Assembly: GCA_965205385.1 (NCBI GenBank)
Contig: CBDBGS010000008.1
Location: 745,752 to 809,751 of the forward strand
DNA: 64,000 nt
Source: Dehalococcoidia bacterium
Lineage (GTDB): Bacteria > Chloroflexota > Dehalococcoidia > Lucifugimonadales > UBA3495
Direction: 5' to 3'
In this document: in pieces, positions 1 through 64,000 of the stretch
How positions within the stretch are numbered: position 1 is the stretch's first letter
Layout of the letters: the number at the start of each line of letters is the position of its first letter
Notes under the pieces: model-generated
Database searches by the model: none
Seen by the model: only the letters and a program-made list of their open reading frames with translations
What the model was told of the DNA's origin: nothing
Made by a program: the position numbers and the translations under genes

Positions 1-42
1 TCAAAACTCGAGCCAGTCACATCATTCGGAGCCTGCCCCAAA

Positions 43-384
43 TTGGTCAAATCTCGAATTCTGTACTGGAAGGAAATTCCCGTCCAGGTCCAAATCCAGG
101 GCGAATCAGGTCAGGTATCCAGTCAATTGAATGACCGATTCCAGCAAGGTGTTGACGCCATCGCCATGTTCGACGGCAGCCAAGGCACCGATGACTACCT
201 GATGGCCTGGGAATGGGGCGAGCCCGTGGAAGAAAGCGGGTCTGCCGAGGAAGCCGCCGCGCGAATAGCCGACAGGTTCAACAAGAAGTTCCCCATGGAC
301 TTCGTCGCCAGGATCCGCGACTTGATCGAATCGGGACAGCGTGACCCGCGTCCGGGGTCCCTTGATCACTGGTGCGTCCGATGA
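43..384 (+). CDS. small hypothetical protein, first gene of the corrinoid methyltransferase cluster
   Basis: 113-aa ORF (TTG start in the track). Its stop overlaps the start of the next gene at 372. The frame is open back to nt 1, so the true N-terminus may lie upstream. No motif I can name. Confidence 0.4.
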   Translation: MVKSRILYWKEIPVQVQIQGESGQVSSQLNDRFQQGVDAIAMFDGSQGTDDYLMAWEWGEPVEESGSAEEAAARIADRFNKKFPMDFVARIRDLIESGQRDPRPGSLDHWCVR

Positions 385-1289
385 CCCAGGATAACTCGCC
401 GTCGCTCAAGGAACGCCTCGCTTCCGGAGAACTGCTGATCTCCGACGGGGCTACCGGCACTTACCTGCAAGATCACGGTCTCGAGCCGGGCGGGTGCCCT
501 GAAGAGTTCAACGCGGCGCATCCCGAAACAGTGCTGGGAATGGCGCGGGACTACTTCGCCGCGGGCTCTGAGATGGTGTTGACCAACTCGTTCGGAGCAA
601 ATCGGTTCATGCTGAAGAAATACGGCTTCGGCGGCCGGGTGGAGGAGTTCAACAAGTTGGCGGCCCAGCACGCTAGCAGCCAGCGAACTGCGGGGCAGTA
701 CGTCATCGGCTCGGTAGGACCTACTGGAGAGTTCCTGGAACCCCTCGGTCCCGTCACCCGGGAGGAGATGCTGGACGCCTTCGTCGAGCAGGTCACTGCG
801 CTGGAGGCGGGGGGTGCGGACGGTGTGGTTATCGAGACCATGTCCGCGGTGGAAGAGGCGGTGTTGGCCGTCGAGGCGGCGAAAGAGCACACGGGCCTGG
901 TGGTCATGGCCACCATGGTGTTTGACCGGGGGCCACGGGGCTTTTTCACCATGATGGGTGTCACGCCGGATCGGGCCGTCAAAGAGTTGGCCGCAGTGGG
1001 CGCCGACGTTACGGGAGCCAACTGCGGAAACGGCATCGACGTTATGGTCGAATTGGCCAGGGAGATGCGCCAAGCCACGGACGGTCCGCTGCTGGTCCAC
1101 TCCAACGCCGGAATTCCAGCCTATCAGGGGGGCGAGATCGTCTATCCCGAGTCACCGGACTACATGGTGGAACGCTTCGGGATTCTGGCGGACATGGGGA
1201 TAGACATCCTTGGAGGATGTTGCGGAACTGGCCCGGAGCACATTCGGGCGCTGGTCTCCGCGATGAAACCGGGTTCCCGGTCCGCGTGA
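372..1289 (+). CDS. homocysteine/thiol S-methyltransferase-domain protein (Hcy-binding TIM barrel, MetH N-terminal-module type)
   Basis: 305 aa. It has an N-terminal LISDGATGT motif. It also has GANCG and C-terminal GGCCGTGPEHI motifs, which are the zinc-ligand cysteines typical of MetH/BHMT/MmuM Hcy domains. Confidence 0.75.
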   Translation: MRPMTQDNSPSLKERLASGELLISDGATGTYLQDHGLEPGGCPEEFNAAHPETVLGMARDYFAAGSEMVLTNSFGANRFMLKKYGFGGRVEEFNKLAAQHASSQRTAGQYVIGSVGPTGEFLEPLGPVTREEMLDAFVEQVTALEAGGADGVVIETMSAVEEAVLAVEAAKEHTGLVVMATMVFDRGPRGFFTMMGVTPDRAVKELAAVGADVTGANCGNGIDVMVELAREMRQATDGPLLVHSNAGIPAYQGGEIVYPESPDYMVERFGILADMGIDILGGCCGTGPEHIRALVSAMKPGSRSA

Positions 1290-1304
1290 GACCGGACCGC
1301 CTCA

Positions 1305-2003
1305 TTGGCGGATCATGAACAAGGTGTCGTTGAAATGGTGACACGCCCGTCATTGCGTGTAGCGGAAGTGTTGGAACGCTACGGCTCCTGCCTGGAACTG
1401 GTGCCTATGGACGCTCATTTCCAGAGCATCAGTGTCGGCATATATAGCAAGGACGGTGTATTCACGGTCTGGAGTTTTAGCGGAAAGCCAGGCGTTCAAG
1501 AGAGGGTCGAGGCCATTCGCGACCAGTTGGTGTCTCTGGGCGGCCTTTCTCCCGTTCCCGGCTCCCACAACCAGGTCGCATTCTCCTGCGGCTTTTTCCA
1601 CCAGCGATTGATCAAATTCCTGCTGGCTCAGGCCGTAGGGAAGAGCCCCGATTACTCACCGCCTGAAGGGGAGATGTCCATCAGGGACACCAGGACCAGG
1701 TTGACCATTACCGCGGAGGCTGAAGAGTCTGATAGCCGTTGTTTGTACCGTGTCTCCGCAGCCGGGGACGCCCCGAACGTCCCGGCCAGGTTGCGGATGA
1801 TAGTGGCGGGTTTTCTGCGTTACGGAGAGATGGATAAGAAGGGTGACACCATGGTGGCCTTTCCTTGCGGCCAACGCCACGACGAGCTGGTCCGGTTGCT
1901 GCTGCCTTACTCCCGCAACGTGAGCAGCGTCGAAGGAATGCTGGAAGCCGAGGCCTTGCGCGGTCAGATGACCACCGGCACCCTAGGTTTCACCCCGACT
2001 TGA
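1305..2003 (+). CDS. hypothetical protein
   Basis: 232-aa ORF in the same orientation, wedged between two methyltransferase genes. No recognisable motif. An in-frame ATG at 1335 is an alternative start. Confidence 0.4.
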   Translation: MADHEQGVVEMVTRPSLRVAEVLERYGSCLELVPMDAHFQSISVGIYSKDGVFTVWSFSGKPGVQERVEAIRDQLVSLGGLSPVPGSHNQVAFSCGFFHQRLIKFLLAQAVGKSPDYSPPEGEMSIRDTRTRLTITAEAEESDSRCLYRVSAAGDAPNVPARLRMIVAGFLRYGEMDKKGDTMVAFPCGQRHDELVRLLLPYSRNVSSVEGMLEAEALRGQMTTGTLGFTPT

Positions 2004-2050
2004 CCATCCTGGCCCTGGCCGGGTAATCATACCGGAAGAGAGGAGTTACA

Positions 2051-3088
2051 ATGCCATTCGTTGAGACGATGACGCCCCGCGAGCGCGTCATGAACGCGTT
2101 GGCCATGAAAGCGGTGGACCGGCCGCCGGTGGCAAACCCCACCAATGTCGCCACCGTCGAGCTGATGGACCTGGTGGACGCGCCGTTCCCCCAGGCATGC
2201 CGTGAGCCGGAACTTGCGGCCAGGCTGGCGGCGACCGGCCACACGGAGCTGGGCTTCGACGCTGTGATGCCCTACTTCACCATCATCCAGGAGTCGTCCG
2301 CCCTTGGTTGCGAAATGCAATGGGAGGACAAAGACAATTGGCCGACGGTGCGGATGCAGAACCCAATCTGGAGCGGGCCCGACGACGTCCGCGTCCCTTC
2401 TGGGTTCCTGGAGCACCCCGATTGCCAGGCGATCATCAAGTCCATTGAGATGCTCAAGGCCGAATTCGGCGGCCGGGTGGCGGTTATCGGGAAGACCATG
2501 GGGCCGTGGACCCTGGCCTACCATGTATTTGGCGTGGAGCGTTTCCTCATAATGACCGTCGACGACCCCGATATGGTGATGCGCTGCCTTCATCGGCTCA
2601 AGGAGATCTCCGTCCTCTTCGGTGAAGCCCAGATCGCGGCCGGCGCCGACGCTTTGACCTTCCCCGATCATGCCACGGGAGACCTGGTCAGCGGCGACTA
2701 CTACCGCAGGTTTCTTCTGGAGATTCACCAGGAAATGGCCGAACGGCTACCCGCGCCGCTTATCCTTCATATCTGCGGCAACACGTTGGACCGTATGGAC
2801 TACATCGCCCAAACGGGAATGGCTTCGTTCCACTTCGATTCCAAGAACGACCCCCAGGCGGCGATGGATACGGTCTCCGGGAGGATCGGGTTGGTGGGCA
2901 ACATCAACAATCCGCAAACTCTCTATGCGCGGGGACCCGAAGAGGTGAGGCAAGAGGTGTTTCGTTGCCTCGACGCTGGGGTGCAGATGGTAGCTCCCGA
3001 GTGCGCCGTCCCCTTGGCGACCAAATTGGAGAACCTGATGGAGATTCCCAGGGCGGTGAAAGCCTGGTGCGAAGATAACTCGCCCTGA
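2051..3088 (+). CDS. MtaA/CmuA-type methylcobamide methyltransferase (uroporphyrinogen decarboxylase, URO-D, family)
   Basis: 345 aa. The N-terminus (TPRERVMNALAMKAVDRPPV) and overall length are typical of URO-D-fold corrinoid methyltransferases. It lies next to a corrinoid protein. Confidence 0.75.
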   Translation: MPFVETMTPRERVMNALAMKAVDRPPVANPTNVATVELMDLVDAPFPQACREPELAARLAATGHTELGFDAVMPYFTIIQESSALGCEMQWEDKDNWPTVRMQNPIWSGPDDVRVPSGFLEHPDCQAIIKSIEMLKAEFGGRVAVIGKTMGPWTLAYHVFGVERFLIMTVDDPDMVMRCLHRLKEISVLFGEAQIAAGADALTFPDHATGDLVSGDYYRRFLLEIHQEMAERLPAPLILHICGNTLDRMDYIAQTGMASFHFDSKNDPQAAMDTVSGRIGLVGNINNPQTLYARGPEEVRQEVFRCLDAGVQMVAPECAVPLATKLENLMEIPRAVKAWCEDNSP

Positions 3089-3214
3089 CCATGCCGCAAT
3101 CACAAAAGTAACGCCACCGTAGACAGGTCGCTTCTGGTAGAATTTCCACCTGGCCGTGGCCTACACTGTAGGTGACCACCCGAATATAGGAATCACGATT
3201 GCGAGTCTTTTTGA

Positions 3215-3973
3215 ATGCCGTTAATTAACGAAGGTCTGGAATCTGAGCTTGAGTTCATCAGTAACCCTTCTGAGAAGGGCCACATTAGGGGGCTGTTTGA
3301 GAACGCCGATCCCCTGATGCAGCAGATTTCATACCATCTCATCGTGGGCGACCATCACGAAGTGGACCGCTTGACCGTCCAGGCCCTCGATTCTGGATTC
3401 GAGGCGAATACTATTCTTGACGATGGGTTGATCGCGGGTATGGCCCTCGTGGGGATCAAGTTCCGGGACAACATCATCTTCGTCCCGGAGGTGTTGGTGG
3501 CGGCGCGAGCAATGAAATCCGGCATGGCCCACGTCGAGCCCATCTTGTCGGCATCCGGGATCGAGCCGCTTGGCACCGTGATCATGGGGACCGTCAAGGG
3601 AGACCTTCACGATATCGGCAAGAATCTCTGCATCATGATGCTCCGGGGAACGGGGTTTACCGTCCACGACTTGGGCGTAGACACCAAGCCGGAGGAGTTC
3701 ATGGACGCTGTCATGGAGCACGGAGCCCAGTTACTGGGCATGTCGGCATTGCTGACCACTACCATGCCGAACATGGGTAAGACAATCGAAGCATTTGAAG
3801 AGTTCGGGATGCGCGATCAGGTAAAGATCATGGTCGGCGGCGCCCCCCTAACCCAGGAATTCGCCGACGACATGGGGTCCGACGGCTATGGCAAGGACGC
3901 AATGGCTTGTGTGGAGTTGGCCGCGCGGTTGTTGGAAGAAGCCAAGGACGCTGATCGAGTACCGACAACCTGA
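3215..3973 (+). CDS. corrinoid (B12-binding) protein, MtmC/MtbC/MtaC-like
   Basis: 252 aa with a B12-binding helical cap followed by a Rossmann domain. It carries the DxHxxG signature (GDLHDIGKN), SALLTT and MVGGAP motifs. Confidence 0.85.
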   Translation: MPLINEGLESELEFISNPSEKGHIRGLFENADPLMQQISYHLIVGDHHEVDRLTVQALDSGFEANTILDDGLIAGMALVGIKFRDNIIFVPEVLVAARAMKSGMAHVEPILSASGIEPLGTVIMGTVKGDLHDIGKNLCIMMLRGTGFTVHDLGVDTKPEEFMDAVMEHGAQLLGMSALLTTTMPNMGKTIEAFEEFGMRDQVKIMVGGAPLTQEFADDMGSDGYGKDAMACVELAARLLEEAKDADRVPTT

Positions 3974-3985
3974 GCGGCTGTAGCG

Positions 3986-4228
3986 ATGGACCAGAAGATC
4001 GACATCGACCGTTACCGCCAGAGCATGGCCAGGCTGGAGTCCATTTTCCGGTCTATCAACGACACAGCCAACGACATCTCCACGCGGCGCTGCCCCTACG
4101 CCAACGCCCAAGACCGATGCACGGCCCGCTTCAAATGCCGCAACCAGAAAAAGACGTCCGGCAGTGACGAGCTCCCCCTCTGCATCGGGATCGACGATTT
4201 GGAATACCGCTCAGCTTGGCAGGTGTAG
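3986..4228 (+). CDS. small Cys-containing hypothetical protein
   Basis: 80-aa ORF between the corrinoid protein and its activator. It has four Cys (RRCPY, RCTARFKC, PLC). No family assignment. Confidence 0.35.
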   Translation: MDQKIDIDRYRQSMARLESIFRSINDTANDISTRRCPYANAQDRCTARFKCRNQKKTSGSDELPLCIGIDDLEYRSAWQV

Positions 4229-4272
4229 ACCCGGCGCCGGGCGTCCCTTCTCTCCCATGCTAGAATGGCCCC

Positions 4273-5895
4273 ATGTCTCCCCTGTACCACGCCGGACGCG
4301 AGCTTGCCCTGGTCCCCGGACGCACCATCTTCGACTATGCTGACGCCCTCAAGGTTCGCGTGCCCACTTCCTGCGGCAGGAACGGCGATTGTCACGAGTG
4401 CATTGTGGAAATCCGCCGGGGTATGGACGCTCTCAGCCCTTCTGCCGATTGCGAACACTTCCTGAGCGGTGACTACCGCCTGGCATGTCAGGCCGGGATC
4501 GTGGACATCGACGCTGCGGTGGAATTCGCCTTGCTGCGGCGTCAACCCAGGATACTCACCGACTCGGTCCACCTAGACTACCATCTTGCTCCCGCCGTTA
4601 CCCGCGACGGGGACTCGGTCTACTTCAATGACCGGCGGATTGACCGATACCAGGGCGGGATGTTTGGCCTCGCGATCGATATAGGGACCACCACGGTGGC
4701 GATGAACCTAGTCGACCTGGAGACTGGGCGCGTTCTGGCCACTCCCTCCTTCGAGAACCCGCAGAGGTTCGGTGGGAGCGACGTCATGCACCGCATTTCA
4801 TACGACGCCGGTCCTTCCTCGGGTGAGTTGCGGCAGGTGATGCTATCGGCGGTCAACTTTGAGATTGGAGAGTTGGCTCGACACCTTGGTTTCCACCGGA
4901 GGTTGATTTACGAGGTTGTGGTCGTCGGTAACTCGACCATGCGGGACATCTTCTTTGGTCTGGACGTTCAATCGATCGGAGAGAAGCCGTACCGCTCCAC
5001 CACAGAGACCGATCTTGAGATGGGTTTGAGGGAGACGACCGCGCTCCACGGTAGCGCGGAGGGATTGGGGCTCCGGGTATTTCCTGGCGCTCAAGTGTAC
5101 GGAGGAGCGTTAATAGGCAGTCACGTAGGGGCCGACGTGGTGGCCGGCCTGCTCGCGGTGGGGATGGAAAATGCGGAGGAAGTGGTGATGCTGGTGGACG
5201 TTGGGACGAATACCGAAGTCGTCGTGGGCAATCGCCACCGCATGATCGCCGCTTCCTGCCCCGCCGGTCCCGCCTTCGAGGGTGGCCAAGTGTCCCACGG
5301 TATGCCGGGGTATGAGGGCGCGATTGAGTCGGTGGAAGTCGGGGAAAGTGGCGTCAGTTACAAGACCATCGGCGGGTTCGACGCTCAGGGCATCTGCGGC
5401 TCCGGACTGGTGGACCTGCTGGCTGGACTGAGGGACAGCGGCCAGATGAACCAATTGGGGGTGCTGGAGGACGGAGCGCGGGATTTCGTATTCGCGCTGG
5501 ACAAAGGAATGGCCATTTCACGGGCAGATATCAGCGCCTTGTCCCAGGCCAAGTCGGCAAACTTCGCCGGACAATATATCCTCCTGCGAAACTACGGAGT
5601 TCACTTCGATCAGGTAGAGAGACTCTATCTGGCCGGTGGGTTCGCAAACTACCTGAACGTCAAGCGCGCCGTCGATATCGGGTTCATCGCCAACATTCCT
5701 CTGGACAAGATTGCCAAAGTGGGGAATGCTTCATTGGAAGGGGCAACCATGATGCTACTGTCCAGCGAGTCGAGGCGGAGATCGGAGCAGATGGCCCGCC
5801 GCATCGAGCATGTGGAGTTGGAAACCATCCCTGATTTCTTCGACATCTTCGTCGAAGGCTGCATGTTCAAGCCCATGCCCCAGAGCATCGAATGA
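4273..5895 (+). CDS. corrinoid reductive activation protein (RamA/RACo-like; 2Fe-2S ferredoxin domain + ASKHA ATPase domain)
   Basis: 540 aa. It has an N-terminal plant-type 2Fe-2S pattern (SCGRNGDCHECIV...LACQ). This is followed by DIGTTT and DVGTNTE phosphate-binding motifs of the ASKHA/DUF4445 fold. Confidence 0.8.
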   Translation: MSPLYHAGRELALVPGRTIFDYADALKVRVPTSCGRNGDCHECIVEIRRGMDALSPSADCEHFLSGDYRLACQAGIVDIDAAVEFALLRRQPRILTDSVHLDYHLAPAVTRDGDSVYFNDRRIDRYQGGMFGLAIDIGTTTVAMNLVDLETGRVLATPSFENPQRFGGSDVMHRISYDAGPSSGELRQVMLSAVNFEIGELARHLGFHRRLIYEVVVVGNSTMRDIFFGLDVQSIGEKPYRSTTETDLEMGLRETTALHGSAEGLGLRVFPGAQVYGGALIGSHVGADVVAGLLAVGMENAEEVVMLVDVGTNTEVVVGNRHRMIAASCPAGPAFEGGQVSHGMPGYEGAIESVEVGESGVSYKTIGGFDAQGICGSGLVDLLAGLRDSGQMNQLGVLEDGARDFVFALDKGMAISRADISALSQAKSANFAGQYILLRNYGVHFDQVERLYLAGGFANYLNVKRAVDIGFIANIPLDKIAKVGNASLEGATMMLLSSESRRRSEQMARRIEHVELETIPDFFDIFVEGCMFKPMPQSIE

Positions 5896-5903
5896 TCCTA
5901 TAA

Positions 5904-6182
5904 TTGCCTCCGGCGGTATGCGATAATGGGCGCATGGAAGTAACCGTCCGATTCTTTGCCCTCTACCGGGAGCGGGCGGGGTTGAGCAGCGCGTTAGTTG
6001 AGATTTCCGAAGGCGCTTCGGTTAACGACTTGACTGACAGTGTCAGGCGACGGTTTCCCCGTCTCGCACCCCCAGAGGTGAAGATCGTAGTTGCCGTCAA
6101 TGCTGAATATGCGGAACCGGAGCAAGTCCTCCGGCCGGGTGACGACGTGTGTCTCATCCCGCCGGTGAGCGGAGGATCATGA
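5904..6182 (+). CDS. moaD: MoaD/ThiS-family sulfur carrier (molybdopterin synthase small subunit)
   Basis: 92 aa ending ...LIPPVSGGS. It sits immediately upstream of, and overlaps, moaE. There is one residue after the Gly-Gly. Confidence 0.65.
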   Translation: MPPAVCDNGRMEVTVRFFALYRERAGLSSALVEISEGASVNDLTDSVRRRFPRLAPPEVKIVVAVNAEYAEPEQVLRPGDDVCLIPPVSGGS

Positions 6183-6643
6183 TGATTGAGCTTACCTTCG
6201 ACCCTCTCGATCCGGAGAAAGTCACCGGGAAGGTGCGCCGGAACTCCAACGGCGCGGTCGTAACCTTTCTGGGAACGACACGGGACAATTTCGAAGGTAA
6301 GCGCGTGGTCACCCTCGAATATGAAGCCTTCGACGAGATGGCCATCAAGGAACTTGAAAAGGTCCGCCAGCAGTTGATTGCCGAGTTTGGCATCGAAGAC
6401 CTCGCGATTTCCCATCGCATAGGGCGTGTGGATATCGGAGAAATTAGCCTGGTTGTGGCTGTTGCGTCGCCCCACCGGAACGAAGCGTTTTACGCATGCC
6501 ACCAGGCCGTAGACCGGCTCAAGGAAACGGTCCCCATCTGGAAGAAAGAGGTCTACGAGGACGGTTCCAGGTGGGTTGCATGTGAAGACCACGAGTTTGA
6601 CCACGAACACGCCGGAGTAGCCGACACAACAGGGGACTGCTAG
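6179..6643 (+). CDS. moaE: molybdopterin synthase catalytic subunit MoaE
   Basis: The track ORF starts at 6149. ATGATG at 6179, preceded by GGAGGA, gives a typical ~154-aa MoaE (MMIELTFDPL...GAVVTFLGTTRD...PIWKKE). Confidence 0.8.
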   Translation: MMIELTFDPLDPEKVTGKVRRNSNGAVVTFLGTTRDNFEGKRVVTLEYEAFDEMAIKELEKVRQQLIAEFGIEDLAISHRIGRVDIGEISLVVAVASPHRNEAFYACHQAVDRLKETVPIWKKEVYEDGSRWVACEDHEFDHEHAGVADTTGDC

Positions 6644-8100
6644 GCGGCGTTCCCGTCGCCTGCGGGCAGCGGGTGATTCTGGACTCTATCCTGGTCTGGT
6701 TCGCGGCTGCCGAGCGCCGCCCTTACCGCCTGCCGCACTGTCCGCACATACTCCAGACGCATCCCGTCAATTCCCAGGCCATCTTCTCGGTTGGTTTCGG
6801 GCAGAATGCAGCGTTCCATGGCCAACCTGCTGGCTTCCAACACCCGCCGTTGCGCTTGCGGCACCGAACGCAGTTCCCCGCTCAACCCCACCTCCCCGAA
6901 GGCCACAAGCCTGGGGTCCAAGGGCCTGTTGTAGAGGCTGGAGGCAATCGCCAGCACCAGGGCAAGGTCAACCGCCGGTTCATGTATCCGCAGCCCGCCC
7001 GCCACGTTCACAATGATGTCCTGCCCCGATAGGTCCAACGACGCCCGGCGGCTGGCCACCGCAGCAAGCATCAGAAGGCGGTTGTGGTCTATACCGTTGG
7101 CCACCCGGCGGGGCACCGGCAGTGGCGACGGAGAGGTCAATGCTTGAATCTCCAGTAGCAGCGGGCGGCTGCCTTCCACCACGGGGGCCAGCGCGGCCCC
7201 GACAGCCCTTTCGTACCTTTGCGCCAGAAGAGCGCTGGACGGGTCCGGGACCTCGACCAGGCCCTGGGCCGTCATCTCGAACACTCCCACCTCGTCAGTG
7301 GAGCCGAACCGGTTCTTCGCGCAATGGAGTGTGCGGACGGTCCCCGATTCTTGGGCTTCGAGGTAGGTTACGACGTCCACCATGTGCTCCAGGACCCTGG
7401 GCCCGGCGACGCTGCCGTCCTTGGTGACATGGCCCGCGACCAGGACAGGGACGTTCCGGGCTTTGGCCCAGCGCATCAGCCTCAACCCTGATTCTCTAAT
7501 CTGGACCACGCTCCCCGGACCCGAAGGAATGTCGCGGCTGTAGAGGGTCTGTATGGAGTCCACAATGGCGAGTCCAGGCCGCATCTCCTCCAACTTCTGT
7601 ACCACGATGTCGACGTCGGTCTCGGATAGGAGGAATACCTGGTCTCCGGGAAACTCCAAGCGTTGGGCACGCAGCTTGATCTGCTGCGGAGATTCTTCGC
7701 CGCTGACGTAGAGCACCTGTTGACCGCGGCTGGAGATGGACTGGGCGATTTGGAGCAATAGAGTGGATTTGCCTATGCCTGGCTCCCCCGCCAACAATAC
7801 GACGGAGCCCGGCACTATCCCGCCACCCAGGACACGGTTCAACTCCTGGCTGGGTAGCTGGACCCTTGGCTGGCTGTTCGCGTCAAGACGGGAGAGTTCC
7901 TGTACCGGCTCGGTAACGGCGTCTTGCCAACCTGTGCTGGTTGAGGGCGCGGTCCGGGCTGCTGGCGCCTCTACCAGGGGCCTCGGCGAGCCGCAAGAGG
8001 GTGATGGGCAGAAGCCCATCCACCGTGGGCTCTCATGACCGCAGTCCTGGCAATAAAAGACGGAACGTACGCGTTCCCTGGAGCGGTTAGAGGGGCGCAA
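6640..8100 (-). CDS. radA: DNA repair protein RadA/Sms
   Basis: 486 aa with an N-terminal C4 zinc finger (CQDCGHES...CPSPSC). It has Walker A GEPGIGKST, the KNRFG motif and a Lon-like C-terminal domain. Confidence 0.9.
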   Translation of the reverse strand: MRPSNRSRERVRSVFYCQDCGHESPRWMGFCPSPSCGSPRPLVEAPAARTAPSTSTGWQDAVTEPVQELSRLDANSQPRVQLPSQELNRVLGGGIVPGSVVLLAGEPGIGKSTLLLQIAQSISSRGQQVLYVSGEESPQQIKLRAQRLEFPGDQVFLLSETDVDIVVQKLEEMRPGLAIVDSIQTLYSRDIPSGPGSVVQIRESGLRLMRWAKARNVPVLVAGHVTKDGSVAGPRVLEHMVDVVTYLEAQESGTVRTLHCAKNRFGSTDEVGVFEMTAQGLVEVPDPSSALLAQRYERAVGAALAPVVEGSRPLLLEIQALTSPSPLPVPRRVANGIDHNRLLMLAAVASRRASLDLSGQDIIVNVAGGLRIHEPAVDLALVLAIASSLYNRPLDPRLVAFGEVGLSGELRSVPQAQRRVLEASRLAMERCILPETNREDGLGIDGMRLEYVRTVRQAVRAALGSREPDQDRVQNHPLPAGDGNAA

Positions 8101-8197
8101 CTGGGCCTCCTGGAGGTTTGGCCCATTATAACAGCAGAGGACCCCGGCTCAGCGGGGTCCTCTGTCAGTAGCCATAAACCGTTGTGCGCGCTGGACC

Positions 8198-10666
8198 TTA
8201 GACCGGGGCTGCCTCTGCCTCGGGAACCTTGTTGCGGATGACGATCTTGTCGTCTTCCATGTCGACTATCGCAGTGTCTCCGGCATCGAGGCTGCCACCG
8301 AGCACCTCGTCGGACAGGGAGTCTTCTACTTCGTTCTGGATCAACCGGCGCAGCGGCCGGGCGCCCAGTACAGGGTCGAAGCCCTTCTCGCCGAGCCATT
8401 GCCGGGCCGAGTCGGTGAGTTCTAGATCGATCTTCTTTTCCGCCAGTTCTTTCCTGACCATGTCAATCATCAGGTCAACGATAGCCAGAATCTCGGACTC
8501 GTCAAGTTGGTGGAAAACGACGGTAGCGTCGATGCGGTTAAGGAACTCGGGACGGAAGAAGCGCTTGACTTCGTCCATCACTTTTTCCTTCATGCGCTCG
8601 TAGGAACTGTCCCTGGTTTGGGCTAGGTCGGACTTGATGCTGAATCCCAGGGTGGTCTCGCGCTTGATCAGGTCGGAGCCCAGGTTGCTGGTCATCACCA
8701 GTATGGAGTTGCGGAAGTCTACCTTCCGGCCCCTGGCGTCTGTCAGCGTACCGGCGTCGAAAATCTGGAGCAGGATGTTGAACACTTCAGGGTGGGCCTT
8801 CTCGATCTCGTCGAACAGGACCGCGCAATAGTTCTTTCTGCGCACTCCCTCGGTCAACTGGCCTCCTTCATCGTAGCCGACGTACCCCGGAGGCGCTCCG
8901 ATCAGCCGGGCAACTGTGTGGCGTTCCTGGAACTCGGACATGTCCAGCCGAATCATAGCGTCTTCGTTGCCGAACATGAACTCGGCTAGGGCCCGAACGA
9001 GTTCGGTTTTACCCACGCCGGTGGGGCCAAGGAACATGAACACTCCGATGGGGCGCCGGGGGTCCTTCAGGCCGGCCCTGGCGCGGCGCACCGATTTGGC
9101 AACGCTGACGATGGCTTCGTCCTGGCCGATGATGCGCTTGTGGAGCTCCTGTTCCATGCGCAGCAGCCGCTCGGTCTCTTCCGAGGCCAGACGGGTTACC
9201 GGGATTCCGGTCCACATGCTGACCACTTCGGCGATATCGTCTTCCGTGACTACCGGACGTTCTTTGCCCTTGCCTTCCTGCCAGTCCTTCTCCAGGGTGT
9301 CCAGGTCTTCGCTCTGGCGCAGTTCGCGGTCCCGTAGCTCGGCTGCGGCCTCGTACTGCTGGGAGGCGATGGCCTCGTCCTTCTCCTTGCGGACCTGTTC
9401 CAAGACTTGCATCGCGTCTTTAACCGACGCGGGAGTCACGCTGCCCCGCAAACGGACCCGAGAGCCAGCCTCGTCGATGAGGTCGATAGCCTTGTCCGGG
9501 AGGAAGCGGTCGGAAATAAAGCGTGACGCCAGGTTGGCGGCGCTGTTGAGCGCCTCGTCTGTGATATCTACGTTGTGGTGGTCCTCATAGCGGCTTCTGA
9601 CGCCCTTGAGGATGTCGACCGTCTCGTCGCTAGAGGGCTCTTCCACCCGCACCGGCTGCAACCGGCGTTCCAGCGCGGGGTCTCTCTCCACGTACTTGCG
9701 GTAGTCGTCCAGGGTGGTCGCTCCGATGCACTGGAGTTCACCCCTGGCCAAAGATGGCTTCAGAATGTTGGAGGCGTCCACCGCGCCTTCGGCGGCTCCA
9801 GCTCCAACGATAGTGTGGATCTCGTCGATAAAGAGCACGCAGTTGCCTGAGCTCTTGATCTCTTCGATGACTTTCTTGAGCCGTTCCTCGAATTCGCCCC
9901 TGTACTTGGTGCCAGCCACTAGGGCTCCCATGTCAAGGGTAACGAGCCGTTTCCCTTGTAGGGTGTCGGGCACCTCTCCGCCGCCGATGCGCTGTGCAAG
10001 AGCTTCGACGATGGCGGTCTTACCTACTCCGGGTTCGCCGACCAGCACGGGGTTGTTCTTGGTGCGGCGGCTGAGTATCTGGACGACCCGTTGTATCTCC
10101 TGCTCACGACCGATGACCGGGTCTAGCTTGTCCGACCGGGCGGCTACCGTGAGGTCGACTCCGAGCTGGTCCAGGGTGGGGGTACGGGTGGTGGTGCGGG
10201 AACCCTGACTGCCCGTGCCCTGGTTGTGGCTGAGAATCCGGTGGGTCTCGGCCCGGACTTTATCCAGGGTGACACCCAGGCTTTCCAAGACGCCCGCGGC
10301 GACGCCTTCACCTTCACGGAGCAGGCCGATGAGAAGGTGTTCGGTCCCGATATAAGTGTGGTTCATCCGGCGCGCCTCATCGACGGCCAGTTCCACCACC
10401 TTCTTAGCTCTAGGGGTGAGCCCAATCTCACCCTGGGCCGGCTTCTCGCCTCGGCCAATAATAAACTCGACTGCGGAGCGGACCTTACTCAGGTCAACAG
10501 CCAGGCTGGAGAGGACTCTTGCGGCCACGCCCTCCGTTTCTCGGACAAGGCCAAGGAGGATGTGCTCGGTGCCGATGTAGTTGTGGTTGAAGCGCTGGGC
10601 CTCTTCCTGGGCAAGTGACAGAACTCTGCGGGCCCGTTCGGAAAACTTCTCGAATCTGCTACCCAT
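8198..10666 (-). CDS. clpC: ATP-dependent Clp protease ATP-binding subunit ClpC
   Basis: 822 aa with duplicated Clp_N repeats ([11 protein letters not shown] / [11 protein letters not shown]). It has two AAA+ modules ([18 protein letters not shown]) and a UVR-like linker. Confidence 0.9.
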
Positions 10667-10738
10667 AATTCCGCTCCTGGTGGTGGACGTGATGGGCCCT
10701 TACTTAACAATAAGGACGGACAATAGCCTGATCAGCCA

Positions 10739-10767
10739 ATTATAGGTTCAGGTAAACTGAGTGTAAA
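10739..10767 (-). promoter_or_regulatory. sigma70-type promoter upstream of clpC
   Basis: The minus strand reads TTTACA, a 17-nt spacer, then TATAAT. It lies about 70 nt upstream of the clpC start. Confidence 0.5.
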
Positions 10768-10913
10768 GGCGCTCAGTTGCGTCCAGATTGCGAATCTCGT
10801 GGGTTTTGGTCCACGGTTCGCGGGACCCAATGCCCCAAACTCAGGGACGTCCCCGGAACTAGGCTTGGGTGACGAGGTGTGGGACGATGAGAATCGTCTG
10901 GGGCTGGATGTAC

Positions 10914-11033
10914 CTCCCGGCGGTGACCTATTTTCCCACTCCGTCGCCAGAGCAGTATCGTCGGCGCTGGGGCGTTTCACTTCCGTGTTCGAGATGGGAA
11001 CGGGTGGGGCCACCTCGCTCAAACCACCAGGAA
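10914..11033 (-). rRNA. rrf: 5S ribosomal RNA (stand-alone, not next to a 23S gene)
   Basis: The minus strand reads CCTGGTGGTTTGAGCGAGGTGGCCCCACCCGTTCCCATCTCGAACACGGAAGTGAAACGCCCCAGCGCCGACGATACTGC...GGGAAAATAGGTCACCGCCGGG. This matches the bacterial 5S consensus blocks (CCCGTTCCCATC.CGAACACGGAAGT, GCGCCGA.G.TACT). The 5-prime and 3-prime ends pair as helix I. The ends are approximate to a few nt. Confidence 0.85.
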
Positions 11034-11049
11034 GTACTCCGATTGCCAG

Positions 11050-11078
11050 AGTATGCACTATTTTTCACAACCTGGCAA
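11050..11078 (-). promoter_or_regulatory. candidate promoter for the 5S rRNA gene
   Basis: The minus strand reads TTGCCA, a 17-nt spacer, then CATACT. It ends about 15 nt before the 5S 5-prime end. Confidence 0.4.
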
Positions 11079-11228
11079 GTGTATTTCCCCTCAAACTGAC
11101 CTTTTCTCGCTACTTTCACCCCGTTGCCAGGTGCGCTGATTCGAGCGTTCGATACTCATAATCCGAGGCTGAGATTTAACGCCAGGGCAGAGGACAAGTT
11201 CCGTGGGTCATGGCTGGATGAACCATGC

Positions 11229-11954
11229 TCACAGCGGCCTCTTGGCGGGCATTCCGGCGCGCCGGGGGTACTGTTCGGGCGTTGGGCCTATCTTTTCGAT
11301 CTCCAGCGCCACCCGGTTATCCTCCAACCCTGGTAAGTCCACATGGTGGATACTTTTGAAGCGGCCTCCCAGAATTGTGAGAGCACGCGACGCGGACTCG
11401 ATTTCGCCCTCGATTCCTCCGTGCTTGAGCGCGACTAATTTTCCGCTGATGCCGCAGAACGGAAGGGTGTATTCGGCCAGAGTCGGAAGTCTGGCCACCC
11501 CCCGCGATACGGCCAGATCGAACGATTCCCTGAGCCCCGGTTGGTGCGCGAGTTGCTCGGCCCTGCCCGTGTGTATTTCCATCTCCTCAAGCCCCAGTTT
11601 ATCGGTGATAAAGCGGAGGAATTCCGTCTTTTTCCCGGTGGATTCCAGCAGGGACACGCGGAGGTCGGGGAAGGCTATCTTGAGCGGAATCCCAGGCAAT
11701 CCGGCACCGGCCCCGACGTCGATCAACCGGCCGCCCGAAGGAAGGGGCCGGCCCGTCGCAATGCAAACGGTCAAGGAGTCCAGAAAGTGCTTTACCTGCA
11801 CCTCCTCGTAGTCGACTATGGATGTGAGGTTTATCCGCTGGTTCCACTCGGCCAGCTCGGCGTAGTAGGTCTGAAACTGGTCGATCTGGCGATCGTCCAG
11901 GCTTATGCCCAGCGCTTTCGATCCCTCGGTGAGTAGTCGCATTCGACGCTCCAT
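11229..11954 (-). CDS. rsmG: 16S rRNA (guanine527-N7)-methyltransferase RsmG (GidB)
   Basis: 241 aa with the SAM motif IDVGAGAGLPGIPLKI. The N-terminal YYAELAEWNQRINLT is typical of GidB. Confidence 0.85.
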   Translation of the reverse strand: MERRMRLLTEGSKALGISLDDRQIDQFQTYYAELAEWNQRINLTSIVDYEEVQVKHFLDSLTVCIATGRPLPSGGRLIDVGAGAGLPGIPLKIAFPDLRVSLLESTGKKTEFLRFITDKLGLEEMEIHTGRAEQLAHQPGLRESFDLAVSRGVARLPTLAEYTLPFCGISGKLVALKHGGIEGEIESASRALTILGGRFKSIHHVDLPGLEDNRVALEIEKIGPTPEQYPRRAGMPAKRPL

Positions 11955-12006
11955 TGGACTAGATTATAGTCATAAATATGTTCGTCACGAGGGCTCGCTG
12001 GGTCAA

Positions 12007-12035
12007 TTGACAGCCTAGTAGGCCCCTCGTAGAAT
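12007..12035 (+). promoter_or_regulatory. sigma70-type promoter
   Basis: TTGACA, a 17-nt spacer, then TAGAAT. It leaves a ~100-nt leader before the ORF at 12141. Confidence 0.45.
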
Positions 12036-12140
12036 TAGCCGAGTCTCGAGATTTTACGTAATCCGCATGGCATTCGGCGCATTTCCCAAGGGGAAGCCCC
12101 GGGTGCGGTCAATTGCCGGACTACGGGGGAAGGGTTTGCA

Positions 12141-12377
12141 ATGGCGACTAAAGCATACCTGTTGGTGGAGACCGCGGTAGGTCAGACCAGGGAAGTGGCA
12201 GATACCCTCAGGGGCATGGAAAATATCGAGACCGTCGACGTGGTCACCGGCCCATACGACATCATCGCGGTGATTAGTGGTGAAGATATGTCGGTGGTGG
12301 GCAACGTGGTTACCGGCAATATACACACGGTGGGCGGCGTAGTGCGGACCGTTACCTGTGTGGCTGTGGGCGGCTAG
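12141..12377 (+). CDS. stand-alone Lrp/AsnC ligand-binding (RAM) domain protein
   Basis: 78 aa. The sequence KAYLLVETAVGQTREVADTLRGMENIETVDVVTGPYDIIAVI is the AsnC_trans_reg fold pattern without an HTH. Confidence 0.7.
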   Translation: MATKAYLLVETAVGQTREVADTLRGMENIETVDVVTGPYDIIAVISGEDMSVVGNVVTGNIHTVGGVVRTVTCVAVGG

Positions 12378-12423
12378 ACTTTCTTCCCTCGGGCGGCGGC
12401 GGACATGTTGTTAGCGGTCCCCG

Positions 12424-13632
12424 TTGGCTTTTCCAGGCCCATTAAGGAGATTCGCTGTGGATTTCACGTTTAGCCCCGAAGACGATTCCTTCAGGCAGGA
12501 TGTCCGCCAGTTCATTCGCCGGGAGCTTCCCGCCGATTGGGAAGGCGGCGGCCGCTACCCGGAGGAAGACGACTGGGACCTAACGGTGCAGATCCGGAAG
12601 AAGATGGCTGACCGGGGCTGGCTGACGATGCATTGGCCCGAGGAATACGGCGGACAGGCGGCCTCTCAGGTCCGCTCCGCCATATTCAGCGAGGAACTGA
12701 CCTACAACCGGACGCCGGGCAGGGACATATTCGGTGTGCGGATGCTTGGCCCCACTTTGATGATCCACGGCTCGGAGGAACAGAAACAGGCCCATCTGCC
12801 GCCGGTGGCCAGGGGAGAGATCCAATGGTGCCAGGGTTACAGCGAGCCCGGCTCGGGGTCCGACCTCGCCTCCCTCAGCACCCGCGCCATTAAAGACGGC
12901 GATGACCTGGTGATCAACGGCAGCAAGATTTGGACCAGCATGGCCCACCACGCCGACTGGATAATGCTGCTGGCCCGCACGGACCCGGACGCCCCCAAGC
13001 ACAGGGGAATCAGCTTCGTCCTTGTGGATATGAAGAGTCCTGGGATTCAGGTGAGGCCCATCATCAACATGGCCAACCGCCACGAATTCAACCAGGTGAT
13101 TTTCGACAACGTCAGAGTGCCGGTGAGGAACATAGTTGGAGAGGAGAACCGGGGTTGGTACGTGGCCGTGACGTTGCTGGACTTTGAGCGTTCCGGAATA
13201 GACTACTCGGCTACCGGGCGCCGGCTGTTGGATGAGACGCTGGAGTATGCCACTGAGACGACCCGCAACGGCAAGCCATTGTCCGAGACCGGCTGGGTCC
13301 GGAACGCGTTGGCCGACCGGTACATCGAATGCGAAGTTGCCCGGCTCATGGCCTACAACGTGGCCTACATGCAGGGGCAAGGCCTGGTGCCCAACAAAGA
13401 GGCATCCATGAGCAAGGTCTTCGGAAGCGAGACCGTGCAGCGGATCACCAAGACCAGCTTGGACATCCTTGGCATGTACGGTTTCCTTGGGCGGGATGAG
13501 AAATGGGCGCCCCTGAAGGGAAGGATCCAGGAAAACTGGATGAGCGCCTTCTCCGGGACCATCGCCGCCGGGACCTCCGAGGTCCAGCGGAACATCATCG
13601 CCTCTCGGGGGTTGGGACTTCCCCGCGGGTAA
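12424..13632 (+). CDS. acyl-CoA dehydrogenase family protein
   Basis: 402 aa with canonical ACAD architecture and motifs (YSEPGSGSD, INGSKIWTS, C-terminal GTSEVQRNIIA). A GTG at 12457 (VDFTFSPEDD) is an alternative start. Confidence 0.85.
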   Translation: MAFPGPLRRFAVDFTFSPEDDSFRQDVRQFIRRELPADWEGGGRYPEEDDWDLTVQIRKKMADRGWLTMHWPEEYGGQAASQVRSAIFSEELTYNRTPGRDIFGVRMLGPTLMIHGSEEQKQAHLPPVARGEIQWCQGYSEPGSGSDLASLSTRAIKDGDDLVINGSKIWTSMAHHADWIMLLARTDPDAPKHRGISFVLVDMKSPGIQVRPIINMANRHEFNQVIFDNVRVPVRNIVGEENRGWYVAVTLLDFERSGIDYSATGRRLLDETLEYATETTRNGKPLSETGWVRNALADRYIECEVARLMAYNVAYMQGQGLVPNKEASMSKVFGSETVQRITKTSLDILGMYGFLGRDEKWAPLKGRIQENWMSAFSGTIAAGTSEVQRNIIASRGLGLPRG

Positions 13633-13665
13633 GCTCTCTCGATTAAGCGTTCTGGGACCTGTTTC

Positions 13666-14031
13666 TTAGGCCGCTAGGGCCTGCACCGCGTCCTGGTCCA
13701 TCTGGCACTCTGCTTCCCGGCAGCGGCGCATGATCCGGAAGATGGTCCGCACAGTCACCGAGAAACGCTCCGCCGCTTCTTCCGCCGTTAGCCCCTCTGA
13801 CTGGATCGTGTTCCACACCCTGAAGTCTTTCGCCAGGCGCCTTTGCTGTTGGAACCAGATGGGGTCATCGAACCTGCACTGAGGCAGCGGGCAGGTGAGG
13901 CAAGACGGGGATATCTCGCAACCCGTGTCGTAGTAATGGTAAAACTCCGGGACCGTATCGACTATCGCCGCAGTTGCCGTTGCTCTAACCATGACCAAAC
14001 TCCCAAACATGTGTTCTAATGCTGGGAGCAA
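13666..14031 (-). CDS. hypothetical Cys-rich protein with a C-terminal HTH-like segment
   Basis: 121 aa. It has a cysteine cluster (CEISPSCLTCPLPQC) followed by LTAEEAAERFSVTVRTIFRIMRR. The start is ambiguous (TTG 14031, ATG 14010 or 13992). Confidence 0.4.
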   Translation of the reverse strand: MLPALEHMFGSLVMVRATATAAIVDTVPEFYHYYDTGCEISPSCLTCPLPQCRFDDPIWFQQQRRLAKDFRVWNTIQSEGLTAEEAAERFSVTVRTIFRIMRRCREAECQMDQDAVQALAA

Positions 14032-14145
14032 GTATAGAACATGTGTTTCAGGGCCGTCAATGGGTTTTGGCCGGAAAGTAGAACGGAATTTCGAGTAATT
14101 CAGAACAAGGGTCTAGGTAGGAGTTGAAGAGGGAAACGAGGTGAT

Positions 14146-14475
14146 TCAGGATTCGAGTTGTGGCCGTGCGGCCTTTCCCAGGATCAGGCCATTGTCCAGT
14201 TCGATCCTCGCCCGCAGGTTGGTGAACAACAGGAACCGCCGGGAGTCTATGTACATGTTGGACGTGTGGTTGGCGAGGTCGGCGGCGATCAGAAGTTCCA
14301 CTCCGTCCTGATGGACCGGCACGTATTCCGTGGTGTCCCGCCGGCCTATGTGAGTATCGACCGATACTTCAACAATCGACCCGGATCAAGAAGAGTAGCA
14401 GAGTAGGTCTACAGCGGCCCTGCCACCCTTCTTCTGGATGTGGACAACCGCCTTTTCTCCCAGATTTAATTCCAT
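14146..14475 (-). CDS. candidate selenoprotein, HesB/IscA-like (in-frame TGA at codon 30)
   Basis: ATG at 14475 follows GAGGTG at 5-nt spacing. The frame reads MELNLGEKAVVHIQKKGGRAAVDLLCYSS-TGA-SGSIVEV... and stays open for 79 more codons to the TGA at 14146-14148. The internal TGA is at 14386-14388. The SS-U-SG context aligns with the GGCSG cysteine of IscA/HesB. The gene lies 10 nt downstream of the yqeK-like gene in the same operon. It is absent from the ORF track because the TGA splits it. Confidence 0.6.
14354..14367 (-). promoter_or_regulatory. SECIS-like hairpin downstream of the in-frame UGA
   Basis: The RNA reads GUAUC-GGUC-GAUAC, a 5-bp stem with a GGUC apical loop. The loop starts 26 nt after the U of UGA. 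A possible lower CCGG/CCGG stem flanks it. Confidence 0.45.
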
Positions 14476-14485
14476 GCCAGCACCT

Positions 14486-15133
14486 CTATGCGGTCCCGCT
14501 TGTGGTTTTGAGAGGCTCTTCCTGGACCTGTGTCAGAAGGTAGTTTCGCGTTTCAACCGTCACCGGATGGATGAACTCTCCCCGGTCGAGCCTTGGTGAC
14601 CTGATCTCCCGCGTCAGGAACTCCAGGATTGCCCTGTCCAGGTCTTCCTTGGCCATTTCCCGAAGTTGTGAGATGAAGGGGTAACGGTGTTGCTTGTTGG
14701 GGTCGAGTTTGTCTGCCAGAAACACGACCTTCCCCAGCGTGTCCTGGGTTGGGTGGCTGGTGGTGTGCCAGTATACGGCCTGGAGAAGGGAGGCATCATC
14801 CACGCCGTCGCTTTGCCGCAACAGCTCCGAGCCAACCGGTCCGTGCAACATGACGGGGACCTGCTGTTCGACCAGTCCAATGGGAACGCCCAACTCGGGC
14901 GCGAGGCGCAACTGCTCCTTCCCAGGCATGGCCCTGGCTACGTCATGGGCGAGCATTCCAACGGCGGCGCGCTCTTCGTCGAGACCGTGGCAATGGGCAA
15001 GCTCCCTGGCGATTTCGACTACCCTGTAAATGTGGGCCTGAAGCCCATCAGGCAGCCGGTCGACGCGCCGTTGGATGTGGCGCGTGTCCTGGTCCATTCC
15101 CTTGCCGCGGGAAATTTCCGGTTGAGTCGACAT
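14486..15133 (-). CDS. HD-domain phosphohydrolase, YqeK-like (bis(5-nucleosyl)-tetraphosphatase type)
   Basis: 215 aa with an HD motif (LAHDVARA). Conserved H residues lie in HIYRVVEIARELA and YWHTT, and FLADKLDP is typical of YqeK. Confidence 0.65.
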   Translation of the reverse strand: MSTQPEISRGKGMDQDTRHIQRRVDRLPDGLQAHIYRVVEIARELAHCHGLDEERAAVGMLAHDVARAMPGKEQLRLAPELGVPIGLVEQQVPVMLHGPVGSELLRQSDGVDDASLLQAVYWHTTSHPTQDTLGKVVFLADKLDPNKQHRYPFISQLREMAKEDLDRAILEFLTREIRSPRLDRGEFIHPVTVETRNYLLTQVQEEPLKTTSGTA

Positions 15134-15138
15134 GGCGG

Positions 15139-15486
15139 TTATCCTAGGGCTCCCAGTGGTCGTCCGCCCAGCAGGTGCATGTGCAAATGTTCAATTCCCT
15201 GACCGGAGTCGGGACCCTGGTTTAGGGCCAGCCGGTACCCGCTCAACGTGACGCCTTCTCTCCGGGCCATCTCCTCGGCCACCACGAACAGGTGTCCCAT
15301 GACCGGAATCTGACCGGGACCGATGTAGGCCAGGGAGGGAAGGTGCATGTTGGGGATAATCAGCAAGTGGACCTGGGCCGTTGGATTGATGTCGCGGACC
15401 ACGTAAACCTGGTCGTCGCGGTAGATGGGGGACTCGTGGGCCGAGTCCCGGGCCATGGCGCAGAACACGCAACCGCCTGTGCTCAT
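15139..15486 (-). CDS. HIT (histidine triad) family protein
   Basis: 115 aa with the histidine triad HLHMHLLGG and an N-terminal CVFC motif. Confidence 0.85.
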   Translation of the reverse strand: MSTGGCVFCAMARDSAHESPIYRDDQVYVVRDINPTAQVHLLIIPNMHLPSLAYIGPGQIPVMGHLFVVAEEMARREGVTLSGYRLALNQGPDSGQGIEHLHMHLLGGRPLGALG

Positions 15487-16625
15487 TTGGCAAATGCCTC
15501 CAGACGCCCAAGGGCAAGGTCCTTGTGAAAGTTGGAATCACCGTAGCTGAGTTGCTGGACTTTGGCCCGGCGGGTGTAGAGTTGCAAGTCGTGTTCCTTG
15601 GTGAAACCGATGGCCCCATGACACTGGTGGGACCGGGCGCACACCCTGTCGTAAGCCTCGCTTACCCACGCCTTGGCCACCGAGACCTCGCGCTGCGCGT
15701 CCACCCCCTCCGATATCTTCCAGGCCGCTTGATAGGCTACAGTTCGGCTGCCCTCTACGTCAGTGGCCATTTCGGAGCATGCGTGTTGGACCGCTTGGAA
15801 ACTGCCAACCGGCCGGCCGAATTGCGTCCGTTGTTTGACGTATTCGACGGTCATGTCCAGGATAGCTTCAGAGCCGCCCAGCATCTCCATGCACTTTCCG
15901 GCTATGGCCCGCTGCAGCGTCCGCTCCACCACCGGCCAACCTCCGTCTACCTGGCCTAGAACGGCGTCGGGACCTACACTCACACCTTCCAGCCTCACCT
16001 CGCACTGGTGGTCCGCGGCGATGGTGTTCAACGGCTGAACACTGACCCCACTGGAATCCGTCGGCACCAGAAACAGAGTGATCCCCCGTGAAGGGTCTTC
16101 CCCGGTGGAAGTGCGCGCCACGACCACCATCAGGTCTGCGGCCTGGGCGTCAGGAACGAATAACTTCGTACCATCTAGCACGAACCCATCACCCTCTGGC
16201 GCGGCGGCAGTCTCGATTCCCCACGGCTCGTACGTGGCCGAAGGTTCGGTCAGGGCCATCGTCATGAGCAGTTGCCCGCCGCACACCCTGTTTATCAATT
16301 CCTTCTTTTGTTCTTCTGTTCCGGCGTCGAGGACTGGCAGACCGCCCAGGACAACAGTTGAAAACAAGGGGCCGGGAAGGAGCGCCCGCCCCGTCTCTTC
16401 CAGCAGGACGGAGAGATCCATAAAGTCCCCGCCCGTGCCGCCGAGTTGTTCTGCGAAGACTACTCCCGTCCAGCCCAACTCCACGATCTGACGCCAAAGA
16501 TCATCGCTGTAGCCTCGGGGGTCTTCCTCAAGCTCGCGCACCAAGGTCAGTGGGCATTCCTGTGCCAAAAACTCCTGAGCGCTGCTCTTGAGCATTTGCT
16601 GGACTTCGCTAAGTCCCAGGTCCAT
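15483..16625 (-). CDS. acyl-CoA dehydrogenase family protein
   Basis: 380 aa with ACAD architecture. It has a 4-nt overlap with the downstream HIT gene. Confidence 0.85.
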   Translation of the reverse strand: MDLGLSEVQQMLKSSAQEFLAQECPLTLVRELEEDPRGYSDDLWRQIVELGWTGVVFAEQLGGTGGDFMDLSVLLEETGRALLPGPLFSTVVLGGLPVLDAGTEEQKKELINRVCGGQLLMTMALTEPSATYEPWGIETAAAPEGDGFVLDGTKLFVPDAQAADLMVVVARTSTGEDPSRGITLFLVPTDSSGVSVQPLNTIAADHQCEVRLEGVSVGPDAVLGQVDGGWPVVERTLQRAIAGKCMEMLGGSEAILDMTVEYVKQRTQFGRPVGSFQAVQHACSEMATDVEGSRTVAYQAAWKISEGVDAQREVSVAKAWVSEAYDRVCARSHQCHGAIGFTKEHDLQLYTRRAKVQQLSYGDSNFHKDLALGRLEAFAK

Positions 16626-16666
16626 ATATTTTGCCTCGTACTCTAGGGATTGCGAGTGAATTTACT

Positions 16667-17038
16667 TTAGCCGAAGCTCGCGGTTCTAAGACTGCCGGGG
16701 ATCGGAACCAATCGTTCGTTGTAAGGGTCGACGGCCAATAATGCGTTTTCCAGGGCCGTGACTCCGAGCAGTGGCGTAGTACCCTCCGGCGCGACTATCG
16801 TGAGAGCGAACACCTCTTTTTCCTCGAACCTAATCCTCAGATAGCCCACGGTGTATTCGACCTTGCTTTCGTCCGCGAGTACGAACTCCCGAGTCTCGGG
16901 CGACATCAGGGTGAGACCGGCGATCAAGTCCTCCGGGACCATTGTATAGACGGCTCCGGTATCCACCATGGCTTCGGTATGCGCGAAGTGGCTACTTGAG
17001 AGGTCTCCTATTTCTATTTGTACGGTAAACGTGCCCAC
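16667..17038 (-). CDS. retropepsin-like (clan AA) aspartic protease domain protein
   Basis: It has the VDTGA active-site motif (EAMVDTGAVYTMV). The track ORF (to 17209) overlaps the aminotransferase 3-prime end. A GTG at 17038 gives a non-overlapping ~123-aa product. Confidence 0.5.
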   Translation of the reverse strand: MGTFTVQIEIGDLSSSHFAHTEAMVDTGAVYTMVPEDLIAGLTLMSPETREFVLADESKVEYTVGYLRIRFEEKEVFALTIVAPEGTTPLLGVTALENALLAVDPYNERLVPIPGSLRTASFG

Positions 17039-17072
17039 TATGAACCTACATCCCGGTTGGAACCGCGTTCCC

Positions 17073-18239
17073 TCATAAGCTGCGAACGAACTGGTCCAAC
17101 TGGGATATCGCCTTTTGGATGTTCTCCTGGGAGTTGGCGTAGGAGAGTCTGACATAGCCCTCGCCGTATTCGCCGAAGGCCGCTCCGGATAGCAATGCCA
17201 CTCCGGCATCCGCCATGGCCCGTGCCTCGAACTCGGCGCTGGTCAGCCCCGTTTCCTTGATGCTTGGGAAGGCGTAAAATGCGCCCTCCGGTTCTGGGCA
17301 GTTGATCCCGGGTATGCTCCGTAGTCCGTCGGTAATCAGCCGCCGGCGCTGGCCAAACTCCGCCGCCATCGCCTGCACCTCATCTTGAGGTCCGTCCAAT
17401 GCGGCGATAGCTGCCCTTTGAGTGAACGAAGCCGCGCACGACACGCTGTTTACCGCCAAACGCACTACGTGGGGCACCAGTTCATCGGGCATGATGCCGT
17501 AGCCTAGCCTCCACCCAGTCATCGCGTAGCTCTTGGAGAACCCGTCGAGAATTATCGTGCGCTCCGCCATTCCGGGAAAGGCGGAGATTGTATGGTGTTC
17601 TCCCGTATACAGAATGTCCTTATAAATCTCGTCCGCCAACACATATAGATTAGGACGTTCCTTCACCAAGTCAGCGATCCGCTCCAGTTCTTCGCGGGTG
17701 AATACCGAACCGCAGGGGTTGTTGGGCGAATTTATGATGATGAGCCGGGTGTTGTCAGTTATCTTGCCGGCAAGGTCGTCCAGGTCCGGATGGTAACCTC
17801 GTTCCTCGATTAGCTGCATTGGCACGGCGGTTGCGCCTGAGAATTTCACCATCGACTCGTAGATCGGAAAGCCGGGGTTGGGGTAGATGATCTCGACGCC
17901 GGGTTCTCCCAAGGCCAGCATCACGTAAAACATGATGGGTTTGGCTCCGGGAGTCACTACGACCTGCGACGGCGCGGTGTCGACGCCCCGGACTTCCCTG
18001 CTATTCCTGGCGATGGCCTCGCGAAGCTCCGGTAGGCCGGGAGTGGGGCCGTAGTGGGTATACCCTTGGCGCAGGGCCTCAACACTAGCCTCCACGATGT
18101 GTTGGGGGGTGTCGAAGTCCGGTTCTCCGATTTCCATATGGATGATCTCCCGGCCTTGTGCCTCCAACTCCCTGGCTTTGGCCAGCACCTCGAAGGCGGT
18201 TTCGGTGCCCAGGTCGTTCATTCTCGCGGCTACTGTCAC
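17073..18239 (-). CDS. class I/II PLP-dependent aminotransferase (aspartate aminotransferase-like)
   Basis: 388 aa with the PLP-lysine motif SKSYAMTGWRLGY and NPCG / NPGFP blocks. Confidence 0.85.
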   Translation of the reverse strand: MTVAARMNDLGTETAFEVLAKARELEAQGREIIHMEIGEPDFDTPQHIVEASVEALRQGYTHYGPTPGLPELREAIARNSREVRGVDTAPSQVVVTPGAKPIMFYVMLALGEPGVEIIYPNPGFPIYESMVKFSGATAVPMQLIEERGYHPDLDDLAGKITDNTRLIIINSPNNPCGSVFTREELERIADLVKERPNLYVLADEIYKDILYTGEHHTISAFPGMAERTIILDGFSKSYAMTGWRLGYGIMPDELVPHVVRLAVNSVSCAASFTQRAAIAALDGPQDEVQAMAAEFGQRRRLITDGLRSIPGINCPEPEGAFYAFPSIKETGLTSAEFEARAMADAGVALLSGAAFGEYGEGYVRLSYANSQENIQKAISQLDQFVRSL

Positions 18240-18323
18240 TATGCCCCCTTATGGCTGAGGTGGTTGAGCGCCCGGAGGGGTAATCTTGCCCAGGTGCAAC
18301 TGAGAAGTCCTATTGCCTGTGCC

Positions 18324-19517
18324 TTAGGACTCTGGTTGGGCTTGACTCTGGGTGCGCACGGGCAGCCCGTATATGGAAATAAAACCGTTGGACGCAACGT
18401 GGTCGAACTTGTCTCCCCGGTCGTAGGTGGCCAATTCGTACTGGTAGAGGCTACCGGGCGCGGTCCGGCCTACGACGGTGCAAACGCCCTTGTGAAGCCT
18501 GACCCGGATGTCTCCCGTGACATGACGTTGGGTGCTGCTGAAGTATGCGTCCAGGTCGAGCCGGTGGGCGGTAAACCACAGGCCGTTGTAGACCATGTCG
18601 GCGTATTCCTGGGCGAGGCGCGCCTTGCTTCTGGACTGCTCCTTACTCAGGGTCATCGCTTCCAGGGCGTTATGCGCCGCGTGCAGCACGGTTGCGGCCG
18701 GAGCTTCATAGATCTCACGGGACTTGATACCAACCAAACGGTTTTCCACGTGGTCGATGCGCCCCAGACCGTGATGTCCGGCAATGTCGTTGAGGTGACT
18801 CACCAGGTCGACACCGCCCATGTGTTCCCCGTCAATGGCGGTCGGGACACCCTGATCGAAGTGGATTTCCAGATATACCGGGTCATCCGGCGCAGACGAA
18901 ACGGGGCTGGTCCACGAATAAGCCTCCTCCGGGGGTTCCATCCAGGGGTCTTCCAGTTCTCCGGCCTCCACGCTGCGGCCCCATAGGTTCTCATCGGTGG
19001 AAAAGCGGCTGTTTCCTGGATTGATAGGCAGATTCCGTTCCTTGGCGTACTCGATCTCCTGTTCCCGGTTCATGCCCCAATCGCGTATGGGGCCGATCAC
19101 CTTCAGGTCGGGATCGAGGGCGGCGACGCTAACCTCAATGCGCACCTGGTCGTTGCCCTTGCCGGTACAGCCGTGGGCCACGGTGTAGGCGTCTTCGGCG
19201 TGGGCCGCGTCGACCAGATATTTGGCGATTAAGGGTCGGCCCAGGGCAGTGGCCAGTGGGTATTGGGACTCGTACATCGCTCCGGCGCGCAGCGCGGGAT
19301 AGAGGAAGTCGTTGACCAGGGCCTCCCGTCCGTCGACGGTGAGGGCCTTGGACGCTCCAACCTGCAGGGCTCGCTGCCGGATCGCCTCCAGGTCAACCAT
19401 GCCAAGGTCTATGGTCAGGGTAATGACGTCGGCCCCGTAGTTCTCCTTGAGCCATGGAACGGCGACCGATGTATCGAGCCCGCCGCTATAGGCCAGGATT
19501 ATTTTATCGTTTGCCAT
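18324..19517 (-). CDS. argG: argininosuccinate synthase
   Basis: 397 aa with the N-terminal ATP motif AYSGGLDTS and conserved blocks (HGCTGKGNDQVR, STDENLW). Confidence 0.92.
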   Translation of the reverse strand: MANDKIILAYSGGLDTSVAVPWLKENYGADVITLTIDLGMVDLEAIRQRALQVGASKALTVDGREALVNDFLYPALRAGAMYESQYPLATALGRPLIAKYLVDAAHAEDAYTVAHGCTGKGNDQVRIEVSVAALDPDLKVIGPIRDWGMNREQEIEYAKERNLPINPGNSRFSTDENLWGRSVEAGELEDPWMEPPEEAYSWTSPVSSAPDDPVYLEIHFDQGVPTAIDGEHMGGVDLVSHLNDIAGHHGLGRIDHVENRLVGIKSREIYEAPAATVLHAAHNALEAMTLSKEQSRSKARLAQEYADMVYNGLWFTAHRLDLDAYFSSTQRHVTGDIRVRLHKGVCTVVGRTAPGSLYQYELATYDRGDKFDHVASNGFISIYGLPVRTQSQAQPES

Positions 19518-19544
19518 GAATGATTCCCTCGCGGGTCGGTGTTC

Positions 19545-19757
19545 CTAAAGTGCTGTCAAGAAATCTGTAATGGAAACGCGCGCGTCCCTTAATATCCTCA
19601 GGATCATGCCCCTGGATCCATGGTCCGGCACGGTGGTGGACCGGCCATCTGCGTGCCGCAAGCTGATATGACTCCCCCTTTGTCGTACCGCCTCGAACCC
19701 CAGCCGGTGTAGGGCTCGAATCAGCTCTCGGGCCCGAAGAATCGGGACACGAGTCAT
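19545..19757 (-). CDS. hicA: type II toxin HicA (mRNA interferase)
   Basis: 70 aa, LIRALHRLGFEAVRQRGSHISLRH, matching the YcfA/HicA pattern. It sits immediately downstream of a HicB-like ORF. Confidence 0.8.
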   Translation of the reverse strand: MTRVPILRARELIRALHRLGFEAVRQRGSHISLRHADGRSTTVPDHGSRGMILRILRDARVSITDFLTAL

Positions 19758-19763
19758 AGGATG

Positions 19764-19985
19764 TTAGACTTCGAGTCGCTGGATTCCTACGAATTCCAAT
19801 GTCTCAGTTTCGCTATCAACGTCCAACACATCGTCTAAGCAAAGGAGGATCACCTCCTTCATGTTTGCCATCAGGTCGTCAAGCGTATTGCCATAACTAT
19901 GGCAGGACTTCAACTGTGGGACTTCTCCGATCAGCACACCGTTTTCGTCCCTCTCAATGACGACATAGAAAGCTCTCTTTGACAT
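19764..19985 (-). CDS. hicB: type II antitoxin HicB (UPF0150 fold, no obvious DNA-binding extension)
   Basis: 73 aa. FYVVIERDENGVLIGEVPQLKSCHSYGNTLDDLMANMKEVI is typical of the HicB N-terminal domain. Confidence 0.75.
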   Translation of the reverse strand: MSKRAFYVVIERDENGVLIGEVPQLKSCHSYGNTLDDLMANMKEVILLCLDDVLDVDSETETLEFVGIQRLEV

Positions 19986-20010
19986 CGTTTCCGTACCCCG
20001 TGTGCCGGGC

Positions 20011-21201
20011 CTAAATTTTTGAGAGCGCGTTGCCCAACCGTTCCGCTGCCTCGTCGATCTCCTCCTTGGTTACGTTGAGCGGCGGCATGAAACGAATAGT
20101 GTGGGGCCGGGGGGCGTTCAGTAACAGACCGGCTTCGTTGGCGTTAGCCAACACCTGCCCGGAAATGTCGCTTTCGAAGTCCATCGCCGCCAGCAAGCCC
20201 TTTCCGCGCACCTCGGACACAAAGGAGAAGCGGGACTTGAGGTCATTGAGGGCTCCCAGCAGTGCGCCTTCCATCTCCTTGGCGTGGCCCGGAATGTCGT
20301 TCTCAATCAAGTATTGGGTACCTGCGAAAGCGGCGGCGGTGGTCAACGCGTTCCCCCCGAAGGTGGAGCCGTGGTCACCGGGCACCAACGCTTGGCAATG
20401 GGCCTTGGAAAGGAACGCGCCGATGGGGACACCGTAGCCGAGGCCCTTGGCTAGGGTCATTACGTCCGGCTCCACCCCAAACTCCTGGTAGCCAAACAAG
20501 CTTCCCAAGCGCCCCATCCCTGTTTGCACTTCGTCCAAGATGAGCAGAATGCCTTGACTGTCGCACCATTCGCGGACCCTTTGCAGGTAATCGTCATCGG
20601 GGATGATTACCCCCGCCTCGCCCTGAACCGGCTCCACCATGACGGCGGCTGTGCGCTCGTTGGTGGCATTCATGATTGCCTCGACGTCGTTATAGTCCAC
20701 ATGAACGAAGCCGGGAAGCAAGGGCGCGAAATTCTCCTGGTAGTGGGGCTGTCCGGTGGCGGCCACGGTCGCCTGAGTCCTTCCGTGGAAGGAGTTTAAG
20801 GCCGTGATAATCTCGTAAGCGCCGTCCCGGTTCAGCTTGCCGTAGCGGCGGGCCAGTTTCATCGCCCCTTCCACAGCCTCTGCCCCGCTATTGCCGAAGA
20901 AAACCAGGTCAAGGCAGCTATTCTCTATTAGCGTCTCGGCCAGTCGTAGCTGCGGCACGGTATAAAACTGGTTGGAAGTCTGAATCAAAGTGCCAGCCTG
21001 TTCTGTGATCGCCTGGGTGATCACCGGATGACTGTGGCCAAGCTGGTTCACCGCCCAACCGGCTACGAAGTCCAGGTATTGCTTGCCGTCGGCGTCCCAT
21101 ACCTCAGTGCCCTCTCCTCGTACTATCACCACCGGTTGGCGGCGCACCGTTTGCGCGTAGTATTTTTTCTCGATTGCTATCCACTCGCTGCTTTGGGTCA
21201 T
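20011..21201 (-). CDS. argD: acetylornithine aminotransferase
   Basis: 396 aa, class III aminotransferase. It has GNSGAEAVEGAMKLAR, LILDEVQTGMGRLG and TLAKGLG motifs, and sits in an arg gene context. Confidence 0.88.
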   Translation of the reverse strand: MTQSSEWIAIEKKYYAQTVRRQPVVIVRGEGTEVWDADGKQYLDFVAGWAVNQLGHSHPVITQAITEQAGTLIQTSNQFYTVPQLRLAETLIENSCLDLVFFGNSGAEAVEGAMKLARRYGKLNRDGAYEIITALNSFHGRTQATVAATGQPHYQENFAPLLPGFVHVDYNDVEAIMNATNERTAAVMVEPVQGEAGVIIPDDDYLQRVREWCDSQGILLILDEVQTGMGRLGSLFGYQEFGVEPDVMTLAKGLGYGVPIGAFLSKAHCQALVPGDHGSTFGGNALTTAAAFAGTQYLIENDIPGHAKEMEGALLGALNDLKSRFSFVSEVRGKGLLAAMDFESDISGQVLANANEAGLLLNAPRPHTIRFMPPLNVTKEEIDEAAERLGNALSKI

Positions 21202-23918
21202 TGATGGCTACCTCCCATGGATTGACGTAGGTCTTCGAGGGCTCCCTGCAGGTCGTCTACCGCCTGACTAAGTTCCGCTACCGCGTCTTGCATCCGGTCC
21301 AATTCCTCCGGTCCCGGCGGTGACCGGGAACCGAGGACACTCGCGGAGGTGGGTTGACCTTCTTCTCCGGAAAGCAGCATGGCCAAGCCTTCGTCTACTG
21401 AGTCGGCCATCACCACGCCACCGCCGTCGGCCATGATAATCTTCTTAAGCTCAGGGAATTCCAGCCCCTCCGATTGAAGGTACAGCGGCTCCAAGTACAG
21501 GATTGAACCGTCAATGGGGATGACCAAGAGCTGACCCCGAATTATCACGGACCCCGCCCCCTCCCAGAGTGTGAATTGTTGGGAGATCTGTTGGTCGTTC
21601 TCTATCCTGGCTTCTACTTGGCTTGGCCCGTCAACTTGAGGGTCGCTGGGCAAATGATAGCTCAATAACTCCCCGTAGTGGGGGCCGTCGTTTCGGGCCA
21701 TTAGCCAACCAACCAAGTTCTTCTTCTCCCCGGCGGGGGTGAAGGGGACCATGAGCACGAACTCTTCCTGTTCAGACTCCGGAGTCGGCAACAACAGGTA
21801 TGAGGGTCTCACCCGAACGCCCTGTTTTCCAAACCTGGTTTCCAGGGGTATTGCCCACTGCTCTGCCTGATTGAAGAACACATGCGGATCGGCGACATGG
21901 TATCGCAGGTACAATCGGGACTGGGCAGAGAAGAGACCTATCGGGTACCGGATGTGCTCCCGCAGGTCCTCGGGCATTTCGTCTAGCTCTTTGAACATGC
22001 TGGGAAACGCGCGGCGGTACATCATGAGCAACGGGTCGCCGGGCTGGACCGCGTAAAAATCAACCGTGCCATTATAGGCGTCCACCACCACTTTGACACT
22101 GTTTCGTATGTAGTTGACGCTCTCCTCAAGCCGTGTGGAATAGGGTATCCGGTTGGTCACGGTGTATGCGTCCTGGAGCCACCACAGTTTACCAGCCTGG
22201 TCGAGCACCGGATAGGGGTCACGGTCGAGATGAAGGAACGGGGCGATTGCCTGGACTCTGCTCTGGACGTCCCGCCGATATTGAAGGCGGCTTTCGGGGG
22301 TAACCTGGTCGCTGAGCATGATATTCACGTCGCCGAACTGCCAGGCGTACGCCATCCGGCGGGCCCGGGAGTTTAGCCGCACACCGCCATCTCCGGTGTA
22401 GTGCTGGAAGTCGCTGGCCGGGTCCACCTCTGGCAAGGCGCTATTCACGATTGCGAAATTGACCTGAGACTCACCGTAATAGAGTTCGGGCCTCTCTACG
22501 GGGAATTCGCCCTGGATGGGTATGTCCTGCACCAGGAACTCCGGGCGTCCCTCGCCCGGTGTGAAGCCGTTGGCCGGGCTCATTGCCACGCCATACCCGT
22601 GGGTGTATTGGAGCTGCTGGTTGACCCAGTTCCGGGCATCGTCGGGCAGGTTTTCCAAGCTGAGTTCCCGCGCGCCGATCAACACCTGACGTAGCTCGCC
22701 GTCGACCAAATAACGGTCGGAGTCCATGTTCAAAAAGTTGTAATAAAGCTCCATGAACTGGAGTTGGTTATAGGCGTCCTCCAGGGGCTGGAGGTCCCAT
22801 AGCCGGATGTTGTCTATCGTGGCCCGGTGGTCGCCAAAAGACACGGGGTTCAACCGAGGGGTGGATGGATAGGTGGCCTCCTTGATCTGGTCCAGTTCGT
22901 AGGATGCGCGGGTGGCCTCGATGTTCCGCTCGATGTATACCGTCTCCCGGGCAAACTCGTTGGGGTCCACCCTGAACCGTTGGAATAGGGAAGGGTAAGC
23001 AAGGTCCGCCAGCAGCAGGGCGATGACCCACAGGCTGAACGACCCCACCATGAGCCGAGGCCCGCCGAACAAATTGCTGACCGCGAACCCAGCGGCTGCC
23101 AGGGCCGCGATGCCGGTCAAGAGCCAAAGCGCGGGGATGCGGGCGTGTACATCGGTGTAGGTGGCGCCGAAAACCACGCCGTTGTCCGATAGCACCAATT
23201 CGAACACGTCAAACGCATGTCCTGCCGCGATTGCCACCATGAGGAACACGCCCAGGGCCGCACCATGCCGCATCATCCGTGGGGCCAATATAAAGGTCGT
23301 TCCCCTGAGGCTATAGGCCGCGATATATAGAGTTGCCGAGACCACTATGGCTGTGACGGCTAGACCCAATGACCATCCCTGGATGAAATGAAGGAGCCGA
23401 AGATCGACGACATAGAAGGACGTATCTAGACCGAATTGAGGCTCGATTGATCCGAAAGAGAGCTTGTTGAAGAAGAGGAGGAAGGTCTCCCAACGGCCTG
23501 CGGCTATTGAACCGAATACGGTCCCACCGACCAGGGCGGTTAGGCCCGCGCTGCCGACTACCGTGGCCCGCAATAACCTCAGAAAGTCCTGGGGAAGTCC
23601 CAGAGTTGACGGCCCCTTGGCTATGGACCAGGCGAAGTATAGGTTGACAGCGAGGACCGCCCCCGCGATGAGGGTTCCGCCCAGGAAGAGCCACATCTTG
23701 AGAAACAGGACCTTGACGTACACTGCGGTGAAACCGAGGGTGCCGAACCATAGCAGGTCCGTATAGACGCCGCGAGCCCACCAGAGGGCCAGCGCTAAAA
23801 CGACCAAGGCGGTTAGGGCTGGGAACCCTCTTTGTAGACGGCGTTGAGTTTCGGCGGAGATTCCGGGGAGCTTCGGCGCCGCGGGTAGTTCGGCGTCGTT
23901 GGAGAGGTTATAATTCAT
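21198..23918 (-). CDS. UPF0182 family large membrane protein
   Basis: 906 aa with about 7 N-terminal TM segments followed by a large soluble region. It has conserved blocks (NIRLWD, YTHGYG, YYGE). Its 4-nt overlap with the argD start suggests co-translation. Confidence 0.75.
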   Translation of the reverse strand: MNYNLSNDAELPAAPKLPGISAETQRRLQRGFPALTALVVLALALWWARGVYTDLLWFGTLGFTAVYVKVLFLKMWLFLGGTLIAGAVLAVNLYFAWSIAKGPSTLGLPQDFLRLLRATVVGSAGLTALVGGTVFGSIAAGRWETFLLFFNKLSFGSIEPQFGLDTSFYVVDLRLLHFIQGWSLGLAVTAIVVSATLYIAAYSLRGTTFILAPRMMRHGAALGVFLMVAIAAGHAFDVFELVLSDNGVVFGATYTDVHARIPALWLLTGIAALAAAGFAVSNLFGGPRLMVGSFSLWVIALLLADLAYPSLFQRFRVDPNEFARETVYIERNIEATRASYELDQIKEATYPSTPRLNPVSFGDHRATIDNIRLWDLQPLEDAYNQLQFMELYYNFLNMDSDRYLVDGELRQVLIGARELSLENLPDDARNWVNQQLQYTHGYGVAMSPANGFTPGEGRPEFLVQDIPIQGEFPVERPELYYGESQVNFAIVNSALPEVDPASDFQHYTGDGGVRLNSRARRMAYAWQFGDVNIMLSDQVTPESRLQYRRDVQSRVQAIAPFLHLDRDPYPVLDQAGKLWWLQDAYTVTNRIPYSTRLEESVNYIRNSVKVVVDAYNGTVDFYAVQPGDPLLMMYRRAFPSMFKELDEMPEDLREHIRYPIGLFSAQSRLYLRYHVADPHVFFNQAEQWAIPLETRFGKQGVRVRPSYLLLPTPESEQEEFVLMVPFTPAGEKKNLVGWLMARNDGPHYGELLSYHLPSDPQVDGPSQVEARIENDQQISQQFTLWEGAGSVIIRGQLLVIPIDGSILYLEPLYLQSEGLEFPELKKIIMADGGGVVMADSVDEGLAMLLSGEEGQPTSASVLGSRSPPGPEELDRMQDAVAELSQAVDDLQGALEDLRQSMGGSHQ

Positions 23919-23930
23919 CGCGGCTATAGG

Positions 23931-24803
23931 CTAGTGAGCGTCGGGGGGACTGGCGCCGCGGATGATAGTTGTGCCCGAGTGGCGTCCATTAAGACATTCC
24001 ATCAGTGCGCCGGGTTGCCTGCCGTCAATTATATCCGCCACTGGGGAACCTTCCAGGGCTCGAAGACACGCGGCAACTTTGGGTATCATTCCGCCGCGAA
24101 CGATGCCTGATTCGAATAGGGCTCCGGCCCTGGTCTGGTCCAAGCGGCGGATGACCCGCCCGGAGCCGTCCATCACGCCCGCAACGTTGGTCAGAAACAC
24201 GAGCCGACTCGCGCCCAGGGCGCGGGCCAACTCTCCGGCGACGGTGTCGCCATTGATGTTCAGCGCGGTCCCGGAATTCTCGGAACCGTCCTGGCAGTGT
24301 CTTGCCAGTGGAGCGACCATCGGGATGTAGCCGTTGGTGAGGAGCGCATCCAGGGGACCGCTGTTGACCTGGGTGATCTCACCCACAAAACCCAGTTCAG
24401 GGTTCGCGATGTAGGCGTCAAGAAGCCCGCCGTCGATACCGCTGATGCCAATTGCCCGGCCGCCCAGCTCGTGTAATTGGGACACAAGCTCCTTGTTGAT
24501 AAGACCGGTGAGCACCGCGACCACGATTTCAAGGCTCGCGGCGTCTGTAACGCGAAGACCGTTAACAAAGCGGGGCGGGATACCCTGGCGCTGCATCCAC
24601 TCAGAAATGACGTTGCCGCCGCCATGCACCACCACCACATCGACGCCAGCTTTTTGGAGGGCCACCAAGTCCTTCAGACTTGTGTCGTGACTGCCGAGGG
24701 TACTTCCTCCAATTTTGACCACGATCGGTGCGCCGGGCACGTTGCCATCCCTCAGGTAGTGTAGGCGCTGTTGATGATGACGTACTCTTCGGTCAGGTCG
24801 CAT
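23931..24803 (-). CDS. argB: acetylglutamate kinase
   Basis: 290 aa with IVVKIGGS and VVVHGGG motifs. The annotated 5-prime end overlaps argJ by 52 nt, so the true start is probably internal. Confidence 0.88.
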   Translation of the reverse strand: MRPDRRVRHHQQRLHYLRDGNVPGAPIVVKIGGSTLGSHDTSLKDLVALQKAGVDVVVVHGGGNVISEWMQRQGIPPRFVNGLRVTDAASLEIVVAVLTGLINKELVSQLHELGGRAIGISGIDGGLLDAYIANPELGFVGEITQVNSGPLDALLTNGYIPMVAPLARHCQDGSENSGTALNINGDTVAGELARALGASRLVFLTNVAGVMDGSGRVIRRLDQTRAGALFESGIVRGGMIPKVAACLRALEGSPVADIIDGRQPGALMECLNGRHSGTTIIRGASPPDAH

Positions 24804-25972
24804 CCCCAGGCGGTGGCGTCACCGTTTCCAAGGCCCAAATGAATGCGGAATGTGACCTCCGGGCCCCGCATCAGCGCGACAACCGCGTCCCGGTGGAACG
24901 GGATCGGGAGACCGCTCTGCATGATGCAGACACCGTTGACGAACAGGTCGACCTTGTTCTCCTCCACCCTCGCCCCGCTTCGACCCAGGGCCATCAATAT
25001 GCGTCCCCAGTTGGGATCCGCCCCGTAGACCGCCGACTTGACCAAGCTTGAACCGGCTATGGTTCGGGCGGCCATTCGCGCGTCAGTCACGTTCGCCGCC
25101 CCGGCGATCTCCACGGTGATCATGCGAGACGCGCCCTCGCCGTCCCGGGCTAGCTCTTTGGCCAGGTGGACGCAGACCTGGAGTAGGGCTTCCTTGAAAG
25201 TATCCGCGTAGGGACTATCCGCGTCGACGGGAGTGTTGCCGGCCCGGCCGTTGGCCATGACCAGCGCCGTGTCGTTGGTGCTGCTGTCGCCGTCCACGGT
25301 CATCATATTAAAGGATGAGTCGGCAACCTCCTTCAATGCGGCCTGAAGGAAGTCTTTGTCCACCGCCGCGTCGGTGGTGATGAAGGAGAGCATGGTGGCC
25401 ATATTGGGGTGGATCATCCCGGACCCTTTGACCACCCCACCCATGTCGACCTGACGCCCGTCCAGCTCGAAACGGACCGCCACCTCTTTGGGGTGCGTGT
25501 CGGTGGTCATCATGGCGCGGGCGACAGCGTGGCCGCCGTCGGTGGAAAGGTCGATTTGTTCCACGCCGGTGCGAATCAGCGACATGGGAAGTTCTACGCC
25601 GATGACCCCGGTACTGCAGACCAATACCTCGTCAGGCTGCAGCCCCAGCCGACGGGCCGTGAGAGTGGTCATCTCCTTGGCGTCAGTGTAGCCTTGCTCG
25701 CCGACGCAAGTATTGGCGATTCCTGCGTTTACGATGAGCGCTCGGACGGGACCGGCGTTGACGTTTTCTTGGGTCACGGTTACCGAGGGAGACCGGATGG
25801 CGTTGGTCGTGAACACTCCAGCCGTGGTGCAGGGAGACTCGGACAGGATGATGCCCAGGTCCAGCTTATCTTCGGAGTAAGTCTTCAGTCCGGCGTAGGT
25901 TGCGCCGGCCAGGAAGCCGCCGGGGTTGGTTACCGTCCCACCCTCTCTAAATTCAACTGCACCAGCCATCAA
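24752..25972 (-). CDS. argJ: bifunctional glutamate N-acetyltransferase / amino-acid acetyltransferase ArgJ
   Basis: 406 aa with the autoproteolysis site context ([14 protein letters not shown]) and the conserved C-terminus [10 protein letters not shown]. Confidence 0.9.
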
Positions 25973-26121
25973 AAACCGTCCCTCGGATCACGAAATCGCG
26001 TCTTGTACGGGGCTGGAGTATAACACAACCCCTTGGCCCCTGGGATTAATTTGCCCACCCTGAGTCCGGTTTGCGGCGCTCAGGATGGGCGGGAATCAGC
26101 ACAGCCAGCCAGGTCTTTCGG

Positions 26122-28419
26122 TTAGCCCTCCAGAGCCCCCTGCAAGGTACCGGGATTCAAGGGCAGGCCGTCTACTTCGATGCCTATGGCGTGGTGAATC
26201 GCGTTCGCGACCGCACCCATCGGAGGCACGATTGATGCTTCGCCAACTCCCCTGATGCCGAACGGGTGTCCAGGGTTGCCGATCTCCACGATTACCGTGT
26301 CGATCATGGGTAGGTCCAGGCTTGTCATCATTCGATAGTCCAGCAGGCTGGAGTTGAGAAGTTCACCCTTGTCGCTCATCACGTACTCTTCGTTGAGGGC
26401 CCAGCCGATGCCCTGGACGGTCCCACCCTGCATCTGGCCCTCGACGTAGCTGGGATGGATGGCCTTGCCCGCGTCCTGGAAGGCGGTGCACCGTAGCACC
26501 TGCACCTTGCCGGTTTCAGGGTCTACCTCGACGTCCACGAGGGTCGCTGTGACTGAACCACCAGCGCCCCTGGGATTCACGTTGCCGCGCCCCACAACTG
26601 GCCCGCCGGTGTCGTTCAACCTGGGGGCTATCTCCTTGAACGTCATTCGCAGCTCGGGGTCGGAGGTGTGTTGCAACGCGCCGTCGACGTATTCAACGTT
26701 TTCAGGGTCGGTCTCCCACAAGAGGGCGGCCCTTTGCGCGAGTTGACGCCGGATGTCCTGGCCAGCCTCATAAGCTGCCCAACCGGTCTTGAACGCCACA
26801 CCGCTGCCCGCGGTCAACGAGGTGTAGCCGATGGTGTCGGTGTCCACCACCTCGGGATAAACGTCCTCGACGCGGATGCCCAGCACCTCGGCCAGCTGCT
26901 GGGCGATGACCACCCGGGACCCGCCGATGTCCACGGAACCCTCAACCAACATGACTGTCCCGTCGGGGTTGACGTTGGCCACGGCACAGGAAGGTCCGGA
27001 GTTGTTTCGCCAGAAGCCGACTGCGACTCCCCTGCCTTGGTTCTTCCCGGTCAGTGGAGTGTTGTAATGAGGATGAGCCTTGACCGCCTCCATTACCTCG
27101 ACGCCGCCGATAATCGGGTTGACCGTGCCGTCGGCCCTGCGGGTGCCTTCCTTGGCCGCATTGCGGAGCCTGAACTCGATGGGGTCGATCTGAAGTTTCT
27201 CGGCCAATTCGTCCAGCAGGATTTCGATGGCAAAGCAACCTAGGGGAGCGCCGGGGGCGCGGTAGGCCGCTGTTTTCGGCTTGTTGTCCACCACGTCATA
27301 GCCATCCAACTGGACGTTCGGAATGTCATAAGGGGTGGTCATACAGGCTGTTGCGCCTCCGATGGGCGAGCCCGGATACGCGCCGGCTTCAAAGGCCAGG
27401 TAAGCTTTCACGGCTACGATTTTTCCGTCGTTGGTCGCGCCAATCTTAGCCGTCATGTGCGAGCCGGAAGTTGGGCCGGTGGCCTCCATCACGTCGGCGC
27501 GGCTCATGGACACCTTAACCGGGTGGCCCGTCTTCCTGGAGAGCACCGCCGCAACCGGCTCCAGGTAGGCCGCCAGCTTACCGCCGAAGCCGCCGCCGAT
27601 CTCCATGGGAACCAGTTTGATCTTGGAGGAGGAGAGGCCCAATATCCTCGCTACGTTGTCGCGAATTCCGAAGGGGTTTTGGGAGCTGTTCCAGACCGTG
27701 AGCCTGCCGTCGTGGCTCCAGGATGCCGTTGCGCTTTGGGGTTCGATATAGCCCTGGTGGACGGTCTTGGTCCTGAACTCGCGCTCGACTATTACATCAG
27801 CCTGGGAGAAACCTTCGTCCACGTCGCCCAGCGTTAGCTGTTGGTAGCTGGCGATGTTCGTCTTTTTGGGGAAGCGGTCATCAAAGCTGGATGTGGTCAT
27901 GTGTTCGTGGAGGATGGGTGCGTCGGCTTTCATCGCATCCTCGGCGGTGGTAACCGAGGGCAGCACCTCATAGTCCACTTCGATTAGTTTCAGGGCCTCT
28001 TCCGCGACGTGGGGATTCTCCGCGGCCACCGCCGCAACGGCGTGACCCTTGTACAGCGCTTTGTCCCCTGCCAGGACGTTGTTGCTCATGTACTTGAGGC
28101 TCAGGACGGCCTCTTCACCGATCTCCGCCAGAAGGTCGGGCACGGGGGCAAAGTCCGCGGCGGTGGCCACCGCCAGCATTCCCGGATGCGCCTCTGCCTT
28201 GGAGGTGTCAATGCCCTTGATACGGGCGTGGGCGTGGGGGCTGCGCAGCACCTTTCCGTGGAGGTGTCCGGGAAGGCGTATGTCGCCCCCGTACTGGGCC
28301 CTGCCGGTAACCTTGTCCACTCCGTCATGGCGGATGGGCCGCGTGCCCACCACCTTGTATTCCACATTAGAGAGCACTATGTTCGAGGTCATATTGAAGC
28401 TTATCCCCCTCGCAATCAT
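26122..28419 (-). CDS. xanthine dehydrogenase/aldehyde oxidase/CODH-family molybdopterin-binding large subunit
   Basis: 765 aa with the N-terminal a/b-hammerhead (GTRPIRHDGVDKVTGRAQY) and GGGFGGK and GVGE blocks. No small or medium subunit genes are adjacent. The ATG at 28392 is a likelier start. Confidence 0.85.
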   Translation of the reverse strand: MIARGISFNMTSNIVLSNVEYKVVGTRPIRHDGVDKVTGRAQYGGDIRLPGHLHGKVLRSPHAHARIKGIDTSKAEAHPGMLAVATAADFAPVPDLLAEIGEEAVLSLKYMSNNVLAGDKALYKGHAVAAVAAENPHVAEEALKLIEVDYEVLPSVTTAEDAMKADAPILHEHMTTSSFDDRFPKKTNIASYQQLTLGDVDEGFSQADVIVEREFRTKTVHQGYIEPQSATASWSHDGRLTVWNSSQNPFGIRDNVARILGLSSSKIKLVPMEIGGGFGGKLAAYLEPVAAVLSRKTGHPVKVSMSRADVMEATGPTSGSHMTAKIGATNDGKIVAVKAYLAFEAGAYPGSPIGGATACMTTPYDIPNVQLDGYDVVDNKPKTAAYRAPGAPLGCFAIEILLDELAEKLQIDPIEFRLRNAAKEGTRRADGTVNPIIGGVEVMEAVKAHPHYNTPLTGKNQGRGVAVGFWRNNSGPSCAVANVNPDGTVMLVEGSVDIGGSRVVIAQQLAEVLGIRVEDVYPEVVDTDTIGYTSLTAGSGVAFKTGWAAYEAGQDIRRQLAQRAALLWETDPENVEYVDGALQHTSDPELRMTFKEIAPRLNDTGGPVVGRGNVNPRGAGGSVTATLVDVEVDPETGKVQVLRCTAFQDAGKAIHPSYVEGQMQGGTVQGIGWALNEEYVMSDKGELLNSSLLDYRMMTSLDLPMIDTVIVEIGNPGHPFGIRGVGEASIVPPMGAVANAIHHAIGIEVDGLPLNPGTLQGALEG

Positions 28420-28540
28420 ATCTGTTTGACGCTGGATTCCAGCGGCGCTCTCATATATTACAACTTAGCAGCCGGGGACTCCAGTGGAGGAAGGCAGGCC
28501 ACGAGGCCCTTGGGTGCTTCGTCCGAACTGTGATTGATGT

Positions 28541-28603
28541 GATTGGATGATTACCATGATTTTTCGGGTCTGTAAGCGCCAGAATCATGGTAATCATCCA
28601 ATC
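28541..28603. repeat. 21-bp perfect inverted repeat (long hairpin) in the intergenic region
   Basis: GATTGGATGATTACCATGATT (28541-28561) and its exact reverse complement (28583-28603) are separated by a 21-nt loop. Imperfect pairing extends about 13 nt further on each side. Confidence 0.8.
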
Positions 28604-28623
28604 AGATAAATCACGGTTCAGAC

Positions 28624-28660
28624 AAAAAAATAGACCCCCGGTAAGGCCCTGCCGGGGGTC
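28624..28660 (-). terminator. Rho-independent terminator of the ABC transporter operon
   Basis: The minus strand reads GACCCCCGG-(10 nt)-CCGGGGGTC followed by TATTTTTTT. It lies 27 nt after the permease stop. Confidence 0.7.
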
Positions 28661-28686
28661 TTCGATCTCCTAGTTGAGATTCGCGA

Positions 28687-29676
28687 TTAGAACTGGATAC
28701 CGGCAGACTTGGACTCCTTGGTCTGCTTTAGCCAGCGCCAGCGTTGGAGGGGGTCGCTTACCGCCCGCATCCAGACGCCAAACAGGTTGAAGGAGAGGGC
28801 CGTCACGAAGATGGCGGATCCGGGAACCACCACCATCCACCAGGCTGAGGTGATATACGCGCGGCCCGAAGCTAACATGAGGCCCCAGGAGGACTCCGGC
28901 GGTTGGATGCCGAACCCGAGGAAGCTGAGCGCCGACTCGGTGAGGATTGTCGCCGGAACATCCAGGGCGGCCAGGGCCAGGACCGGGGTTATTAGATTGG
29001 GCAAAATGTGCCGCGCTAATATTCGCTGGTCGCTGGCGCCGATTGCCCGGGCCGCGTCGGTGAAGGTCTGCTCCCTCAAAGACATGACTACGCCCCGTGT
29101 GATCCTGCAGTAGAGCATCCATCGGGCGACGGCAAATACGATGATGATGTTCTTAAAGCTAGGCCCTAGTATAAATATCACCATCAGCGCTAAGAACAAC
29201 AGTGGCACCGTCATGAACACATCCACGGCCCGCATGATGATGTCGTCTACCGCGCCTCGGTAGTAGCCCGCCAATAGCCCCAGGAAAACGCCGATGGAGC
29301 CCGAAGCGAACACCCCGAGGAAGCCCACAGTGATCGAGATTCGCCCACCGTAGATCAGCCGGCTGAGCATGTCCCGGCCCACGTGGTCGGTGCCCAAGAG
29401 GTAGAAACGTTCCTCCTTCAGCCGCGCCGCGCCCGACTCCTTGATGATGGCGTTTCCTGTGGCTAGGGGCGGCAGGTGACGAAGAGCTACTTGTTGGTCG
29501 TTTGGGTCGTGGGGAGAGAATAATGGCGCGAATATCACGGCGAGTAGCGTGATTGCCAGGAAGATCCCGGATATGAGCGTTACTGTGTCGTTGAAGAACG
29601 CCTGAACCAGGGGCCGCTGGAAGACGGCCGCAATCGGGTTGACTCTTGGCTGTTGTAGGATTGTCGCGTCTCGCAT
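28687..29676 (-). CDS. ABC transporter permease (DppC/OppC type)
   Basis: 329 aa with a binding-protein-dependent transport inner-membrane component and an EAA-like loop (TDAARAIGASDQRILARHILPN). Confidence 0.85.
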   Translation of the reverse strand: MRDATILQQPRVNPIAAVFQRPLVQAFFNDTVTLISGIFLAITLLAVIFAPLFSPHDPNDQQVALRHLPPLATGNAIIKESGAARLKEERFYLLGTDHVGRDMLSRLIYGGRISITVGFLGVFASGSIGVFLGLLAGYYRGAVDDIIMRAVDVFMTVPLLFLALMVIFILGPSFKNIIIVFAVARWMLYCRITRGVVMSLREQTFTDAARAIGASDQRILARHILPNLITPVLALAALDVPATILTESALSFLGFGIQPPESSWGLMLASGRAYITSAWWMVVVPGSAIFVTALSFNLFGVWMRAVSDPLQRWRWLKQTKESKSAGIQF

Positions 29677-29718
29677 GTTGTAAGCTGTACCTCACGCCGG
29701 GGCATTGGGATAATCGGG

Positions 29719-30648
29719 CTATTTGTAAACGATCCGCGGATCCAGCCAGGTATAAACGAGATCCACCGTCAGGTTGACCAACATCACGATCAGGGCCACG
29801 GAGAAGAGAGCCGCCGTGACCACGGGCAGGTCCCGCGCCGAGATGGAGTCGACCAAGAGCTTGCCCATGCCGGGCCAACCGAAGATCGTTTCCGTGATAG
29901 TGGCCCCGTTCATGAACCCCGCTACCTCCGCCCCCATCACAGTGACGATGGCGATAGAGGCGTTCTTGAGGACATGACTCCAGAGTACGGTGCGCTCGGC
30001 CAGGCCTTTGGCCCGGGCGGTAGACACATACTGCTTGCCCATCTCCTCGATCATTACCGCCCTGGTGATTTGGGCATTGCGGCCCATCACCGTGGGCACC
30101 AGCGTAGCGGCGGGCAGGATGATGAACTTCCATCCCGAAGGCCCAAGCCCCTCGTAGCCGGAAGTGGGCAGCAATTCGAATTCGACCGACACGATCAAGA
30201 TCAGCATCAACGCTAGCCAGAAGCTTGGAATGGAGATGACGGCGAAGGACATGATGTTGACGGTGCGGTCCATGATGCCCCGGGGCCGTCTGGCCGCTAA
30301 CATGCCGATGGGGACCCCCAGAGCGCCGATTGCGAAAGATACGCCCCCAAGGAGCGCCGTATTGGGCAGACGTTCTAGAACCAGTTCGCGCGCTTCCGCT
30401 CCCAGCCGGTAGGACCGGCCGAAGTCCCCTTGAAGAATCCCGCCGAAGAAGTCCAGGAACCGTTTGTGAAGAGCTTCGTTGAATCCATAGATTTCCCGCA
30501 GGGCCTCTATCTGTCCTGGGGTAGCGTCGTCGTCCACCAACAGGTCGATGGGATCGCCTAGAACGTTCGTGGCGAAGAACAGCAATGCCATAAGTCCCAG
30601 GACAATAAAAACCGAGTGGGCCACACGCCGGATCATGTAGTTACGCAC
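29719..30648 (-). CDS. ABC transporter permease (DppB/OppB type)
   Basis: 309 aa. The N-terminus MIRRVAHSVFIVLG and the EAA loop (YVSTARAKGLAERTVLWSHVLKNA) match this type. Confidence 0.85.
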   Translation of the reverse strand: MRNYMIRRVAHSVFIVLGLMALLFFATNVLGDPIDLLVDDDATPGQIEALREIYGFNEALHKRFLDFFGGILQGDFGRSYRLGAEARELVLERLPNTALLGGVSFAIGALGVPIGMLAARRPRGIMDRTVNIMSFAVISIPSFWLALMLILIVSVEFELLPTSGYEGLGPSGWKFIILPAATLVPTVMGRNAQITRAVMIEEMGKQYVSTARAKGLAERTVLWSHVLKNASIAIVTVMGAEVAGFMNGATITETIFGWPGMGKLLVDSISARDLPVVTAALFSVALIVMLVNLTVDLVYTWLDPRIVYK

Positions 30649-30765
30649 GATTGTCCCTCAAATCAGCCATCGGCAAGACTCCGGGGGTCGTTGTTTCACA
30701 AACGACCGCGCCCCGGTCTGGTGGTCTCGGGGCACGGTCCTTTAGCCGGACGATCAGGTGTCCGA

Positions 30766-32673
30766 TTACTTGGTGAAGTAGACGGTGTTGGCCCTGAGCC
30801 TGGGCGCATAGTAGGGTTCCCATTCCAGGTCCGCGTCCATGGCGTAGACCACCACGTTTATAAAGTGGAACACGAAGTGAGCGTGATCGTGGGCGTGTTG
30901 GGCTATCTCCGCTAGCCGTTCGGTGCGCAGCGACCCCGTCGGCGTGGCAACCGCTATGTCAATCTTCTCCGTAAGGTCGCTTTCGCAGATTCGGCCGACA
31001 TAGTAGCACCAATTCCGCAGCAGGGCCTGCCTGGAATAGTCTAGCGATTCGGTAGACGTGCGAGTTGTGGTGAGACCGGACGTGGCCGCACTTGCGCCGC
31101 CTGCGGTGCTGGGCCCCAGGTTACGGCACTTCTCCTTGAGGTCCCTGCCTGGCGCACTATCGATCTCCGAGCGAGTGCGGCCATAGGCGCAATTGGAACG
31201 CCCAATGGTGCGGCGTACTGAGATGTCCGCCACGTTCAGTGTGACGTTCATCCCGATTTCCTTCCAGTAGTTCACCGCGGCCTCGGCGTACTCGATGCTC
31301 TTAGGGTAGTCGGCCACTCCGATGGTCAAGACGATCTCATTGGCGGGATCGTAATTGGCCACCTCCAAGAGCCGCTTGGCTTCCTCCGGATCATAGCCCA
31401 GGTAGGAAGAGTTGCTCTCATTGATACCTACCGTTCCCCGCTGGGCTATATTGCCGTAGCAGGTGAACAGATTATTGTAAAGCTGCTCCACCAGAGTCTC
31501 GCAGTCCAAACCCAAGTTCAGGGCCATTCGGACCTCGAATTTGGACAACTCCGGGTGGTAGATAGTGTCGATAGGGTAATTGATCGCCTCGTTGTTGGTG
31601 GTCACCTTGTACTTCGGCACCTTGTCGATATCGTCCAGGGAGATTTCAGTCAGATCTGCTTCCCCGGCTGCTATCATGGAAGCCCGTACCAGGTCTTCGT
31701 TGCGCCAGAACTGGATTACGTGTTGAATGATGGGCGCGCGGCCGTCTACGGCCTTAGGGTTGGGCTTGTAGTTTTCGTAGGCTTCCAGGACTATCCGCTG
31801 CTCCCGCTCCCAGTTGATGATCTTGTATGGGCCAAGGCCCGGGCCCTGGGTGTGGATCTCATCCTCCGTGGCGGCCTCGAACCAGTCCTTATCTAAGAAC
31901 TTGGTGAAGATGGTGGTGCGCGGCAGGATGGGGCAAGCGTCTTTGCAGTGGATGTCGAGAGTCAACGGGTCGACTGCTTCTCCCGTGAACGAGCCGTGGA
32001 ATGTGTAGTCATTTCCGAAGCCGTGCCCTCTTGTCTCGTCATCGCCGGCGTAGCTGATCCAGAAGGCCGCGTGATCTGCGTTCCACTCCGTCCCGTTATG
32101 GAAGGTCACGCCGTCCCGCAGTTTGAAGCGCCAAGTCTTGGGGTCAAGCTGCTCCCAGTCCTCAAAACCCTGTAACGGAACGATCTCGAAGGTCTCGTTG
32201 TCGACCCAGGTCAGGGGGTCGCTAGAAATGTCGTCGCATACCGTCTCAGCGAAGCTGCCACTGCAAAGCACATGCGCACCGCCCACGGTATCCGGCTCCA
32301 CCGCCGTTACGAACTTGAAGGTGTCTCTGGCACTGGTAATATCCTCATGGCCTGGCGCAACGGCAGCGGCGGGTGCCGTTGTTGGCTGCTCCATTCCGGC
32401 CTCGGGTTTCTTTGCGGTGTCGGCCTTCTTGGCCGAAGTGTCTGCCTTCGTCTCGGTCTTGGCGGTTGTATCCGCAGCCTTCTCCTGTGGCGCAGGCGTA
32501 TTGGCGATACCCTGCTTGGGGATGGCATCGGGTACCTTGGTGGCCTCCTGCTGTTGCGCGGGAGCGGCGGGCTGTTCGGCGGCCCCGCCGCAGGCAACCA
32601 GGACCAGGGTCATTAGGGCTACCAGGGTCATGGTCCACGCGGTCCAATGAAGTTTGTGCGTCGGTCTCAACAC
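30766..32673 (-). CDS. ABC transporter substrate-binding lipoprotein (family 5, peptide/nickel type) with a long low-complexity linker
   Basis: 635 aa with a lipobox (LVLVACGG). An ~80-aa Ala/Pro/Thr/Lys-rich linker follows, then an SBP_bac_5-like body. Confidence 0.8.
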   Translation of the reverse strand: MLRPTHKLHWTAWTMTLVALMTLVLVACGGAAEQPAAPAQQQEATKVPDAIPKQGIANTPAPQEKAADTTAKTETKADTSAKKADTAKKPEAGMEQPTTAPAAAVAPGHEDITSARDTFKFVTAVEPDTVGGAHVLCSGSFAETVCDDISSDPLTWVDNETFEIVPLQGFEDWEQLDPKTWRFKLRDGVTFHNGTEWNADHAAFWISYAGDDETRGHGFGNDYTFHGSFTGEAVDPLTLDIHCKDACPILPRTTIFTKFLDKDWFEAATEDEIHTQGPGLGPYKIINWEREQRIVLEAYENYKPNPKAVDGRAPIIQHVIQFWRNEDLVRASMIAAGEADLTEISLDDIDKVPKYKVTTNNEAINYPIDTIYHPELSKFEVRMALNLGLDCETLVEQLYNNLFTCYGNIAQRGTVGINESNSSYLGYDPEEAKRLLEVANYDPANEIVLTIGVADYPKSIEYAEAAVNYWKEIGMNVTLNVADISVRRTIGRSNCAYGRTRSEIDSAPGRDLKEKCRNLGPSTAGGASAATSGLTTTRTSTESLDYSRQALLRNWCYYVGRICESDLTEKIDIAVATPTGSLRTERLAEIAQHAHDHAHFVFHFINVVVYAMDADLEWEPYYAPRLRANTVYFTK

Positions 32674-33055
32674 TCTTACCTGGCCTCCTTAACGAATGCT
32701 AGCAGTGAAGGATTGCGTTGCTGCGTACCAGCCACCATGGGCTGCGTATGGTGACGGAATATACATCATCATGGAAGAAGATGTCAATAGAGCATAAATT
32801 GTGGCTATATGGCGAATATCAATCAAGCTATGGCTAGAATACGTTAGAAACATGAGACTATATGCTTAGTATTAAACTGCCGTGCGACGGGTATCGCAGT
32901 GAGTGCTATGAGTCGGATAGACTATAGGTATTTCTTATCCAGATCATCATTTCGTAACAAGTACGTGACGATCAGGCGGCAAATCAGACATGCCAAAAGT
33001 AGGAGCCTAAACGGAGACGCGTGGGGAGGCCATCGTAATCGGGAAGCTAGATGGT

Positions 33056-33130
33056 TGGTCGGGGCGGGCAGACTCGAACTGCCGACCTCCTGGTCCCAAA
33101 CCAGGCGCCCTACCGCTGGGCCACGCCCCG
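33056..33130 (-). tRNA. tRNA-Pro (anticodon UGG), CCA encoded
   Basis: The minus strand folds as acceptor CGGGGCG with D, anticodon and T arms, with anticodon loop TTTGGGA and T arm GGCAG-TTCGAGT-CTGCC. The 3-prime end is CGCCCCG-A-CCA. Full 75-nt cloverleaf. Confidence 0.9.
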
Positions 33131-33315
33131 TCCAGATGGTGGATCAGGGGAAAGAGTTGAATCAGCTCTGTCCCCGACCCAATTAAGTTTACTGTAGATG
33201 AAGCCGATGCACTACCATAGGACCCTGCTCTTAATCATGCTTGTGATGGTTTCAGGTGTTATCCTCGAGACAGTTCAGAGTTTCGAAGTCTGACGGATGT
33301 GGGCAGAATGCAAAT

Positions 33316-33552
33316 ATGGCAGTGCAGATTACGATAAAAAACGTCCCAGAAGCAGTCCGCGATGGACTCAAGGCCCGCGCCGCGTCCGAGGGCAAGTCCA
33401 TGCAAGAGTTATTGCTCGGGGAACTCGAACTCATTGCGTCGCAGGTTTCCATGAAGACGTGGCTCAAAGAAGTCCGGGAGTTAAAAAAGGCTCGCGGCAT
33501 CGACGTGCCCACTTGGAAGATATTAGAGGCTCGAGACCACGACCGGAAGTGA
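33316..33552 (+). CDS. vapB: type II antitoxin, ribbon-helix-helix (VapB/FitA-like)
   Basis: MAVQITIKNVPEAVRDGLKARAASEGKSMQELLLGEL is an Arc/MetJ-type RHH. I chose the internal ATG of the 33256 track ORF. Its stop overlaps the toxin start (GTGA). Confidence 0.7.
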   Translation: MAVQITIKNVPEAVRDGLKARAASEGKSMQELLLGELELIASQVSMKTWLKEVRELKKARGIDVPTWKILEARDHDRK

Positions 33553-33962
33553 CGTCGGTCGTTGATGCGTCAGTGTTCGTCTCCGCACTAGTTGACCCTG
33601 GTCCGGAAGGCCAATGGTCGGAGATTGCCATGATCAGTGATGATCTGGCCGGTCCCGAATTGGCCTTGGCGGAAGCCTGCAATCTTTTGCGTCGATTAGA
33701 GCAATCCATCCTAATCACGCGTTCAGAGGCTGACAGGCTTCATGAACAGCTGCTTAGGGTCGAGATCAGGCTCTTTGGGTATGGGCCCTATGCCGAGAGA
33801 ATATGGCAGCTACGTTCGAATTTGACCTGCTATGACGCCTGGTACGTTGCCCTAGCCGAGGACCTAGACTGCCCTCTGATCACACTTGACCTCAGGCTCA
33901 GCCGCTCCACCGGACCGAGCGGCGAGTTTGTCACGCCACCGCCTAGGCAGACAAGCGAATAA
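33549..33962 (+). CDS. vapC: type II toxin VapC (PIN domain RNase)
   Basis: A GTG start at 33549 gives ~137 aa. The acidic PIN residues sit in VVDASVF, LALAEACN, CYDAWYVALAE and LITLD. Confidence 0.7.
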   Translation: MTSVVDASVFVSALVDPGPEGQWSEIAMISDDLAGPELALAEACNLLRRLEQSILITRSEADRLHEQLLRVEIRLFGYGPYAERIWQLRSNLTCYDAWYVALAEDLDCPLITLDLRLSRSTGPSGEFVTPPPRQTSE

Positions 33963-34054
33963 GCGGGTGGGCAACCTGAAGCGGGGCGATTCTGGGAGGG
34001 TCTGTGGGTCGTGGAAGCCGCAAACTATGTTCTCGGCCGCGAAGTTAGCGGTGG

Positions 34055-34077
34055 TACCAAAGGAGTGAATCGCACTC
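34055..34077. repeat. degenerate direct repeat of the tRNA-Arg 3-prime end (putative distal att site)
   Basis: TACCAAAGGAGTGAATCGCACTC matches TACCCCCGGAGAGAATCGAACTC at 49950-49972 at 18 of 23 positions, in the same orientation. Confidence 0.45.
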
Positions 34078-34106
34078 CTTCCTACTTATAGCTATCAGGG
34101 CCGTAT

Positions 34107-34129
34107 ATTACCACACCGTTTACCACACC
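34107..34129 (+). promoter_or_regulatory. two arm-type repeats (ATTACCACACC / TTTACCACACC)
   Basis: The same motif occurs 5 times at 49838-49900, in the same orientation. These are putative integrase or excisionase arm-binding sites. Confidence 0.5.
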
Positions 34130-34253
34130 AAGGCCGCTTGTCTAGGCTTACCTATTCCCTTTTGCGTTGGTAAAATAGGTTCAATCTTGTAAGGGATGGT
34201 GAACGATGCAATGGAAGCTGAGTACATAACCACATTGGAAATAGCCAAGATGC

Positions 34254-34404
34254 TAAACCAATACCAAGGTGGGATGTGCATTTCGGTGGTCTTGACGAGG
34301 ACCGAAAGGAATCCATTGTTCCTCATATCACCTCAAGGCCCCAACTGGGTAGGCACCGACAGTGCCGTATGGCGATATGTACATTTCACCTTGGCTTTAG
34401 TTTA
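34254..34404. mobile_element. MITE-like element (~147 bp) flanked by TA
   Basis: The terminal inverted repeats TAAACCAATACCAAGGTGGGATGTGCAT and ATGTACATTTCACCTTGGCTTTAGTTTA match at 22 of 28 positions. It has no coding capacity and sits inside the xis reading frame. Confidence 0.55.
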
Positions 34405-34408
34405 GTAC

Positions 34409-35065
34409 TCAGTCAACCGTAAAATCGGAAGGGTAAAGGCGGTGAAGTTTGGTTCGTGCGTCCCGGGTGTTGAACCGCCAGTTGATGGTGGCTCTGGCGG
34501 CGTTGCGCTCCGTGACCAGAGCATCGACTTCCCGCCGGAGGGCCTCCTCGCCGGAGAGCCGCTGCTTCAGGCAGGAGCGGGACAGGACGCTGAACTCGAT
34601 CTCCGCCATATTCAGCCAACTCCCGTGCTTGGGGGTGTAATGAAACTCCAGCCGCCTGGCTATCCGCCGGGCTTCCTCAGCCGGGAAAGTCTCGTACAGC
34701 GATGCCCGGCGATGGGTGTTCAGATTGTCCAGGACAACCCTTACCACCTCGGCTTCCGGGTAGGCTTCATCCGCCAGCCAGCGCATCCGGCGGGCGAAGT
34801 CTTGCATCGTGCGTCGCTCCGTGACCGCCACCTCTCGCCAACCTGCCAAGGGCTCGCAGGCCAAGAACAGGTTGCGGGTACCCTCCCGCCGGTATTCGTA
34901 GTCCTGCCGCAGCGGAAGTCCCGGCCGGGGCGGCAGAGCGGGCCGGGTCTCCGCCAACAACTGGGTGGATGTCTCGTCAAAACAGACCACCGGACGTTGG
35001 GGATCATAGGGTTCGGCGTAGAGATCCAGGACATCCTCCATGTTAGCCACAAATTCCGCGCTCAC
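34409..35065 (-). CDS. IS630 transposase, DDE catalytic part (orfB)
   Basis: 218 aa with the DDE_3 pattern (VVCFDETS...VLDNLNTHR...WLNMAEIEF). The -1 frame upstream reads ...KKNALKPWQKKEWCIPKVSAEF, the usual contiguous IS630 sequence. Confidence 0.8.
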   Translation of the reverse strand: MSAEFVANMEDVLDLYAEPYDPQRPVVCFDETSTQLLAETRPALPPRPGLPLRQDYEYRREGTRNLFLACEPLAGWREVAVTERRTMQDFARRMRWLADEAYPEAEVVRVVLDNLNTHRRASLYETFPAEEARRIARRLEFHYTPKHGSWLNMAEIEFSVLSRSCLKQRLSGEEALRREVDALVTERNAARATINWRFNTRDARTKLHRLYPSDFTVD

Positions 35066-35580
35066 CTTGGGAATGCACCACTCCTTCTTCTGCCACGGCT
35101 TGAGGGCGTTTTTTTGAGACGCTGGCGCACCCCCTCGTGGGACATGGAGGGCGTCAGCCCCAACTCGACCACCTTCCCGGCCAACAGACGCAGGGTCCAG
35201 TGGTCATGCCCTTCCGGCGGCGGGCTGCAGGCCAAGGCGATCAGGTGGGCTTCGCCACGGTCGTCCAACTTCCGGGGCCGGTTGGCCTGGGGACGGTCCT
35301 GCAAAACCCCCTCCAACCCTTCTTCGGCAAAGCGCTGCTTGACCCGGTATACGGTGCTCAGGGCCACATCCAAAGCTTCGGCCACTTGGGGCGCCGCCCA
35401 ACCGTCGTCGCTCTTTAGGAGAATCTGCGCCCTGGCGGTCACTCGGGCTGAGCTTTTCCCAACCCGGATCAGTCGCTGGAGTTCTTCCCGTTGTTCCTGT
35501 GCCAGCCCCACTGCGTACTTGTCCCTCATCATGACGCCACCCTCCACCATCAACACTTCCCACCAGGCAGGATAGCTCAA
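35062..35580 (-). CDS. IS630 transposase, N-terminal HTH part (orfA)
   Basis: 172 aa with HTH and winged-helix segments (LSTVYRVKQRFAEEGLEGVLQDRP). It ends shortly after an A7 run. Confidence 0.8.
   Translation of the reverse strand: MSYPAWWEVLMVEGGVMMRDKYAVGLAQEQREELQRLIRVGKSSARVTARAQILLKSDDGWAAPQVAEALDVALSTVYRVKQRFAEEGLEGVLQDRPQANRPRKLDDRGEAHLIALACSPPPEGHDHWTLRLLAGKVVELGLTPSMSHEGVRQRLKKTPSSRGRRRSGAFPR
35109..35115 (-). other. A7 slippery run joining transposase orfA and orfB (-1 frameshift site or frameshift mutation)
   Basis: The minus strand reads CTC AAA AAA ACG. A -1 slip after the second AAA yields L-K-K-N-A-L-K-P-W, the canonical IS630 junction. Confidence 0.5.
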
Positions 35581-36363
35581 TTGGCCCCTTTCTTAAATAA
35601 ATACCAAAACCAAGTTGACTGACTACTAGGGATTAGCCGTCAAACTATCTACAACTGGGGGAATCGGGGCAAGCTGCCGCCGTGCTACATCCTGGGGCGG
35701 CGGACTCGGCGATGGAACCGCAAGGAATTTATGGAATGGCTCGAAGCACGGCGGGTTAGGCGGGAATATGACGAACAGCGAACCTAAAACAATCTGTTGG
35801 CGGACGGGAAGAAATCGCGCCGGGACGCAACCGGCGCGAAATCAACCGTGGAAGTGTCTACCAATGCGAGACAGGTCCATACCAAGTCTAGCCTAACGTC
35901 AATCCCGCTACCGCCTACGCCGGCACGTTTCCGGTGGGCGCTCATGGTCAACGGGATAGGCGTTAGGTATGACGTTCGCGGCCTACGCAATCAAGCACAG
36001 CTACCCGGCAAGGAAGAATGGACAGACATTACGGATGGCGTAGCAGCCAAGATACGGGAAACCCTGGCAACCGTGCCATTCCCGATACGCAACCGGGACG
36101 GGTTTATAGAGGATGCGGGCGGGATACTCCAAACCAATACCCAACACTTCCATGAATTGATGGTCAACGCCTGCGCGTTCAATGCGGCGGACCCTTTGAT
36201 CGAATACTTCGACGATCTACCGCGTTGGGACGGTCTGCCGCGCCTTGGAGCGTGGCTTTTCCATTGTTTCGACGTTGCCGACGAATCCCTAGAGTTATCG
36301 GAGTGGGCGGGAACGTTCGTGTTCCTCGGTTCGGTATGGCGGGCAAAGCAACCCGGCGTCAAG

Positions 36364-37777
36364 CTAGTACTACAGTCGCAGATTAAAAACGGATAGAATT
36401 GGGGCAATCAGCGGGTGGTGAGGTGAGGCTGTGGTTGTTGTGAGGGATGAGGTTGCGGAAGTGGCTCGGTGGGCCGAGGGCATCGAGCGGGTACACGAGT
36501 GCATCGGTGGACGGTTCCGGCGTCCGGAGCCGCGGCGGCGGGCGCTGGACTATCTGAAGGGGTTGCTCAGCCCGGTGGAGCGCAAGAACGGCTGGCAATT
36601 GGCGGAGCGGGCAGGCGACGCCACTCCCGATGGGGTGCAGCGCCTGTTGTACAACTACCAGTGGGACGCGGACCTGGTTCGCGATGACTTGAGGAGCTAC
36701 GTGATCGAGCGTCTGGCCGACGCTGCGGCAGTTCTGGCGGTGGATGAAACCGGATTCCTCAAGAAAGGAGACAAGTCGGTTGGGGTGCAGCGTCAGTACA
36801 GCGGCACGGCGACGGATCGAGAACAGTCAGATTGGCGTATTCTTGGCCTATGCCAGTGCCAGGGGGAGGACGCTGCTGGACCGGGAGTTGTACCTGCCCC
36901 AGGTGTGGGCGGAGGACTTGGAGCGCCGGCGGGAGGCCGGTGTGCCGGAGAGTGTCGGCTTTCGGACCAAGCCGCAACTGGCGCAGCTGATGCTGGAGCG
37001 GGCGGTTGAGTCGGGAGTGCCCTTCGGCTGGGTGGCCGGGGACGAGGTCTACGGCAACGACCGCAACCTGCGGCTGTGGCTGGAGCGAGAGGGCGTTCCC
37101 CACGTGCTGGCCATCAAACGCAGCGAGAAGCTATGGGCTTTGACGGACAGGGGGCCGCGACAGGTGAGGGCCGACCGTCTGGCCTCAGGGGTTGAGGAAT
37201 GCGCTTGGGTGAGGTGCAGCGCCGGGGACGGAGCCAAGGGACCACGGATCTACGACTGGGCCACTGTGGAAATACGTCCCCTGAGGGAGCCTGGCAAGGG
37301 CTATTGGCTGCTGGCCCGGCGCAGTCTGGCCAACCCGGGGGAGCTGGCCTACTACGTCTGTTACGGCCCGGCGGGAACGACCCTGGAGGAACTGGCGAGG
37401 GTGGCCGGGACCCGGTGGGCCATAGAGGAGTGCTTCGAGGAGGCCAAGGGACAGGTGGGGCTGGACCAGTATGAAGTGCGGAGGTGGGACGGCTGGTACC
37501 GGCACATCACGTTGGCGATGTTGGCCCACGCGTATCTGTCCGTGATCAAGCATCAGGCCATGGAACAGGGAGAAAGGGGGGCTACTACGGCCCGGATGAA
37601 GAGCTGATTCCCATGACAGCGCCGGAAGTGCGCCGACTGCTCACCCGCCTCGTATGGACGGAGAACCAACTGCCTGATTTCATCCTGTATTGGTCGTGGT
37701 GGAGACGACGCCACCAAGCCAGAGCCCGGCGTTGCCATTACCAACGACGACTTTCTAATCTGCGACTGTAGTACTAG
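36364..37777 (+). mobile_element. IS701-family-like insertion sequence with CTAG target duplication
   Basis: The ~25-bp terminal inverted repeats are TAGTACTACAGTCGCAGATTAAAAA and the reverse complement of TTTCTAATCTGCGACTGTAGTACTA. CTAG is present at both junctions (36364-36367, 37774-37777). Confidence 0.8.
36431..37607 (+). pseudogene. IS701-family DDE transposase, frameshifted
   Basis: ORF 36431-37009 ends its meaningful part at ...[27 protein letters not shown] 36744-37607 carries on with [15 protein letters not shown]...WAIEECFEEAKGQVGLDQYEVR in another frame. The junction at about 36810 lacks 2 nt (or has 1 extra) relative to the usual QYSGTAGRIEN. Confidence 0.7.
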
Positions 37778-38564
37778 ACGAAATGCCAGTAATCACCGGG
37801 AAGGGCGGTATCGGCAAGTCTACCGCCTTGCGGTGTGTCCTACCGCCATCGCTCCAGTACACATTCACGGATGGGCTGAACCTAGCGGCCAACCCGAAGG
37901 AACGTATCGAAGCGTTACAGGGGCGCTCCATCGTGGAAGCGGCGGAGATGCAAGGCGCAAGGCGAGCCGATATTGAATCTCTCAAGGCGTTCCTATCGCG
38001 TACCGACGATGGCAGCACGCGGCTATCCTACCGCCACAACCCGGAACCAATGCCCAGGCGGTGCATAATCGTAGGCACAGCCGACCGGCCCGACCCGCTA
38101 CCCGATGATCCCAACCTACGCCGATTCGTTCCGATCACACTCACAGGCGGAAGCCCGCAAGACGTTATGGAATTTCTGGACGAATGGCGGGACCAACTCT
38201 GGGCCGAGGCACTCTACCTTTACGATCACGGCGAGAGCGCACGGCTACCAGATGAATTGAAAGCACTACAGAAGGAAGCCACCGAGTCCGCACGTTCCCG
38301 CGATTCCGTGCTTGAAGATTTGATAGAGCGATGGCTAGAGGATGGACGTGACCTATTCACCATTGAAGCGGTAGCCACAGGCATAGGACTAACAGACATG
38401 GGTAAGTCCGCTAGGCTATCGCCCTATGACACCAAGCGCATATCGGGAGTGCTACGGCAAAAGGGCTTTGCATCAGTGTCCAAGCGCATCGACGGCAAGA
38501 CAGTACGCCGATGGGCGTTACTACCCGTTACAGATTCAGACCAATTCTAGGCACGATTGACCAA

Positions 38565-38733
38565 GTGTAACGGGTGTAACGGGTTGTAACGGCTAACTTT
38601 GGAGGGAAAGCAAGGAAATAATCCGTTGTGGGATATAGACGTGGGTAGGGCATAAATAAATAGTTAATAGCCCTACAGTATAAGACTCAAATCATCTCAA
38701 GAATTACCCGTTACACCCGTTACACCCGTTACA
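38565..38733. promoter_or_regulatory. iteron-flanked AT-rich region (putative island replication origin or operator)
   Basis: Three tandem (G/T)TGTAACGG(G/C) units occupy 38565-38593. Three perfect tandem CCCGTTACA units (the reverse complement) occupy 38707-38733. They flank ~110 bp of AT-rich DNA containing a GTAGGGC...GCCCTAC hairpin. One more CCCGTTACA copy lies at 38524-38532. The region sits directly 3-prime of the virE-like gene. Confidence 0.55.
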
Positions 38734-38754
38734 CACTGAATGGGAGGATGAACA

Positions 38755-39120
38755 ATGGCAACACATCTAATCTACGGCAAAGCCACGAACCGTATCAGAG
38801 GTGCGTCGGAAATTCACACATATTGCGGTGAGGTAATAGCCGAAGATCACCCAGATTTCGCCGCTTTGCGTGATTACGAGCCGGATCACACAGCCACCTT
38901 TTTCGCGACCATCTTCAACGACATACCTGACCTGTGTGAAGCGTGCCACCAAAAGGTTTTATCGCCGAGGATATACCACATTGACTCGGATAACGGACTG
39001 ACATATTGTGGATTGGATGCGGCCGAGGTTTGGACTGGCGGCCCGTTCATCTCCCCCTTATGCCAACCATGCCGCAATGGCTTGATTTCCGAACATCCGC
39101 TGTTTGGTGCTGCCAACTAG
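38755..39120 (+). CDS. hypothetical Cys-rich protein (island)
   Basis: 121 aa preceded by a GGGAGGA RBS. It has CxxC-like pairs (CEACHQK, CQPCRNG). No family assignment. Confidence 0.45.
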   Translation: MATHLIYGKATNRIRGASEIHTYCGEVIAEDHPDFAALRDYEPDHTATFFATIFNDIPDLCEACHQKVLSPRIYHIDSDNGLTYCGLDAAEVWTGGPFISPLCQPCRNGLISEHPLFGAAN

Positions 39121-39212
39121 CCCGGTTATGGCACCGCCGAAAATCCTTGGAGGGGCGTACCAGCGTTGGGCGGAGTGACGAACTACGTAGATACAAGAAA
39201 GAGGGAGGCAAG

Positions 39213-39572
39213 ATGAACAGACAAGGCAGCGATATGACCATTGGGCATGCTTTTGCGGCCCGATGGCTTGTCAGGAAATATGCTGAATACAAGAGCAATC
39301 CCAGAATGCAGCAGCGACAACCTGAACTTCCTCAGCCTGACGAGCTTGCCCAGCGAATTGCTGATGCTGTCGATTCCCATGTAGAACAGAAAATTCTTGA
39401 GCTTCGCATCAAGTTGCACGCTGTTGCTGTAGAGGTGGCGGATGGGACAGAGGGTTCCAAAGACCAAGTTGTGATCAGTTCGGATGAATTACTACAAGAC
39501 CGAGCTTTGGTACAGGTGGCCCACGAGTGCTTAAACACAACCTTAAGCGCGATGCACAAATTTCCCGTCTAA
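39213..39572 (+). CDS. hypothetical protein, positional candidate for a small terminase subunit
   Basis: This uses the internal ATG of track ORF 39006, preceded by AGAGGGAGG. It is 119 aa and sits directly upstream of, and overlapping, TerL. The call is positional only. Confidence 0.35.
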   Translation: MNRQGSDMTIGHAFAARWLVRKYAEYKSNPRMQQRQPELPQPDELAQRIADAVDSHVEQKILELRIKLHAVAVEVADGTEGSKDQVVISSDELLQDRALVQVAHECLNTTLSAMHKFPV

Positions 39573-41068
39573 TAGCCAGTCTTGAGTCCGCACCAGTAGG
39601 AGACGGCGATCTGGTGGGGCAACCGTTCAAGTGTCTGCCCTACCAGCGGCGTTTCCTTCGCGGTGCGTTCAAGCCGGGTGTGCTTCGGGCTGGCCTGAGT
39701 CTGGCCCGTGGTGGCGGTAAGAGTGGCTTGGCGTCGGCCTTGGCCCTGGACGCCATCCGGCCCGCCGGGGTGCTGCATCGCCAAGGCTTCGAGGTGGTGC
39801 TGATAGCGTCATCATTCCAGCAGGCCAGGATTATTTTTGAGGCGGTGCGGACTTCCCTGGAGCTAATGGGCGAAGATGGCGACTACCGCATCCGCGACCA
39901 GCAGAACCTTGCGGACATTCAGCACCGGGAGACAAAGGCGCGGTTGCGGGTTGCCGGTGCTGACAACCGGAGGGCGCACGGCTGGCGCGTCAATCTCGTG
40001 ATCGGCGATGAACCTTCACAGTGGGGTCCAAGGGGCGAGCTACTGGCGGCTGCTATCCGCACGGCATTGGGCAAGCGGAAGGATGCGCGGGCGCTGTTCA
40101 TAGGTACCCGGCCAGCGAGTGATGCTCACTTTTTCGCCAGGTTGCTTGAGGAAGATGACCCTTCCGTTTTCTCACTTGTCTATGCCGCCGATATGGATGG
40201 CAATCCTTTCAGCGCGAAGACCTGGCGCAAGGCCAACCCCGCCCTGAGCTACGGGTTGCCAGACATGGAAGTGTTGCGGGCTGAGGCGCGGCTTGCGAAG
40301 CGCGATCCTGCGGAGTTGGCGACGTTCCGCAGTCTCCGGTTGAATCAAGGCACCAGTGAAGTCGAATCTCGGATGCTCATTGACGCAATGACCTGGCGAG
40401 AGGTGGAAACGGAGGAACTGCCGCCACGCGAAGGACCGGTGAGTTTCGGTGTCGATCTTGGTGGAACTGCTGCCTTCAGTGCTTGTGCCGCCTACTGGCC
40501 GCGTTCGGGAAGGCTTGAAGGCTTCGTAGCCTGTGGCAATGATCCCGTATTGCCGGAAAGGGCGCTGGCCGATGGTGTCAGTGGCGTTTATGAAGCGATG
40601 CGTGACGCCGGTGAACTGGTGCAGCTTGGCGGGCGCGTGGTGCCCGTTGGCCCGTTCCTAGTGGAGTCGGTGCTGCGGTACGGGAAGCCGCAAGCGGTGG
40701 CGGCTGACCGTTGGCGATCCGGTGAACTTGAAGACGGTGTGCGCGAGGCGAGGTTGAGTCTGCCTGAACCAACATGGCGCGGGCAGGGGTGGCGTGATGG
40801 TGGCGTTGACGTGCGGCTGTTCCGGTCTGCGGTGCTGGAGGGGAAGGTGGCGGCACCTGTAAGCCTAGCCATGCGCGCGGCTCTTGCTGAGGCTAGGACG
40901 GTGGCGGACAACAGTGCCAACGAGAAGCTGGCGAAGTCCGGCGAAGGGCAACATAGGCGGCGCGGTAGAGATGATCTGGCAGCCGCTATCGTGCTGGCCG
41001 TTGCTGAGGGAACACGGCGTGAGGCGTCCAGGGAAGTCAAGAAGTGGCGTTATCGGGGCGTGGCGTGA
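39527..41068 (+). CDS. terL: phage terminase large subunit (Terminase_1-like)
   Basis: 513 aa with Walker A LARGGGKSG and Walker B LVIGDEPSQW. It has the LPYQRRFLRG N-terminal block and a C-terminal RNaseH-like nuclease half. The exact start is uncertain. Confidence 0.75.
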   Translation: MLKHNLKRDAQISRLIASLESAPVGDGDLVGQPFKCLPYQRRFLRGAFKPGVLRAGLSLARGGGKSGLASALALDAIRPAGVLHRQGFEVVLIASSFQQARIIFEAVRTSLELMGEDGDYRIRDQQNLADIQHRETKARLRVAGADNRRAHGWRVNLVIGDEPSQWGPRGELLAAAIRTALGKRKDARALFIGTRPASDAHFFARLLEEDDPSVFSLVYAADMDGNPFSAKTWRKANPALSYGLPDMEVLRAEARLAKRDPAELATFRSLRLNQGTSEVESRMLIDAMTWREVETEELPPREGPVSFGVDLGGTAAFSACAAYWPRSGRLEGFVACGNDPVLPERALADGVSGVYEAMRDAGELVQLGGRVVPVGPFLVESVLRYGKPQAVAADRWRSGELEDGVREARLSLPEPTWRGQGWRDGGVDVRLFRSAVLEGKVAAPVSLAMRAALAEARTVADNSANEKLAKSGEGQHRRRGRDDLAAAIVLAVAEGTRREASREVKKWRYRGVA

Positions 41069-41352
41069 GCTGGCGAAAGGGACCGCCGATCAACCGGAGA
41101 CGGTGGGCGATAGTCCGCCGCCTTGTTTTTCAGCGCGACGGCTATAGATGCGTGGACTGCTCAAAGCCTGGACGCCTCGAATGTGACCATGTGGTGCCGC
41201 TTCACGTCAACCCTACCCAAGACCCTTACGACCTGGACGGGCTGAGAACACTTTGCCGGTCTTGCCATATCAGACTCACGGCGGAACAGAACCGCAAACC
41301 CAACCCTGGGCGTGACGCATGGCGAAAATTGATTGCGGAAATCGTAGTGTGA
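41065..41352 (+). CDS. HNH endonuclease
   Basis: A GTG start overlaps the TerL stop (GTGA). The sequence VFQRDGYRCVDCSKPGRLECDHVVPL...LRTLCRSCHI is the HNH motif. Confidence 0.8.
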   Translation: MSWRKGPPINRRRWAIVRRLVFQRDGYRCVDCSKPGRLECDHVVPLHVNPTQDPYDLDGLRTLCRSCHIRLTAEQNRKPNPGRDAWRKLIAEIVV

Positions 41353-41380
41353 TAAAATGTAGATAGTTAGTATTACATCT

Positions 41381-42673
41381 ATGGATAGACCTGAGAGAAG
41401 AGAAATGACAGCAAGCCAACGCATTACCCTTCGTTTGTCCGCAGTCCGCAGCCGCTTGAACGAAATCGCCGGGGTAGAGGGTGACGACTTCACACCCGAA
41501 ATCAGGTCTGAGGCGGAAGCACTCCAACGGGAATACTCAGACCTGGAAACCCGCTACCGCTCCGCCACCATTGCCGAGTCCGCCGAAACCGAAACCCGCC
41601 AACACGACGAACCCGACCGGGAACTGCGGGAACGCATCGAACTGCGGGAACGGGCCACGCTCACCAACTACCTCCTGTCCGCTGCCCAGGGCCGGATGCC
41701 CCACGGCGCGGAACTGGAGCTACAGCAGGCGGCGGGCGTATCGGGAATCCCCGTTGAGCTTTTCGAGGTGCGCCAGCGCGAAACCCGCGCCGATGCGCCC
41801 ACAGGTTCACCCAGCACCGTGGGCGTCAACGTGGACCCGATTCGCCCGATGATCTATGCCCGTGCGGTGCTGCCCCGGTTGGGAGTGGCCATGCCTCGCG
41901 TGGAATCCGGCACCTACGCCACCATGACCATCACGGCGGACCTCAGTGCCGGGGCAATGGCGGCTGGGGCTGCCCGTGAGTCAACGGCGGCGACACTGAC
42001 GCCCAAGACCACCACCGCGCACCGGGTAAGCGGAAGGCTTTCCATCCGCATTGAGGACGTGGCCACCGTAGGCGTGGGCAACTTCGAATCCAGCTTGAGG
42101 CAGAACCTGACGCTTGTAATGTCTGACGAATTGGACAAGCTGGGTCTGACGGGTGATAACCAGGCTCCCAACCCGCAAGGACTGTTGCCCCAACTGACGG
42201 ACCCGACCGACCCGACCGATGCCGTCAACTTCGATGCCTTTGTCGAGGCGGTGGCCGGTGGAATCGACGGCGGGCCGTGGGCCGAATCCATGACGGCGGT
42301 GATGCTGCTGGTGAACCCGGAGACGCTGCGGAAGGCTGAAACCACCTTCCAGAGCGCCACCAACTACAAGGGTGAACTGAGCGCAGCCGCCTACATCCGG
42401 GCCAACAGCGCGGGTTTCTTTTCCAGCCGCTGGATGCCCGTCACGGCCAGCACAATAGCCCAAGCAATCCGCTACCGGCGCGGCACCATGGGCCTGGACG
42501 GGGTGGACGCCATGCGGACGGCGGTATGCCCGATGTGGAACGAAGTCAGCATTGACGACATATACTCCGATTCTGCCAGCGGTATCCGCCATTTCACGCT
42601 CCACAACCTGATAGGCGACGTGCTGATTGAGCAAACCGACGCCTATGAGCGGATAGACCTGAAGTTGGCATAG
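41381..42673 (+). CDS. HK97-fold major capsid protein with an N-terminal coiled scaffold (delta)-like domain
   Basis: 430 aa. The first ~130 aa are charged and helical. The rest has Phage_capsid-like blocks, and the gene is followed by a prohead protease. Confidence 0.7.
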   Translation: MDRPERREMTASQRITLRLSAVRSRLNEIAGVEGDDFTPEIRSEAEALQREYSDLETRYRSATIAESAETETRQHDEPDRELRERIELRERATLTNYLLSAAQGRMPHGAELELQQAAGVSGIPVELFEVRQRETRADAPTGSPSTVGVNVDPIRPMIYARAVLPRLGVAMPRVESGTYATMTITADLSAGAMAAGAARESTAATLTPKTTTAHRVSGRLSIRIEDVATVGVGNFESSLRQNLTLVMSDELDKLGLTGDNQAPNPQGLLPQLTDPTDPTDAVNFDAFVEAVAGGIDGGPWAESMTAVMLLVNPETLRKAETTFQSATNYKGELSAAAYIRANSAGFFSSRWMPVTASTIAQAIRYRRGTMGLDGVDAMRTAVCPMWNEVSIDDIYSDSASGIRHFTLHNLIGDVLIEQTDAYERIDLKLA

Positions 42674-42682
42674 AGGCCAGCG

Positions 42683-43339
42683 ATGGACTACCCGATATTT
42701 GACGGTGAGCTTGCTGTTGAAACTCGCCAAGATGGGGAGGGGCGGACTATCCGCGCCAGCTTCCCGTATAACCGCGTGGCCACCATCTCCTCGACCGGGC
42801 GCACAAGAAAAGAGGTGTTCCGCAGCGGTAGTCTTTCATGGCAAGTCCGCGAGTTTGAAAAGCTCCAACAGCAACTATCGGACACCATATCCGGGACGAT
42901 TTCCCGGTTTCAGCGTGACGCGGTGGAGGATGCCCTGGAAAAGCGAAATACGTTCCTGTTGGTGGGCCACGACTACAACCGGGCAATTGCCGACATGCGA
43001 TCCGGGACGTTGGCCGTGACGCATACCGATGATGCGGTCCTGCTACGCGCCGACATACCGGCTGAGGGGAAAGCGCCTAGCTGGGTAGAGGACGCCGTTA
43101 AGGGAATCAACGGCGGGCAAGTCCGGGGCGTGAGTCCTGGATTCCAAGTCCCGGCGCGACGTGGCGGGGAACGGCTGATACCGGAAGAGGGAGACGGCGG
43201 CGCGATGATGCGCGAGATCACGGACGCCGTAGCTTTCGAGTATTCGTTGCTGGCCCGCCCCGCGTACAGTGGCACCACCGTAGACGCCCGCGCCGATGAT
43301 CCCGCGCTGGTGCCACCTCGGAGACGGGTATGGCTCTGA
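42683..43339 (+). CDS. HK97-family prohead (maturation) protease, S78/U35 type
   Basis: 218 aa. LLVGHDYNRAIA...GQVRGVSPGF...EYSLLARPAY fits the prohead protease His/Ser block pattern. Confidence 0.7.
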   Translation: MDYPIFDGELAVETRQDGEGRTIRASFPYNRVATISSTGRTRKEVFRSGSLSWQVREFEKLQQQLSDTISGTISRFQRDAVEDALEKRNTFLLVGHDYNRAIADMRSGTLAVTHTDDAVLLRADIPAEGKAPSWVEDAVKGINGGQVRGVSPGFQVPARRGGERLIPEEGDGGAMMREITDAVAFEYSLLARPAYSGTTVDARADDPALVPPRRRVWL

Positions 43340-45279
43340 TAACCGCAGACGAATTCAGGGCTGCCCTTCGGCTTGGTGACGCACCGGAAGAAGTGGCCGA
43401 GGCCAACAGAATCTACACCTATGCTGTCGAGGCGGTAGAGAAGTACGCCTCCGGTGCCAGTGAGGCGGCGAAGTCTGAGGCGACCATCCGGCTAGGCTCC
43501 TACCTCTACGACCAACCCACTTCCAGCCGTGGCGACCACTACGCCGCAGCGGGACGAAACTCCGGTGCATGGGCCATCCTTGCGCCATACAGAATACGCC
43601 GGGCCGGGACCATAGGCGAGGCGGTCCAGATTGCCCGTGAGAGCGGTTCGCCAGGCAACCCCGTTATCGGCGTGGACGTTACAGGCGATATCCTGACCGT
43701 GACGTTTGCCGATGGGAGTATGGAAACCCACACTCTACCCGACACCGGCGTTGACCAAGTGGCGCGGGATAGCGCAGCGATGGCGGAAGCGACGGCGGCA
43801 GGGGCCGTTACGGACGCGGCCACCAACGCCTTGGCAGTTAGCGCGGCGCAGAGTACGGCGGATGGCAAGATAGACGAAGCCGATGCAAACATCCTGATAG
43901 CGGCGCACGCGGCCATAGTTACGGCGCACCATACGCCTCCCACTGGAGGCGCACCTACCTATACCCTGTTGGGTAGGGCATCTCTCACCACTAACCATTT
44001 TCTGTTCAGTGTGGAGCATGGAAACGTTCTCGCCGAAGAACTGATAAACGGCGAGGCGGAATCCCTTTTGCTTACGTTGACGGACTTCAACCGTCACTAC
44101 CATATATGGGAAATTCCGCTCCGGTGGCGCGACTACACCTACGGCCCTAACTACGAGTTTTACAAGGAATATGTCAACAATTCGACGGGCGCGGTTTCGG
44201 GCATGAACCTGGCGGTGGAGCGTAACACGTCCACAGCCGACACAACGGCCATTCTTAGCATGTTGACAACGGCGGTATTCGACACTGGCACACAATGCGC
44301 GGTGTACTCGGTAACTGGCGCTGGCGGAAGCGGTGGCGGCGGTGGCGGCGGGATGTTCTCTGGCACAGACCAACTAGCCAGAGACGCGGCGGCAACGGCG
44401 CAAGGTGAGATAGACACGCACGAGGCCAGCACTCATAACACCGACATAACGGCGCAAAGTACGGCGCTGAACGCACGGCAGACGGCGGAACAGGCGCAAA
44501 CCACGATTGAGACTCACGAGGCCAGCACCCATAACCACGACGCCACGGCGCGTACAGCGGCGGGGGCGGCGCAAAGTGAAATAGACGTGCATGAGGCGTC
44601 AACCCATAACCACGATGCCGGGGCACGTACAGCGGCGGCGAACGCACAGATAACGGCAGACACGGCGCAATCGGCTGCATCGGGCGCGCAATCCGATGCT
44701 GATACCGCGCAGACTACCGCCGGGCAAGCGCAAGCGACGGCGACGGCGGCGCAGACTGATATTGACAATCACGAGGCGTCAACCCACAACACCGATGCCG
44801 GGGCGCGCACGGCGGCGGCAAATGCTCAATCCGCTATCGAAGATCACGGACGCACAACCCATAACACCGATACCGTTGCCAGGAACGCGGCGGCGGCGGC
44901 GCAAACGGCGGCGGAAGCGGCGGCGGGCGGGCGGCCTACCGTGCTGTATGAAGCGGCAACGGCGGCGATTGGCGGGAGTACGGGGTTGATAACTGGCAAC
45001 GTGGTTTGCCCGGAAACTGGCGAGCTTGAATTCTATTTCGAGGGATTGACCGGCTCTCGGCAGGGCGGCGTTGCCTACGCTCGGATACCGGCGGCAAGGA
45101 TACGGGGCGCGGTGTCTGCGCTTACGACTGCCTACAACAATGACAATGAAAACGTGCTGGTAATCGCGCACGGGGCAAACCGTGGAATTGGGATAGCAGT
45201 ACAAGCGACCACCAACTATCTAATGCTGAACGCGCAGGCGGCGGGAAACCATTACATTCGCATATCGCACATAGCCTAG
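43330..45279 (+). CDS. gp6-like head-tail connector domain fused to a 550-aa repeat-containing extension
   Basis: The N-terminal ~100 aa (ITADEFRAALRLGD...IRLGSYLYDQ...ILAPYRIRR) fit Phage_connect_1. A globular segment and a poly-Gly tract (GAGGSGGGGGGG) follow. Then come five I(D/E)xHEASTHN(T/H)D...AR(T/N)AAxxAQ repeats and a C-terminal domain. The stop TAG is part of the CTAG target of the IS. Confidence 0.6.
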   Translation: MALITADEFRAALRLGDAPEEVAEANRIYTYAVEAVEKYASGASEAAKSEATIRLGSYLYDQPTSSRGDHYAAAGRNSGAWAILAPYRIRRAGTIGEAVQIARESGSPGNPVIGVDVTGDILTVTFADGSMETHTLPDTGVDQVARDSAAMAEATAAGAVTDAATNALAVSAAQSTADGKIDEADANILIAAHAAIVTAHHTPPTGGAPTYTLLGRASLTTNHFLFSVEHGNVLAEELINGEAESLLLTLTDFNRHYHIWEIPLRWRDYTYGPNYEFYKEYVNNSTGAVSGMNLAVERNTSTADTTAILSMLTTAVFDTGTQCAVYSVTGAGGSGGGGGGGMFSGTDQLARDAAATAQGEIDTHEASTHNTDITAQSTALNARQTAEQAQTTIETHEASTHNHDATARTAAGAAQSEIDVHEASTHNHDAGARTAAANAQITADTAQSAASGAQSDADTAQTTAGQAQATATAAQTDIDNHEASTHNTDAGARTAAANAQSAIEDHGRTTHNTDTVARNAAAAAQTAAEAAAGGRPTVLYEAATAAIGGSTGLITGNVVCPETGELEFYFEGLTGSRQGGVAYARIPAARIRGAVSALTTAYNNDNENVLVIAHGANRGIGIAVQATTNYLMLNAQAAGNHYIRISHIA

Positions 45280-47069
45280 AAACCGGGCCGAAAAGTCCTG
45301 GTTGGGTAGGGGGATTTGGGCAATAAAGCCGACGTGAGCAGGATCACGGACCACAGTTGTCCGAGCCGGACCGCGCAGAAATTGGCCGCAGCATGGGCGA
45401 CAACAAAGGGGACAATATTGAGGACGACGCTGCGGCCTGTTGCGCCGCCACCGGTACGGCCCGACCGCCCGAGTTTCCCGGCCACCAGGGTCAGGTTGGC
45501 TACCGTGGCAGCCAGATACAGCTGGAATCGCGTCTTGACCCTGCCGAAATAGCGGGACTGGCGAATGCCCAACTGGACCAGCCGGGCCAACCGGTGTTCC
45601 ACCACCACTCGGCGCACTCGATATTCGTCATAATGAGTGCTTTGCTGCAACGCTCGGGCCTGCTGCAGCAGGGCTTCCTGGGGATGGATCAGCACCCGCC
45701 GCCCCCTACTCCCCTTGGCTGCGATGCACTGGGACCGCAGTGGACATGTCCGACATTCGGCCCCGTCGAACTGGAAGGCCTGCAAGCGGTGGACCCGCCC
45801 TGTGCGACCCGTCCGCTTTCCCGCCGGCACGATGGTGTGGGTAACCTGTCCGGCGGGACAGGTGCAACTGCCCGCGGCCAGGTCAATATGGAAGTCCTCT
45901 TTCGGAAAGTGCTTCCGGTCGGGCCGTCCCGGCACTCTGGCCACCAACCGGCGTCCCGCATCGGCGAATGCCTGCCTGGTATCGCCATCCCCATAGGCGG
46001 CGTCGCCCATGGCTTCCTCCACCGGCACACCGGTGTTGGCCTCGCTCTGCTCCACCAATTCCAGCGATCCCAGGTTGTCCGGAGCGTTGCCGGGCAATAC
46101 CTCCACCGCGGTGATCAGCTGGGAGTCGGTGTCCACCACGATGGCCGCCTTGTGTCCGTCGAACCGTCTACTGCTGCTCTTGTGGCCGTGGCGCATCTCC
46201 GGGTCATGCACCGACATCATCCGGTCCCGGCTCACCCCGTCCTTGAGATTCACTCCGTCATCGGTCCGCTCCACGTCCTGGAGCAGCAACTGCCCCAGCA
46301 GTTCCGCCGCCGCCACTATCTGCTGCCGCTCAGCGCTATCCTCCCCCAATTCCCTCTGCGCCTGCCGCGACAACTCCAACAACCGGTCGGCGTCTCTCAC
46401 AATCTCGGCCAGCAGGGCCTGCCGCGCCCGTTTGTCGCTCCAGTCGATGGCCGACTCACCCTTCACGCTGGAACCCAGGTACCGCTCATATCCCCGGGCC
46501 TTGGCCCATTCTTTGACGCTGGACTTCTCCACTGCCGCCAGCGCCCGCAACAGCTTGACGATCCCGTCCGCCAACAGATTGTAGGTGTCCTTCACCGCGC
46601 CACGGCCCAGGATGTTGGTCGTGTCCAACGCCACCCGCATCCCGCGCCCTTTCAGATACCCCGACTCCCGGGCCAAACGCAGGCTGGACTCGAACACCTC
46701 CCGCACCTTGCCGTGCAGTATCAGCTGGGCGCGGAACACCTGCAGCGTGCTCTTGGCGAAGGGACGGTCTTCCACCTCAATCCCCAAGGCCACCTTCCAC
46801 CGGATGTCGAAGTCGGCCCGGGCCTTGGCCTCAGCGTCGCTCACCTTGTCGTGGGACTGGAGCAGGAGCGCCGTCGCCAGCAGGCTGGGCGGCACGCTGT
46901 CCCGGCCGTTGTCGGCGCAGTAGAACCCGGCGAAATCGGGGTCCCGGAACAGGCGGCCCCGCAGCGAGGCCAGCAGACCGTAGAAGGTGTCCCGCCCCAC
47001 GTGGTCCAGATACAACCGGTCTGCTTCCCAGAGGCCCCTCTGGTCCGACCGCTCTCCCAGCATGCTCAA
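45276..47069 (-). CDS. IS1182-family transposase (DUF772 N-terminal + DDE domain)
   Basis: 597 aa. GRDSVPPSLLATALLLQSHDKVSDAEAKARADFDIRWKVALGI is the DUF772 block. It also has the zinc-ribbon-like CTCPAGQ...CRTCPLRSQC and a C-terminal DDE region. Confidence 0.8.
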   Translation of the reverse strand: MSMLGERSDQRGLWEADRLYLDHVGRDTFYGLLASLRGRLFRDPDFAGFYCADNGRDSVPPSLLATALLLQSHDKVSDAEAKARADFDIRWKVALGIEVEDRPFAKSTLQVFRAQLILHGKVREVFESSLRLARESGYLKGRGMRVALDTTNILGRGAVKDTYNLLADGIVKLLRALAAVEKSSVKEWAKARGYERYLGSSVKGESAIDWSDKRARQALLAEIVRDADRLLELSRQAQRELGEDSAERQQIVAAAELLGQLLLQDVERTDDGVNLKDGVSRDRMMSVHDPEMRHGHKSSSRRFDGHKAAIVVDTDSQLITAVEVLPGNAPDNLGSLELVEQSEANTGVPVEEAMGDAAYGDGDTRQAFADAGRRLVARVPGRPDRKHFPKEDFHIDLAAGSCTCPAGQVTHTIVPAGKRTGRTGRVHRLQAFQFDGAECRTCPLRSQCIAAKGSRGRRVLIHPQEALLQQARALQQSTHYDEYRVRRVVVEHRLARLVQLGIRQSRYFGRVKTRFQLYLAATVANLTLVAGKLGRSGRTGGGATGRSVVLNIVPFVVAHAAANFCAVRLGQLWSVILLTSALLPKSPYPTRTFRPGF

Positions 47070-47142
47070 GCCCTCGCTATTTCTTGATGGCTCAAGTATA
47101 GCTGACCACCCGGCTGAAGCCAGTTTCCGGCCACGTTTCTAG
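45276..47142 (-). mobile_element. IS1182/IS5-superfamily insertion sequence in the intergenic CTAG
   Basis: The imperfect terminal inverted repeats are CTAGAAACCGGGCCGAAAAGT (45276-) and the reverse complement of CAGTTTCCGGCCACGTTTCTAG (-47142). CTAG is at both ends. Removing the element restores ...ISHIA-TAG followed by an AGGGG RBS and the next gene's ATG. Confidence 0.7.
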
Positions 47143-47151
47143 AGGGGTGTT

Positions 47152-47496
47152 ATGCCAGCCGACCGCCTAATCACCGTCAACCTCACAGGGGAAGGTATGC
47201 GGAACCAATACGGGGAATACGTCGAGGGCGAAGTTACGCCTATACGGACGTGGACAAGGCGGCGTGACAAGACACAAGAGGATATTGAATCTGAGGGGGG
47301 CGTCCTAACGAGTGTGCAACGTACTTGGCGCATTAGGTGGGACAGCAGGATAGCGGACGTTCCAGTGGTGCGCATCGAGGTGGTGGATGGGCCGTACACC
47401 TTCAACGTACTGAATCAAGTTGAGGTCACCGAGCAACGAGGCGGGCCAGACCTGCGGCGCAGGTTCATAGACATTGAAGGAGTGTACACCAGCTAA
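47152..47496 (+). CDS. phage head closure / head-tail adaptor protein
   Basis: 114 aa. Size, position and the TWRIRWDSRI...Y.F.V block are typical of the Phage_H_T_join family. Confidence 0.55.
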   Translation: MPADRLITVNLTGEGMRNQYGEYVEGEVTPIRTWTRRRDKTQEDIESEGGVLTSVQRTWRIRWDSRIADVPVVRIEVVDGPYTFNVLNQVEVTEQRGGPDLRRRFIDIEGVYTS

Positions 47497-48557
47497 TGCG
47501 TTTCCCATGGCAAAAGCGTGAAACAAGGCAAAGCGGCGGTGACTTCTCCGATGCCGTTGTCAGACTGATTGAAGCTCAGGCGGCGGGAACTGCTGCGGAC
47601 GCTTCCAGCACGGCGGCGGTGGAGGCGGCGTCTGGTGCGCTTTCACGGGCGTTTGCCATTGCCGAGGTAGTTGGAGACGGTTGGGTACAGGAAGCCGTGT
47701 CTCCGGCGTTCCTGGCGCAAGTGGGGCGTGATCTGGTTAGGTCGGGCGACTCATTGCATGTCATCGAAATGGACGGCAAGGGCAACGTGACCCTGTTGCC
47801 GTGTTCTTCATGGCACTTCGAGGGTGACGCTCACCCGGACACCTGGACCGTGCGGGCCACCTACTACGGGCCTAGCAGCAGCAGCACTCGGCACCTGCCC
47901 TTTAGCGGCGTGGTGTTCGTGAAGTGGGGCAGCACACCCGGTCAACCCTACACCGGCACGGGACCGCTATCGTGGGCGCATACCACCGCCAGACTTCAAT
48001 CCGAAACCGAACGCAGCCTTACCGACGAGGTACAAGGTCCATTGGCGCAAATCATAGCCATACCGCAAGATGGAGGTGACGGCGGCGAAGATGATCCGCT
48101 GGCGGAACTGAAAGCCGACATTCGGACGGCAAGAGGCCGCGCCCTGTTGGTGGAGACGGCGGCGGCGGGTTGGGGTGAGGGCAGAGGTGCCGCACCACAA
48201 CGCGACTGGCAAGCAAGCCGCCTTGGGCCGATGCCGCCGGAGAGCATGGCCACCATACGCAAGGACTCCTTTGGTTCGGTGGTGGCGGCGTGTGGCGCAT
48301 CGCCCGCCCTGTTCGACGACTCCGACGGCACCAGCAAGCGGGAAGCACTGAGACAGTGGCACATGGGAACGGTGCGGCCATTGGCGCGGCTGTTGGAAAC
48401 GGAGCTTACCGCCAAGCTGGAAACGCCGGTCAAGCTGACATTCGACGCCTACTCCCTGGACATCGCGGGGAGGGCGCAGGCGTTCAAGGCTTTCGTGGGC
48501 GGCGGGATGGACGTTAACGAGGCGTTGGTCAAGACGGGGTTGATGGACCCGGACTAA
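47496..48557 (+). CDS. HK97-family phage portal protein
   Basis: 353 aa. The start overlaps the previous stop (TAATG). It has Phage_portal-like central and C-terminal blocks (...ESMATIRKDSFGSVVAACGASPALF..., LETELTAKL). Confidence 0.65.
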   Translation: MRFPWQKRETRQSGGDFSDAVVRLIEAQAAGTAADASSTAAVEAASGALSRAFAIAEVVGDGWVQEAVSPAFLAQVGRDLVRSGDSLHVIEMDGKGNVTLLPCSSWHFEGDAHPDTWTVRATYYGPSSSSTRHLPFSGVVFVKWGSTPGQPYTGTGPLSWAHTTARLQSETERSLTDEVQGPLAQIIAIPQDGGDGGEDDPLAELKADIRTARGRALLVETAAAGWGEGRGAAPQRDWQASRLGPMPPESMATIRKDSFGSVVAACGASPALFDDSDGTSKREALRQWHMGTVRPLARLLETELTAKLETPVKLTFDAYSLDIAGRAQAFKAFVGGGMDVNEALVKTGLMDPD

Positions 48558-48587
48558 CCCTTCCTTCTGTAAGCCACGCACAGGCGC

Positions 48588-48630
48588 GAAACTAGGGGCG
48601 GTGGAGCCGAATGCCACCGCCCCTAGTTTT
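48588..48630. terminator. bidirectional Rho-independent terminator between portal and integrase
   Basis: A 13-bp perfect stem CTAGGGGCGGTGG / CCACCGCCCCTAG has AAA upstream and TTTT downstream. It lies between convergent genes. Confidence 0.75.
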
Positions 48631-48651
48631 CAGACCATGCCTAGCGCCTTA

Positions 48652-49845
48652 TTAGAAGGGCGATTGATCGGGAGCCACCATATCGCCCCACGCTTCCATG
48701 ATCGGACGCCGCTGGTCGATTAGGTCTGACCGAAAGTACGCCGCTTCCACCGCGCCTAGCGGATTATGACTAAGGCAATACTCAATCGCTACGCGGTCGT
48801 ATGTTCCTTGTTCCGCTGCCCAATCTCGGAAGCTGGAGCGGAAGCCGTGCGGGTGTGCGCCGATATTGTTGACGCGGGCAAACTTGGATAGGCAATTTTC
48901 CGATGGTGCCTTGCCGAGCTTCGGGAACACCAAACCCGTACTATCCGCCAACTTCCGCTTGGCTTCCCGGAGAACATCGACGGCGGCGCGGGATAGTGGC
49001 TTGCGGTGTTCCTTGCAATCCTTGGAGCGGTCCGCCGGGATTGACCATACCCGATGGTCAAGGTCGATTTCTTCCCAACGTGCGCCGCGTGCTTCGGCAG
49101 ACCGTGAAGCGGTCAGAATTAGGAATTCAAAACACAACCGCGTTACGGTCATAGCTTCCGAATCCCGGATGGTGTTGATTGCGTCTGGAACCTGCGAGTA
49201 GTGAAGGGCGGTAAAGTGGCCTTGAATCTTGGGGATTGGCGGCAACGCTGCGCTGATAACTTCGCCAGCGGGATTTACGTCTATGTGACCTTCCGCCATC
49301 GCGTACCGGCAGACCTTGGACATCGCCTGGCGCATCTTCCGGGAGGTTTCAACCTTGGATACCCGGAGTCCCTTTAGGATGCAAATCACGTCCTGGCGGC
49401 TAACTTCGGTGATCGGGATATCGCCAATGACCGGGAGGACGTGCAATTCCATCTGCTGTATCCAAGTCTTACGCGCCTTGTCAGACCGCCAGCGGTTCGC
49501 GTAAACGTCCTGGACCGTGTACGTCAAATCCCGGAAGGTTGGGACGCCTTTGGATTCTTCGGACTGGACGCGAAGTTTGCCAGTGGCCCAAGGATTCCCA
49601 CCACCAGCAACAACTACGCGGTTGGCAAGGGCAAGGTCACGCGCCTTACTGAGCGAAATATCCTTGACGGAGCCGAGACCCTTATCTGTGCGCGTGCCGT
49701 CAACGGTGATTCTCTGGACCCAACTTTTGGAACCGCTAGGCGAGATGTTCAGGTATAGGCCGTTACCATCGCCATATCTTCCCGGTTCTTTTAGACTCTT
49801 TACCTTTGCCGCTACCAGTGCCATTTTGCCCACTCCCTTTACCAC
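48652..49845 (-). CDS. int: tyrosine recombinase, P4-type integrase with DUF4102 arm-binding domain
   Basis: GDGNGLYLNISPSGSKSWVQRI is the DUF4102 block. The catalytic region contains ...TASRSAEARGARWEEID..., HGFRSSFRDWAAE and LSH...AY. The likely true start is the ATG at 49824 (MALVAAKVKSLK). The start is about 105-125 nt from the tRNA 3-prime end. Confidence 0.85.
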   Translation of the reverse strand: MVKGVGKMALVAAKVKSLKEPGRYGDGNGLYLNISPSGSKSWVQRITVDGTRTDKGLGSVKDISLSKARDLALANRVVVAGGGNPWATGKLRVQSEESKGVPTFRDLTYTVQDVYANRWRSDKARKTWIQQMELHVLPVIGDIPITEVSRQDVICILKGLRVSKVETSRKMRQAMSKVCRYAMAEGHIDVNPAGEVISAALPPIPKIQGHFTALHYSQVPDAINTIRDSEAMTVTRLCFEFLILTASRSAEARGARWEEIDLDHRVWSIPADRSKDCKEHRKPLSRAAVDVLREAKRKLADSTGLVFPKLGKAPSENCLSKFARVNNIGAHPHGFRSSFRDWAAEQGTYDRVAIEYCLSHNPLGAVEAAYFRSDLIDQRRPIMEAWGDMVAPDQSPF

Positions 49846-49900
49846 GTTACCACTTGAGTTTTACCACGCTATTTACCACACCACGCGGAATTTACCACAG
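49838..49900 (+). promoter_or_regulatory. five arm-type repeats (T)TTACCAC between int and the tRNA
   Basis: Copies start at 49838, 49846, 49859, 49872 (TTTACCACACC, identical to 34119-34129) and 49891. All share one orientation. Confidence 0.55.
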
Positions 49901-49949
49901 ATTAGGCGTGGAAATCTATACCTAGAAGGGGCAAATACTGACCAATAAG

Positions 49950-50021
49950 TACCCCCGGAGAGAATCGAACTCTCGTCTCTGGCTCCGGAGGCCAGCACTC
50001 TATCCGCTGAGCTACAGGGGC
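49950..50021 (-). tRNA. tRNA-Arg (anticodon CCG), no encoded CCA
   Basis: The minus strand folds as acceptor GCCCCTG with D, anticodon and T arms, with anticodon loop CTCCGGA and T arm GAGAG-TTCGATT-CTCTC. The 3-prime acceptor strand is CGGGGGT followed by A. The acceptor stem has G-U pairs. Confidence 0.85.
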
Positions 50022-50095
50022 ACGCTGCAACCTAGAATATCATGCCCAATTGGGGCGAACAAGGCGGGGCGGGGCAGGCGGGTTAGGCGGACGGC

Positions 50096-51313
50096 TTATC
50101 CCGAATAAATCACCCCGGCCACTGATACCAAGGAGCCGAATTCCTCATCCGCCGGGCACTGGTCGTAGTTGACTATCTTTCCCGAAACGTCTCCCAGGAT
50201 GGTCATCATATAAAGGACAGGGCTCACACCGCAGATCCGCGTTGGATCGCCGTTGCTTCGCAGGTGCTCTTCCATCAAAGTCCTATCTCCCGAGCAAGCG
50301 ATCTCCAACCAGGCTTCGTCCGATTCCCGGACCCTCGCCTTGGCCGGGCCGTCGAAGGGAGATGGGTCCCCAAACGCCGGTCCCACGTGACTAATGTCAC
50401 CGGCGGCGACCAACAGGGTGGGCTGCTGCCGGGTGGCCTCAGACAAAAGGGATAAAGCCGCCTCGATATTGGGGCTATTCCCTTCGTTGTTCCCTGCGAG
50501 AATTTCAGGGAAACCGCAAAGCACGGGCAGGACCCGTTTGGGTTTCCCACCCGCCATGTAATGAAGCCAGACTGCGGCCAACTCGACTGAATGCTCGCCT
50601 ATGTGGTGGACTTCCTCGTCGAAGGCCGCTTCCTGGCCCAAAACCTCAACCAGCCGGTCAACCAGGTCTGTGTCCGTCGGCAGGTGGCCCCAGGGCGTCC
50701 CGTAGCTCTGACGGGTCAACGTGAACTTTCCAGGCGAACCGGAGTGGTCGGTGCCCAGAATAATCACCAATTCCGCCGCTTCAACCGCGCCTCTGGCAGG
50801 CTCCCAAGCCTGAACATAGGACCTCCACCCCCGGTAGTAGTCGATGTGGGGGCTAATGAGACCTACCACGGGCGAGCCGGGCACAAAGCTGCCGCGGTCC
50901 GCACCCTTGCAGTATTCATCGAAGGTGGCGGTTAGCTCCGCTTCGTCGGCCGGATAGACTTCCCCGGCGAAGGCCGGCGTGCGGAAGGGGGTGGAACGGT
51001 AGCGTTCAAGTACTTCGTCCAGCGCGAGGTGGAACCGTCGGCTATCCAGGAGGCGGGCTTCGTCCAACTGATGAATAAATTCCTCCATCTGTGCGGGGGT
51101 CAAATGGACCCCGGTCCGGAGTCCAAAACCTACCCGCAGGGCGTCCAGGTCCCGTGAGCCATCAAGCAGACCAAGCAGAGGCGCAATCGACTCCGGCACC
51201 ATGAGAGAAGAATCCGCCAGGCGCAATGGGTCCTGTAGCGTGAGCATTGTTTGCCCGTGTACCTGTACCGACCGTAGGTTTAGGGGACGGAGCTTTGGCA
51301 GATCTGATTGCAT
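50096..51313 (-). CDS. AmmeMemoRadiSam system protein B (MEMO1 family) with an N-terminal extension
   Basis: 405 aa with SPHIDYYRG, ILGTDHSG and AAGDISHVGP motifs typical of Memo-like proteins. Confidence 0.7.
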   Translation of the reverse strand: MQSDLPKLRPLNLRSVQVHGQTMLTLQDPLRLADSSLMVPESIAPLLGLLDGSRDLDALRVGFGLRTGVHLTPAQMEEFIHQLDEARLLDSRRFHLALDEVLERYRSTPFRTPAFAGEVYPADEAELTATFDEYCKGADRGSFVPGSPVVGLISPHIDYYRGWRSYVQAWEPARGAVEAAELVIILGTDHSGSPGKFTLTRQSYGTPWGHLPTDTDLVDRLVEVLGQEAAFDEEVHHIGEHSVELAAVWLHYMAGGKPKRVLPVLCGFPEILAGNNEGNSPNIEAALSLLSEATRQQPTLLVAAGDISHVGPAFGDPSPFDGPAKARVRESDEAWLEIACSGDRTLMEEHLRSNGDPTRICGVSPVLYMMTILGDVSGKIVNYDQCPADEEFGSLVSVAGVIYSG

Positions 51314-51583
51314 AGGCAGCGATTATATATGAACCCACGTCGCGACCGCCATTTGGGACGCTCCATCACAGGGTCTATTAATTGTCGGTCCATTCGCCCA
51401 TTCTCCCCCTTTCGAAAAAGGGGATTAAGGGGGATTTCTCCCCTGCTCGAGTCTGCGTTCGCGAAAATCGAGAATAATTGGCCCTGTTCCATTTCACTAA
51501 TCTTAAAGACGAGTCTCGTTCTAGGCGCACAGTGACCTCGGCGGTCCTGACCGGTGCGGTACTGATTGGCGGTACTTACGATT

Positions 51584-51610
51584 AAAAGGCCCCGTCTCCA
51601 TCAGCGGGGG
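51584..51610 (-). terminator. candidate Rho-independent terminator
   Basis: The minus strand reads GCCCCG-(10 nt)-CGGGGC followed by CTTTTAAT. It lies just after the stop of the 89-aa ORF. Confidence 0.4.
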
Positions 51611-51613
51611 CAA

Positions 51614-51883
51614 TCACACACCGCGGTACCAGCCGCCGGTGACATGGTTTTTCAAGACCATCAACTGCGACCCATCCGCAAGGGCTAACTTGTACTGAGT
51701 CTTGACCACCTGCTCACCCCCAACCATCCGTTGCTTGTCATCGTGGGCAGATTCTACCCTTTCCACCGATATCCAAATGCCGTTCAATCTCAAATGCTTG
51801 GGAGTTCCCCCGCCATCCTCCCTGACGCGTACCGGTATCCAAACCATCTTCGGTCCGCCGCCTGAATCCTGCGAGCCGTCCAT
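51614..51883 (-). CDS. small hypothetical protein
   Basis: 89-aa ORF. An internal MVWIPVRV start is possible. No motif recognised. Confidence 0.35.
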   Translation of the reverse strand: MDGSQDSGGGPKMVWIPVRVREDGGGTPKHLRLNGIWISVERVESAHDDKQRMVGGEQVVKTQYKLALADGSQLMVLKNHVTGGWYRGV

Positions 51884-52048
51884 CTGCCCTCCGATTGACC
51901 CTTTTACCCTTTGACGCTGGTATCGACGGCAAACTCTAGAGACTGGTCACACGACAAGGCAAGCCGGCTTTGTCATCCTTGCGGACCGGATGCGTTTCTG
52001 TTGTACTGGCCAGGACGTTTCCTCCCAGACCAAAATCCATAAGGAGAC

Positions 52049-52918
52049 ATGCCCGCCATGCCAGACCGCAAGGTGTTGTTAACCGGCTCCACGGGATACG
52101 TTGCATCCCAGCTCCTGCCTACCTTCCGCGAGAATTACGAAATGACGCTGGTGGATGTAAAGGAGACCGACAGGGATGGCAGGCAGGTGGCCGGAGTGGC
52201 TATCTCCGACCTGAGTGGACCGGACCTTGGAGGATACGCTCACCTGTTCCAGGGCCAGGACGCGGTGGTGCATTTGGCATACAAGCGGAGGCGCGGAACG
52301 CCACTGGACGACTTCTATGACGAGCAGGTTAACGTCGCCATGGCCTACAATGTTTTCCGCTCGGCCTACGACGCCGGGGCGCGCCGGGTGGTGATGGCTA
52401 GCTCCAACCACGCCGCCGACTGGTACGAACATTCATTGGTCCACGCTCGCAAGCTGGAGAACCTTAACCCCTACAAATTGCCCCTGTCCGATAACTTCTA
52501 TGGTTGGGCCAAAGCAACCTACGAGCACATCGGGTTCCTGTTTGCGTCCGGCGTGTTCGGACGGAAGATGGACGTGGTGATGGTGAGGATTGGCGCTCCC
52601 AGGGAGATTCGGGTTGAGGACTTTCCCGATGACCCGGAAACGTACAAGAGGGACCTGGGAGCCTACATCAGCCCCCGCGACTTGACCCAACTATTCACGA
52701 AAGCACTCGAGGCCCCTTCTATAGAGAACGAACACGGGATTCCGTGGCTGGTCGTATACGGAATCAGCGACAATGCGCGGAGCTTTTGGTCGCTTACCAG
52801 CGCCCGCAGATATCTGGACTATCAACCTCAAGACGACTCGGAGATCAAATACGCGGATGACATCCGAGCGTTTTTGACGAGCCAGGGCGGTCTTGGCGGT
52901 CCAGGTCGGGTTGGGTAA
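52049..52918 (+). CDS. NAD-dependent epimerase/dehydratase (extended SDR) family protein
   Basis: 289 aa with the Rossmann motif LLTGSTGYVASQL and the catalytic YGWAK (YxxxK). Confidence 0.75.
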   Translation: MPAMPDRKVLLTGSTGYVASQLLPTFRENYEMTLVDVKETDRDGRQVAGVAISDLSGPDLGGYAHLFQGQDAVVHLAYKRRRGTPLDDFYDEQVNVAMAYNVFRSAYDAGARRVVMASSNHAADWYEHSLVHARKLENLNPYKLPLSDNFYGWAKATYEHIGFLFASGVFGRKMDVVMVRIGAPREIRVEDFPDDPETYKRDLGAYISPRDLTQLFTKALEAPSIENEHGIPWLVVYGISDNARSFWSLTSARRYLDYQPQDDSEIKYADDIRAFLTSQGGLGGPGRVG

Positions 52919-52934
52919 TGGATAACGGAGGAGG

Positions 52935-53777
52935 TTAAGCCGCCCGGTAGGTCATACCCTGTTCCACGGCGGCGACCTGTCCCTCGTCTTCTAGCTTCTT
53001 CAGGTGGGATACCACTTGGTGCCGCGCCAACCACAGGCGGCGCTGGCTGGAGTCGCCGTAGATCCGGGCCACCAGGTCGTCGACCCCGCCCATGCCCTCT
53101 CGTACCATTATCAGAATCTGCTCTTCCCGTTCCAGCCTGTGCCGCACCAACTCTGGAATCTGGGTGAGGGGATCGTTCATCACTGGACCATGACCCGATA
53201 CGACGGTCGTGATGCCCATGTCCAGCAGGACTTCCAGCGACTTAATGTGCTGGGCCATCGAGCCTCCCTCGTCGCTCCTCACGACCACCGTTCCTTGGCC
53301 CATGATGTGGTCCCCGGTAAACAGGATGCCCTCATCCTGTACCAGATAGCACATGGTCCCGGAGGTGTGGCCGGGAGTTGCGACCGCCCGCACTACGCGG
53401 CCACCCAAGTCGAATTGTTCGCCGCCGGTCAGGGGTAAATCGACGACTCCCGTGCCTTCCCCCACGTCGGTCTCGACGGCTTCGGCGTCATCCCGGCCTA
53501 CACCTATCTGGCAGCCCGTGGTTTCCTTGAGAATCTTGACTCCTCCCGCGTGCTCGTAGTGGCGGTGGCTAACCAGGACCCAACTCGTGGGAAAGCTGTC
53601 CAGGGGGCCGCGCCAGTAATCGAGGATGGGCTGAGTGCGGGGCAAGTCAGGGAAACCTGCGTCGATGAAGAGGCCCGTCTCCGTGCCCTTTACGTAGAAC
53701 GCGCTTACTGACGGGCCACCCTCCGTTGCGCCGGTCTCCCCCAGCTCAATTCGGTAAATCCCGTCCAAGATTTCCAT
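52935..53777 (-). CDS. MBL-fold metallo-hydrolase with a C-terminal winged-helix-like tail
   Basis: 280 aa with a metal motif region (VLVSHRHYEHAGG) and TPGHTSG. Confidence 0.75.
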   Translation of the reverse strand: MEILDGIYRIELGETGATEGGPSVSAFYVKGTETGLFIDAGFPDLPRTQPILDYWRGPLDSFPTSWVLVSHRHYEHAGGVKILKETTGCQIGVGRDDAEAVETDVGEGTGVVDLPLTGGEQFDLGGRVVRAVATPGHTSGTMCYLVQDEGILFTGDHIMGQGTVVVRSDEGGSMAQHIKSLEVLLDMGITTVVSGHGPVMNDPLTQIPELVRHRLEREEQILIMVREGMGGVDDLVARIYGDSSQRRLWLARHQVVSHLKKLEDEGQVAAVEQGMTYRAA

Positions 53778-53799
53778 TCCTTGCTCCTATGTCGCACAA

Positions 53800-54486
53800 T
53801 TAAGGTTCTAATTCGTCAGAAAGCGTTTGTGATGATTGTATATCGTCTCGACGGCGATAAGCAGATGTCACTGCAGCATTCTCTATATCGGTTCGAAACC
53901 AGTCTACCAATTGAATTATTTCGCTATGTAGATCGTTATAATCAACGGGATCGATCTCTGGTCGCTCCCCATGAGCTACCAAGTTCCGATTGGCCAATAG
54001 CCGATGATCTAGCAATGCTCCCTTTGGCGAATATGCCTTCCCGTCTAGACCCAAGAGGAAAAACACTTCGTTTAATACCTTAGAATTCAGGTTCCCACGT
54101 GTCTCAAAGGCGTTCTCCCACCCTAATATAGCCGTGTCCGAGAGCCCTGCCGTGAGTCTCGTAATCAGCTCTGTGCGTAGGGATGGGAGGTTAGACTGCC
54201 CTGCTTGTCGGATCTGCTCTCGCAGACCTATCGCTACGAAGTTTGGAGTAAGGTCTCGATATCGCAGATTGCGGGAGGCTACGAAGGATAAGTAACTGGT
54301 CGCTGCTGCTTTGATAAACCCTTCCCAATAGGCGTAGAGTAGGCATATTCCTGCGCGCAAGAGCAACATTCTCTCGTGTGGTCGAGACTTGCCTAGCATA
54401 AACCTGAGTGTTGTCAGTTCTTTCTTTCGCCACGCAAGCTCCGAGTCCAGAAACTCTGACAACTCGATAAGGGTACGAATCCTCAC
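53800..54486 (-). CDS. HEPN-domain protein, RiboL-PSP / MAE_28990-like predicted RNase
   Basis: 228 aa with LLYAYWEGFIKAA near the N-terminus and the Rx4H HEPN motif in LANRNLVAHGE. The GTG start overlaps the upstream stop (GTGA). The gene is low in GC. Confidence 0.6.
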   Translation of the reverse strand: MRIRTLIELSEFLDSELAWRKKELTTLRFMLGKSRPHERMLLLRAGICLLYAYWEGFIKAAATSYLSFVASRNLRYRDLTPNFVAIGLREQIRQAGQSNLPSLRTELITRLTAGLSDTAILGWENAFETRGNLNSKVLNEVFFLLGLDGKAYSPKGALLDHRLLANRNLVAHGERPEIDPVDYNDLHSEIIQLVDWFRTDIENAAVTSAYRRRDDIQSSQTLSDELEP

Positions 54487-55595
54487 GTACCAAATAGGTT
54501 TCGGCCGAGAGGGATGGTCGTGGTAATTCGGGACGAAGCTCGAACTCCCATGCCGATGTTAGCCAGAAACGTAGTGTCTGACCAAAGTGATTTGGAAACT
54601 TGTACGACATTGGGATCTTTGGAGCCGTCAGCATAGAATGAGTAATGGTGACCCAAACCGATGGCTAAGGGTTCGAAAGCCGATATCAAGAATCCGCCGA
54701 GATACCGGCCTCTGTCTTGATCAAATCTACGAAAGCTACTGTCAGACAGGGATTTTGCAAGGGTCTCAAACGTGAATCTGAAAGCATGTTCCTCTTCCGC
54801 CTTGATCTCTTGAAATTTGTCGCATTCCGCGATCTTGACGATCCTATCAGTGAGGAAATCTCCGATGTCGCCCATGGCGCGTAGTTCCTGCTCTTCGAGA
54901 TTCCTAAAAACTAAGAAACGGACAACCAGTTCGAGGTGGTATTGCTCCGAACGCTGCCGGTCAGATAGGGCCACACAGGTTTGGAAGTTGTCATCATCGG
55001 CGAGATCTCTAACCCATTGATAGGCCTCGCGATTGACCATAATGAGAATCACATTTCTCACTTCTTGTTCCGATAGGAAAGACCCTCCAGTGTTCAGTCT
55101 TTGAAAAAGCTCGTATTTGGTTGACTCACTGCTTTCGCGGAGTATTACCTTAACATCAATTTTTGAGCGCCTAATGATGAGCTGATTAGTGCTGCCGATT
55201 GACAAGGATGGGTCCTCAGCTTCCCATATCCTGCCTTCCAGAGAAGGAAGGTATTTGGTGCCCTTTAGCATCAAGGGATCGACTGGGTTTCCCTTCTCAT
55301 CCTTCAAGTGCCCGACTAGCTGGAAGATGGTCGCCAACCTCTGTAATCCATCAATCACATCCCAAACGCCATCCTCTCTTTGAGAAACAAATATTGATGG
55401 CAGGGGAATTCCCAGCAATATTGATTCGATTAGCCGGGACTTCTGATGATCATTCCATCTGTAGAACCTTTGAAATTCCGGATGGATATCTAACTCACCG
55501 TCTCTATATATATTTATGAGCTCACCGATGGACATCGGGTAACCATCACTACGAATTTCGGCACGCTTTGATTCAATTTCTTGGTCGAGGCTCAT
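54483..55595 (-). CDS. DUF262 (ParB-like nuclease/NTPase domain) protein
   Basis: It has the DUF262 hallmarks IHPEFQRFYRW and VIDGLQRLATI. I chose the ATG at 55595 (MSLDQEIE), which has a GGAG RBS; the track ORF starts at 55634. There is no DUF1524/HNH C-terminal domain. Confidence 0.7.
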   Translation of the reverse strand: MSLDQEIESKRAEIRSDGYPMSIGELINIYRDGELDIHPEFQRFYRWNDHQKSRLIESILLGIPLPSIFVSQREDGVWDVIDGLQRLATIFQLVGHLKDEKGNPVDPLMLKGTKYLPSLEGRIWEAEDPSLSIGSTNQLIIRRSKIDVKVILRESSESTKYELFQRLNTGGSFLSEQEVRNVILIMVNREAYQWVRDLADDDNFQTCVALSDRQRSEQYHLELVVRFLVFRNLEEQELRAMGDIGDFLTDRIVKIAECDKFQEIKAEEEHAFRFTFETLAKSLSDSSFRRFDQDRGRYLGGFLISAFEPLAIGLGHHYSFYADGSKDPNVVQVSKSLWSDTTFLANIGMGVRASSRITTTIPLGRNLFGT

Positions 55596-55847
55596 ACCAA
55601 TGCTCCAAAGAGTGATTCGTGAGGAACCGTGCACTGCCCGTAAGATCCGCCTCGAGTTCTAACCAGAGCCATCGCAAGTCCGTCCATTGGAGATCTAGAT
55701 CGACGCTTCCAAAGACGGATCAACCACTAAGACTGATCTTTAGGATTGTCTCTGTCCTGGTCCTCAGGAATTTGAGGGACGAGATACCAAAGGATCTGAA
55801 TGGAACTCCTTGCCGAGGTGTTCCAGCAGTCTCCGCTTTGGGCGAGA

Positions 55848-56405
55848 TCAGGCGTGGGAAAAACCGGGAGAGCTCCGGTCGAGAGGGTCCTGGCCAAGGC
55901 CCAGGTACTTGTGCCGGAGGCGGTCCCAAAGGTCCAATCGGTCCCATTCCGGGTCCTTGATGATCGTTTGTTCGTCGGTAAGGAATGGGTTCGGAAGCAT
56001 GAAAGTGATTTGTTGCTCATCCGCGCCGTTGAACAGCCGCAACCCCCAGTCACCGGGTTTGCCGTTGCTGAGACGACGGTAGAGCTCGGCACGGGCTGTC
56101 TGGCGCCGCTTGGCAAGCTCTGGTGGGGATCCCTTGTGTTCCCCGATGCAGATGTGAAAGTGCCAGTCCTGGAAGTCGATGGTGGCATAACCGTCGAAAG
56201 TCTTGATCCTTGGCTTGCGGGGAGGACGAATCTCCCAGGCTGCCCCCTGAATCAGCGGACCGATGTGAAGGTGTTCCCACTCCTCAAAGCAGTCTTCGAA
56301 TATCGCCAGTAGGGTGGCTTCATCGTTCGGCAAGGGGAACATCTCGAAAACTCCGTCTTCTTCCTGGACGATGTTCCCTCGCTGGCCTGTTTGTTGGGAG
56401 CTCAT
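55848..56405 (-). CDS. hypothetical protein
   Basis: The ATG at 56405 (MSSQQTG...) is preceded by GGAG. It is ~185 aa, rich in acidic and aromatic residues, and I recognise no family. Confidence 0.45.
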   Translation of the reverse strand: MSSQQTGQRGNIVQEEDGVFEMFPLPNDEATLLAIFEDCFEEWEHLHIGPLIQGAAWEIRPPRKPRIKTFDGYATIDFQDWHFHICIGEHKGSPPELAKRRQTARAELYRRLSNGKPGDWGLRLFNGADEQQITFMLPNPFLTDEQTIIKDPEWDRLDLWDRLRHKYLGLGQDPLDRSSPGFSHA

Positions 56406-56600
56406 TCTTACGTCTCCTGGACCCGCGAGGCTCGCGGGTGGTAGGAATGCGGAACAAGCCAAATTCTAACCCCTACCTGGTTGCGTTGCCTAGCGGCGGC
56501 GTCTTCAGCCCTCACCATTCGCCGTTGACAGCCTCAACGGCCGCCCATACACTCGCCTACACGTCCCGTAATCCCCTGACCCCTGGAGGAAAACCGGAAC

Positions 56601-57305
56601 ATGAAGAACAAGATATACGCGAGTTTCGACGAAGCCGTGGCCGACATTCCCGACGGCTCCACTATCATGTTTCCGGGTTTCGGAGTCGGCTCCCCCCAAA
56701 ACCTGATCTCCGCGCTCAACCGCCAGGGCGCAAAACAGCTCACGGGAATCTCCAACGGTCATGGCGGGACTACTGGACGGGTCGACGTCGGCACCCTCAT
56801 CGAGGCCGGTCAAGTCAGGAAGATGATCTGCGCCTTTACGGCGCCGACCCACCCGTCGCGGATTACACCCTTCGTCCAGAAGTACAACGATGGTGAGATG
56901 GAAGCTGAGCTTCTTCCTCAGGGCACCCTGGCCGAGCGCATCCGTTCCGCCGCCGCCGGCATCGGGGGCTTCTTCACTCCCGCCAGCGTCGGCACCGAGC
57001 TTGCGGAGGGAAAAGAACACCGGGAGATTAACGGGCGCACTTATGTCCTGGAGTTTCCCCTCCACGCCGACTACGCGTTCATCAAGGCGTGGAAGGCCGA
57101 TACCTTCGGCAATTTACAGTTCCGGCTGGCCCAACGAAACTTCAATCCAATAATGGCCATGGCCGCGAAGACCACAATAGTCGAGCTGGAAAACGAGGTA
57201 GTTCCCATGGGGGAGTTGGACCCCGACAAAATCCATGTCCCTGGTATATACGTGGACCGGATGCTCACTATCCCGGCCGATGGCATATGGGAAACGGGTC
57301 CATAA
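56601..57305 (+). CDS. 3-oxoacid CoA-transferase subunit A (AtoD/ScoA family)
   Basis: 234 aa. The N-terminus KIYASFDEAVADIPDGSTIMFPGFG is typical of subunit A. No subunit B gene follows. Confidence 0.8.
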   Translation: MKNKIYASFDEAVADIPDGSTIMFPGFGVGSPQNLISALNRQGAKQLTGISNGHGGTTGRVDVGTLIEAGQVRKMICAFTAPTHPSRITPFVQKYNDGEMEAELLPQGTLAERIRSAAAGIGGFFTPASVGTELAEGKEHREINGRTYVLEFPLHADYAFIKAWKADTFGNLQFRLAQRNFNPIMAMAAKTTIVELENEVVPMGELDPDKIHVPGIYVDRMLTIPADGIWETGP

Positions 57306-57436
57306 TCGGGCGTTAATCCAGGGTTAATTCAACGCCCGTTGACACCCCCAAACCCAAGGAGTAGTGTGGCGGCAGACCACGCCGGGAGTCATACCACCGG
57401 GAAAATCAACCCATTCAAACCGCAAAGAAGAATTAG

Positions 57437-58246
57437 ATGCAAGGGCGAACTATCTTTGGCGGCTCTACTCCAATGGGTTTGTGGGTCAGTGTCTTCCTAA
57501 CGGTAGGAATCGCGCTACCTTTGGCTGGATTCTTCGCCTCGCCTAGCGCAACCCTAGCGACATGCGCCGTCTCTGAGGGAGATGACCAGGACTATAAGTA
57601 CGGTGGATTTTACTATTCTGGAGGATTATCCGGCTCAGGTTATGCAATACGGGCCGACCTTTGGAATTACAACCCTTCCCCCGTCTTCGAGGGAACGGCG
57701 TTCTGGGTTATGTGGGAAAATTCGTTCGCGTATGCTCAAGTGGGTTGGGCCAAGGAAGACGATGATTCAGCCGAGTATGTATTCTTACAATATACCGATG
57801 AAGATGGCGAAAACGTGTGGACGAGATACTATAATGCATCCACAGACTTATGGGTGAGAAGCCCTGCCACACAGCCGTCTAGTTCCAAAGAATACACGGT
57901 TACCTGGGTAGCGGGGAGTGGAGGCGGCGAGCCTCATCAATTCCAGTTCGTATATGACGGCGGGAAGATCTATGCCGCCAACCCTGATTGGGAACCGGAG
58001 GGGTGGCAGGTTATGGCGGAAACACTGAATTTCAGAAGCGTTTCCCCGACGGACAAGGGTGACCACGCGGCAGGAGATACTACAAATAAGATCCACGCCG
58101 ATGATATAGAACTCTACGATACTGCTGTGGGATGGCACGATGTGGAGTATTACATTAATATAAAGCCCGAAGGTAACCACGACACCGATACTGTGGGAGT
58201 CACAGATACAGGTTTCAGAGTATGGGATAAACGATGCGCCAGCTAA
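57437..58246 (+). CDS. secreted/membrane-anchored hypothetical protein
   Basis: 269 aa with an N-terminal hydrophobic segment. It is Trp/Tyr/Asp-rich, lower in GC than the surroundings, and has no recognised family. Confidence 0.45.
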   Translation: MQGRTIFGGSTPMGLWVSVFLTVGIALPLAGFFASPSATLATCAVSEGDDQDYKYGGFYYSGGLSGSGYAIRADLWNYNPSPVFEGTAFWVMWENSFAYAQVGWAKEDDDSAEYVFLQYTDEDGENVWTRYYNASTDLWVRSPATQPSSSKEYTVTWVAGSGGGEPHQFQFVYDGGKIYAANPDWEPEGWQVMAETLNFRSVSPTDKGDHAAGDTTNKIHADDIELYDTAVGWHDVEYYINIKPEGNHDTDTVGVTDTGFRVWDKRCAS

Positions 58247-58288
58247 AGTTTGGCACGAAAATAGTTCTTTATGAGTGAGTAGGTAATT

Positions 58289-58783
58289 ATGCTTAAGACA
58301 ATTGGGATACTCACCTTAATCTCAACCATGACCATTTTGGCCGCCGTTGTTTTCGGTGGGTGGGTTCTTGGGGGAGAATCAGAAACTACCAAGGATATTG
58401 GCGCCAGAGTTCCCGGAGACGTGGAGCTCTCGCCGGACTCCTTTGTACCTAAGCTAAGCAGAGAGGAAGGGCTCTCAATAGCCAGAGAGGATGCGGCGAA
58501 AGGATTCAATATACCCAGGTCTGAAATTGACGATCTGCCCGTGGAAACCACCATAGCGGCATTCACCGGCAAGACCGATGTGCCCGGCCCGAATTTAACC
58601 AATCACAGGGTTCGCGTGGTTGTGTTCAGGGACTTCGACTATGTGTCTGCCTTCGTACCTCGCGGCTTCAGCGCTAGGTACGGAGACCCCAGATACACCC
58701 TGGTGTTGGATGACGCTACTGGAGAGGTGATTTACGGCTCGGCAACTCACCGGAAGCTAAAATCGGGAGATGATTCACCATAG
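58289..58783 (+). CDS. membrane-anchored hypothetical protein (PepSY-like C-terminal region?)
   Basis: 164 aa with a single N-terminal TM helix. The C-terminal YTLVLDDATGEVIYG resembles PepSY-type domains. Confidence 0.4.
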   Translation: MLKTIGILTLISTMTILAAVVFGGWVLGGESETTKDIGARVPGDVELSPDSFVPKLSREEGLSIAREDAAKGFNIPRSEIDDLPVETTIAAFTGKTDVPGPNLTNHRVRVVVFRDFDYVSAFVPRGFSARYGDPRYTLVLDDATGEVIYGSATHRKLKSGDDSP

Positions 58784-58880
58784 TTTCCCCGGGAAAGGCA
58801 ATCGCGTGGGGCGGCAGCCCAGCCGGAGCGCCAACAACCCTAAAATGAACTCAGGGAAAACACAAAAAGAGGAGGAACTG

Positions 58881-59696
58881 ATGGCCAGGTATGAAGGGAT
58901 GCTTGCCGAGACGGTGAGAATTCAAGGACACAATGGCGACGAGATCGACGCATACCTCGCTCGCCCCCTGGGGCCCGGACCTTTCGGAAGCGTGGTGTTG
59001 ATTCACCACATGCCGGGATGGGACGCGGCATCCAAGGAGATGGCCCGCAAGCTCGCGGCCAACGGGTTTGCCACTATTTCCCCGGATATCCATTACCGTG
59101 TGCGGGAGAAGGTCGGGTTCGGTGCATCCCACGAAGAGGTCAGCGGCGCCGTCCGTGAGGGCGGGATGATTCCCGACTCCCAGTGCATCGGCGATGTGGA
59201 AGCCTCGATGCGCTATCTTCGCTCTCTGCCCTACACAAACGGCAAGGTGGGAGTGATCGGGTTCTGCTCCGGTGGCCGGCAGGTCTACCTGGTGGCCTGC
59301 AACATCCCCAGCCTTGACGCCGCTGTGGACTGCTGGGGTGGTGGTGTAACCGCCCGCGATTCGGAAGCGCCCACCGATTCCATGCCTGTAGCCCCCATCG
59401 AGATGACCGCCAACATGAATTGCCCGTTGCTGGGAATATTCGGGAATGAGGACGCTCGACCTTCACCCGAGGAAGTGGACCTTACCGAGTTGGTCCTCAA
59501 GCAGAACAACAAGGTCCATGACTTCCACCGGTACGATGACGCAGGCCACGGCTTCTTCGCCGTCGACCGCCCCAGCTATCGCCAGGCTGCCGCAACGGAC
59601 GCCTGGGACAAGGTAATAGGCTTCTACAACCAATACCTGAGCACCCCCACCGGCGCTCCGGAGGTCCGGGAGGCCGTAGCCGCCGACGACAATTAG
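58881..59696 (+). CDS. dienelactone hydrolase family protein
   Basis: This uses the internal ATG (MARYEGML...) of track ORF 58770. It has the nucleophile motif GVIGFCSGGR and a C-terminal DAGHGF, typical of the DLH family. Confidence 0.75.
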   Translation: MARYEGMLAETVRIQGHNGDEIDAYLARPLGPGPFGSVVLIHHMPGWDAASKEMARKLAANGFATISPDIHYRVREKVGFGASHEEVSGAVREGGMIPDSQCIGDVEASMRYLRSLPYTNGKVGVIGFCSGGRQVYLVACNIPSLDAAVDCWGGGVTARDSEAPTDSMPVAPIEMTANMNCPLLGIFGNEDARPSPEEVDLTELVLKQNNKVHDFHRYDDAGHGFFAVDRPSYRQAAATDAWDKVIGFYNQYLSTPTGAPEVREAVAADDN

Positions 59697-59799
59697 CCTA
59701 TAACCAGTCCGTAATAGGGTCTCATAACAACACCTCCGGACACTCCGGGGGTGTTGTTACATCTCGGCCTATCGGGATTCCCCGCCAGAAGGAGAGAAA

Positions 59800-60597
59800 A
59801 TGGCCACCGATACGAAGATACAGCGGACCGCCGAATTATTGGCCGCACAATACCGGGATGGACAGCGGTATAGCCTGGACGATGAGTCCGCTCCCAAAAC
59901 AATGGACGAGGCCTATGCGATTCAGGCGGCCTATCAGGAGCTGCTAGCGGAATCCAGGGGCTCCATTGCCGGTTACAAGATCGCGTATACAACCACGACC
60001 ATGCGCCAGAATTCAGGCATAACCGAGCCTGGCGCGGGCATCGTCCTGGCTAATACTGTCTACAATTCCCCCGCGAGGGTCCACAGCGGGGACTACCTGC
60101 GCCTGGGCATCGAATGCGAGGTTGCGGCGCGCCTGGGGGAAGACCTCCCCGCTTCCGGCGCCCCTTACGACCGGAGCCGCGTGGAAGAGGCCGTTGACGC
60201 GGTGATGGCGGCCTTCGAGATCATAGACGGGCGGGGCTCTGAAATTCAAGACCCGCAAGCGCGGTTGTTGGCGGGCATCGCCACCAACATATCCAACGCG
60301 GGGGTCGCGTTGGGTCCCGCGGTCACTGACTGGCGCACCGTGGACCTGGCGGCATCCCGCGGTTCAATGACCATCAACGGGGAGTTGGTCGGTGAAGGGC
60401 TAGGCTCAGACGTAATGGGACACCCGCTGGAGCCGTTGGTGTGGCTGGTGAACATGCTTGCGGCGAAAGGGTCTGGCCTCTCAGCGGGCATGGTTGTGAT
60501 CACCGGGAGCATCGTCACCCCCAAGTTCTTGAATGCCGGAGACCATGCCGTCGTGGCGGTGGAAGGTCTGGGCGAGGCGGTCCTGGACGTGACCTAG
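59800..60597 (+). CDS. 2-keto-4-pentenoate hydratase / 2-oxohepta-3-ene-1,7-dioate hydratase family (FAH fold)
   Basis: 265 aa with the EAYAIQ block, GYKIAYTT and ITGS near the C-terminus. Confidence 0.7.
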   Translation: MATDTKIQRTAELLAAQYRDGQRYSLDDESAPKTMDEAYAIQAAYQELLAESRGSIAGYKIAYTTTTMRQNSGITEPGAGIVLANTVYNSPARVHSGDYLRLGIECEVAARLGEDLPASGAPYDRSRVEEAVDAVMAAFEIIDGRGSEIQDPQARLLAGIATNISNAGVALGPAVTDWRTVDLAASRGSMTINGELVGEGLGSDVMGHPLEPLVWLVNMLAAKGSGLSAGMVVITGSIVTPKFLNAGDHAVVAVEGLGEAVLDVT

Positions 60598-61201
60598 CCG
60601 CTGGGAATATCAGTAGTCGGCCGTGCCCGCTCACCCTGAACGCGGCTAAGTGAAGCCGCAGGCGTAACGCGGCGGAGTCGAAGGGCCATCCTCAATGAAG
60701 CATGTCCTTCGTCTACGCCGCGTTACGGTCGGGATGATCACGGTCGGGATGAGCGAGGTAGCCTCCTTGATCGGCAATTGGCCATGAAAACCTAGAGACC
60801 CTGCCCTCTCACCAGGGTCTTTCAATTCTCCGAGACCCCCGCCATTCGCCCTTCCTCAGAATCCAAAACCTTGGCAATCGTCCTAAACCATAAGCGTGAG
60901 GTCTCCCGCCCCGCGCCTCCCAACTGACATTTCCCCCTTCCCATTCCGCGTTGCACCTCTCTACCATCCATATCACTCAACATCTCCGAACACTAGCCTG
61001 GACCCGAATCCCATCCCACAAGGAGGCGCATGTCCCAAAATGTCTCAGTTTGACTCAAAACAAAAAACTCCGGCCTCTCCGCCAGGCGCCGAACAGCCGG
61101 TTCCCCATGCCCGCCGCCGTAGCCGAAGCCCCACTCGCCCCCGTCCGACCCCAGGGTCTCCATAACGCCCTCACAATCAAGACCCGCCAGGAGAAATATC
61201 T

Positions 61202-61582
61202 ATGACTCTCGGCCAAATAAATTCCGAAATCCGCCGCCTCCAGCGTAAACTGGCCCGTCCATTGGCCCAAGTCGCCATCCAACGCATGTCCCAGGAGCTG
61301 TGCGATGAGTGGTCCTGCACCCTGCTGGAAAAGGAGCTCTTACCGGATGCCCAACCCTTCATTCAACGGGTTGTGGACGCGGGTTTCCGTCTCTCCACCT
61401 TCGCCTCAGTCAGACGTTACCTGGACGAATGCCGCAACAACGGAGAGGTCCCGCTCCTCAAACCCCTTCTCCGCACCCACCCAGCTCCATATCGAATAAG
61501 TGGGATGTGGTTGAAGAAATGTGGACAGGTCCTACGATGGCCTATCTCCCGTCAGGAATATCTCCGTCCCAGGCTTCTTTAG
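61202..61582 (+). CDS. hypothetical protein (weak call)
   Basis: 126-aa ORF. Its 3-prime end overlaps the convergent lipoprotein gene by ~50 nt. No motif recognised. Confidence 0.3.
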   Translation: MTLGQINSEIRRLQRKLARPLAQVAIQRMSQELCDEWSCTLLEKELLPDAQPFIQRVVDAGFRLSTFASVRRYLDECRNNGEVPLLKPLLRTHPAPYRISGMWLKKCGQVLRWPISRQEYLRPRLL

Positions 61583-62515
61583 CGCCTCAAGTAGACCCTC
61601 ACCAATGAGGATTTGGACCGTCTCTGGCTCCTTCTTAGCGAGCCGCTCCAACTCGGAAATCCAAGCGGCGTCTTGGGCGTCGAACAATCCGTTTTTCTTG
61701 GCGCAGGACTGGGACGGCTCCCGCAACTCGGCGCGAAGCTCCTTATCCGCCTCCGTCAGCCTCGATTCGCGCTCCTTCAGGTCCCTTGGGTCGTCGAATC
61801 TCTGCCAACTGAACAGCAGGTCGAGATTGACCTTCTCATATCCTAGTTCCTCCAGGCAGGTAGTGACGTCCTTCATAGCCCTCACCACCTCCGCATCGCC
61901 ATCCGCTCCGATCTGGACCTTAGCCGATGCCTCCCAGACCTTCTCGAATGCCTTATCTATGTCATTCCCAGACTGCTCAACGCATTCCCTAATGGCTTCA
62001 CTTCCTGATGGTAGTCCGAAGCATTTATACGGACTCTCTTTGATGCTGAACGACTTGTAGTCGGAGACGACTTCCCTCCCACAGGCAAGTTGCGTCTCGG
62101 TCGTGGTTCTCTCGGAGCACGTCGAAGAGACATGCTTCTCAAGTCCTTCTGTACACCATGGCAGATATTTCAGGTCCTCTGAAGGACTGAATATGGTCCA
62201 CTCATGACACGCCTCCATACCTCCCGGATGCGATAGGATGGGAGTCGGGGAAGGCTGCGGAGTGACCAGGGGCAGTTTGGGCGGTATGGGGGAGGGTATC
62301 TCCTGGGTCGGCAAGGGAGGCTTGGTTGGCAGGGGGGTGGGGGTATCGGCAGGCGGCGGGGAGGTGGGTGTAGGCGTTGCTTCCTCTGACGAGGCCGTAT
62401 CCCCTGGGGATGACTGAGGCGCATTTCCCTGCCCGGCCGTTGGCCCGCAGGCCAATGATGTTAAAGCCAGCAGCGCGAGGGCGACGAGTGCGGCAACGAA
62501 CAATCGGTAAACCAT
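61532..62515 (-). CDS. lipoprotein with a Pro/Thr-rich linker, unknown function
   Basis: 327 aa with a lipobox (LTSLACG). A ~90-aa Pro/Thr/Ser linker is followed by a Cys-containing helical domain. Confidence 0.6.
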   Translation of the reverse strand: MVYRLFVAALVALALLALTSLACGPTAGQGNAPQSSPGDTASSEEATPTPTSPPPADTPTPLPTKPPLPTQEIPSPIPPKLPLVTPQPSPTPILSHPGGMEACHEWTIFSPSEDLKYLPWCTEGLEKHVSSTCSERTTTETQLACGREVVSDYKSFSIKESPYKCFGLPSGSEAIRECVEQSGNDIDKAFEKVWEASAKVQIGADGDAEVVRAMKDVTTCLEELGYEKVNLDLLFSWQRFDDPRDLKERESRLTEADKELRAELREPSQSCAKKNGLFDAQDAAWISELERLAKKEPETVQILIGEGLLEALKKPGTEIFLTGDRPS

Positions 62516-62816
62516 TTAACTGGTCCCGCTTTTGATGGGCCCGGCATTCACAACCGCCAGGTGGGTGTTAGCCCTGCATTTGCCAAACGGCAGCTCCTAT
62601 CGGCTTTTCAAAGTCTTTACCTATGGCGCAATCCTGCCCCCAACCGGCAATCCCGCGAAAGTGGGAATCTATACGTGACGAGTATAAGGAACGTGACCTC
62701 GCAAAGGCCCTACCCTAGTCGAAAATGCTGGCGCAGCCCGGCTTCTTGCCCCTAAAATCCAGTACCGCGAGTGGCGTGCCGTACTTACTCTCCCATCCGT
62801 TGCAAAGGACACCAAG

Positions 62817-63017
62817 ATGACCTTTGAAATCTCGGCGCCGACAACTCCAGGCTATAGCGAGTGGAGCGACTCCAACGGCCAGATAAGAAGCCATTACTCC
62901 AACATCGCGAAAGTCGCCGGGCCTTTCGGCCCCGCCGGGTTGATGGAGCGGTGGGGTGGGGACCAAAGACAGACTGGCCTGGATGTGTTCGCCTTCTATC
63001 TGGACCCCAAGGCTTAA
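62817..63017 (+). pseudogene. possible 5-prime fragment of a circularly permuted ATP-grasp type 2 gene
   Basis: This 66-aa ORF, ...YSEWSDSNGQIRSHYSNIAKVAGPFGPAGLMERW...GLDVFAFY, resembles the N-terminus of that family as I remember it, then stops. Low confidence. Confidence 0.25.
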
Positions 63018-63259
63018 CGCCTTACTCCCACCGATTGGGCGCCTGGTGTAATTCCTCCAGACTATCGGCCAGCCATCGAAACTGTGGACGGGCTATGTTA
63101 TACGTCCACCCAGGAAGCCGAGGCGCTTGTAGATAGCATACTGGGAATTGTCGATGACCCGCATGGATGCAAAGAGGAAGCCTGGTTCCATTTCGAAGCG
63201 TTGTCGGAGGAAGAGGTCTATCGCCAGTTCCTCCTGCAGCAGTAGTCTGCGCCGAGGTC

Positions 63260-63547
63260 TTAACCGGCTACTTCGAACCGTTCCGACTCCGGAGACTGAG
63301 ACCAGAGTTCTTCGGCCCCGGCCATTGCCACCGACCTTTCCGGGCTGGCCCTCCAGGCGTCGTAAATTTCGTTGCTGTCCCACGTAACTAGAGTGGTTAT
63401 CTTGGCGGGGTCTGACAGTGAGTACAGGGTCTCCCTAGACCCGAAGCCGGGGGCCTTGCTCTGGGCCAGGCCGTTGCCGTCCAGGAGCTTCCGGGCGTCT
63501 TCGATCTTATCGGACTTGGCCCAGTGGTGCGTCAGCACTCCGATCAT
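63260..63547 (-). CDS. antibiotic biosynthesis monooxygenase (ABM) domain protein
   Basis: 95 aa. The ferredoxin-like dimeric alpha-beta barrel pattern shows in IGVLTHHWAK...TTLVTWDSNEIYDAW. Confidence 0.65.
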   Translation of the reverse strand: MIGVLTHHWAKSDKIEDARKLLDGNGLAQSKAPGFGSRETLYSLSDPAKITTLVTWDSNEIYDAWRASPERSVAMAGAEELWSQSPESERFEVAG

Positions 63548-63711
63548 TGCGGTCCCTCCGGGGTTTCAATCTTGTTTGGCGTCTCCGCGCTTGGGAATCA
63601 TGTGAGCGCGTTGTGTGGCTGGATTCGACCTATAGATTATATCGGCGCGCGGGGCCTTCGGGCCACCGCGCATCTGCCGGAACGTCGGCCGTCCGCTAAG
63701 AGGTTCCGGCC

Positions 63712-64000
63712 TTACTCTTGAGGCGGGTCCGCGCCGTCCTTCACCCTCAGCAAGGCTCCAGCTCCCAGCGCGAGAAAGGCGACAAGCCCGCTAAGCACCG
63801 CCCCCATCTTCGCGGGCTCCTGGAAGGGAGGCCCTGCAAATGCCTTGCCCGCCACGAACAGGGCGACGGTTAGCCCTATTCCCGCGATGAGCCCAGCCAC
63901 TGCCAGATGCCTTACCCCCATGCCGTTGGGCAAAGGGAATCCCATCCAGACCCCGGCCATGGAGAACAGGGTTATGCCCATTGTTTTGCCCACGATCAGG
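63712..64000 (-). CDS. nhaA: Na+/H+ antiporter NhaA, C-terminal part (gene runs off the window)
   Basis: GKTMGITLFSMAGVWMG...GIGLTVALFVAGKAF is the conserved NhaA C-terminal TM region. The frame is open to nt 64000. Confidence 0.75.
   Translation of the reverse strand, partial: LIVGKTMGITLFSMAGVWMGFPLPNGMGVRHLAVAGLIAGIGLTVALFVAGKAFAGPPFQEPAKMGAVLSGLVAFLALGAGALLRVKDGADPPQE

Follow-up and report, generated by a model that had tools for sequence, protein, structure and literature searches.

In the 64,000-nucleotide stretch of Dehalococcoidia DNA analysed here (the window), we identified a pair of overlapping genes that is probably a self-contained, horizontally transferred immunity cassette of the PD-T4-2 class. 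The first gene (A) encodes a ParB-like DUF262 protein and the second (B) a protein of the HEPN superfamily, and we propose that A is a sensor that gates the RNase activity of B. The combination of DUF262 with a RiboL-PSP HEPN is already known, both from PD-T4-2 and from the ParB-HEPN operon reported in 2013; what is new is a divergent subfamily. An earlier interpretation made from the DNA letters (the sequence-only reading) had put the locus forward as a candidate anti-phage or abortive-infection system, and the domains, the strict pairing, the mobility of the pair and the PD-T4-2 precedent support that proposal. Its statement that it was aware of no experimental characterisation is outdated, since PD-T4-2 has been validated with this architecture. 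The precedent therefore lowers the novelty of the earlier proposal and leaves its correctness unaffected.

Gene organization and base composition

The cassette consists of two minus-strand ORFs, which the window sequence and its ORF list place at 54483..55634 and 53800..54486. Gene A (54483..55595, minus strand) encodes 370 aa, comprising a ParB-like DUF262 (GmrSD_N) NTPase domain and a helical C-terminal domain, without DUF1524/HNH. Gene B (53800..54486, minus strand) encodes a predicted HEPN RNase of the RiboL-PSP/MAE_28990 type with 228 aa. The sequence-only reading had set the upstream limit of the module at 55634, which is an upstream GTG and had to be revised. Because a GGAG Shine-Dalgarno sequence (55606-55603, minus strand) is present 7 nt ahead of the ATG at 55595, and because the homologues are 370 aa long, the true start of A is almost certainly this ATG and the GTG at 55634 is wrong. 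A database protein of 99% identity and all close homologues of A begin at the same MSLDQE... position. The in-frame 5' extension of the mechanical ORF (55596..55634, minus strand) is probably untranslated.

Gene B starts with a GTG that overlaps the TGA stop codon of A (54485-54483, minus strand). The resulting GTGA (54483..54486, minus strand), which had been described earlier, was confirmed by reading the sequence, and the junction is also kept in relatives. This overlap indicates translational coupling of A and B. Downstream, the cassette is bounded by an MBL-fold hydrolase gene (52935-53777) and on the other side by a DUF7676 gene (55848-56462). Judged from the drop in identity to related alleles, from dS and from the GC minimum, the low-GC, allele-swapped segment extends approximately from 53780 to 55900 (no strand assigned).

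The upstream intergenic region (55596..55847, minus strand), which presumably holds the promoter or leader, lies within the swapped segment, and the alleles hardly align there. A promoter scan detected no sigma-70-like site on the minus (coding) strand of this region, a consensus that is uninformative for Chloroflexota, and a terminator scan found none in the upstream region of the cassette or before the downstream MBL gene. The leader contained no tandem repeat and no Rfam match, and the RNA folding of the upstream region was ordinary, being no better than that of shuffled sequence (z = 0.08). A type III toxin-antitoxin system of the AbiF-like kind, with an RNA antitoxin, was rejected on the lack of tandem repeats, Rfam match or structured leader.

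The pair has a G+C content of 47.6%, whereas the window averages 59.0% (sd 2.8). No other 1.8-kb segment of the window reaches so low a value: of the 1174 non-overlapping positions, none is as low. GC3 is 49-51% in A and B versus 68-76% in the flanking genes, a difference of about 20-25 points. Low G+C had also been noticed in the sequence-only reading; its direction was right, whereas the hand counts given there (40-48% versus 60-65%) were somewhat exaggerated.

Domains and conserved sites of the two proteins

Protein A matched Pfam PF03235 (GmrSD_N/DUF262) with an E value of 2.5e-24. This was the sole Pfam family found for A at E<=1; DUF1524/HNH was absent from A at that threshold and from B as well, and the close homologues of A carry PF03235 alone. 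The DUF262 assignment made from the motifs FQRFYRW and DGLQRLAT, both of which are present in A, therefore holds, as does the absence of the DUF1524/HNH half. Three motifs were located in A, QRxxxW (42-47), DGxQR (82-86) and FxxxN (164-168). Across 71 sequences, residues Q42, W47, D82, G83, R86, F164 and N168 were invariant, while R43 was kept in 69 and Q85 in 70. Protein A also matched the phage family phrog_2598 in PHROG (2.5e-71). The structure model of A had a pLDDT of 68 overall and was poor within the DUF262 domain, and a fold search with this model returned no significant PDB neighbour; a PDB sequence search with the A family likewise found nothing. The C-terminal helical domain of A probably binds DNA.

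Protein B matched PF18735 (HEPN_RiboL-PSP, E 5e-32, above the 28.4-bit cut-off) and PF18737 (HEPN_MAE_28990, E 1.2e-30) and contains the LLYAYWEGF block together with RNLVAH, as expected from its earlier classification as a HEPN protein of this type. The DUF262 and HEPN matches both lie well above their gathering thresholds. The Rx4H motif of B, R167-N-L-V-A-H172, conforms to the Rx4-6H pattern of the HEPN superfamily. R167, N168, A171 and G173 were invariant in 71 of 71 sequences and H172 was found in 70. The AlphaFold model of B is all-helical (pLDDT 87.3, pTM 0.83). In a Foldseek search with this model no PDB entry reached the threshold of E<=1e-3; two HEPN structures, 1jog and 2hsb, came up only at E 0.5-1.1. 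Nothing was found in a PDB sequence search with the B family. B matched PHROG family phrog_22325 (1.6e-50), and a census of the HEPN partner family yielded 2,563 representative clusters. Because the catalytic residues are essentially invariant across the 71 pairs, the active sites of both A and B appear to be under purifying selection.

Relation to PD-T4-2 and other systems

PD-T4-2, described as 'DUF262, HEPN', is a validated anti-phage system from E. coli ECOR65, and its deletion from the native strain raised T4 plaquing (Vassallo 2022). HHpred in the same study assigned PD-T4-2A to DUF262 (99.7%) and PD-T4-2B to HEPN_RiboL-PSP (PF18735, 97.8%). The window pair resembles PD-T4-2 in gene order, with a DUF262 protein of ~360-385 aa lacking DUF1524 followed by a small PF18735 HEPN protein. 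In both PD-T4-2 and the window family the genes are adjacent or overlapping on the same strand and are borne on mobile elements. The window pair differs from PD-T4-2 in its hosts, which are Chloroflexota and Cyanobacteria, and in its location, which is chromosomal amid housekeeping genes and not in a prophage. The length of B also differs, being 228 aa in the window and ~215 aa in the subfamily, compared with the 168 positions of the PD-T4-2_B profile.

Sequence comparisons with PD-T4-2 were made with a proxy for the ECOR65 system, namely a gene pair from an E. coli P2-like prophage. Both PADLOC profiles recognize this pair (PD-T4-2_A 1.8e-55, PD-T4-2_B 1.4e-8), and its B matches PF18735 (2.2e-19). 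In BLASTP, A of the window shared 31% identity with A of this proxy (E 3e-23) over the N-terminal DUF262 domain only, and the C-terminal half of A gave no BLASTP alignment to the prophage protein. When the profile of the B family was compared with PD-T4-2-like and other E. coli partner HEPNs, the RNxxAHG region alone aligned, amounting to 19 columns in hhalign against the PD-T4-2-like B, so that the homology of B to PD-T4-2B rests on common Pfam membership. PADLOC, suggested earlier as a check, recognized one of the two proteins. For A, the best profile was NsnA (2.3e-57), followed by PD-T4-2_A (1.6e-26, spanning positions 41-289 of 363 of the profile), with a weak match to a type II REase profile (1.5e-9). 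For B, no PADLOC profile matched at E<=1, PD-T4-2_B included. Because the PD-T4-2_B profile misses B and hhalign aligned 19 columns, strict PADLOC-defined membership of PD-T4-2 fails; as judged from sequence, the pair belongs to the PD-T4-2 architectural class but forms a divergent subfamily of its own.

In the 383-aa ORF the NsnA match runs from residue 23 to residue 310, which corresponds to positions 40-307 of the 385-position profile. NsnA is the proposed sensor of Menshen (PMC12065111), a three-gene system composed of NsnA, the ABC-ATPase NsnB and the polymorphic effector NsnC, which has an inactive-PIN N-domain and a toxin C-domain (Millman 2022; Li et al. 2025, PMC12065111). A is NsnA-like in that the alignment passes DUF262 into the C-terminal region that was named ParBDB by Li et al. 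(PMC12065111). However, the gene that follows A in the window encodes a HEPN protein and the next one the MBL hydrolase of the host, with neither an NsnB ATPase nor an NsnC-like gene. No ATPase follows A in the relatives L001, L002 and L091, and the NsnB and NsnC families are missing from the 25 most recurrent PADLOC families among the neighbours of 33 loci. Since the NsnA profile outscores PD-T4-2_A even on bona fide PD-T4-2-like proteins, its match to A reflects a broad profile and not membership. Menshen membership was rejected for this breadth and for the absence of NsnB and NsnC.

In the type IV restriction enzymes GmrSD and BrxU and in SspE, a PT-sensing nickase, DUF262 serves as the NTPase and nucleic-acid sensor that switches on an effector, and DNA cutting is assigned to DUF1524 (PMC12065111, PMC10952713). 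A has in common with these enzymes an N-terminal DUF262 with QRxxxW, DGxQR and FxxxN, followed by a helical middle domain. Their effector, in contrast, is a fused DUF1524/HNH DNase, whereas the window encodes a separate HEPN protein whose predicted target is RNA and not DNA. The DUF262 protein A might itself be a nuclease or nickase acting on modified phage DNA in the manner of type IV restriction, the HEPN protein being accessory or regulatory. The use of DUF262 as the N-terminal module of GmrSD, BrxU and SspE, which act on modified DNA, is in line with this alternative, as are the 'ParB nuclease' wording of the 2013 survey for the partner gene, the weak REase match of A, the selection of PD-T4-2 on T4, whose DNA is glucosyl-hmC, and the R-M genes and methyltransferases that adjoin relatives on plasmids and in a phage. 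However, the domain to which cutting is assigned in those three enzymes is absent here, and the near-invariant Rx4H of B in 71 sequences argues that B is the active effector. We consider restriction by A very unlikely and favour a sensor A that controls an RNase B.

The survey of Anantharaman et al. (2013) lists the RiboL-PSP HEPN in an 'operon with ParB' as a computational prediction, in line with the sequence-only reading, and it terms the partner a 'ParB nuclease' and places the RiboL-PSP HEPN as distant kin of AbiF and AbiD. The two Pfam models that go back to this survey both match B. Unlike the case that gave the family its name, B has no endoRNase L-PSP fusion, and no methylase adjoins the pair in the window, whereas a Terrisporobacter phage relative has one. 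HepT-MNT and AbiF/AbiD share with the window pair an Rx4-6H HEPN RNase as growth-arresting effector, a putative one in the window, and a compact, mobile two-component operon. HepT-MNT differs in the partner, which in the window is DUF262 only (Pfam) and not an MNT nucleotidyltransferase.

Pairing, distribution and mobility

A was located directly 5' of B in all 80 genomic loci and in all 9 viral loci (IMG/VR). The two genes overlap by 4 bp in 53 of the 80 genomic loci and by 1 bp in 20 (73/80 together), and the distances of A and B co-vary with r = 0.945. The pair is an obligate, strictly conserved unit. Its G+C content was under that of its flanks in 80 of 80 loci (mean -10.4 points), and its phyletic spread is patchy, including Chloroflexota, Cyanobacteria, Spirochaetia, Planctomycetota, Armatimonadota and Thiomargarita. 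On two very small plasmids, the 3.9-kb pLR-27_3 of E. coli and a 5.7-kb Col-type plasmid of Enterobacter, the pair makes up most of the cargo; it is also present on an IncF plasmid, and on chromosomes it occupies variable sites. On Psychrobacter and B. cereus plasmids it adjoins R-M genes, in a temperate Terrisporobacter phage it stands beside a DNA methyltransferase, and in the E. coli P2-like prophage it lies between CI and integrase. Because the pair has the lowest G+C in the window, lies below its flanks in 80/80 loci, is patchily distributed and is carried by plasmids and prophages, horizontal acquisition of the cassette, which had been suggested from its foreign base composition, is supported at the sequence level.

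Chromosomal neighbours were mostly housekeeping genes, as assessed with Pfam and PADLOC for 132 immediate neighbours at 33 loci. Few were defence-like, namely mad2 (6), mad6 (2) and kinase-type profiles (2-3) in PADLOC, and Eco57I methylase (2) and Uma2 (2) in Pfam. Enrichment in defence islands, which the sequence-only reading had named as something to look for, gave no signal among these 132 neighbours at 33 loci. No third conserved gene recurred, the neighbours being heterogeneous at the 33 loci. PD-T4 systems themselves have been reported without defence-island enrichment.

These data also bear on a toxin-antitoxin or addiction module, in which B would be a constitutively active HEPN toxin and A a binding antitoxin, loss would kill the cell, and phage defence would be incidental. 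Addiction would be useful on the 3.9-kb and 5.7-kb plasmids of which the pair is the main cargo; the genes are tightly coupled with the putative neutraliser encoded first, as in type II toxin-antitoxin operons; HEPN toxins are known in such systems, for example HepT/MNT (named in the DARNA preprint); and the cassette stands alone amid housekeeping genes. On the other hand, a protein of 370 aa with near-invariant NTPase motifs (71/71 at the key residues) is unexpected for a plain binding antitoxin. In two genomes (L028 and L073) A is frameshifted and B intact with its catalytic motif, which would be lethal were A an essential antitoxin, though errors in long-read MAGs are possible. In addition, the architecture-matched PD-T4-2 guards its native strain against T4. 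Overall, we regard the addiction module as unlikely and prefer an immunity cassette in which A gates B. The toxin-antitoxin and defence models are compatible, and many abortive-infection systems are toxin-antitoxin-like.

Proposed mechanism and its implications

In the immunity model, A and B would be made at a constant ratio and assemble into a complex that holds B inactive. A would detect an infection cue; by analogy with the DUF262 domains of GmrSD/BrxU and SspE, this is most plausibly DNA that is foreign or modified, or else a nucleotide signal. Binding or hydrolysis of NTP at the DGxQR site of A may then cause a conformational change that licenses the RNase activity of B. Dimers of B would cleave RNA (tRNA, rRNA or mRNA) through a composite Rx4H site, and this cleavage would stop translation and abort phage replication. 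The sensing by A, the gating of B, the RNA target and a defence role in this host are our inferences. The anti-phage activity known from the literature is that of an E. coli system with this architecture.

With the present analysis, the range of the validated PD-T4-2 architecture grows to include uncultured Dehalococcoidia as well as many cyanobacteria. The PD-T4-2_B profile of PADLOC misses this subfamily, with its 2,563 HEPN clusters, and defence inventories of these phyla therefore undercount it. The finding leaves knowledge of how such systems work unchanged. It does offer constraints for mechanistic work, which are the strict pairing, the translational coupling, the near-invariant catalytic sites and the tight co-divergence of A and B.

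Allele replacement at the Dehalococcoidia site

In three close relatives within the Dehalococcoidia, the same site is occupied by A-B alleles that diverged long ago. Sliding-window identity to L005 fell from 87-98% in the flanks to 57-73% across the cassette, with sharp edges, and identity in the upstream intergenic stretch was 37-62%, with gaps. dS was saturated for A and B, versus 0.11-0.41 in the flanking genes, and this synonymous saturation of the shared-site alleles is seen though the flanks are 91-97% identical. The cassette is replaced by recombination at one chromosomal site. Three near-identical backgrounds with old alleles at one site provide a clean natural case of what would be the replacement of a defence cassette.

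The same site invites a different interpretation, namely that this Dehalococcoidia lineage has domesticated the pair for a housekeeping or regulatory function such as RNA turnover, with co-transcription of the downstream MBL hydrolase gene, and that the pair plays no part in conflicts with mobile elements. In the three related genomes the pair occupies the same site, sharing its strand with the MBL gene and lying 22 bp ahead of it with no terminator found between them, and neighbour genes are metabolic. However, the MBL association is limited to those three close relatives, and the other 79 scanned loci share no flanking gene with the window. The low GC3 relative to the flanking genes, the saturated dS of the alleles between nearly identical flanks, and the presence of the family on plasmids, phages and prophages also speak against domestication, which we judge extremely unlikely. 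The sequence-only reading had itself held that a core syntenic block conserved in all relatives, with no mobile or defence link, would argue against defence; synteny was found in three very close relatives only, and there the alleles are swapped.

A more far-reaching interpretation of the locus as an immunity cassette would be that the Chloroflexota/cyanobacterial subfamily of 370 + 215 aa is a mechanistically distinct immune module, missed by current defence-finders and kept at fixed chromosomal sites as a cassette whose alleles can be exchanged. Recombination would then repeatedly put one old A-B allele in the place of another and so diversify what A senses population-wide, and A would gate the RNase by an NTP-driven switch new for DUF262 systems. 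We think this extended version unlikely; if true, the exchangeable alleles would give the site a resemblance to polymorphic toxin or immunity loci.

A search for an empty site, in which the flanking MBL gene was compared with JGI metagenomes, returned solely distant MBL relatives of 29-31% identity. The edges of the cassette showed neither direct nor inverted flanking repeats and no adjoining tRNA. The nearest tRNA is a tRNA-Arg located 3.8 kb off, where it marks a separate prophage.

Results and Discussion

The low-G+C module consists of two minus-strand genes. Gene B (53800..54486) encodes 228 aa from a GTG codon and overlaps by the tetranucleotide GTGA the upstream gene A, whose mechanical ORF (54483..55634) encodes 383 aa from GTG. 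The true start of A is almost certainly the ATG at 55595, which would give a protein of 370 aa; a GGAG lies 7 nt upstream of this codon, and a length of 370 aa with an N-terminus of MSLDQE or MSLD is shared by a database protein 99% identical to A and by essentially all of its close homologues. In Pfam searches, A matched PF03235 (GmrSD_N/DUF262; E 2.5e-24) and B matched both PF18735 (HEPN_RiboL-PSP; 5e-32) and PF18737 (HEPN_MAE_28990; 1.2e-30). These matches confirm the domains that the sequence-only reading had assigned to the two proteins, and its overlapping ORFs and four peptide signatures (FQRFYRW, DGLQRLAT, LLYAYWEGF and RNLVAH) were all found in the window. It had also noted that A lacks the DUF1524/HNH half, which was borne out, since PF03235 was the sole family reported in A at E<=1. 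The B model (pLDDT 87.3, pTM 0.83) is entirely helical, as expected for HEPN, with no significant PDB neighbour in Foldseek (the HEPN entries 1jog and 2hsb appeared only at E 0.5-1.1). The A model (pLDDT 68 overall) is good in residues 180-370 and poor in the DUF262 domain because of a shallow alignment (20 sequences, 63-80% identical to the query), and the fold search made from it gave no informative match. No PDB relatives of either family were detectable by sequence.

The cassette has a G+C content of 47.6%, whereas the window averages 59.0% (sd 2.8), and it is the lowest-G+C 1.8-kb segment of the 64 kb (0 of 1174 other positions were as low). Its GC3 is 49-51%, and that of five flanking genes is 68-76%. 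The low G+C proposed earlier from hand counts was thus right in direction and highly significant. Two further stretches of reduced G+C (about 46-51%) are located at 57437-58246 and around 38500-39500; the former holds a 269-aa ORF, next past the CoA-transferase gene, whose product has a hydrophobic segment at its N-terminus.

The pair in the window is a new, divergent member of the PD-T4-2 class, a prediction of 2013 that gained experimental validation in 2022. What the sequence-only reading noticed is real and correctly interpreted, although of a known kind, and an experimental characterisation, of which that reading was not aware, does exist. PD-T4-2, isolated from E. coli ECOR65, is a validated system of two ORFs described as 'DUF262, HEPN', and in the HHpred table PD-T4-2A is DUF262 (99.7%) and PD-T4-2B is HEPN_RiboL-PSP (97.8%) and HEPN_MAE_28990 (96.9%) (Vassallo et al. 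2022). PF18735 is listed under PD-T4-2 in a review (PMC10952713), and the 2025 Menshen paper names PD-T4-2 as one of the DUF262 systems lacking DUF1524, which it says 'remain largely uncharacterized' (PMC12065111). Our literature search found no mechanistic study of PD-T4-2.

Although the architecture and the Pfam families are the same, the window pair belongs to a clearly different subfamily, and an automated PADLOC call would miss it. Window A scored higher on NsnA of Menshen (2.3e-57) than on PD-T4-2_A (1.6e-26), and B had no PADLOC match at E<=1. The ordering of the A matches is non-discriminating, since NsnA, simply the broader profile, outscores PD-T4-2_A even on E. coli proteins that match the latter at 4e-50 to 2e-55. 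Membership in Menshen, which is defined by NsnA, the ABC-ATPase NsnB and the effector NsnC, was excluded, because A is followed in the window by the HEPN gene and then by a host MBL-fold hydrolase. A pair from a P2-like prophage of E. coli 504239 served as a stand-in for PD-T4-2; its A protein matches PD-T4-2_A over the full profile length (1.8e-55), and its B protein matches PD-T4-2_B (1.4e-8) and PF18735 (2.2e-19). Window A is 31% identical to this A protein over the N-terminal 172 residues only (E 3e-23), and alignment of the window B family to the prophage HEPN, and likewise to two further HEPNs from E. coli plasmids, is confined to the surroundings of the catalytic RNxxAHG segment. The prophage locus (NZ_CP025859.1, 5916-7686) encodes a 384-aa GmrSD_N protein and a 211-aa HEPN protein of the PD-T4-2 family. 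It lies between the CI repressor and the integrase, a position different from the P2 hotspot of Vassallo et al. (replication endonuclease/portal), and is present in about 10 complete E. coli chromosomes.

A and B form an obligate and mobile unit. When one genome per species was scanned, B had 162 relatives, and in all 80 of the best 80 loci, which were examined for A, an A homologue (46-70% identical) was present directly upstream on the same strand. The genes overlap by 4 bp in 53 of these loci and by 1 bp in 20. Nine of nine IMG/VR viral contigs with a B relative also carry A directly upstream, and the pairwise distances of A and B co-vary (Pearson r = 0.945, 71 intact pairs). Residues Q42, W47, D82, G83, R86, F164 and N168 of A and R167, N168, A171 and G173 of B are each present in 71/71 sequences, and H172 of B in 70/71; these essentially invariant active sites indicate purifying selection on both enzymes. 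The hosts are patchily distributed: Dehalococcoidia and other Chloroflexota are closest, many are cyanobacteria, and single genomes belong to Spirochaetia, Armatimonadota, Planctomycetota, Thiomargarita and Dictyobacter. The G+C content of the pair is below that of the ±5-kb flanks in every one of the 80 loci (mean gap 10.4 points). The subfamily is large and is missed by a current defence-finder profile: an exhaustive HMMER census of the B family gave 2,563 representative clusters (809 at E<=1e-30), almost all of which are proteins of about 215 aa that stand alone, and database matches to the A family number at least 7,687.

Several loci depart from this pattern. The exceptions to the overlapping junction include L020, where a 2-kb insertion (4002-6061) encoding a 350-aa putative transposase with a Zn-ribbon-like motif breaks B near codon 25, and L028 (~9393-9405) and L073 (~9380-9384), where frameshifts at almost matching positions (residues 165-170, beside FxxxN) disrupt A, and B and its RNxxAHG motif are intact. 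The L020 cassette is a natural knock-out, as are the two with frameshifts if these are real pseudogenes; they could also be long-read homopolymer errors. The A and B distances are discordant in a few locus pairs (L032 and L041 versus L006/L022 and others; L072 versus L049/L066/L078), for example 0.31 for A with 0.56 for B, and 0.30 with 0.09, which suggests partner shuffling by occasional recombination between the two genes. In the census, one representative (P0262) has 408 aa and resembles B over residues 250-405; it may represent a fusion protein or a gene-calling error.

The chromosomal cassette is usually alone amid housekeeping genes. Enrichment in defence islands, the check put forward with the sequence-only reading, gave no signal when 132 immediate neighbours of 33 loci were surveyed with Pfam and PADLOC profiles: the recurrent families were transketolase, methylmalonyl-CoA mutase, tRNA synthetases, sulfate permease and dehydrogenases, defence-like neighbours were few (by Pfam, two Eco57I methylases and two Uma2; by PADLOC, six mad2, two mad6 and two to three kinase-type profiles), and no third gene recurred beside A-B. 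More distant family members clearly sit on mobile elements. The pair spans the record origin of a 5.7-kb mobilizable Enterobacter plasmid, is carried by a 3.9-kb E. coli plasmid, adjoins IS66 on an IncF plasmid and lies beside BsuBI/PstI-type R-M genes on Psychrobacter and B. cereus plasmids. In a temperate Terrisporobacter phage it is flanked by the repressor region and the integrase, and a DNA methyltransferase comes next after it. Both window proteins match PHROG families of unknown function (A, phrog_2598, 2.5e-71; B, phrog_22325, 1.6e-50). The B. cereus replicon pBCK802 (NZ_CP016597.1) is the same 71.9-kb replicon as IMG/VR UViG_2852409570_000001 (71,854 bp); it is likely a phage-plasmid, since it has been recorded as a plasmid as well as a viral contig, and it carries the AimR arbitrium receptor. 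Its small defence cluster comprises a GIY-YIG nuclease, a BsuBI/PstI-family restriction enzyme, the DUF262 and HEPN pair and a 567-aa AAA ATPase.

These comparisons supply constraints for work on the mechanism. Judged by its intact nucleotide-site motifs, A is a predicted ParB-like NTPase, and B, with an intact Rx4H motif, is a predicted HEPN RNase; the two are obligately co-inherited and translationally coupled. In GmrSD/BrxU and SspE, modified DNA is sensed by DUF262, whose NTPase activity turns on the DUF1524 nuclease joined to it (PMC12065111, PMC10952713). By analogy, A would sense foreign or modified DNA or a nucleotide cue and, once triggered, license B, and RNA cleavage by B would arrest translation. 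A itself is unlikely to cut DNA, as it has no DUF1524. The main rival is a toxin-antitoxin scheme: B would be toxic constitutively, and A would do no more than neutralise it. The pair being the near-sole cargo of tiny plasmids favours this, but a 370-aa 'antitoxin' with essentially invariant NTPase motifs argues against it, as do the two genomes with a frameshifted A yet an intact B, although these are long-read MAGs in which sequencing errors are possible. A type III arrangement, with an RNA antitoxin, found no support. Licensing of B by A remains our preferred reading.

The locus is a tidy example of defence-cassette exchange. Two closely related Dehalococcoidia genomes, at L005 (MAG OZ250155.1) and L091, are collinear with the window around the cassette, with the common order CoA-transferase, DUF7676, A, B, MBL hydrolase, epimerase, 89-aa ORF and Memo. 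The flanking genes are 91-97% identical in nucleotide sequence among the three genomes and the DUF7676 gene 83-92%, whereas A and B are only 67-78% identical (spans compared: window 53780-55900, L005 8866-10712, L091 8001-9784). Between the window and L005, identity shows a sharp drop near 53780 and is regained near 55900, and the intergenic region upstream of the cassette is barely alignable. In A and B, synonymous change has reached saturation and dN is about 0.2; dS in the flanking genes is 0.11-0.41. The dS of 1.1 in the adjacent DUF7676 gene suggests that a recombination tract reaches into it. On this comparison, the alleles of the module that occupy exactly the same site in the three genomes diverged anciently; such alleles between near-identical flanks indicate recombinational replacement or repeated acquisition at a hotspot, and not merely fast evolution.

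The synteny of the window with both loci breaks exactly at a tRNA-Arg(CCG) (49949-50021, minus), which is abutted by a prophage or prophage remnant (region 41381-50021, tRNA included) containing a tyrosine integrase (48655-49845, minus), a portal protein (47496-48554), a DDE transposase (45279-47069, minus), a prohead protease (42683-43336) and a weakly matching capsid (41381-42670, just under the Pfam cut-off). Beyond the tRNA, L005 and L091 have a PIN/FitA toxin-antitoxin pair and an ABC transporter instead of the prophage.
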